Origin: Callorhinchus milii
Taxonomy: Eukaryota
NCBI RefSeq assembly: GCF_018977255.1
Contig: NW_024704742.1
Location: 4,838,001 to 4,902,000, forward strand
Length of the DNA stretch: 64,000 nt
Direction: 5' to 3'
In this document: piece after piece, positions 1-64,000 of the stretch
How positions within the stretch are numbered: the stretch's first letter is position 1
Layout: the number at the start of each line of letters is the position of its first letter
Position numbers and translations under genes: made by a program
Notes under the pieces: generated by a model
What the model saw: only the letters and a program-made list of their open reading frames with translations
What the model was told of the DNA's origin: nothing
Databases searched by the model: none

Positions 1-3000
1 AATGGAATCACTCAATCTTCTTAAAATGAGCCCAAATAATTGGAATATCTCTACCCATGTATGAAACATGGACCTATTTATTTCCATGTAATCTGCAGTT
101 CATTTTCCTCTCACATTCAAGGCTTGAGTATCCAACAAACTGAAAAAAAAATCTGGAACTGGAAATTGATTTTCAAAATTGAAATCAAAGTATATTGTCA
201 GCAAACTTAATATTGAGTTAATGAACAGTCTCTTGCACAGGTGAGCAAGTTCTTTATAAGATCCACAAAAAAATTGTAACTTGAGAAAAAGGATAAAATC
301 ATTGCATTCTTGGGCAATGATCGATCCAATTGAAGATTCTTTTCACACAATCTTATCACCACATTTTCTTCACCAGTTAATTATACGGCAGCTTCCAGCA
401 ATTTCAGACGTTTGCTTGTGGCTAACAGAACCACATTTTAGTTGATTATGAAATAACCCCTTACGAATGCTGAATCACAGGGTTATTGTGAAATCTTTAC
501 TAATGTAAACTATTAGTACAGGGTAGTTGTGAAATCTAAGTTCCAATCACAAGTATCATTTGCAGTGTCTTTAACGTTGACATTTAAAGCACCTGATTAA
601 TGATGACCTGTATTTAATAACTTCCAGCATTCAAATTTGCACCAATCAATAGATTATATTCTTAAGAAGTCTTACACATTGAACCAAATTGTTCGATTAA
701 TTTTTCTTGGTCTGCATGTTCTAAACCTTAAATTTAATATATTTTAAAATATTTTGTCAAATTCTTAAATTCAGTCTTATTTTGGAAACTAGTTTTCTGT
801 GTTAGTGTTTTTTTTAACAGAAGAAAACTTTTTCGTGTTACTTTTTTTTAATAATCGTTGAAAAGTTCAGAATGAATTTTTTTTAAAAATCAAAATTTCT
901 GAATGTTAAATATTAAGGTGATTGTCAGGTCCATAGCCTTGGATTTGATATAGTGCCTTTCATGCCAGGAGCATAACTCAAATCACGCTGGGAAGATGTC
1001 TCAAAATGCCCGTTGCCTGCATGCCCATAGGAGAACATTTACAGCCATAAAGTAAATGTGCACTGAATAGACTGATTGTTAGAAATTCACATTGCCCTAT
1101 ATAGGAGCAAATTGTGAATGCACGTGTGCACATTGTATGCCTGGAGAAATTTTTAGTTGTTTGAATAGTTGCTACCATACGTAGTAATAATATCTTAGCA
1201 TTTCTTTGAGAGCTACTTATTCGAAAGGATATAATTTGTATGGCTTGAGAATTGCACTGCATACTTTTTTCTTGGGTAGATGTGCAGTAAGAACAGTTAA
1301 TCAGAGACGAATGAACCTTGGAGCCTTAAAAGAAAATCATATATGTGGAACCAGGTTGCATTGTTTTGTTTACTTGAATAGGCTTGCAATAACTTGGGCA
1401 CGATAGTGTTTTTAAAAAATCAGATGCTAATCTCAGTTTTCCTCAATGTAGTTGTTGGGGGCATTTTGGATGAGGTAAGTGAAAATTACAGATGGGCCTT
1501 TGCAATGGCCTTTGAGCTTTCAAAATGTATATGTTTATACATCAGTCAATCTAAAGCAAAATATAAGATGAAGCAAAATCGCTGGAAATGTCAGATTTTC
1601 ACTCCAATATAACTTCAATATAACTCGACAAGAATGTGAAACCATAAACAAATATTTAGGAGAAGGATAGTTTAAGTACAATACAATACATATTATATTT
1701 ATATAGCGCCTTTGATGTCGGCAGGACGTCCCAAGGCACTGGACAGTCAGGGGATGTCCTCCCGTGAGTAACTTGCTGTTGATTTAATTACTTAACACAA
1801 GACTACTTTTTATTTTCAAGAAATTAATTTTGGACAGACATTGTATTGCAGACCTCAACTAAAATTGCACCGTTCCAAATCTAGCCTTTAAGGTGATCAA
1901 TGCAAACCGTTTCCGATGCTGCATTTCCCTGTGTAAAATCCTTAGGCTGGTAACGTTTCATGCTTTAGGGAAGGTACAATCTCCCTGGCTCACATGGCCC
2001 TGGAATTACTGTGAAGCTAAAATGATTACAGTAATAAAAATACTGAAAAAAGGCTACAGTGTGTGTTACCGTAATATTAAACCTAAACAATTACAATGAA
2101 TGGTAAAGATTACATTTTAAACCTCTAACTGTGCCTTACCCTTTGGTCCCTTTCGGTACTCTTGTTTTTTTTAAAAAACTAAGATAATTTATGCTTTTAT
2201 TTCTTACAAGAATTAAGTTTAGCATATTCCTACACAAGGTTTTTTCTACGTCTCATTGTTCCTTTTGAAGGGAAGAGCATTTTTTTTTCCAATGAGGCTT
2301 TAAAACAGCTTTAATAGCTGCACGATAAAGTCAAAAGGCCAAACTATCCAGTCAAGTCCTTGAAACTCAACCAGTGCTGGCAGTGCTCAAAAGTATAAAA
2401 TTTAATCAAAGAGTGGGAAAAACTGCATTGAGGCTGGAGAGATTAATAATAATCCTTGTACTGTATTTGATATGGAGTTAATGCCATAATATGTTGACTA
2501 TGTTCAACAGGTTTTATAAAGTAAATAAGCTCTGGAGATGAATGGCGTCTAATTGATTATTTTATAAAACTACGCCTCATTTTTTTTTTAAAAAAGTTTT
2601 TCCTTTCTAAATTCTCTATAAATGACTGACTGCATGACCAGAGATATGGTTTCTGGAGTATCAGAGCTCTTATCTTATTTAAACCCTTTGCCTTTTGTTT
2701 AAGCAGAATGGTGAGTTTGTGATACTTGCATCAAAGCATGTGAAGTGTTTTAGCAAAATTGAATGTGTTGTTCCAAGTGTTATTTTTCCCGTTTCAAATG
2801 AATTAGCATTTCATTTTGCTAGTGGATGGCTTACGCCTTCCATAGCTATAGGGTTTGTAGGTGTAAATGCCATTGTAAAAAGAAATCTACTTTTTTATGG
2901 TGCATTGCCATAATAAGATGAAAAATTGCCTTAGCATTTAAGACAACTATATCATTCAACATATTTAAATGGCATATTTGACACACAATACAGTAGTTGT

Positions 3001-3536
3001 ATTGATACTCCATATAATTTTTGAAGGATATTAACCAAAAATAAATGCTTGCATGTTTAGTGCTTTTTTAGATGTTCATTTAACAGTCTTTCTAAAATCT
3101 TATGGTTTTGCTCTTCTTTTCTTGCGGATTGGAATTTTATTTTCTGGTGAGTAAGTTCATGGGTCTAAGTTGCATTCTTCTTTTTCTTTCATCAATCAAT
3201 GCATGCTTGTCTGTTTGTGTTGCGCTGTGTATCTTTGGCTCTTAGATAGAATATCTGGCCTGAATAATTTTACATTTGCCAGAATAATCATGAAATAAAA
3301 TAACTTCAGTCACAAGAGAGATTATCTCTTCAATATTTCCTGGCTTCTCCTCTTTTGTGTCATAAGAACTGTTCATTAATCTGGTAATTGAAGATTCTTT
3401 AAAGCAAAAGTGGCTTCATATTTATATTAATTAATTGTGATACATTTCAATAAACTGTAAAGTCTCAGACATAAATCACTCATATTCATTTCCTATTTGC
3501 GTTAAGCCATACTTCACGTGAACATATCTATTCTAG

Positions 3537-7103
<3,567 letters not shown>

Positions 7104-10100
7104 TCGTTTGTCTCGCATTGACCTGTATAGAGTGGTGATTTTTAATGATTTGCTGATTTGGAATTTTGTGCGGTATATGGAATGGTTTACATGGGTTTGA
7201 TTTGTTGGACCATTCCCATTTTTCAATTTTCCTGTTCTTTCACATCTGCTTATGACCAAAATTTTGTCTCGGGCAAAGGTTGTTCGTACATAACTCAGGG
7301 TTAAACCTGTGGCCAGTCCTCCATGCACCATTTTCTGTCAATTTCCTAAACATCCATGGTATTAAGTATTTTTGACAGGCAACTTGTTTCTTTCACCCTC
7401 CACACGCACACACAGACACACGCTTGTAATCTTGATACTTTCTCTGACTCAGAAGAGCAACACCATGTCACCAAAGGAATCATAATCATTCCATGGCTTG
7501 ATGTAAGGGGTTGGCTTTCTAGAATAAAGGCGGATTATTTCTTGAGAGTGGGGTAGCTGTACCAGAGTGGTAGAGAATTGACAAAATGTGTTGCGTTGTT
7601 GTTAATCATGGAGTTGAAATCCATGGTTGCAGCATTATCGAGAGAACCAGAGCCGTAATGCTAAGAATCCCCTTAAATATGCACTCCCTGTATTGTGACC
7701 GGATGGTGCGAACTATACTATAAATAGAGTAAGGTGTGAGCAATCACAACTTTGAGCAAAAGCTTCCATTATTTGAACGAGAAATCGCATACCAGTATCG
7801 TGGTAAAATTTGACCAGCATCTGAAATGATTACATTTCCAGGCCTGAAATAATCATAAAATAGTGTTTGCCTTGTCTTGCATTTGGCTTTAGATTATTTA
7901 GGTAACACTGAAATGTGGAAATCTTTTAAAGCAAATTGACAGTATGTTCGGAGTTTAAAAAGTGAAGCATTTATGATGTGTTACTTTTACTAGAGTGTTA
8001 TAGTTTGTTGGACTGGGTGGACATATTTGACCTTTGTCTAGGTTGAAAAAGTTTAATGCAGTCATCTATCTACGTTCCGCATGAAATGATTGAATTGAGA
8101 TCCGTTCTAAGAGAGCTTGTAATGACCCGGATTGTGCTTGGGATTCTCCAAGGTAATACAAGCAACCTGTATTGTAAAAAGTCTTAACTGAAATTTATTT
8201 TGGTATAGTTACATTTGGAGCGTGTTCAGTGACTGTACACTTGTATAAGTATACAAGTGTCAATTAGCATGTGTTGTTATCATGTGACTCTGCTTCAAAA
8301 TCCGAGGGCTGAGGTTTATGTAGTGTGACTGAATTTAGCCCAGTCTGATTTTAAATTCAATCCAGGGCTCAGATTTATCAGGCAGTTTTATTATGATATC
8401 AGCATTTTTTGTAAACTAATTAATCTTTTTTCCTACTGTGCTGCCAGATTCTGCTATTCTACACAACTACTTGTAAACCATTCCCAGGCTGTGCTTCTAT
8501 GCACTGAAACCCCTTCATTTACGTTATTTCCCATCCAGTCTGTTCATAACATCCAAAACTGTCAGAATGCATCTCATTACAATTTCTCATCATTATTAAT
8601 TTTCTTCATTTACTCTTGGTCTGAATTCCAACCAGAAAGTGTAATGTGATTTCTGCATTTTAATACCTTCAGTTTTCCTCCAATTTGTATTGGAGTTAGT
8701 TGGTTATAAACGAGTACATTTGATGTTAAGTGTGACTATTGTGGTTAAATAAGTCACTACAATAATAATAATAAATAAGTCACTACAATGTTAATAATAA
8801 TACAATAATAATAATAATTATTAGATGCTGTTCAGGCTTGCATTTGGACTGAAGGACTGACTGATTAGCATGTAGCTGAATACATATCACTTGAAATAGT
8901 TGGACTTCCAGACCATTTCAATTGTTCCTTTACATTTCAATTTCCTAATGCTTGGATATATTTTATTATTGTTTGATTTGTTTACTAATAAAACTGCATT
9001 ACTATATTTTGTAATGGTTCTAATAGTGAGATTTTTTAATTAAGTGTTTTGAAGGACTCATAATTACTGAATACTATTCAGGGTAGCTTTGCTAAAATGC
9101 TATTTGCATACATGTGTATGTGTGGAGAAGGAATTTGTTTTGATAACAACTATGGCTTTAGATTTGGACAATGGTTCCATATTCAAGGATGCCAGGTAAA
9201 TATTTCAGCATTGAAAATTAATTGGATTTCTTGCGGCAGTATGTTTTGGAGTTAGTTACCTGCGGATTATGATGTCTTTAGACTTGCCTTCTGTTTGTAT
9301 GAGCCATGTGACATCAAGTTAATTGGATTGGGTACTTGCCGAAATTAACCCGCAGTGCAACAACTTTCTGTGGATGTTTAAAAGGCAATGGACTGGTTCT
9401 TTCTTAACTCATCATGTTTCCTCAAATGCATGCTTTGCTGTTAAACACTAAATATAAAATGTAAGTAATCCTATGATTATCACATACCATTCTATAGTGT
9501 GGGCTATAAACACTTACAGATTCAGAATTTGGCTACCTGTAACAGATGTTTTATAATTTCTGTGCAATCCACCTTAATAGCAAAATATTGGCTCTATTGA
9601 ATGCTAGACACTGCTAGATTCAACTAAAGTATTGATTCTATTTAACAGCTTTTTGGAGTTGTGTGCCTTCTGTGTATAGTTTTATATAGTCGTGTACTTC
9701 TGCTTGCCAGTAAAATATGATTATTTTTATTTCATGGTTCGAACAGATAATGCGATCAGGATGAATATATAAATGGGTATGTGGTCATGGATTTTTTTAA
9801 GCCTCTTCTATAGTTAATTGAATTTGAACTATAAATTAATCTTGTGTCAACTGTTCATAGAAACTCCTGTAAATTGGGTAATGTGTTGGACTCCTACACA
9901 AAGGATGCAAAAGCAGAACATTGTTTGGTTCATTTTGAGCTGAAACCTTTACACATTTCTGGACCGAAAGATGCCATAAGGCTTCACCCAGCTAGATGTT
10001 TACCTGATTACAATACCTGTACTTGTGTAAGCAGAACACTATACTGTCTTAAAAGCAAGTGTCAAGTTTAATCCAACAATACCTATCCTTTTCCAAGAGT

Positions 10101-11989
10101 TTTAAACTCTGTGCTGCGATGTTTTCGAGGAACCTAATGAGTAACTTAACACAATATGTGTGGGGAAAGGGGGGAGGAGTGGCAGTGTCCACGCTGTTTA
10201 TGCCTGGGATGACCTGGATAACACTGGGATGAGCTGTATAACATTAGTAGTACAATGCTCAGCTACAGAGTAAAAATATTTATGGGGATGTTGTCCTACA
10301 AAGAATGAACTAAATTATATAGAAACTTCCTTTCAGCCCACCTTAAAATAGTAATAAATATGCAAAGTTACCTACCTTTATTTCAACAACTGCACATGGT
10401 TTAAAACACTTTGTAAGGGATTATTTTTGAATAAACTGACTTAATAGATTGTTTCCCCTTTAATAAGGGGAACGTTGTATTTGCTGCTACTATTGCTAAG
10501 TGGAATATTATTCACTAACCCTACAAACTGCAACTGCTGAGAAAACCCACTATTACACACCTTTGCTATGCAGTTTCAACAGTAGTTGAACTAATTACTC
10601 AGGGTAGAAATTACCAAATATAAAGCGAAAAGAAAACGGATCATGGCATCTGCACAATAAAATTTGCTTTGAAAATTGTATTTGTTTCACAATTAATGTA
10701 CATATTTGTAGAACGTGTTTCTTAAAGCTTTAGTCCGAAAGTAGATACTGGAGGCGATACGTAATCAATAAGTAATGGGTACTTTTTTTAATCCTAGTTA
10801 CACGCTTTCTTTAGAAGCTTATTTATTATTTAAGACCTTCATCAATTTCAGAAGAGCAGCCGGATCAGGTGTGGGGATTGTCTGTTGTGTTAAATGTAGT
10901 GTTTTAGCTCTCTTTTGAGATTGAGTATCTGAGACTTTAATGGAGCATTGAAATTATGGCTTTTTCAACAACAAATTTATAAACTGTTAATCAAAGTACA
11001 TTATTAATATACATGTCTTAAATGGATCATAGAATCTAAATTCTTTCAACTAGTTTTCGTTTTTGGACATAGAACCAAAAAAGGTTTGAGATCTGTCCTC
11101 AACTAAATGTACCGTGGATTGTGGGGGAACAGTTCAAAATTTATATTATCCTTTCCTGTAACCAACTGGCAACTATTGACCTTAACTTCAGCCAAGCTTT
11201 ATATGCCAGCAGAATATCGTAAAAATGTTTGCTTTCAAATGCCCTTTAAACCCCACACCTGTTAAATATTGACAGTACAAGGGTTTTGAGCTTAACTCTG
11301 GGTTTTAATAATATAACCAAGTGTTTTCAGTAATTGCACACAATTGAATTGTGAGAGACGCATGTGTATCTTTAGTGACTGGGTTATCCGAGGACCAAGA
11401 ACGTACAGATATTCACTTGTCTGTCTTGTAAATACGGTCAGGTCATAGGTGCAGTTTTGGAGGAAATTTATATTTGTATTCCGGTTCAGATGCTGCAGTG
11501 AATTCTTGCCCTCCAGGGGATAAGATTCCATGAACATCACAGTTTGCAATTCACAAAGTAAGTCAAATCTTAATTTGCAAATTTCTCTAGCATCAAGATA
11601 ACCCCCTCCCCCCATTGCTATTGAGGATACAGTATTCAGAAATCGGCCTGTTTTGTAATATAATAATCCTTACATTTGATGTAGTGCCTTATGTTGTTGA
11701 GATTCTCATAGCGTTTCACAGGATATACTGTGAAGTGGTGTGACTGAGTATTTTGTGGGTGAATGCGTCAGCCAATTTGCCCACAGCAATGTACCACAAA
11801 CAGCCATGGAGTGGGTGACCCAAATTTTTGAGTGATTTGGTCAGGAGACCAGGAGAAACTTACTTAACAAATAGTGCCATGGGATCCTTAACATCCACCT
11901 GGACAGGCAGACGGAACCTCAGATGAGGCATGGAGGTGATGGGTTCATAGAGCCTAATGCGGGAGTTTCAGAGATCCGGATGATCTGTA

Positions 11990-12350
11990 ACAACAATAAG
12001 TTGCGTTTATGTAGTGTCTTTCATGGCGGGAGTAGGTCCCAAGCCACTGGACAAGTCGAGGGTCACCCCCGAGCTGGAGGTTAGATTCAACTGGGATGGG
12101 GTGCAAGGGTGATAGGGCTGGGAAGGTCAAAAGGTCTTGAGACGGACCTTGAAGGAGGCAAGGGAAGGAGCACGGAAAGGGTCTCCGGGGTGGAGTTCTA
12201 GAGAGTTGGGAAGTCTAGAGAGCTGAATTGGCATACTCTAGGGTGCACGTAATGAGTGTATGGATAAAGGGACTCGGTAGCTAAAGGGACAGGTGGTGAA
12301 GGTGGGAGAAAGATGAATGGGTCAGAGCACAGGTTTAAGGGGCAGTTGAG
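11990..12350 (-). mobile_element. Degenerate L2 3' fragment (copy at about 43052-43415)
   Basis: CAACAA tail and GACCTTGAAGGAGG..GGAGTTC match the L2 at 34290 in reverse. Confidence 0.6.
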
Positions 12351-13061
12351 TGATGATCAAGACTAATAACATGGTGCCATGGGATCTTTAGCATACGCCT
12401 GAACAGTTAAATGGGACCTCAGTTTAAGGTCATAAAATACACAATCCAAAGGATAGCAACCCAACGATACAGTGCATACCCAGCAATGCGGTGTCACCTC
12501 CCACAGGGTGCTCCAACTGGCGGCCAGCGGGCCGATTTCATCCCCCACCCTCCCTCCATTTCATCTGGCCCACCCGCTCCCTCCATAACCCGTAAATGTT
12601 GTTTCTGGAAGAGGAAGACACAAAAACATTAATTCTGTGCCCCGTGGAGTTTCTCCAATAGGGCATCTGTCCCTCAACAGCCTGAGGTTGGACCATCCTG
12701 GACGTGAATTCAAAAGTGCAGTCTTGGGATTTGAACTCATAATCTTCCGGCTCAAGAGACCGGAGCGCTGCCGATTAAATGAGGCTAACTAAGTGTTTAA
12801 TGTAGTGCCCTGAAATTCACGTAGTATAATGTCTTAACGCACTTCACAAAGGTGGGGTCCAATATTGAGCAAGGAAGAAGGGGGATCATAGGCATGGGGT
12901 TTTTGGTGGGATTTAAAGATGGATATGGAGAGGGGGTAAAGAACAAAATAATAATAACCATTGCATTCGATACAGCGCCTTATCGCGTCATTGAGACGTC
13001 TCAAAGAGGTAGGGTTTTGGTGAGATTTAGAGACCAGTACGAGGTGGGGCAGGGACCAATG

Positions 13062-13368
13062 AATAGTATGGTTAGAGCACTCGCTTTGCCAGTGAGAGAC
13101 CTGGGTTCAATTCCAGGCAGAGGGCGAAACCTTGGGCAAGTTTCCTTACTCCACACAGAGCCTAATAATAATCCCTCCAAAACCAAAAACAATAATAAAT
13201 TGGTCATTTTCAATCTACGACTGTTTGTGGGACATTGCTGTGCGCAATTGGCTGCCGCGTTCGCCCACAAATATACAGTCAATTCACTTTACAGTGTATT
13301 CTGTGAAGCGCTTTGGGACGTCCTCCCGACGTGAGAAGCGCTATATCAAATGCAAGGATTATTATTAT
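13062..13368 (+). mobile_element. Deu-type SINE, internally deleted subfamily (copy at about 44127-44433)
   Basis: B-box GGTTCAATTCC, Deu core, (TTA)n tail. Confidence 0.8.
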
Positions 13369-13559
13369 CACGCCGTTGAGATTGAGACGTCTCAAAGCGC
13401 TTCACAGAATACACAGCCAAGTGGATTGTGGATTTTGTGGGCGAAAACAGGGAAGAGCAAGGACTCGCAGAGGTTAGTAATAAATAATAGCCCCTCGCAT
13501 TTGATACAGGTGCCTTATCAGGTCTTCAAGACAACAACAACAAGATTTCATTTGTAGAG

Positions 13560-14720
13560 CGCCTTTCACGCCGGGAGGACGTCCCGAGGCGCTGGACAGT
13601 TGGGTCAGGTTGGGTGGGGAAACGGTCAGGGTGAGGGGAGGGGAGCGAAGACGTTCTCGGAGCGCTCCACAGAACATAGCGTTGGGGCCAATCGACCGTA
13701 TCCTGCGGGCGGAGCGCGGGGGGAGCCAATCGCGCACGGCAGCGTCCCCGCAAACAGCTGCGGGTTGCGTCACCAAATTATCAGTGATATTTTTTTTGGG
13801 GGGGGGGGGTGGGGGGGGTGACCATGACCAAATTAAATGGATGCAGTGGTTGGTGGTTGATGTTGAGATGGAGTGGGGAGTGGTGGGGGGGGGGGGGGGG
13901 GGGGGAGCAGGCAGCTCTCTGTCGCCTCCCTTGCGGTGCGAAGTGTGTATTACACCCACACACACGCACGCATGCGCAGAGCGTGCGAGGTGAGGCCGAG
14001 TCACGTGGGTGCGGGCGGAGGCGTCACGTGCCTGCCGCCGCCGCGCATGCGCCGCAAAGGCAAAGGAGGGTTCAGCGCGCGCGGCGACCGTTGGGCGTCT
14101 TCTCGTCCCCGCGAGTGAGCGGAGGCGTCGCCGCCGCCGCCGCCCGACCGCCGGACCGCGGCCTGTCCTGTCCTGTCCTGGGCCTCACCGGCACCGGCGT
14201 CAGGTCAGTCACTCCCAGGTTGACGTGTACGTTTACCGGCTCTCTCTGTGACGGTCTCCAGGGGCCTGAGCCAAGCGGGTCACCGGGGGTGGGGTGGGGT
14301 GGGGGGGCTCCCGAGGGCCGACTGACCCCCGGGCCCCCGGGACTGGCACTGGTCAGCAGGACCCTGGAAGGGACAGACCAGTCACTTATAAGGGGCGTCG
14401 CTGCACTCGGCTCCCGGTAATCGCCCGCCCGCGGGTCACAGCCCTGAGCCGGAGCGGCGGCGGCGGCGGCGCTTTCCCGCCCGTCATTACCGACACAACC
14501 ACCGAACTGTCATCGGTGAAGCCGCCTCTCACAGCGGTGGGGGAGGGGGGAGGGGGGGGGGCGTCCCAAGGCGCTGCACGGTCAGGGATTAGGACCTGGG
14601 AAGAGGGGGTGGGGGAGGGGGTGACCCCGTTACCCCACCGTTAACCCACCGTTACAGCAGCAGCAGCAACAGGTCCAACGCGACGCAACGCGGCGGCAAC
14701 AAAAAAAAACGCCGCCCCTC
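13560..14720 (+). promoter_or_regulatory. CpG island, probable sialidase promoter and non-coding exon 1 (copy 1)
   Basis: CpG-dense; GTCACGTG at 14000 and 14023, GCGCATGCGC at 14043, donor CAG|GTCAGT at 14204. Confidence 0.7.
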
Positions 14721-14886
14721 ACATCATCATAATAATTCATAATTAATAATAATGATAATAATCCTCGCGTTTGATACGGCGCCTTATCGCGTCTTCTCGA
14801 CCTCTCAAAGCGCTTCGCAGTTTAGAGGGTCGAGTGAATTGACCGGATGTTTGGGGGCCAAACGCGGCAGCCGGTTGCGCGCGGCT

Positions 14887-15170
14887 ATTATATATATATT
14901 ATTATATATAGTATATATATTATATTATAGCATATCATAGCTATGATAATATATGTTGTATATAATACATATATACATTATATATAATATACATATTATA
15001 TCATAGCATATCATAGCTACGATGACATAATATATTGTATATAATACATACACATACATTATATATAATATATATGTTATGTTATAGCATGTTATAGCTA
15101 TGATAATATATATTGCATATAATATATATATATTATATATAATACATATTATATTATAGCATGTTATAGC
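14887..15170. repeat. AT-rich degenerate minisatellite (copy at about 45968-46255)
   Basis: Recurring TATAGCAT...ATAGCTA..GATAATATAT units. Confidence 0.8.
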
Positions 15171-15256
15171 TGCCAAAGTTATGTTGGTTGTCGGGTGGAA
15201 TTTAACGACAGACAGAGGGAGGGGGACGAGCTGGAGGGAGGGAGCACCGGAAGTTA

Positions 15257-15570
15257 TTATAATCCTTGGGTTTGATGGAGCGCCTTATCGCACATCTTCT
15301 GGACGTCTCCGAAGCGCTTCACAGGATATACTGTAACGTGAATTTTGTGGGGGAAACGCGGCAGCCAGTTGCACGCAGCAGTGTCCCACGGATAGTCGTG
15401 GATTGAGTGACCAAGTAATTGTTGTTGTTTTTTTGTGAAGGGATTATTACCTCCAGAAAAGCGATCCGCCAATCGAATAACAGCTGGGTTCCTGCTTACT
15501 GCTTGGTAAGTAGAGGTGTGTAGAGTAAGGCAAGTGCCCAACATTTCGCCCACGCCGGGAAGCAAACCCA
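15257..15570 (-). mobile_element. Deu-type SINE (copy at about 46341-46655)
   Basis: Reverse complement of SINE body and tail. Confidence 0.8.
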
Positions 15571-16090
15571 GCAACAAAACGGCAGAGAGCATATGTTCTC
15601 TCAGTGTGGTGATATGCTGTCAGAACTTGTCCAATGGAGGATACGGAAGCAAGAGCAACCAATAAAGTAGGGTGAATGTGGTGCTGAGCTTGGGACAATA
15701 ATACAAAGGAGCCATTGTGCATAAATAATTGTGAAAAAACAGCAGTCGTGTTTAAAGATCAGCCAGTTTTATCTCGTGCATGGGTATAAAAGATCTGGTA
15801 CAATGTGTATTTAGGTTTATTTCTCCCTCAACGTGTTTAAAATCAACAGTAAAATCATTGAGGGATCATCTGGAAAGTTAGATTCAAATAAAAGGGCAAC
15901 TTAGTAATGGCCGATATGATGCATCAGATGGCTTGTTCCATGCTGGAAATTTCCGTGTTTTCTACGTCCAAAATAAACTACAGCCATATAATGCTGTAGT
16001 TGGTGTGCCGTGTGGAATTCATCTTCAGTGTCTGTTTTCCTCTCTTCAGGCGCATTGATATCTATTTCATTTCAATTCTATTGCAGCGAG

Positions 16091-16294
16091 ATGGCATCTT
16101 CAAATGTTTCTAGTAAAACTATCCTATTCAAAAGGGAAAAAGAGTTTTGGTATCGTATTCCTTCCCTCCTCCACGTTCCAAACACAGATACCCTTTTGGC
16201 GTTTGCTGAGAAGAGACTGGGACCCAAAGACGAAAATGCTGATGTGTTAATGCTACGGAAGGGCACCTATAAGAAGCCTTTGAAGAATTTTGAG
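16091..16294 (+). CDS. Sialidase coding exon 1 (copy 1)
   Basis: Matches 47161-47364. Confidence 0.88.
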
Positions 16295-17214
16295 GTAATT
16301 GGGAACGGGGATACGGGGATGAGTCTTGTGATGGTTAAGAAGTTAGAGCACTTCATCAGGTGTCAAGTCAGCCTGACTCAGTTGGTAGCACTTTTGCCTC
16401 TGTTTTTTGTTAAAACCCCTAATTGTCCAGCATCCTGGGACATCTTTCTGATATGAAGGGAGCTATACAAGTGTAATTTGTTGTTGTCAAAAGGAGACTC
16501 TTCGCATAAGTCTATAAATTGTATAAACACTTAAGTCATACATTCCACCCGAGTCCTATTCAGTTTCCTATCAAAAACACTTTGATTTCTTTACACGATT
16601 CATATTAATCACCTCTTAACTCGTATTATTATATTATTATTATATTATTAATAACACCGCTCCCCTACCCTCCATTCCTCCTGCGTATACCAGAGGCCTT
16701 GAATCACAGGGAATCTCAGTCTTAACCTATGACCTGATGTGCACTTATCAGCTGCATTAAATTACGCATGAATTAGATTATTGATTAAATCAGATTTTCA
16801 ACGATTTCTAATAGTTTACCTGCAACTTCACGTAAGTCATATAAAATGTTATGCTCCTGACTGATATGACTTATGTGAATTATACTGTATCGGCAGAAAA
16901 TAAGAAAAGCTTTTTAATGCCCTATGCAAGATAGAGATCCATGTATGTCCATATAGGTTCTATATGTTCTCAAAAGTCAGAATGTCACTTATATTCAGCC
17001 TAGGGTATGAGGATGTAATTTTCTAACTGGGAAGTTCCAGGATGTATGATTCAGAACAAGATTGTGATTCAGGAAAATTAAATCAAATTTTTATATTACA
17101 CAAGTTTCCAAGCAATCAGGCACATGTCAAAAGAAATGAAACCCCACCTAGTTTAATGCAAATAAAAATGCTTTCAGTGTTCAACTCAGTTCACTGCTGA
17201 TGTATGGTCAGATA

Positions 17215-17540
17215 CCGAGAAACTATTTCCTCTGGTGGGGAATCCGGAACATGGGGCATAATCTTAAAATTAGAGCTCGGCCATTTAGGAGTGAAATCAG
17301 GAGGCAGTTTTTCATGGAAAGCATAGTGGAAATTTGGAACTCTCTTCCCCCCCCCCAAAAGGTTGTGTGTGCTGGATTCATTCCATTTTCAAGACTCAGG
17401 TGGATAGGTATTTATTAGGTCGGGATATCAAGGAATACGGGTCAAGGGGGGTAATTGGAGTTGAGGTACAAATCAACCATGATCTTATAGAATGGTGGAA
17501 CAGGCTCGAGGGGCTGAATGGCCTCCTCCTGTTTCTATGA
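17215..17540 (+). mobile_element. CR1-like LINE 3' end in the sialidase intron (copy at about 48285-48610)
   Basis: GHNLKIR..FRSEIRRQFF..VEIWNSLP remnant and GGGCTGAATGGCCTCCTCCTG tail. Confidence 0.75.
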
Positions 17541-17588
17541 TTTTATGTAATTGCTCATTTCTATTTAATTTTCTTTTACTTTTCACAG

Positions 17589-17723
17589 TGGGAAAATGTT
17601 ACAAGCGTTCAGGCTGCAAGACTGAAGGACCACAGATCCATGAATCCTTGCCCTGTTTACGACAAAGATACAAACACTATCTTCCTCCTCTTCATTGCTG
17701 TCTTTGGAAATACACCCGAGCAT
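17589..17723 (+). CDS. Sialidase coding exon 2 (copy 1), truncated by the assembly gap
   Basis: WENVTSVQAARLKDHRSMNPCPVYD...PEH then Ns; matches 48658-48792. Confidence 0.85.
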
Positions 17724-17753
17724 NNNNNNNNNNNNNNNNNNNNNNNNNNNNNN
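17724..17753. other. Assembly gap (30 N)
   Basis: Run of Ns. Confidence 1.
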
Positions 17754-18329
17754 GGCGACAGTTCTGGGAAGCTTTAGGTAGAATACTGCGAGCTGGAACG
17801 TCCCCTTACAGCAAACTTGGTAGCCATGTTCAAATTGGTGCTGGAGGAAAATTGCTCTACAGAAAGAAGGAACTTGTATTTCTCTATCATCTTAACAACT
17901 TACCGTTTTGAAATGCCTCAAAAGTGTTTTACTATCAGTTTAGTTAATGTATTTTTGCAGGAAAACATGGCAGCCAGGTCCCACAGGCACCCATGAGGTG
18001 AATGGCCATTTAATTTGGTGAATTGTTGCCCAGGACAATGGGAAAAAATCCTTTTGTTGAATTGTCTTTGGGGTTTTAATGCCCATTTGAAAAGTAGGCA
18101 GGCAGCTATTGGTTTAACGTCTCATCCTAAGAACTGTACCTTGACAATGCAGACTAGGAGCATATGGAGCTTGATCCCAGAATCTTCTGATCCAGATTAT
18201 GTATAAATTTGAAAAGAAAAACTGGGGATGGAGAAAGTGAATTGTTTGGTTGAAAGAAAAAAATGGGAAATAGAATTCAAATGGTAGTCAATATTAATTT
18301 TAATGAAAGACCCCTGTTTTGGAGCAAAG

Positions 18330-19110
18330 CATTTTGAAGGAAATAAATGTTTATTCGCATGATAGGAAAGCATTCAAGAATGTGCTACACACACATTACT
18401 TGTGGCAAATATTAAGATCCGTGGAATGGATGGAAAGGCAGCTGAGTGCACAGAGTAATAGTTGAACAGTTGAAAGAGAGTGGGAACCAACAACAACAAC
18501 AAGATTACATTTGTATAGCGCTTTTCACGTCGGGACAGCATTTCAGACCCGAGCTGGGGTCAGGGGGGAGAAGGGAGGGGAGGGGAAGGGGGTGACCGAT
18601 GGCATAGTCGAGGAGGAGGGTTTTGAGGTGGGACTTGAAGGAGGCTAAGGAGGGGGCGAGGCGGAGTGATTAGGGGATGGAGTTCCAGAGGTTGGGGGCA
18701 GAGTGGCTGAAGGCTCTCCTGCCAATGGTGGGGCAGTTGGGTCGGGGGACGTGGACCAGGCCAGAGCCGGCTGAGCGGGGGAGTGGGCGGGCTGGTAGGG
18801 TGGTTTTCCCAATTGGCAGAGTGGTAGTAGCTAATGGCGTTCCTTAGGGATTCGTGTTGGGATGTTTCTTGTACCTATATACATCAATGATCTGGATGAG
18901 GAGCTGATGGAATCATATATGAATTTGTGGATGATTCTAAATTAGAAGAGATTAACAGTGAGGAAGAGTTCAGAGATATTGCACAGGTTAGATTAGTGGG
19001 CAGATTTATGGAAAATGGAATTCATTATATTTAAAAAAAAAGCAGAAGTACTGGTATTTTGGAAGAAAGTTTCACCCTGGATGATAAAATTCTTAATGGA
19101 TTAATGGAAA
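18330..19110 (+). mobile_element. Degenerate CR1-like LINE reverse-transcriptase fragment
   Basis: Decayed GVP.GS.LG, YINDLD and F.DD.KL motifs around 18836-18945. Confidence 0.6.
18488..18800 (-). mobile_element. L2 3' fragment nested in a CR1-like fragment
   Basis: (CAA)n tail, CGCTTTTCACGTCGGGAC stem-loop, reverse-complement similarity to the 3' part of 34290-35029. Confidence 0.75.
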
Positions 19111-20968
19111 TGGATTGTAACAGAAGCAGTATGTAAAGAATTCAGGAATCTAATGATTGCTGTGTCCTCCCAGGTCCTGCTGCCAAGCCTGGCTGGCTGA
19201 TTTGTCATCAGTAGTGCCTTGGAGTACTTGTCTGGCTCAGAAATTGTACCACTGAGACTGTCACAAAGGATGATCTCGACTCCGATTCTTCTTTGCCAAG
19301 TGCATCAGATGGAGCTACCTCAACAACCACAAATTACAATTGTGTAGCACCTTTCATGTCAGGAGGACGTCCCAAAGTGCTGCACGTCCCAAAGGGTACC
19401 TCAGTCCCAAGGAGACCTTTTACCCCTCTCTTGTCTCTGCAGCTCCCTCCCCACCTCTCCCAGGAGGGTAGTCAATAGTTAGTTTAAAAATAACATATCT
19501 GTTAACATTTCAAGTATGTTTTGCTTCATGCAAAACCACAAAAAACATGTAGAAACAAAACAAATCTGTTATCTGCCCCTTTCAGAAACTTGTGCCATGC
19601 ACATAACGTTTTCTACTGGCACATGACCCTCTTCCATTCAGCTGTACGTAAACTAGGACAAAGCTCACTTTCTCCAGTTTCAGCAGCAGTATTCGCTGTT
19701 GGTCAGCATGATGGAAAGTTGTAACACAACCATATCAGAGATTTTTGTCAATATTTTAACTATTTGCTATAATCTGTCATTGTGAGAATTCTTCTAAAAC
19801 TTTTTTTTTTGAACCTGCTGGAGTTTTTTTCAATGCAGGTTTGCCTTGGTTTGGTTCTTGTATAGGGTTCCTGTGACAACCAAAGATTTCCGCGCAAGCA
19901 ATGAAGAGGTACATGTGCATCAGCCTGGCTTTGAACCCTGAGTCAGAAGGTTGTAGGTCCAAGCCTCACGTCGGAACTTTGGAGTCACAACCTACGCTGA
20001 CACTCTTAATGCAGTGCTGGGAGAGCCGTCCTAAGCAGGAGCATTAAACTGAGGACTTGTCTGTTCGTTCATTCAAGATCCCATGGCACTGTTTCAAAAG
20101 GAAAGGGAGTTGGTGTCTTGGCTATCAATTCCCCCAAAAGATTGGTTATTCACTTTGTGGTTGTGCACAAATTGGTTGCCATATTTCCACACAAAATTTA
20201 ACTTATAATGAATTCTGTGAAGTGCTTTGAGGTGTCATTCCTGAGCTGAAAGGAGCATATTGTATATTGTAAGCTAGGATCATTACATTTATACAAAGCT
20301 CTAGGGATACAGTGACCCCCTATAAAGGTATAAATCTATAGCTCAAACCTATCCAATCATTTGAAGAATGACAGAAGACTTAGTTGAAATTCTGCAACAG
20401 TAAGAATGGAGGATGTTCTGGATAGATGAGGAAAGTGACAAATGGAGTTCTGCAAGGATCTATAATGGAATAATTGCTTATTTTTGGACTCTTATAATAA
20501 TGGAGAATATTTATGGAATATTATTTTGCTAATGATATATTGACACCTAGTTGAATTTAAGATGCATAAATGCATTGCTGGTGGAAGTTCTCCCACCAAT
20601 TTTCCCAGTCGGGACAATATAACCAAACTATTTAGTTCTTCTCCAGGTTTAAAACAAAGGACACAGGCTTAAATTATATATCTCAAGTGGAATTAGAAGA
20701 CATTAGGATCTATTATACTTCATTTGTATACATGTACGGAGGAAATTAGACGTGCCCTTGATTAAATTATTAACGAATGAGAGAGAATGGTTAATTATGT
20801 AATTAGGCGTATGTAAGTCACTCTTTACAAGTGTTTTTACACATGATTTACAAAACTCAGAATACACGTTGATACGATTCAAATTTTTTCATTGTCCTGG
20901 ATAACTTGCCAATAAAATTATTCTCTTCTCATGATGAATTTAACTACGCATAAAGATCTTGAAGAATG

Positions 20969-21225
20969 GCGAAACCTTGGGCAAGGGCGAAACCTTGGGC
21001 AAGTTTCCTTACTCCACACGCCTAATAATAATCCCTCCAAAAACAATAATAAAAAATTGGTCATTTTCAATCTACGACTGTTTGTAGGACACTGCTGTGC
21101 GCAATTGGCTGCCGCGTTTGCTCACAAATATACAGTCAATTCACTATACAGTATATTCTGTGAAGCGCTTTGGGACGTCTAGAAGATGTGAAAAGCGCTG
21201 TATCAAATGCAAGGATTATTATTAT
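20969..21225 (+). mobile_element. Deu-type SINE, 5'-truncated
   Basis: Body and tail match 13062-13368; duplicated GGCGAAACCTTGGGCAAG at the 5' end. Confidence 0.8.
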
Positions 21226-22020
21226 AATGGATTCACAGCCTATGTCAGAAGTTTTTTGAGTAGTACCTTTAGCAATACCTCATTTTCTCTTTCACAAAGA
21301 GTGCGTGTGTGTAAAAAAAAATTGGGAGAAGTCCACAGATTTCCTGTTCAGATTAAAGGACATAGAATCATAGAACCTTACAGCACAGAAGGAGGGCATT
21401 CGGCCCGTTGTGCCTCTGCCGGCTCTTTGAAAGAGCTACCCAACTAGTTCTACAGTCATTGCACTGAATTTTTTGTAGCCCTGAAGCCCCTTTTTGATGC
21501 TGAGGAAAACTAGCAGTAGGTCCATTCAGCCCTAATTTATCATGGCCCTTGACAACTTGAACGTTTATTAAAGCTTTAACTCTAGAGTAGGAAATGTTTA
21601 ACCTGCCATGGATGTAAATAAATCATTTTCATTCTGATGTTTTGTGGATACAGTAAACTTGAAAATGCTATAAATGTAATTTAGTCACTGCTATAAGTGT
21701 ACAATACATTTCTGCATTCTGTCTCATTTAAAATATTATTGCACTGAAGTTGAGGTGAAAAAGCAAACGTTAAATAGTTTTTAAATGCATTTTCAGTCTG
21801 CACATTCAGTTTTGAATACAAATTGATGCTGAATTTGGTTTTCCCAATACAATTGAAACTGGATAATTGTGTAAACGTGGATTTTCAAGTCAATTTATTA
21901 CCTGTATGTAGAGTCTAAATGTCTTAATTGGCATTTAGTCAGACCTAGTTAGACCCTGTATACTGCTTCTCCATGTAATGCAGGCAGACTCTGGACCTAC
22001 AATATACGAAGTACAGTAGT

Positions 22021-22435
22021 GTGTCAGCCCGACTTAGTTGGTCACATGCTCACATATGGGCTATGGATTCAAGCCCCAGGTCGGGACTTGAACTCGCGTT
22101 AGTCTAAGATGACTGTGGTGGTGGGTCTGTTGCAATGTCAGGGGTGCCATCCTTCAAATGAGATGTTAAACTGAACCCCATCTGCCTGTACAGGTGGATG
22201 TTAAAGATCCTATGGCACTACTTGAAAATTGAAGGGAGTTCCTTCTGGAGTTTTGGCCAACAATCCCTCAAATAAAATTGGTCATTCACTTCATAGTTGT
22301 TTGGGGGCATCGCTTTGCACAATTGCTTTGCGTGTTTCCCTACAAATACGCAGTCATTTCCATGTACAGTATATCCTGTAAAGTCCTCCCGATGTGCAAG
22401 GCACTATATCAAATTCAAGGATTATTTATTTATTA
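22021..22435 (+). mobile_element. Older Deu-type SINE of a second family
   Basis: GTGTCAGCC..AGTTGG head, GATGTTAAAC..CTGCCTG..AGGTGGATGTTAAAGATCC..TGGCACTA core; related fragments near 19935-20275 and 28813-28935. Confidence 0.65.
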
Positions 22436-23027
22436 TGACACTTGGTCGCCGAATAACCCACAAGCACAGAAGGCCTTCCAGGTTCAGTGACGTCCCTACT
22501 GACCAGACGGCCTTCTACGCACGTATGTGACCACATCGACAGCCTGATGATGAAGAACCGCTGACCAGCAGCCAAACTATAAATGTGATTCCTTATAACG
22601 CAGGGTCTTATAACATGGTGGTTTGGGTCCATAAAATAACAGGCTACAATATTTTAAAATTGCAGATATTCACGTGGCAGTATTGTACATGTTTTAATGA
22701 GCAGGCACTGTAATTGCCATGCTTCCAAATTGGTAACAGTTGTTAGAAATAAAGGGCAATCAATCATTTTATAATGCAGTGGGTTAGAGCTCCATGTAGT
22801 CCATTGTCTAAAGAGCTTCGAGGTGTTCATCCTATGTGAAGGTGCAAGTATGTTTGTTAATATTTTTTGACTTGCTGGTCAAACTATTTAAGCAAATCGT
22901 AATGTACAAATGTCTTGGTTTCCTTCTAGAACAAATTTTGCTGTTTTTTCTTGTACTTTCATCTGTTGCATGTCGAGCATTGCATGGTTGGAACTAACAT
23001 CCTTTTCCTCTTCCTATTTCATTCAAG

Positions 23028-38175
<15,148 letters not shown>

Positions 38176-41100
38176 TCGTTTGTCTCGCATTAACCTGTAT
38201 AGAGTGGTGATTTTTAATGATTTGCTGATTTGGAATTTTGTGCGGTATATGGAATGGTTTACATGGGTTTGATTTGTTGGACCATTCCCATTTTTCAATT
38301 TTCCTGTTCTTTCACATCTGCTTATGACCAAAATTTTGTCTCGGGCAAAGGTTGTTCGTACATAACTCAGGGTTAAACCTGTGGCCAGTCCTCCATGCAC
38401 CATTTTCTGTCAATTTCCTAACATCCATGGTATTAAGTATTTTTGACAGGCAACTTGTTTCTTTCACCCTCCACACGCACACACAGACACACGCTTGTAA
38501 TCTTGATACTTTCTCTGACTCAGAAGAGCAACACCATGTCACCAAAGGAATCATAATCATTCCATGGCTTGATGTAAGGGGTTGGCTTTCTAGAATAAAG
38601 GCGGATTATTTCTTGAGAGTGGGGTAGCTGTACCAGAGTGGTAGAGAATTGACAAAATGTGTTGCGTTGTTGTTAATCATGGAGTTGAAATCCATGGTTG
38701 CAGCATTATCGAGAGAACCAGAGCCGTAATGCTAAGAATCCCCTTAAATATGCACTCCCTGTATTGTAACCGGATGGTGCGAACTATACTATAAATAGAG
38801 TAAGGTGTGAGCAATCACAACTTTGAGCAAAAGCTTCCATTATTTGAACGAGAAATCGCATACCAGTATCGTGGTAAATTTGACCAGCATCTGAAATGAT
38901 TACATTTCCAGGCCTGAAATAATCATAAATAGTGTTTGCCTTGTCTTGCATTTGGCTTTAGATTATTTAGGTAACACTGAATGTGGAAATCTTTTAAAGC
39001 AAATTGACAGTATGTTCGGAGTTTAAAAGTGAAGCATTTATGATGTGTTACTTTTACTAGAGTGTTATAGTTTGTTGGACTGGGTGGACATATTTGACCT
39101 TTGTCTAGGTTGAAAAAGTTTAATGCAGTCATCTATCTACGTTCCGCATGAAATGATTGAATTGAGATCCGTTCTAAGAGAGCTTGTAATGACCCGGATT
39201 GTGCTTGGGATTCTCCAAGGTAATACAAGCAACCTGTATTGTAAAAAGTCTTAACTGAAATTTATTTTGGTATAGTTACATTTGGAGCGTGTTCAGTGAC
39301 TGTACACTTGTATAAGTATACAAGTGTCAATTAGCATGTGTTGTTATCATGTGACTCTGCTTCAAAATCCGAGGGCTGAGGTTTATGTAGTTGACTGAAT
39401 TTAGCCCAGTCTGATTTTAAATTCAATCCAGGGCTCAGATTTATCAGGCAGTTTTATTATGATATCAGCATTTTTTGTAAACTAATTAATCTTTTTTCCT
39501 ACTGTGCTGCCAGATTCTGCTATTCTACACAACTACTTGTAAACCATTCCCAGGCTGTGCTTCTATGCACTGAAACCCCTTCATTTACGTTATTTCCCAT
39601 CCAGTCTGTTCATAACATCCAAAACTGTCAGAATGCATCTCATTACAATTTCTCATCATTATTAATTTTCTTCATTTACTCTTGGTCTGAATTCCAACCA
39701 GAAAGTGTAATGTGATTTCTGCATTTTAATACCTTCAGTTTTCCTCCAATTTGTATTGGAGTTAGTTGGTTATAAACGAGTACATTTGATGTTAAGTGTG
39801 ACTATTGTGGTTAAATAAGTCACTACAATAATAATAATAAATAAGTCACTACAATGTTAATAATAATACAATAATAATAATAATTATTAGATGCTGTTCA
39901 GGCTTGCATTTGGACTGAAGGACTGACTGATTAGCATGTAGCTGAATACATATCACTTGAAATAGTTGGACTTCCAGACCATTTCAATTGTTCCTTTACA
40001 TTTCAATTTCCTAATGCTTGGATATATTTTATTATTGTTTGATTTGTTTACTAATAAAACTGCATTACTATATTTTGTAATGGTTCTAATAGTGAGATTT
40101 TTTAATTAAGTGTTTTGAAGGACTCATAATTACTGAATACTATTCAGGGTAGCTTTGCTAAAATGCTATTTGCATACATGTGTATGTGTGGAGAAGGAAT
40201 TTGTTTTGATAACAACTATGGCTTTAGATTTAGACAATGGTTCCATATTCAAGGATGCCAGGTAAATATTTCAGCATTGAAAATTAATTGGATTTCTTGT
40301 GGCAGTATGTTTTGGAGTTAGTTACCTGCGGATTATGATGTCTTTAGACTTGCCTTCTGTTTGTATGAGCCATGTGACATCAAGTTAATTGGATTGGGTA
40401 CTTGCCGAAATTAACCCGCAGTGCAACAACTTTCTGTGGATGTTTAAAAGGCAATGGACTGGTTCTTTCTTAACTCATCATGTTTCCTCAAATGCATGCT
40501 TTGCTGTTAAACACTAAATATAAAATGTAAGTAATCCTATGATTATCACATACCATTCTATAGTGTGGGCTATAAACACTTACAGATTCAGAATTTGGCT
40601 ACCTGTAACAGATGTTTTATAATTTCTGTGCAATCCACCTTAATAGCAAAATATTGGCTCTATTGAATGCTAGACACTGCTAGATTCAACTAAAGTATTG
40701 ATTCTATTTAACAGCTTTTTGGAGTTGTGTGCCTTCTGTGTATAGTTTTATATAGTCGTGTACTTCTGCTTGCCAGTAAAATATGATTATTTTTATTTCA
40801 TGGTTCGAACAGATAATGCTATCAGGATGAATATATAAATGGGTATGTGGTCATGGATTTTTTTAAGCCTCTTCTATAGTTAATTGAATTTGAACTATAA
40901 ATTAATCTTGTGTCAACTGTTCATAGAAACTCCTGTAAATTGGGTAATGTGTTGGACTTTACACAAAGGATGCAAAAGCAGAACATTGTTTGGTTCATTT
41001 TGAGCTGAAACCTTTACACATTTCTGGACCGAAAGATGCCATAAGGCTTCACCCAGCTAGATGTTTACCTGATTACAATACCTGTACTTGTGTAAGCAGA

Positions 41101-44100
41101 ACACTATACTGTCTTAAAAGCAAGTGTCAAGTTTAATCCAACAATACCTATCCTTTTCCAAGAGTTTTAAACTCTGTGCTGCGATGTTTTCGAGGAACCT
41201 AATGAGTAACTTAACACAATATGTGTGGGGAAAGGGGGGAGGAGTGGCAGTGTCCACGCTGTTTATGCCTGGGATGACCTGGATAACACTGGGATGAGCT
41301 GTATAACATTAGTAGTACAATGCTCAGCTACAGAGTAAAAATATTTATGGGGATGTTGTCCTACAAAGAATGAACTAAATTATATAGAAACTTCCTTTCA
41401 GCCCACCTTAAAATAGTAATAAATATGCAAAGTTACCTACCTTTATTTCAACAACTGCACATGGTTTAAAACACTTTGTAAGGGATTATTTTTGAATAAA
41501 CTGACTTAATAGATTGTTTCCCCTTTAATAAGGGGAACGTTGTATTTGCTGCTACTATTGCTAAGTGGAATATTATTCACTAACCCTACAAACTGCAACT
41601 GCTGAGAAAACCCACTATTACACACCTTTGCTATGCAGTTTCAACAGTAGTTGAACTAATTACTCAGGGTAGAAATTACCAAATATAAAGCGAAAAGAAA
41701 ACGGATCATGGCATCTGCACAATAAAATTTGCTTTGAAAATTGTATTTGTTTCACAATTAATGTACATATTTGTAGAACGTGTTTCTTAAAGCTTTAGTC
41801 CGAAAGTAGATACTGGAGGCGATACGTAATCAATAAGTAATGGGTACTTTTTTTAATCCTAGTTACACGCTTTCTTTAGAAGCTTATTTATTATTTAAGA
41901 CCTTCATCAATTTCAGAAGAGCAGCCGGATCAGGTGTGGGGATTGTCTGTTGTGTTAAATGTAGTGTTTTAGCTCTCTTTTGAGATTGAGTATCTGAGAC
42001 TTTAATGGAGCATTGAAATTATGGCTTTTTCAACAACAAATTTATAAACTGTTAATCAAAGTACATTATTAATATACATGTCTTAAATGGATCATAGAAT
42101 CTAAATTCTTTCAACTAGTTTTCGTTTTTGGACATAGAACCAAAAAGGTTTGAGATCTGTCCTCAACTAAATGTACCGTGGATTGTGGGGGAACAGTTCA
42201 AAATTTATATTATCCTTTCGTGTAACCAACTGGCAACTATTGACCTTAACTTCAGCCAAGCTTTATATGCCAGCAGAATATCGTAAAAATGTTTGCTTTC
42301 AAATGCCCTTTAAACCCCACACCTGTTAAATATTGACAGTACAAGGGTTTTGAGCTTAACTCTGGGTTTTAATAATATAACCAAGTGTTTTCAGTAATTG
42401 CACACAATTGAATTGTGAGAGACGCATGTGTATCTTTAGTGACTGGGTTATCCGAGGACCAAGAACGTACAGATATTCACTTGTCTGTCTTGTAAATACG
42501 GTCAGGTCATAGGTGCAGTTTTGGAGGAAATTTATATTTGTATTCCGGTTCAGATGCTGCAGTGAATTCTTGCCCTCCAGGGGATAAGATTCCATGAACA
42601 TCACAGTTTGCAATTCACAAAGTAAGTCAAATCTTAATTTGCAAATTTCTCTAGCATCAAGATAACCCCCTCCCCCCATTGCTATTGAGGATACAGTATT
42701 CAGAAATCGTCCTGTTTTGTAATATAATAATCCTTACATTTGATGTAGTGCCTTATGTTGTTGAGATTCTCATAGCGTTTCACAGGATATACTGTGAAGT
42801 GGTGGGACTGAGTATTTTGTGGGTGAATGCGTCAGCCAATTTGCCCACAGCAATGTACCACAAACAGCCATGGAGTGGGTGACCCAAATTTTTGAGTGAT
42901 TTGGTCAGGAGACCAGGAGAAACTTACTTAACAAATAGTGCCATGGGATCCTTAACATCCACCTGGACAGGCAGACGGAACCTCAGATGAGGCATGGAGG
43001 TGATGGGTTCATAGAGCCTAATGCGGGAATTTCAGAGATCCGGATGATCTGTAACAACAATAAGTTGCGTTTATATAGTGTCTTTCATGGCGGGAGTAGG
43101 TCCCAAGCCACTGGACAAGTCGAGGGTCACCCCCGAGCTGGAGGTTAGATTCAACTGGGATGGGGTGCAAGGGTGATAGGGCTGGGAAGGTCAAAAGGTC
43201 TTGAGACGGACCTTGAAGGAGGCAAGGGAAGGAGCACGGAAAGGGTCTCCGGGGTGGAGTTCTAGAGAGTTGGGAAGTCTAGAGAGCTGAATTGGCATAC
43301 TCTAGGGTGCACGTAATGAGTGTATGGATAAAGGGACTCGGTAGCTAAAGGGACAGGTGGTGAAGGTGGGAGAAAGATGAATGGGTCAGAGCACAGGTTT
43401 AAGGGGCAGTTGAGTGATGATCAAGACTAATAACATGGTGCCATGGGATCTTTAGCATACGCCTGAACAGTTAAATGGGACCTCAGTTTAAGGTCATAAA
43501 ATACACAATCCAAGGGATAGCAACGCCAACGATACAGTGCATACCCAGCAATGCGGTGTCACCTCCCACAGGGTGCTCCAACTGGCGGCCAGCGGGCCGA
43601 TTTCATCCCCCACCCTCCCTCCATTTCATCTGGCCCACCCTCTCCCTCCATAACCCGTAAATGTTGTTTCTGGAAGAGGAAGACACAAAAATATTAATTC
43701 TGTGCCCCGTGGAGTTTCTCCAATAGGGCATCTGTCCCTCAACAGCCTGAGGTTGGACCATCCTGGACGTGAATTCAAAAGTGCAGTCTTGGGATTTGAA
43801 CTCATAATCTTCCGGCTCAAGAGACCGGAGCGCTGCCGATTAAATGAGGCTAACTAAGTGTTTAATGTAGTGCCCTGAAATTCACGTAGTATAATGTCTT
43901 AACGCACTTCACAAAGGTGGGGTCCAATATTGAGCAAGGAAGAAGGGGGATCATAGGCATGGGGTTTTTGGTGGGATTTAAAGATGGATATGGAGAGGGG
44001 GTAAAGAACAAAATAATAATAACCATTGCATTCGATACAGCGCCTTATCGCGTCATTGAGACGTCTCAAAGAGGTAGGGTTTTGGTGAGATTTAGAGACC

Positions 44101-44649
44101 AGTACGAGGTGGGGCAGGGACCAATGAATAGTATGGTTAGAGCACTCGCTTTGCCAGTGAGAGACCTGGGTTCAATTCCAGGCAGAGGGCGAAACCTTGG
44201 GCAAGTTTCCTTACTCCACACAGAGCCTAATAATAATCCCTCCAAAACCAAAAACAATAATAAATTGGTCATTTTCAATCTACGACTGTTTGTGGGACAT
44301 TGCTGTGCGCAATTGGCTGCCGCGTTCGCCCACAAATATACAGTCAATTCACTTTACAGTGTGTTCTGTGAAGCGCTTTGGGACGTCCTCCCGACGTGAG
44401 AAGCGCTATATCAAATGCAAGGATTATTATTATCCTTGCATTTGATGTAGCGCCTTATCACGCCGTTGAGATTGAGACGTCTCAAAGCGCTTCACAGAAT
44501 ACACAGCCAAGTGGATTGTGGATTTTGTGGGCGAAAACAGGGAAGAGCAAGGACTCGCAGAGGTTAGTAATAAATAATAGCCCCTCGCATTTGATACAGG
44601 TGCCTTATCAGGTCTTCAAGACAACAACAACAAGATTTCATTTGTAGAG

Positions 44650-45800
44650 CGCCTTTCACGCCGGGAGGACGTCCCGAGGCGCTGGACAGTTGGGTCAGGT
44701 TGGGTGGGGAAACGGTCAGGGTGAGGGGAGGGGGGGGAGGGAGGGAGCGAAGACGTTCTCGGAGCGCTCCACAGAACATAGCGTTGGGGCGAAGCGACCG
44801 TATCTTGCGGGCGGAGCGCGGGGGGAGCCAATCGCGCACGGCAGCGTCCCCGCAAACAGCTGCGGGTTGCGTCACCAAATTATCGTGATATTTTTTTTTG
44901 GGGGGGGGTGGGGGGTGACCATGACCAAATTAAATGGATGCAGTGGTTGGTGGTTGGTGGTTGATGTTGAGATGAAGTGGGGAGTGGTGGTGGGGGGGGG
45001 GAGCAGGCAGCTCTCTGTCGCCTCCCTTGCGGTGCGAAGTGTGTATTACACCCACACACACGCACGCACGCGCAGAGCGTGCGAGGTGAGGCCGAGCGGG
45101 CGAGTCACGTGGGTGCGGGCGGAGGCGTCACGTGCCTGCCGCCGCCGCGCATGCGCCGCAAAGGCAAAGGAGGGTTCAGCGCGCGCGGCGACCGTTGGGC
45201 GTCTTCTCGTCCCCGCGAGTGAGCGGAGGCGTCGCCGCCGCCGCCGCCCGACCGCGGCCTGTCCTGTCCTGTGCCTCACCGGCACCGGCGTCAGGTCAGT
45301 GACTCCCAGGTTGACGTGTACGTTTACCGGCTCTCTCTGTGACGGTCTCCAGGGGCCTGAGCCAAGCGGGTCACCGGGGGTGGGGTGGGGGGGGCCTCCC
45401 GAGGGCCGACTGACCCCCGGGCCCCCGGGACTGGCACTGGTCAGCAGGACCCTGGAAGGGACAGACCAGTCACTTTTAAGGGGCGTCGCTGCACTCGGCT
45501 CCCGGTAATCGCCCGCCCGCGGGTCACAGCCCTGAGCCGGAGCGGCGGCGGCGGCGGCGCTTTCCCGCCCGTCATTACCGACACAACCACCGAACTGTCA
45601 TCGGTGAAGCCGCCTCTCACAGCGGTGGGGGAGGGGGGAGGGGGGGGGGCGTCCCAAGGCGCTGCACGGTCAGGGATTAGGACCTGGGAAGAGGGGGAGG
45701 GGGTGACCCCGTTACCCCACCGTTAACCCACCGTTACAGCAGCAGCAGCAACAGGTCCAACGCGACGCAACGCGGCGGCAACAAAAAAAAACGCCGCCCC
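44650..45800 (+). promoter_or_regulatory. CpG island, probable sialidase promoter and non-coding exon 1 (copy 2)
   Basis: GTCACGTG at 45104 and 45127, GCGCATGCGC at 45147, donor CAG|GTCAGT at 45295. Confidence 0.7.
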
Positions 45801-47160
45801 TCACATCATCATAATAATTCATAATTAATAATAATGATAATAATCCTCGCGTTTGATACGGCGCCTTATCGCGTCTTCTCGACCTCTCAAAGCGCTTCGC
45901 AGTTTAGAGGGTCGAGTGAATTGACCGGATGTTTGGGGGCCAAACGCGGCAGCCGGTTGCGCGCGGCTATTATATATATATTATTATATATAGTATATAT
46001 ATTATATTATAGCATATCATAGCTATAATATAATATGTTGTATATAATACATATATACATTATATATAATATACATATTATATTATAGCATATCATAGCT
46101 ACGATGACATAATATATTGTATATAATACATACACACATACATTATATATACTATATATGTTATGTTATAGCATGTTATAGCTATGATAATATATATTGT
46201 ATATAATATATATATATTATATATAATACATATTATATTATAGCATGTTATAGCTGCCAAAGTTATGTTGGTTGTCGGGTGGAATTTAACGACAGACAGA
46301 GGGAGGGGGACGAGCTGGAGGGAGGGAGCACCGGAAGTTATTATAATCCTTGGGTTTGATGGAGCGCCTTATCGCACATCTTCTAGACGTCTCCGAAGCG
46401 CTTCACAGGATATACTGTAACGTGAATTTTGTGGGGGAAACGCGGCAGCCAGTTGCACGCAGCAGTGTCCCACGGATAGTCGTGGATTGAGTGCCCAAGT
46501 AATTGTTGTTGTTGTTTTTTGAAGGGATTATTACCTCCAGAAAAGCGATCCGCCAATCGAATAACAGCCGGGTTCCTGCTTACTGCTTGGTAAGTAGAGG
46601 TGTGTAGAGTAAGGCAAGTGCCCAACATTTCGCCCACGCCGGGAAGCAAACCCAGCAACAAAACGGCAGAGAGCATATGTTCTCTCAGTGTGGTGATATG
46701 CTGTCAGAACTTGTCCAATGGAGGATACGGAAGCAAGAGCAACCAATAAAGTAGGGTGAATGTGGTGCTGAGCTTGGGACAATAATACAAAGGAGCCACA
46801 TAAATAATTGTGAAAAAACAGCAGTCGTGTTTAAAGATCAGCCAGTTTTATCTCGTGCATGGGTATAAAAGGTCTGGTACAATGTGTATTTAGGTTTATT
46901 TCTCCCTCAACGTGTTTAAAATCAACAGTAAAATCATTGAGGGATCATCTGGAAAGTTAGATTCAAATAAAAGGGCAACTTAGTAATGGCCGATATGATG
47001 CATCAGTTGGCTTGTTCCATGCTGGAAATTTCCGTGTTTTCTACGTCCAAAATAAACTACAGCCTGTAGTTGGTGTGCCGTGTGGAATTCATCTTCAGTG
47101 TCTGTTTTCCTCTCTTCAGGCGCATTGATATCTATTTCATTTCAATTCTATTGCAGCGAG

Positions 47161-49680
<2,520 letters not shown>

Positions 49681-50501
49681 TTCAAACTGAAGAAGAAAAT
49701 GTGTGATTGAGGTATTGTGAAATAAAGCAAACAGTGCAAATATTTTACAATGCTGATTATACCTTAATAATAATCCTTGCATTTGATATACCGGCTTATC
49801 ATGTCTTTGGGATGTCTCAAAGCACTTCACAGGATATACTGTAAAGTGAATTGACCATATTGACATTAAATTGCATAGAGGGGAAGCAGGAAAGGAAGAA
49901 AAATATTCTTCCGCAGGTCGTATGGATCTGGTAGGATCTAATTCTAAAGGAATGTTGATTGTAGAAACCATTGTAATACCTGTGTGTAATAAATTATTAT
50001 TTATGAGTAATCCACAGCATATAATTTTCTGGAATTGTTCAGTGATGTCAAACACCATTCTGCTGCATATGTTCTAAAATGGTCAATGGAAATATTTTGA
50101 AAGAAATGGCAAAAGCAATTCAATAAAGATAAAATACAGTAAATCCTGTGAAGTGCTGTGAAATGTCCTCCTGACATGAACGATGGAAGAATTATCGGTG
50201 TTAGTTGACTTGTTCTCCAGGTGCGGACTGTGAGGCAGCAACGACAACGACGTCAAATTACATTTGCATAACGCTTTTCACGCCCTCGTGAAAGGAAATT
50301 CGAGGATATTTATTGTCCTCCTGAGTGTGTCATTTAACTCAGGACATTTAAATTTAATTTAATTTCTGTCCGGCCCTCTGGTTGACTGTTAAGGGCCACT
50401 GTGAAATGCAGCGTCGATGAAATCCCACTCCGACCGGGTCTTAATAACCCACGAGAGCACCCAAAACCGACTGAAGGGCTGCAGAAGGACACTCGAGACT
50501 G

Positions 50502-50787
50502 AACCGCTCACCACCAGGGGGCGCTGTAACCGCTCACCACCAGGGGGCGCTGTAACCACTCACCACCAGGGGGCGCTATAACCTCTCACCACCAGGGGGC
50601 GCTGTAACCTCTCACCACCAGAGGGCGCTGTAGCCACTCACCACCAGGGGGCGCTGTAGCCACTCACCACCAGGGGGCGCTGTAGCCACTCACCACCAGG
50701 GGGCGCTGTAACCACTCACCACCAGAGGGCGCTGTAGCCACTCACCACCAGAGGGCGCTGTAGCCACTCACCACCAGAGGGCGCTGT
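50502..50787 (+). repeat. 26-bp minisatellite x11, each unit a CTCF consensus site
   Basis: CCACCAGRGGGCGCT starts at 50511, 50537, 50563, 50589, 50615, 50641, 50667, 50693, 50719, 50745, 50771. Confidence 0.95.
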
Positions 50788-50867
50788 CCGGCTGTCGGGT
50801 CATGTGACCCTCGGGCCTGGCGACTGGAAGTGGAGCCGCGGCCGTTGGTGAGTCAACAGAGACCAAT

Positions 50868-51045
50868 GGGGGGGACCGGGGGGCGGGGGGGGGCACAGGG
50901 ACCCGGGGGGGGGGGGGGACAGGGACCCGGGGGGGGGGAGGGGCACAGGCGGGGGGGGGGGGGACCAGGGGGGGGGGACCAGGGGAGGGGCACAGGGGAG
51001 GGGGAGGGGCACAGGGACCGGAGGGGCACAGGGGGGAGGGGGGGG
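50868..51045 (+). repeat. G-run tandem repeat (GGGGG-CACAGGGACC-like units)
   Basis: Many runs of 3 or more G with short linkers. Confidence 0.85.
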
Positions 51046-51226
51046 ACACGGCCTCGTGAGCAGTTGTTGTTGCTGTCGGTCCCTAATCGTCACAGTTCCG
51101 TCGGTCGGTCGGTTCCTAACGGAGCAACTGACTAAGGCGGAGCCGTTAGTTGTGGAGTATTAACTAAGTTTAACGGCGCGAATCCATCCGTATTCGTCTC
51201 CAGAACCAGTCACGACCGCACCGTGA

Positions 51227-51307
51227 GGCCGAGGTGGGGAGAGGGGCCCTGACGTGGGGCCGAGGTGGGGAGAGGGGCCCTGACGTGGGGCCGAGGTGGG
51301 GAGAGGG
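51227..51307 (+). repeat. 31-bp tandem repeat, about 2.6 copies
   Basis: GGCCGAGGTGGGGAGAGGGGCCCTGACGTGG repeated. Confidence 0.9.
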
Positions 51308-51459
51308 ACTCCAGTGGCCGCGGGTCACGCGGTGGCGGAAGCTTCGACGACACACGTCGCGGTGACAGCTCAGACACCGACACGGACGGACGGAAGGACT
51401 TTGCATCTTTGTAATCGCCGTTTGACATCGGAACGTCTCGGAAGCACTCGGCGGTCAGT

Positions 51460-51531
51460 GCCGAGCGGCGGGTCAGGGCCGAGCGGCGGGTCAGGGCCGA
51501 GCGGCGGGTCAGGGCCGAGCGGCGGGTCAGG
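51460..51531 (+). repeat. 18-bp tandem repeat x4
   Basis: GCCGAGCGGCGGGTCAGG repeated. Confidence 0.9.
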
Positions 51532-51809
51532 CAGCGTCTGCGCAGAGACTGAAATCCGTTGAGAGAGGTGTCGGAGGGGTCGGTGACCGTCCGGAAAGGG
51601 GTCGCGGAGGTGCGCGGCGCTCGTTGGGGCCGATACAAAGCGAATCCTCCTCCTCCTCCTCCTCCCCGTACCCGCGGGTACCGAGGCCGGTGCGGGGACC
51701 CGCGGGGCACGGAGTTCGGGGCGGCGTCTCCCGAGCGTTCCGCTGCTACTCACAGGGGGCGCTCGAAGGCGCCACCGGGAGGGACGCCGGAGCCGCTCTC
51801 GTCCCCGAT

Positions 51810-52060
51810 ATGGATTCGGGGGCGGGAGGCCCGTCCCCGGCGGCGGCGGCGGCGGCGCGGGCCGGAGGGGCCGGAGCGGCCGGAGCGGGCCGGAGGGGCC
51901 GGAGGGGCCGGAGCGGCGGCGCGGGCCGGAGGGGCCGGAGGGGCCGGAGGGGCGGCGCTAACGCCGGCGGTTGTGGCCAAGATCGAGAGGAGCCGACAGC
52001 GAGCGCTGCTGCTGAGGCGGGCGCGGGTGGCGAGCGGACCCCTCCCCGCCCTCCGCTCAG
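51810..52060 (+). CDS. XPA: XPA exon 1 (apparent frameshift near 51887; GC donor)
   Basis: MDSGAGG... in one frame and [23 protein letters not shown] in another; ends CAG|gcgagt. Confidence 0.75.
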
Positions 52061-55000
52061 GCGAGTACCGGAGCGTCGCGGAGAGGGGAGGGGGTGGGGA
52101 GGGGACGAAGGTGAATCAAAAGCTGCGGCGGATCCCAAAGCTCCTCACAGGAGAGTCACAGCAGAGCTCTCATCGAGGAGCTTCAATGGCATCGTTGCCC
52201 CCCCCCCACACCCCCCACACCCCCCACCCCCCCCCACCCCCCCACACCCCCCCCCCCCCCCACCCCCCCCCACACACCCCCACACCCCCCCCAGCCCCCC
52301 CCACCCCCCACACCCCCCACACCCCCCCAGCCCCCCCACCCCCACACCCCCCCCCCCCCCCCACCCCCCCCCAGCCCCCCCACACCCCCCCCCACACCCC
52401 CCCCCACACCCCCCACCCCCCCACACCCCCCCAGCCCCCCACACCCCCCACACCCCCCCCACACCCCCCCCCCCCCCCCACACCCCCCCCCACCCCCCCC
52501 ACCCCCCCACACCCCCCCCCCCAGCCCCCCCACACCCCCCCACCCCCCCAGCCCCCCCCACACCCCCCACACCCCCCCCCCCCCACCCCCCCACCCCCCC
52601 CCCCCACCCCCCCCACACCCCCCCCCCCCCCAGCCCCCCCAGCCCCCCCACACCCCCCCCCCAGCCCCCCCACACCCCCCCCCAGCCCCCCACACCCCCC
52701 CCCCCCCCCCCCACACCCCCGCGGGTTGTCCTGATTCCGATGACCGCCCAAAGCCTCTTCTGTGAAGGGTATGGAGTCCGAGGTTCGGCCGTGCAAACCC
52801 CTCACGGTGAGGTGTGAAGGTCCCCCACATCTCCATCGGCCCATTTGGATGAAGGTCCCAAAGACTGACCCCCTACTCCCAGTAGTAGAAACAAAAATAA
52901 ATCAAAACGTCTTCCAAGACAACGATAGCAGAGAAATCCTCCCCCTCGTCTTCGGTTAGTTTCACCGGGAAAGGGACTTTCAATGGCTGTGTATACATAT
53001 AATGCCACATTTTTCTTCCGCGCTGACAGGCGGCACTGGTGCACATCTTCTCCCCAAAGTGAAAGACACGGAGGGCGGATTCTTTCTGGAAGAAGAAGCG
53101 GAGGTGGTGCAGGAGGTGGATAAAGTGATCAGTGAGCCAGGTACCCTTCCATTCACTGAAGGCGTTTGCGGAGTCCTGTAGCTCAGTGGTTAGAGCACTC
53201 GCCTCGCGAGCGAGAGGACCCGCGTGAGATGGCCCGGGTCAGGGCAAAGCGTTGGGCAGGTTTCCTGACACACACGCACACACGCCTCTGTTTATCTAAC
53301 AGTAAGTCGGAACCAGGCTGTTAGTCGATTGGCGGATCGCTTTTCCGGGGGTAATAATCGCTTAAAAAAAAACCCGGTCACTCAATGTACGACTGTTTGT
53401 GGAACATTAATGTGCGCAATTGGCCGCCGCGTTTCGCCCACAAAATACACAGTCAATTTACTTCACAGTATATTCTGTAAAGCTGCTTTGAGACGTCTCG
53501 AAGACGTGATGAGGCGCTGTATGAAATGCAAGGATTATTATTGTAGTACCCGTAGTATGCGGCAGGACTCCTTCATAACTGACAGATGCATTATCGAAAG
53601 ATCTGTAGGTTTTTAGCAGACTTTACCTATCCGGCTAAAGGGAAATCTCATTCTACACATATTCTACACATCAGTGGGTAGGAATTTCACCCATCAGGAT
53701 GTATCTTGAACCCAGTTATTCTGTTTGGCTCAGAATCCTTCCCTGGTCATTTATATTTTAGAAGTCGTACTGGAAACAATTCCTTTTACAGACAGTGGTG
53801 TGAGTGAGTGTGAAGTGTACTGTCCAGAATGCCTTAGGTGCAGAATGATTTGGGTGGATCAGTTCACACTGTTAGATCGTATTATTTGATTTAACAGAAG
53901 TTGTGCTGTACAGGTCGCTAAACAGCATTTATATAGTACTAAATAATCCTGACATTTAGTATAGCAAAGGTCCCAAACCGCTTATCAGGATATACTGTAA
54001 AATGTAGTGACTTGTGTTTTGGATTAATCTCACTATATTAATGGAAATACTTTGGGAAATTTGGTGCTTTTGTCGGCAGAGTACAAGTGAAAAGGTTTCC
54101 TGAGCTATTGAACGTGATGTACAATTTACAACTTTATAACTGTGACATGCCGTCAGCCGAGGGATAATCTGTATAGCTTTCACTTCTGTACCTTGTCCTT
54201 CAAAATAGGGTTGGAATCAACGACTGCAGCTCACAGCTGACCAGCTCTCACACTAAAATGGTTAACCTCTGGGTCATTGGGTCACCACCGACACCATTCC
54301 CCGCACGTGTGCAGCACAGAGGAGTGACGTCGGGAGCGACTCGATGATCTGGAATTCAGCATTTTTTTTATTGGAGGGACCGGTCGGTCGGCTGTGTGCG
54401 TGGGAATTGAAAGCGTTGCTTCATTCTGGGTTGGGATTTTATGTCATAAAACATAAAATTCCAAGAGCTATGTTATAACGGGATTCCAATGTCTTACATA
54501 ACTATTATTAGTCACAGGTGTTGACTGGCTCAGTGCTGTTGCATTGGACCACTGAGTCATTGAGTTAATAATGTCATCTTTTTAATATGTTCTGTGGTTC
54601 TGTAGTGTTCCTGACTGTTCCTGTAGTGTGATTAAACATCTGGCTGAGTACACAAACTTCTGAGGGTATGCATTACAACCAGTCTCTATCCTGCCCAAGC
54701 TTAGGTAACTATTTAATCTGCTGTTAAGGGTGTTTCTAGTGAGGAAGAGTCTACTCCACATGAGTATTTGTCTTCCTTTCTTTCAGGACCTTTTCTGGAA
54801 TTCGATTATTTAATGTGCGAGGGATGTGACAAAGAATTCATGGAGTCCTTTCTCAGCAATCGCTTCAATCTGTCTGTGTGCGATGCCTGCAGGTACTGCC
54901 AGTCGTTTGGTCCCTTTCCTGTTTAAATGCAATGTTCTGTAGGTTTCAGGGACACGGTGCTCAATCCTAGATATTGTGGTGCTCTCAATGCCTGGGAAAA

Positions 55001-57657
55001 TCTGGCAGGAGGTTGAAGCAGATAATTTTGTTGGTAGAAATTGGATGTGTCTGTGTGGAAACTCTCTTGGATAATATGGCAGAAATGTGTCGTGCAGGAG
55101 AGACTTCAGATGGTGAGGACTCTATAGGACATTGTGGGAAAGACTAGATGCAGAATTGATTAGGGATACGGAGAGAAGGCGGAAATGTGAGATGAAAGAT
55201 AAGCCGTGAATAAACTGGTGGAACAGGCCATGTCCTCCTCCTGTCCTTATTGTCAACTATCCTTAAAAATGGAAGCAAGCATTTGTTTCTTATAATAATC
55301 CTTGCATTTGATATAGCGCCTTATCATATCTTCGAGACGTCTCAAAGTGCTTCACAGGATATAGAGTGTATTGACTGTATATTTTATGGGCGAAACGCGG
55401 CTGCCAATTGTGCACAGCAGCGTCCCACAAACAGTCATGGATTGAGTGGCCAAATCATTTTTTGATCCACAAACAGTCCCGACATTCGACTGATAACCGG
55501 GTTCCTACTTACTGCTGGGTAAACAGAGGCGTGTGGAGTAAGGAAACTTACCTAAGGTTTCACGCTGCCCGGGAATCAAACTCAGGTCCTCTCGCTCGTG
55601 AGGCGAGTGCTCTAACCACTGAGCTACAGGAATATAGATCACTGGCAGAAATATTTTTGTTTTTTTGGTGAGCCGAGTGTCTTGGCACATCAGCATGTTT
55701 CTGTCTAGGTACCCCCATGAATGGCTAACCAAAGGAGGAGATTTCCAATTTTTTTTCAGATGAATTAAAATAATCATTCAGCAAATGCTGCATTGTATAT
55801 AAAAACGTCTAACCTCCTGGCCTACGTTTTTCACTCTCTGGGCCCGTTGTTTTAGGTTTTAGCCGTTTCACCGATTGGATACCTTGTTAATTTCAGAGAT
55901 GCTGAAGGCAAACACAGGCTCATCACACGGACAGATGCAAAGAAGGAGTTTCTGCTGAAAGACTGTGACCTGGACAAGCGGGAACCTGTCCTGCAGTACA
56001 TGCTGAAGAAGAACCCGCACCATTCCCAGTGGGGAGACATGAAACTTTACCTGAGATGCCAGGTAAATGCCGGTATCTTTCAAAGTAATTCATTTGGTCC
56101 AACATCAAAGACAACAGCTTCACCTTTATATAGCATCTTTCACGCCACGAGGACGGTCCCAGCTCTCAAAACATGGTGACTGTGGGCAAATTTGAGTGAA
56201 TTGATCTGACCAATGAAGAGATTAACATGGGATCATGGAGCGTAGAGACTCATTACTGTAATCATGATTTTTATGATGGCCGGTTTAGATGAATGAGCCG
56301 AGGATGTGCACAACTTGACGTACCTTAATGTGTTTAATACCTTAATAACTCTAGAATAGCTTTTGATATTTCCTGCAGAGAGAGCCGCTTTCCCCAAGCC
56401 GTGAAATGGGAGGTGGTTGGATAACTGTTGCAAATAAACACCGATTATCCTCTCAATTGAAGGCAAAATATTTTTGGTTTTCACCCCGCGTCAGCGCCAG
56501 GGAGAACAACCGTGCGCAACAGCGGCAATGTTCGAGATCACGTCTCTGAGGTTTGCGTGCTTTTTATTTTTCCGTCTTTAGGCGGCGAAGCGTTCCCTGG
56601 AGGTGTGGGGCAGCGAGGAAGCTTTGGAAGAAGCCAAGGAAGCCCGTCAAGAAACTCGAGAGAAAATGAAGCATAAGAAATTTGACAAAAAAGTAAAAGG
56701 TGCGCGAGGGCGCCTGGCTGTGTCAGGGCCGCCTAACCAGCTGTGGCTCGTATGTGCCCACGTCTCTTTAACTGCCTGTTTGATTCAGGGGAAGATTTCT
56801 TTTTAAACTCCCAATTTTTTTTTCAGATGAATTAAAATAATCATTCAACGTTTTAGAATTTTTATCGCCGCTGTCCTGCCATTGCAGTGAGCTGGCAAGG
56901 TTCCATCGGTGTAAGTCGATCAGTACTTATTAAGCTTTAGAAAAGTCACAGCCCCTCAATAGCCATGACTCTATTCGGCGAGCGGCTGAGCCAAACGCAA
57001 AGGGCTTTGAAAGAGAATGAGGATTCCTGATGGGTGTTGTTAGCTGACCTCAGCCAAGGTAATATCAAACCAAAAAATCAGCTGTAAAACCAGCCAGGCT
57101 TTCTTCTCCTGATCACTATCCTTTATCTCCTGTACGGACATTTGATCAGCGCTGAACTTTGATAAGGTTGCACAAATGAATTACTTGCCAAATAAGTTGT
57201 AAGTCGAGACTTACAACTTGAATAATGATTTATTTGAGTGATGCCTGCTTATACTACAAGAGGAAAATGTCCAATGTGTTTGTGTGTGGGGGGCTGGGGG
57301 GAGTTTTAGAGTGCAGATTTTGATGTAGCTCTTTTGAAAATACTTGATGAACTATTTACCTGTCAGCAAAAAGTCAGCTGTCAATCAGTGATGTCCTAAG
57401 GACAAGATTCACTTGTCAAGAGCTGAAGTCTGTGATTGCTGTGTGTTACCTATCAAAAAGGGTCATCTTAAATGACTACTGTTTGTCGTCTTCCACTGTT
57501 CTCAGAGCTGCGGCGAGCAGTGAGGAGCAGCCTGTGGAAAAAGCAATCAGCTGCACATCAACACGAGTATGGACCAGAAGAAGCGGATGTTGAGGAGGAC
57601 ATGTACAAGAAGACCTGTGTAATATGTGGTCACCAGCTAAGCTACGAAAAAATGTGA
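51810..57657 (+). CDS. XPA: DNA repair protein XPA, six coding exons
   Basis: Exons 51810-52060, 53030-53140, 54787-54892, 55897-56062, 56582-56699, 57506-57657; [18 protein letters not shown]4 zinc finger CEGC...[19 protein letters not shown]-terminal [19 protein letters not shown] at 57728. Confidence 0.96.
52198..52720 (+). repeat. About 520-bp C-rich low-complexity tract in XPA intron 1
   Basis: C runs separated by A, ACA or AG. Confidence 0.95.
53030..53140 (+). CDS. XPA: XPA exon 2 ([15 protein letters not shown])
   Basis: gacag acceptor, CAG|gtaccc donor, 111 nt. Confidence 0.93.
53170..53542 (+). mobile_element. Full-length Deu-type SINE in XPA intron 2
   Basis: GGAGTCCTGTAGCTCAGTGGTTAGAGC head through the (TTA)n tail. 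Confidence 0.88.
54787..54892 (+). CDS. XPA: XPA exon 3 (zinc finger)
   Basis: [25 protein letters not shown], 106 nt. Confidence 0.95.
55293..55632 (-). mobile_element. Deu-type SINE in XPA intron 3
   Basis: Reverse complement, head to tail. Confidence 0.85.
55897..56062 (+). CDS. XPA: XPA exon 4
   Basis: [26 protein letters not shown]...[11 protein letters not shown], 166 nt. Confidence 0.95.
56582..56699 (+). CDS. XPA: XPA exon 5
   Basis: [18 protein letters not shown]...KKFDKKVK, 118 nt. Confidence 0.95.
56985..57135 (+). mobile_element. Possible LF-SINE-like ancient remnant
   Basis: GTTAGCTGACCTCAGCCA...CAGCCAGG...CTCCTGATCACTATCC resembles the recalled LF-SINE core. Confidence 0.3.
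57506..57657 (+). CDS. XPA: XPA exon 6
   Basis: [12 protein letters not shown]...HQHEYG...[13 protein letters not shown]. Confidence 0.95.
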
Positions 57658-57774
57658 CGCAGAAAATGCTGGTCTGCGGTGTCAATTTGTCTTAAATTCG
57701 AAACTTTGCATTATGAATCTTGTATAAAATAAATCAATCTTATATAAAAGTCACAAGCGACATTTTGTACACCA

Positions 57775-58140
57775 GTGATCAGGGCTCTCTCTGCCGCCTT
57801 TGACACTGTCGACCATTCTAGCCTTCTCCACCACCTCTTTCTCTCGGCTGTCTCCCTGGTTGTGTCCTTGCCTGGTTCACATCTTACCTTTCCCACGGTC
57901 TCCACAAATGGCTTCACCTCCAGCCCCTGCACGTGTGGCGTTCCTCACCTCAGGGCTCTGTCCTTGGTCCTATCCTCTTCAACGTAAACATGCTTCCTCT
58001 TGGTGACATCATCCATGGACATGCGGTCAACGTCCACATGTACACGGATGACACCCAATTCTATCTCTCTGCCTCCACCCTCGATTCCAGGAACACTGAC
58101 GTCCTGGATGAGAGCGAATTCAAAATCCTCGTCCTCTTTC
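57775..58140 (+). mobile_element. Degenerate L2 reverse-transcriptase fragment
   Basis: [21 protein letters not shown] and [10 protein letters not shown] motifs in broken frames. Confidence 0.8.
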
Positions 58141-58348
58141 AAAGCCCTCCGTGCCCTATCTCTGTGACTCAGTGGATTATGGCCTGTTCCAGGTCTCCGA
58201 CCCCATCATCTACTGTCTTCTGGGGTAGTGCATTCCACACTGTCAAAACCCACCTTTTTGTAATTGCTGTTTGTGTCACCAGAGCGAGGAGGCAGATCCT
58301 TCAAACACATGTTTCAATGACATCCATCACACAATGTGAAACACAATT

Positions 58349-58695
58349 AATAATAATAATCCTTGCATTTGATATAGCTCCTTATCACGCTGTTGAGACA
58401 TCTCAAAGTGCTTCAAAGAATATACTGTAAAGTGAACTATTTTGTGGGCGAAACGTAGCAGCCATTTGCGCACAGCAGTTGATTGAGTGACCAAATTATT
58501 ATATAATTTTTAAGGGATTATTTACCCCGGAAAGCGATCCACCAATTGACTAAAAATCAGATTCCTACTTACTGCTCGGCAAACAGAGGTGTGTGGAGTA
58601 AGGAAACTTGCCTAAGGTTTCACCCTGCCCGGGAATCAAACGCAGGTCCTCTCGCTTGTGAGGCAAGTGCTCTAACTACTACGATACAGGATTCC
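58349..58695 (-). mobile_element. Deu-type SINE
   Basis: Reverse complement, head to tail. Confidence 0.85.
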
Positions 58696-61164
58696 ATGGG
58701 TGGAGAATAAGGTGGGTAACCTTCCCTTACCCTTATTTCAAGGGTGATAAACTCAGTAATTCTCTCATTTTCCCTTTCGTTGATCTTCAAATCTAGAATC
58801 AAATCCAAGATTGGCCATTGCCTCCACAGATTTTTCATGAAATTGCTGGAACCAATACTGAGCGGTTTCCCCCAACAAGCCAGTGGATCGGGAAATTGGA
58901 GAGAAGCATCTTGAGTGCACACTGACCTCCTTCAATTGTTGGCTCAACTAATAGGTATTACAACAAACTGTCAACAGCATACCCGACCATCGAGAATTTC
59001 TTTTTCCTTCCTCCCCCAATTTGTATTTTTTGTTCTTGTGCACCAGTTAGTCAGTGAGAAACTTGCATCGTTTGGTCTCAGGTATCTGAATATACTGCTG
59101 TGGGTGAATCATCTGCCACTTTTGCCTCAGTTCCTGTTGGTGACGTTAGGTGAAGCCACCACTCGATATCCACTTAGATGATTCAAGTCTCAACATTGCA
59201 CCCATATCTAGTTTGATGTAGAAGACAATATTCCTCCTTCAGTGATCGCATTAACTGATCACGTCCTCCCGCCGTGATAGGCGCTATGTAAATGCAATTT
59301 GTTGTTAATATTTTAAAAATACTGCAGTGAGATTTACCTTTATTCATCCAATTGAGAAACTTAAACTTAAGTGTCAATCGCCAGAATTAGTCACATAATG
59401 GTGGAGGGCAGATGCAATGTTCTGACGTGCATTTCAAAAGTTGCAACGCCAAGTTTCCTCCAGTCCACCAGAGTAAATATTTTCTTCAGGTCTGCACAAT
59501 ATTTTGAATAAAAGGGCCAGTTTTCTGCTACGTTCTGTTTTGTATCCCAACATCTTGGCTGTCCAACACAGTGAAATCAGGAGTTCCAGAAACAGCATAG
59601 ATTGACAACGATCCTTTGTTTACATGACCATAAAAAAAATGTGGCACACCATTTAATCAATTTATTAGCCAAACCGCTTCCTAATATTTCTCAGTTATTC
59701 AAATAAAATTGGTCACCCACTCCACTGGCTGTTTGTGGGACACTGCCGTGCGCAAACTGGCTGTTGTCTTTCACCCACAAAAATACACAACTAATCCACT
59801 TTCCATTGTATCCTGTGAATTGCTTTGAGACATCTTGACGTGATAAGGCACTATGTCAAATGCAAGGAATATTGTTGCTCTCACGATTTGCTTCTACGCT
59901 TGGCATTCCCCACAATTACCCTTCCTTCTGCACAGCAATTATATCTGAACCATTTGTAATAAGACCTCTTCAAATCTGCTTTTCTCGGATGTGCTCACAT
60001 CCAGAGGCTTCTGTAGCCTCTCCTTACAACTCACTAAAGCCAGTAATCTGTCTAGCTCCCCCTCACTCTATGTTCAATGCCAAAACACGGTCTCCTCCAG
60101 GACAATTAAATTGGAAATGAGATGACTTATTTGCCTAAATGTGGTGCGTTATTCTCGTGTACCTGTGTAAGGTTACGCGTTTCTCTTATAAGACCTGGGC
60201 TCACAACAGTAACATAAGCAGTTTCAGCAGTCACTCTACTGAAAGGCTTCAGCCCTATAAACACATGAAAGTTTAGCTGAGTGCTGAACCTGTTGATTTT
60301 CTCAGCCAACGAGGAACTACATTTCAGTTTGTAAGTCCCAGCTACAGCCAGGACGGCAGCTTTACAATAAGGGGCTTGAAGTGATAAATTCACAACCCTC
60401 TTTGTAATACTCCCTGATACATTTGATAGTGTTTAGACCCCCCGCCCCCTCCCCCAATAAACCATACTCCTGTCTTCCTACAATTAATGTATTTTTTTAA
60501 TTTGTAAAAAATATTTGTTAGCTCTTTTCAATCATGGAGTGACTACTCAGTTTTGATTTTCTCATGTTATGCGAACTTGGACCGACCGATACGTATAAAA
60601 TTAAAAAACACAACATACACTTTCTGTTTAAAAAAGTAACAGTATCCCAAATATATTTCAGCCACATTAATGTCTGTAGAATTGTCTGCGTTCCTGTTAC
60701 TGGAAGAACCAAGTGAACATGTCGCAACATTGAAATTCAAAACTTTGGTCGATTGTGGAGCACGATGTTGAACAATTTACAACAAGCTATTTAATTTACA
60801 AATTGTCTGGTAGATCGTGAGGAAAAGAGATGGTTTTAATAACCTTGCATCCAGTAATCAAACCGCACTGAATGTAAAGCAAATTTAAAACTAGAATGAA
60901 TACCAAACTTAAGTCATTATGCATGTACATCCTTTTGGATTACTAAAGTCTCTATCGCTATTGTGGAAGGCCTATTATTTTATGGTTTTAAACAAGAGGA
61001 GGAAGCCTTTCCTAAAATAGATGGCATCATTTGTCATGCTCCATGGTTTTACCGCTGAAGAGGCAAAGTGGCTTCAGGATGGTCTTTCAACACAAGACTG
61101 GCGTGTTAGGAGTTTTCAAAAAGAGCGGGGGAATCTCAAAACGTTCGCTGCTGCTGGAGAGTAA

Positions 61165-61278
61165 CTATGCCTGAAGAGTACAGAACTGTTGGAAAACAGC
61201 GAGGATGTGGTGGTCGAGCTCAGCTGTGAAGAGCAGGTTTTCCAGCGTGACCATGTACTGCTGGATAATCTGGTGATG
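61165..61278 (-). CDS. NCBP1: NCBP1 last coding exon [22 protein letters not shown]...CTLQA*
   Basis: 114 nt ending in TAG. Confidence 0.94.
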
Positions 61279-63479
61279 CTGTAGTACAGATACAAACGTA
61301 AAATGTTAGCATACCTTTGGGATCCAAGCTTCAAGTAGTTTTGCCCTGTCGCAAACGTTTGATCAGTGAAACCCACATAGGCCCCTTGACAATTTAAGTA
61401 AATCCATATCATTGTTGCTTCACATTACTTTCGTCATCAATTCAAACCACTCTGAACAATCAACACGATGGAAGTTAAACTAAACAGGCCCTGCTCACCC
61501 TAGCTTCCGATTCCCATTAAAACTTTTTATCGTCACTTTTCTCCCTCTTCCACTCCCCCCCCCCACACCCCGTGTGTAGAAGCTCCTGGGAATCACTTCC
61601 TCCCACTATTTCCCTTCACCAAATCTGACACACATCCAGCACGGTGCACAAGAAGCAATGAAAGGGGAAAGGAGGGGAGGAAAAAGCATCAGTGAAAGTG
61701 AAGGGAAAGAGAGAGAGAGAGAGAGAGAGAGACGAGATGGTGAACGTAAGGGAAACAAGTGTAAGTGGGTGTTAAGCGATTAGAATATAAATAGATCAAA
61801 CATGGAGAGTCAGTTCTGGTCAGTCACTAACCTGGAGAAAGATCTGCTGCAATCTTTCAATGCAGTTCTTATACCAGGAGGTGTTAAAATCGATCCCACC
61901 GGTTTCACACCTGGCGAGATGTTCTGTCAGAATCATTATAAAACGCTGTGAAGAACAAAAAATCTTCAGTATTCGCATGAAGAACTCTATGGGGCAAACG
62001 TGAATTTTAATTTTTTTAAAAAAAAAGTAAATCAAGACAAAAGAACCCAACTTGCTACTTTACCTGAAAAACTACAAGGAAAAGGTTCTTTTGTTCACTT
62101 TGAGCAGATTCGACCTTCTCCTGCAGACGTTCAATCTGATCTTCCAGAGGGCCGTCTTCCTCATCACTGTTATCGTAGTCTTCATCACTATCTCGCTTTA
62201 CGAAAATAAGAGACTTTTGTTTACTTTGCAAGCGGTTACAAGTTTAAGACTTGATTTCTCATGCAGTTGCGATGCCTCTGCAGTGAATAGCTGCACAAAC
62301 ACTCACTGTCAAGGCTCACGCAAATATTGGAAGATCGGGAGAGGTACTGGAAGATACCCTACACTGTTGAATTGTATTCCATTGTACACAGGTCCAGGCA
62401 GGTCTGTGTGTCTGCCCAGTAAGCCATGATCCTAGCATTCCCTCTCGTGATTGGCACTGAAAATACTCCTGCTCGCCCTTCATCTATGAGTAAATTTTGA
62501 TAACTCAAACCGCAGAACAAACAGCTTAACGTGAATTATACTCACTCTTTTATGCTGCTTATCTAGTTTATCTTTAGTCTCGTCAAGCTCCTTCTGGACT
62601 TTCAACACATGCTTGTTCATTTTCCTTATGGTGGAATGAAGAATTTCCCAGACATACATCCTGTAGAGCAATCACCAGCGGGGTTAGTATTGTGGAATTT
62701 TTATTTCCAAATCTTATTGCAAGACACCAGAGCACCTACAGCTGTTACACATTACCTAGTAAAATCGGGAGACATCTCCGAGGAGAAGATCCAGTTTGCT
62801 ACTGCAGCACAATCGACAATTTGTGTTCGAATCATTTTATCAACTAACATGGCCATCATCTGCAAAATGAAACGGCAGGAGTCTGATCAAATACGAATAC
62901 ACAATATAATAATAATAATCCCTGCATTTGATATAGCGCCTTATCACGTCTTTGAGACGTCTCAAAGCGCTTCACCAAATGCGCTGTTAAGGAACTGACT
63001 GGATATTTTGTGGGCGAAAGGCAGCAGCCAATTGCGCACAGCAGCGTCCCACAAACAGTCGTGGATTGAGGCCAAATTTCTTTTTTTTTGTCACAATGCG
63101 AACGGTAGCACAGTTCTAAAGCAGAACTAAACCTTAACATTGTTAAAGAGGAGAAAACGCAGAAAGAAGAGGATTTGCCTTTCAAAGACATAGGGATCAG
63201 AAGTTTGGCTATTAAGTTATTAATTCTGAATAAGCACAGCTACAGAATCTAACTCTACCCAAGTAGGTAACCCCAGTTATCCTGTTCAGAAAAGTACTTT
63301 GTAACCCCACAGCCACAATTTTCTCCAGTGTGGGACAGAGGAGGGCAGAGAAGGGTAAAAGCACACACACAAAAAAACAACTTACCTGAGGATGACACTT
63401 CCAGACATCATACATAACTCTTAGAACATGTAACTTGCCGTCATCCCCTTCAGCCAACACCTTAAACACCTCATGAAAT
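61165..63479 (-). CDS. NCBP1: Nuclear cap-binding protein subunit 1 (CBP80), last six coding exons; gene continues past the window end
   Basis: Exons 63479-63386, 62859-62756, 62660-62546, 62195-62064, 61945-61832, 61278-61165 splice in frame. Confidence 0.96.
61709..61732 (+). repeat. (GA)n microsatellite
   Basis: Dinucleotide run. Confidence 0.9.
61832..61945 (-). CDS. NCBP1: NCBP1 exon [10 protein letters not shown]...[15 protein letters not shown]
   Basis: 114 nt, canonical sites. Confidence 0.94.
62064..62195 (-). CDS. NCBP1: NCBP1 exon RDSDED...[25 protein letters not shown]
   Basis: 132 nt, canonical sites. Confidence 0.94.
62546..62660 (-). CDS. NCBP1: NCBP1 exon [18 protein letters not shown]...QHKR
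   Basis: 115 nt, canonical sites. Confidence 0.94.
62756..62859 (-). CDS. NCBP1: NCBP1 exon [26 protein letters not shown]
   Basis: 104 nt, canonical sites. Confidence 0.94.
62906..63078 (-). mobile_element. Deu-type SINE, 3' half
   Basis: Tail and Deu core on the minus strand; a similar fragment lies at 63616-63815. Confidence 0.8.
63386..63479 (-). CDS. NCBP1: NCBP1 exon [31 protein letters not shown]
   Basis: 94 nt, ag/gtaagt sites on the minus strand. Confidence 0.93.
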
Positions 63480-64000
63480 CTATGAAGAATGAATAAAAAC
63501 GGTTAAATATTTACAAGTCGTGGAAAACACGCTCTTTTTTTGTAAGAAAAAAATAAAATGTTGCACATGCAGTAAACCTATTCACCTCCCTCCAATTTTA
63601 CTCCTGCACTTTTTTAATAATAATAATCCTTGCATTTGATGTGGGGCCTTTTCACCTCTTCGAGATGTCTCAAAGTGCTCCACAGAAAATACTGTGAAGT
63701 GAACTGACTGTACATTTTGTGGGTGGAACACAGCAGCAAACAGTCGTGGATTGAGTGATCAAATTATTATTATTTTTTTAAAAATTAAAAGGGATTATTA
63801 TCTCTAGGAAAGCAGCTGCTATCTGGTAGCACTCCCCAAATCAGGAACTCAGGGAATCAGAAGTCACACCCTCCACAGAAAGATGGGAGCACCAATACAC
63901 CAACTGAAGCACACGTGTGTTTAAATAATTTATATCAGTCAAGCAATTAATGGGCAACAGTAAAACACGGAGGGAGGAGGAAGAATTAATGGGGTAGATG

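Follow-up and report, generated by a model that had tools for sequence, protein, structure and literature searches.

The gap between a NEU-type sialidase gene and XPA in Callorhinchus milii contains a minisatellite in which a 26-bp unit is repeated 11 times, and every unit carries a 15-bp CTCF-type core in one and the same orientation. The minisatellite occupies positions 50502 to 50787 (+ strand) of the window, by which we mean the whole 64,000-base stretch of DNA that was analysed, and the number of motifs is far beyond chance for the window. Judged from motif quality and position, from which the functional reading is drawn, the array is probably a promoter-proximal cluster of candidate sites bound by CTCF.

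Structure and motif content of the array

Tandem Repeats Finder (TRF) reported the array with a period of 26, 11.0 copies, 95% matches, 0% indels and a score of 474, and direct unit-by-unit reading gave the consensus A(A/G)CC(G/A/T)CTCA-CCACCAG(G/A)GGGCGCT-(G/A)T. The core, CCACCAG(G/A)GGGCGCT, occurs once per unit on the + strand, at 50511+26k to 50525+26k (k = 0 to 10), and its position 8 is G in seven and A in four of the 11 units. A pattern scan of the 64,000 bases with the 14-mer CCASCAGRGGGCGC returned 11 matches, all on the + strand and all within the array; no match to it was found elsewhere in the 64,000 bases, and the mean number in 100 dinucleotide-preserving shuffles was 0.00. The degenerate 15-mer CCASYAGRKGGCRSY, which we take to be the CTCF consensus (a literature search for this pattern gave no match), identified exactly the 11 array sites in the 64-kb window when up to one mismatch was allowed, against 0.26 expected, and no further CTCF-type site with one mismatch or fewer to the 15-mer was present on either strand of the 64 kb. 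The CTCF identity of the units was judged by consensus-pattern matching, using the 14-mer, the degenerate 15-mer and a 19-mer, TGGCCACCAGGGGGCGCTA, that is printed as the canonical CTCF consensus in the available text of two papers. All 11 units match the 14-mer and the 15-mer, which represent the core consensus of a CTCF site (zinc fingers 3-7), with zero mismatches, and they share 15-17 of 19 positions with the printed 19-mer, the mismatches falling on the two outermost left positions and the last right position.

The first-pass annotation of this DNA had described an 11-fold 26-bp repeat with a CTCF core in every unit and all sites in a single orientation, and the TRF result, the unit reading, the 14-mer scan and the agreement with the printed consensus bear it out on each of these points. 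It had also listed a further partial site, CACAGGGGGCGCT, near 51751. This word is present at 51751-51763, within CTCACAGGGGGCGCT at 51749-51763 (+ strand), but with three mismatches to the 15-mer it is no better than chance, as 29 matches of this quality were found in the window against 36.8 expected from shuffles; it was rejected as a twelfth site and excluded from the element. Two structural readings of the array were also rejected. Hairpin, cruciform or slipped structure was discarded because the folding of either array strand was poorer than that of 200 of 200 shuffles (z +4.79 and +2.64), and a canonical G-quadruplex inside the array was discarded from the sequence, which has one G5 run per 26 bp and 21-nt spacers.

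Genes flanking the array

The last coding exon of the sialidase gene (48656-49680, + strand) generated a Pfam hit on BNR_2 (E = 2.3e-33), ends with a TAA stop codon at 49678-49680, and is entered through a GT..AG joint (47362 to 48656) seen in contigs from both run X5 and run X10. Its protein showed 96% identity to a C. milii exo-alpha-sialidase, the next best match being 72% (sawshark), which assigns the window to this chimaera or to a close relative of it and agrees with the chondrichthyan origin assumed in the first-pass annotation. The 3′ UTR (49681-50140, + strand) contains AATAAA at 49721, 49988 and 50122 and is followed by contigs to 50106 (X10) and 50140 (X5). On the other side of the array, the first exon of XPA (51039-52063, + strand) is covered by contigs that start at 51039 (X5), 51119 (X9) and 51247 (X10), and it contains the ATG at 51810, not at 51811 where the start codon had been placed in the earlier annotation. 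Exon 1 encodes the conserved N-terminal motif of XPA and a later exon the XPA_C domain (E = 6.2e-23). Exon 1 ends at 52060-52063, and an X9 contig continues from it into exon 2 at about 53033. As the contigs of X5 and X10 carry the sialidase splice joint and this X9 contig joins exons 1 and 2 of XPA, the contigs of these runs were treated as RNA-like.

The array starts 361 bp past the last RNA-covered sialidase base (50140); from its end it is 251 bp to the point where RNA cover of XPA begins (51039) and 1,022 bp to the ATG. The two genes are arranged head-to-tail on the + strand with at most 898 bp between the covered transcripts, and the 11 motifs are co-directional with both. The placement of the array between a sialidase gene and XPA, which had been proposed earlier, is confirmed by the Pfam domains and the contig joints. 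Contig cover of 50306-51001 was absent in X9 and X10 and had a depth of 0-2.9 in X5, from which we draw nothing on transcription of the array.

Several features of the two genes were noted in passing. The junction between XPA exons 1 and 2 (52060-52066 / 53028-53033) fits only as a GC..AG intron with the exon ending at 52060, no GT donor being available at the other cuts, and the donor of XPA intron 1 is possibly non-canonical. In the assembled sequence, the conserved N-terminal motif reads in frame 51811 and not in that of the ATG at 51810. RNA-like contigs of X5 and X9, which come from two studies, are net 73 nt shorter across a GGGCCGGAG-type repeat (51827-51931), a shortening that would restore the frame; the frame problem of exon 1 may reflect an assembly error or a repeat allele, or else de Bruijn collapse of the repeat in the contigs. 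A very high-copy dispersed repeat lies at about 49765-49957 in the sialidase 3′ UTR (summed depth in run X1 up to 388,854), and SINE-like pieces similar to it lie at 13116-13368, 20980-21225, 24818-24997, 44181-44433 and 55292-55462. A tRNA-like stretch is present at about 53170-53230 in XPA intron 2. Finally, positions 1-17723 of the window are a 98.6-99.7% identical copy of 30320-48792, in which exon 1 of the sialidase and the initial 137 bases of its last exon are contained. This 17.7-kb copy, outside which the CTCF-motif array lies, stops exactly at a 30-N gap (17724-17753); it represents a partial duplication of very recent origin or else an artefact of assembly (haplotig).

The XPA 5′ region

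The 251 bp that separate the array from the start of XPA cover (50788-51038, + strand) were taken, from sequence, TRF and contig starts, as the presumed XPA promoter stretch. It contains words that we take to be E-box-like (TCATGTGAC, 50800-50808), ETS-like (GGAAGT, 50827-50832) and CCAAT (50863-50867), and the CCAAT word is followed by a G-run tract at 50868-51050 (TRF rows 50868-51045). The stretch looks like a TATA-less promoter. The CpG observed/expected ratio is 0.93-1.26 in the five 200-bp bins of 51000-51999 and 0.85 in 52000-52199. Over the array the ratio is 0.45-0.68, despite a G+C content of 0.60-0.67, which places the array on the 5′ shore of the island and not in it; the earlier description of the array as lying at the edge of the XPA CpG island is therefore roughly right as to the shore, but the array does not belong to the island itself.

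Unrelated tandem repeats crowd the XPA 5′ region in the TRF output (50868-51045, 51222-51307, 51449-51531, 51840-51958 and 52198-52720). Within the XPA 5′ UTR, the repeats are 31 bp x 2.8 at 51222-51307 and 18 bp x 4.7 at 51449-51531. Contigs of X5 and X9 skip 51227-51257, equal to one 31-bp unit fewer, and small indels at about 51496-51537 vary between runs; these 5′ UTR repeats look polymorphic. XPA exon 1 lies between the G-run tract at 50868-51050 and, within intron 1, 523 bp of C-rich, CCCCCCCACA-like sequence (52198-52720), both read on the + strand, such that strong sequence of the quadruplex/i-motif type and of opposite polarity flanks the CpG island on two sides.

A putative XPA-facing boundary or loop anchor

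The reading that we prefer, and to which we give about an even chance, is that the array is a promoter-proximal, constitutively occupied boundary or loop anchor that faces XPA and was born by amplification of one site. The element would be a single-locus minisatellite in which one strong forward CTCF site was multiplied eleven-fold in the sialidase-XPA gap, and CTCF would bind the cores through fingers 3-7. By convention, loops anchored at a forward motif of the + strand extend toward higher coordinates, so loops from the array would run over XPA and away from the sialidase gene. With the motifs pointing to XPA, bound CTCF would stall cohesin coming from the XPA side, and the array would keep XPA in the downstream domain, apart from the sialidase gene. 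A reverse-oriented partner site with one mismatch or fewer was not found in the window; the best ones within the 13 kb that lie downstream carry 2-3 mismatches, no better than expected by chance, and CTCF loops usually span far more than 13 kb.

Several published observations bear on this proposal, as given in the available text of the sources. Cohesin is described as blocked by CTCF only on the side that the N-terminus of CTCF faces. Insulation is reported to rise with the number of strong sites per cluster, in models and in the experiments that their authors cite (PMC11828424), tandem CTCF sites are reported to act as insulators (PMC7087399), and clustered CTCF sites to associate with promoters (PMC4562119, PMC10832218). 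In skate, mammalian-type CTCF motifs (MA0139.1) have been described in open chromatin at TAD boundaries, pointing inwards. Shark CTCF is described as having 11 zinc fingers, and the C. milii CTCF gene has been used in a phylogeny. Reportedly, CTCF ChIP-seq data have been produced from catshark and bamboo shark, but not from Callorhinchus.

Methylation and packing of the sites

The core CCACCAGGGGGCGCT has CpA at position 2, and its sole CpG starts at position 12, in a register of the 15-bp core that we assume to be that of the structural work to which a review of CTCF binding refers. In the passages available from that review, methylation at motif positions 12-13 has almost no effect on CTCF in vitro. 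As the only CpG of the core falls at the tolerant position, occupancy would be expected to be constitutive rather than methylation-switched. The array sites would be of the methylation-tolerant kind, and a methylation switch is unlikely; the earlier suggestion that methylation of the core CpG could tune the array loses weight to the same extent, given the assumed register.

The same review, as available, states that CTCF fingers 3-7 read 15 bp, that fingers 1-2 and 9-11 can contact the flanks, and that the upstream module for fingers 9-11 occurs in only about 15% of sites. In the array, one period of 26 bp corresponds to 2.45-2.50 helical turns, in line with the figure of about 2.5 turns given in the first-pass annotation, and two periods (52 bp) to 4.9-5.0 turns. 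At this period, 6 bp remain between neighbouring 20-bp motifs and 11 bp between neighbouring 15-bp cores. The double-occupied CTCF sites described in the available text of PMC4562119 have 20-bp motifs with linkers of 30-40 bp, which makes the simultaneous filling of 11 sites with 6-bp linkers doubtful. Neighbouring units, lying on opposite faces of the helix, could probably not all be filled together, whereas alternate units (52 bp, about 5 turns) would be in phase and could accommodate roughly 5-6 CTCF molecules side by side. With such alternate filling, the locus would almost never be empty.

Unit variation and tandem cores in other contigs

The units vary at columns 2 (A/G), 5 (G/A/T), 17 (G/A, within the core) and 25 (G/A). 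The first-pass annotation had stated that differences fall in the flanks except for a G/A change in the core. The variable columns are as it claimed, and G/A is the sole change in the core, but avoidance of the core is not significant, as having one or fewer of the four variable columns inside the 15-bp core has P = 0.19 under random placement. The variation therefore gives no sign of selection, and the units are simply young. Adjacent units differ on average at 1.10 positions and all pairs at 1.82; that neighbouring units are more alike than distant ones fits local duplication, and amplification would most likely have proceeded by slippage or unequal exchange. It need not have been adaptive in itself.

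A scan for two cores 8-20 bp apart was carried out on metagenome contigs, with 596 Gb of bacterial and archaeal contigs as the control. The metagenome contigs contained three such loci, namely a 27 bp x 3.5 array (L001), a 34 bp x 5.7 array at 1429-1622 of JAAUXT010128374.1 that abuts a Rab38-like exon (L002), and a locus with two core sites in which no tandem repeat was found (L003). The exon beside L002 matched Rab-38 in PDB (E = 7.3e-18), with a weak match to Ras in Pfam (E = 0.007). The array of L001 aligns to the window array at 79-81%; otherwise none of the three loci shares sequence with the window. The differences between the units of L002 all fall at core positions 4, 5 and 8, which are degenerate in the motif, and none in the 19 flank positions. 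In the prokaryote control, five loci were found at which the 14-mer of the window array occurs in 2-4 tandem copies, in organisms from which CTCF is absent. Among them, L004 (270-419 of a Bacteroidales MAG contig), L006 and L007 have 2-4 tandem copies of the word CCACCAG(A/G)GGGCGC at a period of 29-32 bp; the arrays filed as bacterial may have arisen by chance, represent a bacterial repeat not yet recognised, or stem from foreign DNA that was binned into MAGs. As these organisms lack CTCF, tandem copies of this G+C-rich word can arise without it. The idea that CTCF-consensus minisatellites form a class enriched in animals was not supported, the prokaryote control being positive as well and only L002 being demonstrably animal-like.

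These comparisons bear on a stronger version of the proposal, in which the array is a close-packed CTCF super-site. The 2.5-turn spacing would force alternate filling, several co-oriented CTCF molecules would always be present, binding would be insensitive to CpG methylation, strength would be set by copy number, and the array would belong to an undescribed class of canonical-core CTCF minisatellites in animals. The hint toward such a wider class comes from L002, which varies only at degenerate positions of the core, and we regard the version as a whole as unlikely.

Alternative explanations

That the array is a neutral minisatellite deserves serious, if minority, weight. One CTCF site, or a chance G+C-rich word, would have been amplified by slippage; CTCF might bind, eleven copies would add nothing over one, and copy number would drift. 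Other tandem repeats abound on the shore of the CpG island, which indicates that repeats form commonly at this place, and contigs of two runs show a one-unit difference in the nearby 31-bp repeat. The units of the array itself are 95% alike with no avoidance of the core, and the 14-mer has been multiplied in tandem in the CTCF-free prokaryote contigs. Speaking against neutrality, a full 15-bp core is expected in a random G+C-rich 26-bp unit with a probability of only about 2-3e-5, a value that is small for one window and not negligible over a whole-genome scan. The array also falls precisely within the narrow interval separating two genes of the same strand, a place at which a boundary would serve a purpose, and near-consensus CTCF sites are usually occupied in other vertebrates.

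The array could also be a promoter element rather than an insulator, which we consider quite improbable. It would then resemble the paired CTCF sites known as 2xCTS and activate or poise the XPA promoter, sites of this type in elasmobranchs perhaps being bound in testis by the paralogue CTCFL as well, or it would act as a roadblock to read-through from the sialidase gene. Its end 251 bp upstream of the first XPA base with RNA-like cover is compatible with such a role, as is the head-to-tail arrangement of the genes with no more than 898 bp between the covered transcripts. Clustered CTCF motifs are moreover described as preferring active promoters and as co-bound by CTCFL (PMC4562119, PMC10832218, available text), and testis-biased CTCFL has been described in elasmobranchs. 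The 6-bp linker, however, is far from the 30-40 bp of documented 2xCTS, and in the available text of the sources CTCFL is reported for elasmobranchs whereas only CTCF is mentioned for C. milii.

It is very improbable that another factor reads the array, either an EGR/WT1/Sp/MAZ-like protein recognising GGGGGCG-type words or a PRDM9-type zinc finger at a recombination hotspot, with the likeness to CTCF sites being secondary. Minisatellites often coincide with recombination hotspots, and words of the GC-box type overlap with the G-rich half of the core; against this, each of the 11 units matches all 15 core positions, among them the CCACCAG half, for which GC-box factors have no need.

The depth and course of contigs over the array bear on its copy number and abundance. 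Run X1 was treated as DNA-like, as its contigs cover introns and intergenic DNA evenly, have no splice joints and carry variants of their own. Its summed contig depth was 10.5-14.8 on the array bins, 4-24 in nearby bins without dispersed repeats, and 10^3 to 3.9x10^5 in bins with dispersed repeats. Depth is not equivalent to copy number, and these values are a weak hint that the 26-bp unit is not a high-copy widespread satellite, the outcome that the first-pass annotation had named as speaking against its reading. The immediate flanks of the array are not repeat-like. The figure of 11 copies is that of the assembly, as contigs built from k-mers (31-mers) break inside the array and none spans it; the longest X1 contig entering it starts in unique sequence and extends as far as the third unit (49832-50562), X1 variants lie just upstream at 50453-50467, and X1 contigs cover both array bins. 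An array that exists with a number of units other than 11, as an assembly artefact, is scarcely credible. It would go with other assembly problems of the window, namely the 17.7-kb near-identical duplicate ending at an N gap and the frame problem of XPA exon 1, which has no counterpart in the RNA-like contigs, and with the 31-mer contigs stopping short of spanning the array; against it, a DNA-like run with its own variants covers both array bins and one of its contigs leads from unique sequence into the third unit.

Significance of the array if occupied

If occupied by CTCF, the XPA-facing array would be a natural experiment with eleven consensus-strength, co-oriented sites at the tightest spacing that we found described. 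It would address how many CTCF molecules can be held in 286 bp, whether boundary strength scales with copy number, and how a boundary is born by repeat expansion, in a lineage whose split from bony vertebrates dates back more than 400 million years. It would further show how regulation is kept separate for two genes on one strand with under 1 kb between them. If not occupied, it would be one more minisatellite in a repeat-rich CpG-island shore. The array is a neat natural test case for the packing of CTCF and for the birth of boundaries through repeat expansion. It is a likely candidate for a boundary element of a kind that mammals are known to have.

Comparison with known systems

The closest precedent for the array appears to be DXPas34 at the mouse Tsix promoter, which is described, in the available text of PMC3149622, as consisting of 34-, 31- and 30-bp monomers at a promoter with a CTCF site in each and a number of sites that varies between species. 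Like DXPas34, the array is a short-unit tandem repeat beside a promoter with one CTCF-type site per monomer. DXPas34 is, by the same account, CpG-rich, rodent-specific, X-linked and involved in X-inactivation, and its sites were predicted by looser consensus motifs. Compared by description, the array differs in its 26-bp unit, its near-perfect canonical core, its methylation-tolerant CpG, its location at a housekeeping repair gene and its cartilaginous-fish host. The CpG-rich, methylation-controlled nature of the DXPas34 monomers has no counterpart in the array, where the CpG observed/expected ratio is 0.45-0.68 and the one core CpG lies at positions 12-13 in the assumed register.

The 2xCTS (Pugacheva et al. 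2015, 2024; PMC4562119, PMC10832218) have at least two motifs per peak, are associated with promoters and show double footprints. The array likewise has close motifs near a promoter, with 11 in 286 bp at 251 bp upstream of covered XPA, but its 6-bp linker falls short of the 30-40 bp of 2xCTS. In the available text of these papers, 2xCTS have two motifs rather than 11 and are not built as tandem repeats. At the Pcdh, Igh and HoxD boundaries, several co-oriented sites act together (PMC7087399, PMC11828424); in contrast to the units of the array, these sites are described as separated by hundreds of bp to kb, as having individual flanks and as not forming a minisatellite.

Copy-number-variable arrays with one CTCF site per unit that serve as boundaries or superloop anchors have been described for DXZ4, FIRRE, ICCE and the 1q23.3 tRNA VNTR, but the units given for them are of kilobase size (3 kb, 7.3 kb) rather than 26 bp. 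Short units near a gene are found in the promoter and intron 2 VNTRs of SLC6A4, which are reported to be CTCF-regulated (PMC2848977), and the human HRNR repeat is a short-unit VNTR that has been linked to CTCF. For SLC6A4 and HRNR, the available accounts describe functional or statistical evidence and no canonical full-consensus core in every copy. That expansion of a VNTR adds CTCF sites has been put forward as a conjecture in available published text. Among the matches listed in full-text literature searches (main texts), there was no description of a 26-bp canonical-core CTCF array, or of a CTCF array at XPA or in Callorhinchus. The array is unusual in that several features come together: each copy has a canonical core, the packing is at 26 bp, all sites share an orientation, the CpG falls at a methylation-tolerant position and the host is a cartilaginous fish.

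Follow-up and report, generated by a model that had tools for sequence, protein, structure and literature searches.

A tandem array of eleven co-oriented CTCF consensus motifs in the repeat-prone region between a sialidase gene and XPA

Between a sialidase gene and XPA lies a 26-bp minisatellite in which each of the eleven units carries a full consensus CTCF core in the same orientation. It was found in a 64-kb window, by which we mean the whole stretch of DNA analysed here (C1:4838001-4902000 of a 991.5-Mb assembly of cartilaginous-fish type). The unit occurs at this one locus of the genome, and its surroundings are exceptionally rich in other tandem repeats. The best reading of the array is that of a young, locus-specific, GC-rich minisatellite built by slippage from one promoter-proximal CTCF site. 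On balance, with confidence a little better than even, we regard this slippage-built expansion within the repeat-prone XPA island as a probable landing pad for CTCF, the copy number of which is not under selection.

Structure of the array and its genomic position

According to Tandem Repeats Finder (TRF), the minisatellite at 50502-50787 on the plus strand consists of 11.0 copies with 95% matches, 0% indels and a score of 474. The sequence CCACCAG[G/A]GGGCGCT is present on the plus strand of all eleven units, with G at the ambiguous position in seven of them and A in four, and the CpG of the core is kept in 11/11 units. Every unit matches both CCASYAGRKGGCRSY and the stricter CCACCAGRGGGCGC in one orientation. 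In the 64-kb window the IUPAC patterns CCASYAGRKGGCRSY, CCASCAGRGGGCGC and CCACCAGRGGGCGC each gave 11 forward and 0 reverse matches, all of them within the array. The initial annotation, which described eleven same-orientation consensus CTCF sites on a 26-bp unit, is thus borne out by TRF, the unit list and the pattern scan. The assignment of the motif to CTCF holds as well: the canonical motif has been given as TGGCCACCAGGGGGCGCTA (PMC10589630; bioRxiv 10.1101/024620), its central 15 letters recur without change as the core of the G-type unit, and the 19-mer around the core shares 16-17 of 19 letters with the canonical sequence, as judged by consensus letters. Since the exact degenerate motif has 1919 matches in 991.5 Mb, about 0.12 would be expected per 64 kb, and an array of eleven sites is far beyond chance. 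A literature search with the IUPAC string CCASYAGRKGGCRSY returned no paper. With its head-to-tail units at a single locus, the array is a minisatellite in the usual sense (units of ~10-100 bp). Four unit positions vary, namely 2 (A/G), 5 (G/A/T), 17 (G/A) and 25 (G/A); only position 17 falls within the core, and so the earlier statement that the sole core variation is G/A is literally true.

Weaker CTCF-like sites flank the array (Table 1). The further partial site noted previously near 51751 does exist but is weak (CACAGGGGGCGCT at 51751-63). It lies 49 bp upstream of the XPA ATG, within the transcribed 5' UTR, and RNA contigs are collinear across it; because it agrees in only 11 of 14 letters, it is not listed in the scan at up to 2 mismatches. 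That scan yielded 15 matches in the window against a chance expectation of 7.8, so that the site at 50371-50384, which is ~130 bp upstream of the array and divergent from its orientation, is weak evidence. There is no exact reverse-oriented motif in the 13 kb of the window downstream of the array, which says little at the scale of loops.

The neighbouring genes are identified by the BNR_2 exon of the sialidase and the XPA_C exon, both on the plus strand, in agreement with the position originally assigned to the array. The sialidase 3' UTR extends to ~50140, with an AATAAA at ~50123 and RNA-like contigs stopping at 50106-50140. Here RNA-like and DNA-like refer to the character of the public runs, as none of the listed runs with sequence of this locus is recorded as RNA. 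On the XPA side, spliced mRNA contigs of run X9 cover 51119-51333 and 51497-52062, which means that exon 1 extends at least ~690 nt upstream of the ATG at 51811. A 1142-nt contig of the same run leaves the genome at ~52063, and its continuation matches 53034-53055 exactly; it therefore represents a spliced mRNA with a GC-AG first XPA intron (GC donor CAG/GCGAGT at 52061, normal AG acceptor up to 53029). Exon 1 also contains an in-frame GGGCCGGAG repeat at 51838-51958. Taken together, the 3' UTR end and the XPA contigs leave ~0.4-0.9 kb from the poly(A) site of the sialidase to the XPA transcript, and the array lies within this gap: it starts ~360 bp past the sialidase poly(A) signal and ends at most ~330 bp before XPA mRNA sequence. 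The XPA ATG is 1024 bp downstream of the array, and the two genes share the same strand.

The XPA start site is taken to lie in the interval 50546-51119, and this is the basis for calling the array promoter-proximal. The RNA-like contigs have zero cover at 50546-50975, and 2.9-fold cover against 37-61-fold on either side, but this gap neither maps the XPA start nor shows a silent array, because a DNA-like contig also breaks at 51039. The unique segment immediately after the array is a candidate XPA core-promoter region, in which we take TCATGTGAC to be an E-box-like and GGAAGTG an ETS-like motif, together with a presumed CCAAT motif. A non-coding upstream exon ending in GGAAGTGGAGCCGCGGCCGTTG/GTGAGT (~50810-50848) and spliced to the AG at 51753 was considered and rejected: no contig with this joint was seen, and RNA-like contigs are collinear through 51754. 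The CpG observed/expected ratio is 0.4-0.6 across the array windows (0.43 in the array itself) as against 1.06-1.14 in windows spanning 51001-52000, which supports the earlier placement of the array at the 5' edge of the XPA CpG island.

Two other features of the window are worth recording. Downstream of the XPA_C exon there is a reverse-transcriptase (RVT_1) fragment at 57822-58430 on the plus strand (E 5.8e-07), probably a retroelement remnant in an XPA intron. In addition, a stretch of 18.5 kb is present twice, at 1-17723 and 30320-48792, with 98.6-99.7% identity. Its first copy ends at a 30-N assembly gap (17724-17753), and its second copy ends at 48792, within the last sialidase exon. Either most of the sialidase gene was duplicated in tandem recently, or the assembly contains a haplotype mis-join here.

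Table 1. Features at the array locus, further CTCF-core minisatellites and examples of a dispersed CTCF-motif family. Positions with a C prefix refer to the assembly, all others to the window.
Feature	Position	Strand	Basis
Last coding exon of upstream sialidase (BNR_2)	48610..49680	+	Pfam, E 2.3e-33
Weak CTCF-like site CAACCAGAGGGCCG, 2 mismatches	50371..50384	-	scan at up to 2 mismatches
Array, unit AACCACTCA-CCACCAG[G/A]GGGCGC-TGT or near variant	50502..50787	+	TRF, unit list, motif scan
CTCF-type core starts in array	50511, 50537, 50563, 50589, 50615, 50641, 50667, 50693, 50719, 50745, 50771	+	
Unique segment, candidate XPA core-promoter region	50788..50867	+	sequence reading
G-rich degenerate tandem block, periods 19-24	50868..51045	+ (XPA sense)	TRF
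31-bp x 2.8 minisatellite, XPA 5' UTR	51222..51307	+	TRF
18-bp x 4.7 minisatellite, XPA 5' UTR	51449..51531	+	TRF
Partial CTCF-like site CTCACAGGGGGCGC, 11/14 core letters	51749..51762	+ (array orientation)	sequence reading
XPA exon 1, coding part; ATG 51811	51811..52060	+	sequence and TRF; GC donor follows
C-rich 9-bp array, 523 bp	XPA intron 1		TRF
XPA exon 2; acceptor AG 53028-29, donor GT 53142	53030..53141	+	spliced contig
XPA_C exon	55856..56179	+	Pfam, E 1.8e-26
Further CTCF-core minisatellites	C14:4037565-4038429; C5:25255995-25256840; C14:430944-431422; C13:15009217-15009577		
Further CTCF-core minisatellites	C5:68775150-68775445; C31:118787-118902; C24:3894845-3894997 = C90:105419-105472 (one locus)		
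Dispersed family L017-L030, examples	C1:4397874-4398708; C2:38588217-38589051		

Local repeat density and CTCF-motif arrays across the genome

The region into which the array is set is a repeat-prone one. Tandem repeats make up 1298 of the 2219 bp (58%) of 50502-52720, in seven TRF arrays, and arrays with periods of 22-52 bp occupy 16% of 50001-53000 compared with ~0.33% elsewhere, a background that comes from a 50-kb round-coordinate sample and the remaining 43 kb of the window (3 arrays in 93 kb). The XPA 5' UTR, exon 1 and intron 1 (50868-52720) form a nest of mutually unrelated tandem arrays. The 31-bp array is one unit shorter in contigs of runs X5 and X9 (joint from 51226 to 51258, 31 bp skipped), the 18-bp array is length-variable (joint from 51448 to 51502 in X10, 53 bp skipped), and the coding GGGCCGGAG x 10 repeat shows an in-frame length difference of 9 bp between public runs. 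Short-read contigs of public runs fragment into 51-56 nt pieces within the 26-bp array, and those of the DNA-like run and one RNA-like run both break in the G-rich block. A very abundant SINE-like repeat is also found nearby, at 49765-49856, with a summed contig depth of ~800,000 as against ~10 for unique DNA in run X1. It was seen near five CTCF arrays, but a tie between the two was rejected in view of ~20 further copies in the window alone.

The 26-bp unit is confined to the array. The core with 5 bp of flank has 11 matches in the 991.5 Mb, all of them in the array, and a search with the 26-mer at up to 3 mismatches likewise placed 11/11 genome matches there (control, 0). The unit is thus neither a dispersed satellite, an outcome named in the initial annotation as counting against its proposal, nor a sequence dispersed or arrayed at many loci genome-wide in the manner of transposon- or satellite-borne repeats. 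The motif, on the other hand, is over-represented in the genome (1919 matches versus 44 for a reversed control), which indirectly suggests that it is in use there.

To what extent are such arrays a wider phenomenon? A genome-wide search for two motifs in the same orientation at a distance of 8-38 bp gave 60 pairs (control, 0), invariably inside tandem arrays. They are found at nine places representing eight distinct loci, with periods of 26-49 bp and differing flanks. The seven further CTCF minisatellites have from 2 to ~32 units, and three of them lie beside apparent gene starts. Motifs are intact in 11/11, 28/29, 3/4, 5/7, 8/13, 11/12 and 4/4 units of individual arrays (8/13 being the C13 array), and in the array at C5:25.26 Mb the motif is present in 2 of ~32 units, the others lacking one G. 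One locus is present on both C24 and C90; over 10 kb the two copies share 99.86-99.94% identity, but their arrays differ in length by 80 bp (two 40-bp units). At four of the eight loci the array lies at the 5' end of a gene, with the gene start co-oriented and up to ~1 kb downstream. One sister array is followed after ~970 bp by an LSM14-like exon (Pfam E 5.8e-13), the single match among 68 open frames around three sister arrays. Beside the arrays at C14:4.04 Mb and C5:25.26 Mb we infer two putative gene starts, ~110 and ~60 bp downstream, from an ATG, an open frame, a GT donor and CpG-rich DNA.

The eight loci compare with ~6 expected from ~1850 single motif loci (approximately the 1919 instances minus 74 in arrays) and a minisatellite cover of 0.33%. 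As this background rests on 3 arrays in 93 kb, the expected number spans ~1-18, and the class is not enriched over chance seeding. For the strictest consensus the picture differs: three array loci are seen versus ~0.2 expected from ~58 single copies in 991.5 Mb, an excess that by-product seeding by itself explains only on the assumption that CpG islands prone to repeats are rich in such sites. Moreover, 5/8 arrays have the CCACCAGRGGGC consensus, compared with 6/99 single sites by a visual count of those listed.

Strictest-consensus sites also form two clusters, one of four sites in 42 kb arranged + + - - (C2:121786692-121828424) and one of three sites in 19 kb (C6:27045856-27064851). Separately, we noticed an old dispersed non-coding family of ~200-250 bp (L017-L030) with a central CCACCAGGTGGCAG CTCF-type motif and shared flanks. 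Some 60 bp downstream of the motif its members have a T-rich-loop hairpin, the stems of which differ yet stay complementary (CCCACC/GGTGGG, TCCGCC/GGCGGA, CTCCCA/TGGGAG). Rfam searches of these loci revealed no family for the element and two tRNA-type matches elsewhere in the loci. The family could be a transposon that spreads CTCF sites. By-eye comparison of its flanks with those of the array found no likeness, and a derivation of the array from this family was rejected.

Origin of the array and competing explanations

The array bears the marks of local duplication. Its unit types read AABCDEEEFGG along the array, and neighbours resemble each other more closely than after shuffling (p=0.004), a signature of local slippage or unequal exchange. 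Variation in copy number, envisaged in the initial annotation, is plausible, as the sister array on C24 and C90 is two units apart between assembly copies that are 99.9% identical, and neighbouring minisatellites differ among runs. Since the surroundings are so rich in repeats (58% of 50502-52720 versus a background of ~0.3%), the multiplicity of sites is best attributed to instability of the local repeats, as a by-product. In the scenario that we favour, a single CTCF site close to the promoter, together with 6-12 bp of flank, would have been duplicated head-to-tail, by replication slippage or unequal exchange, inside the exceptionally repeat-prone CpG-island 5' region of XPA. The resulting array would offer CTCF, and in the germ line also its paralogue CTCFL, a landing pad of high avidity and a single orientation, with the copy number itself being a by-product that is not under selection. 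The landing-pad role is expected because every unit still carries the full consensus.

How much function, if any, has to be invoked is a matter on which the data pull in different directions. It is possible, if doubtful, that the array is a neutral minisatellite, amplified at a CpG-island shore with an incidental CTCF-like word and now methylated or nucleosomal, with little or no CTCF and without effect on XPA or the sialidase. Such neutrality is consistent with the way the units vary. An earlier hint of core constraint, drawn from the location of the differences, did not withstand testing: among complete units, with substitutions only, 1/14 core and 3/12 flank columns are variable (p=0.24), and pooling over the eight arrays gives 12/112 and 18/160 (p=0.53), one array alone reaching p=0.02. 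Neither value for the array nor that for the pool is significant; in other words, core and flanks vary alike. The broken cores tolerated in the C5:25.26 Mb and C13 sister arrays, the five other unrelated tandem arrays within 2 kb and the agreement of the array count with random seeding (8 versus ~6) point the same way. However, a neutral word would hardly be expected to be a 15/15 match to the strongest consensus, of which there are only ~58 single copies in 991.5 Mb, or to keep all eleven core CpGs; nor does neutrality account for half of the arrays being at gene 5' ends, 4/4 of them co-oriented with the downstream gene.

Another reading, along the lines of the initial annotation, is that of a multi-site oriented insulator or loop anchor maintained by selection, in which copy number, or methylation of the CpG in each core, would adjust the strength. 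We think this unlikely. It would agree with the intact and co-oriented state of 11/11 sites, with its placement right between two genes that share a strand and are less than 1 kb from each other, with the excess of strictest-consensus arrays (three loci versus ~0.2), with the share of arrays carrying CCACCAGRGGGC (5/8 versus 6/99 single sites, by eye) and with the variable copy number of the C24/C90 sister array; DXPas34 provides a precedent for a functional promoter CTCF minisatellite (PMC3149622). Nonetheless, the cores are devoid of a purifying-selection signature, the array is young and homogeneous, as recent slippage predicts, its 26-bp spacing probably bars full occupancy, and the local repeat density makes amplification free of selection likely.

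Very improbable, in our estimation, is that the word serves some other process, be it as a recombination hotspot, as a target of another zinc-finger protein or as an instability-driving structure (G-quadruplex or hairpin), the likeness to CTCF being incidental. Minisatellites often mark recombination-active DNA, and a strongly G-rich block lies directly downstream. The folding of the array itself, however, argues against it: no tendency to a hairpin or cruciform was seen, its single strand folding worse than its shuffles (z = +4.79), 200/200 of which fold at least as well, and its G-runs, 21 nt apart, are too distant for a compact quadruplex. The exactness of the CTCF match over 15 letters is another point against an incidental likeness.

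It is tempting to speculate that strong CTCF sites in CpG-island promoters seed their own amplification, breakage or fork stalling at bound CTCF being one route. The XPA array, that of the LSM14-like gene and those at the two putative gene starts would then belong to a class of promoter-side, co-oriented minisatellites, in which copy number would serve as insulator dosage, determining the strength with which the promoter is tethered at the base of a loop and screened from its close upstream neighbour. We offer this extension as a long shot.

Predicted occupancy, related systems and significance

Under the slippage-built landing pad that we prefer, several properties of a bound array can be predicted. 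The array is probably able to bind CTCF. At the TAD boundaries of skate, a cartilaginous fish, the same CTCF motif is used and obeys an orientation code (PMC10115646); because this code operates in cartilaginous fish, the eleven consensus sites should bind CTCF if they are unmethylated. CTCF is known from skate and shark (PMC10115646; PMC7471279), and sharks also have CTCFL (PMC7471279). Given its place on the CpG-poor margin of the island (o/e 0.43), the array could be methylated; at position 5, a CpG of the flank, the units show G, A or T, as would fit decay of that CpG in the past. As for stoichiometry, a gap of 6 bp separates each 20-bp motif from the next and the 26-bp period amounts to 2.5 helical turns, whereas alternate units have a 52-bp spacing, close to 5 turns, which puts them on the same helical face with a 32-bp linker. 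The 6-bp linker is far shorter than any spacing with shown co-occupancy. With 20-bp motifs merely 6 bp apart, it is probable that only every second unit would be filled at once, giving five or six proteins at most. CTCF is oriented with its N-terminus toward the 3' side of the motif, and the motif 3' ends in the array point toward XPA; bound CTCF would consequently halt cohesin arriving from the XPA side. Halted cohesin may keep the XPA promoter at the base of a loop and shield it from the upstream gene, a looping or insulating effect that we infer from motif orientation and position.

Among known systems the closest analogue is DXPas34, the likeness being taken as one of analogy, as homology is not expected. 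DXPas34, at mouse Tsix's main promoter, is a CpG-containing minisatellite with monomers of ~30-34 bp and a CTCF site in each; its copy number and site content differ among species, and it is confined to rodents (PMC3149622). As in DXPas34, every monomer of the XPA array has a CTCF site, and the array adjoins a promoter (array end at 50787, XPA mRNA from 51119 or earlier). However, DXPas34 is rodent-specific, X-linked, located downstream of its own promoter and composed of weaker, more degenerate motifs, whereas the XPA array has 26-bp units with the full canonical core and lies upstream of an autosomal-type housekeeping repair gene. Function has been shown for DXPas34, while for the XPA array it is predicted from sequence. 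The mammalian 2xCTS are closely spaced CTCF motifs under one peak, enriched at active promoters and co-occupied by CTCF and CTCF/BORIS, and those with linkers of 30-40 bp give double footprints (PMC4562119). They usually comprise two motifs and are not tandem repeats, in contrast to the eleven motifs and 6-bp gaps of the XPA array; by the 30-40-bp spacing, adjacent units of the array fall short, but every second unit (32 bp) is within range. DXZ4/Dxz4 and Firre are macrosatellites whose tandem units each contribute a CTCF site, all pointing the same way, and the orientation of the array controls long-range contacts (PMC3491370; bioRxiv 10.1101/165340). Unlike the XPA array with its 26-bp unit, these are X-linked, have kilobase units and allele-specific binding and are hundreds of kb long. 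The coding VNTR of human HRNR holds more predicted CTCF motifs the longer the repeat, and it has been proposed, by association and in silico folding, to change local folding and the expression of neighbouring genes (PMC10234305); it is exonic and has weak motif matches, unlike the XPA array.

Transposons, such as the rodent SINE B2, have also expanded CTCF sites, a repeat process thereby multiplying the motif. The XPA array is similar in that its motifs were multiplied by a repeat process rather than arising singly, but differs in that its unit is not dispersed (11/11 genome matches in the array).

Either outcome at this locus would be informative. If CTCF does not bind, the array would mean that a CpG island prone to repeats can yield perfect motif arrays as a by-product, and it would caution against reading motif counts in VNTRs as function. 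If CTCF does bind, the array would offer a test case for the number of CTCF molecules that load on sites 26 bp apart, for whether the strength of a boundary or of promoter tethering scales with site number and for whether repeat instability and CTCF binding reinforce each other, in a lineage that shares the CTCF orientation code with mammals and whose regulatory DNA has been little studied.
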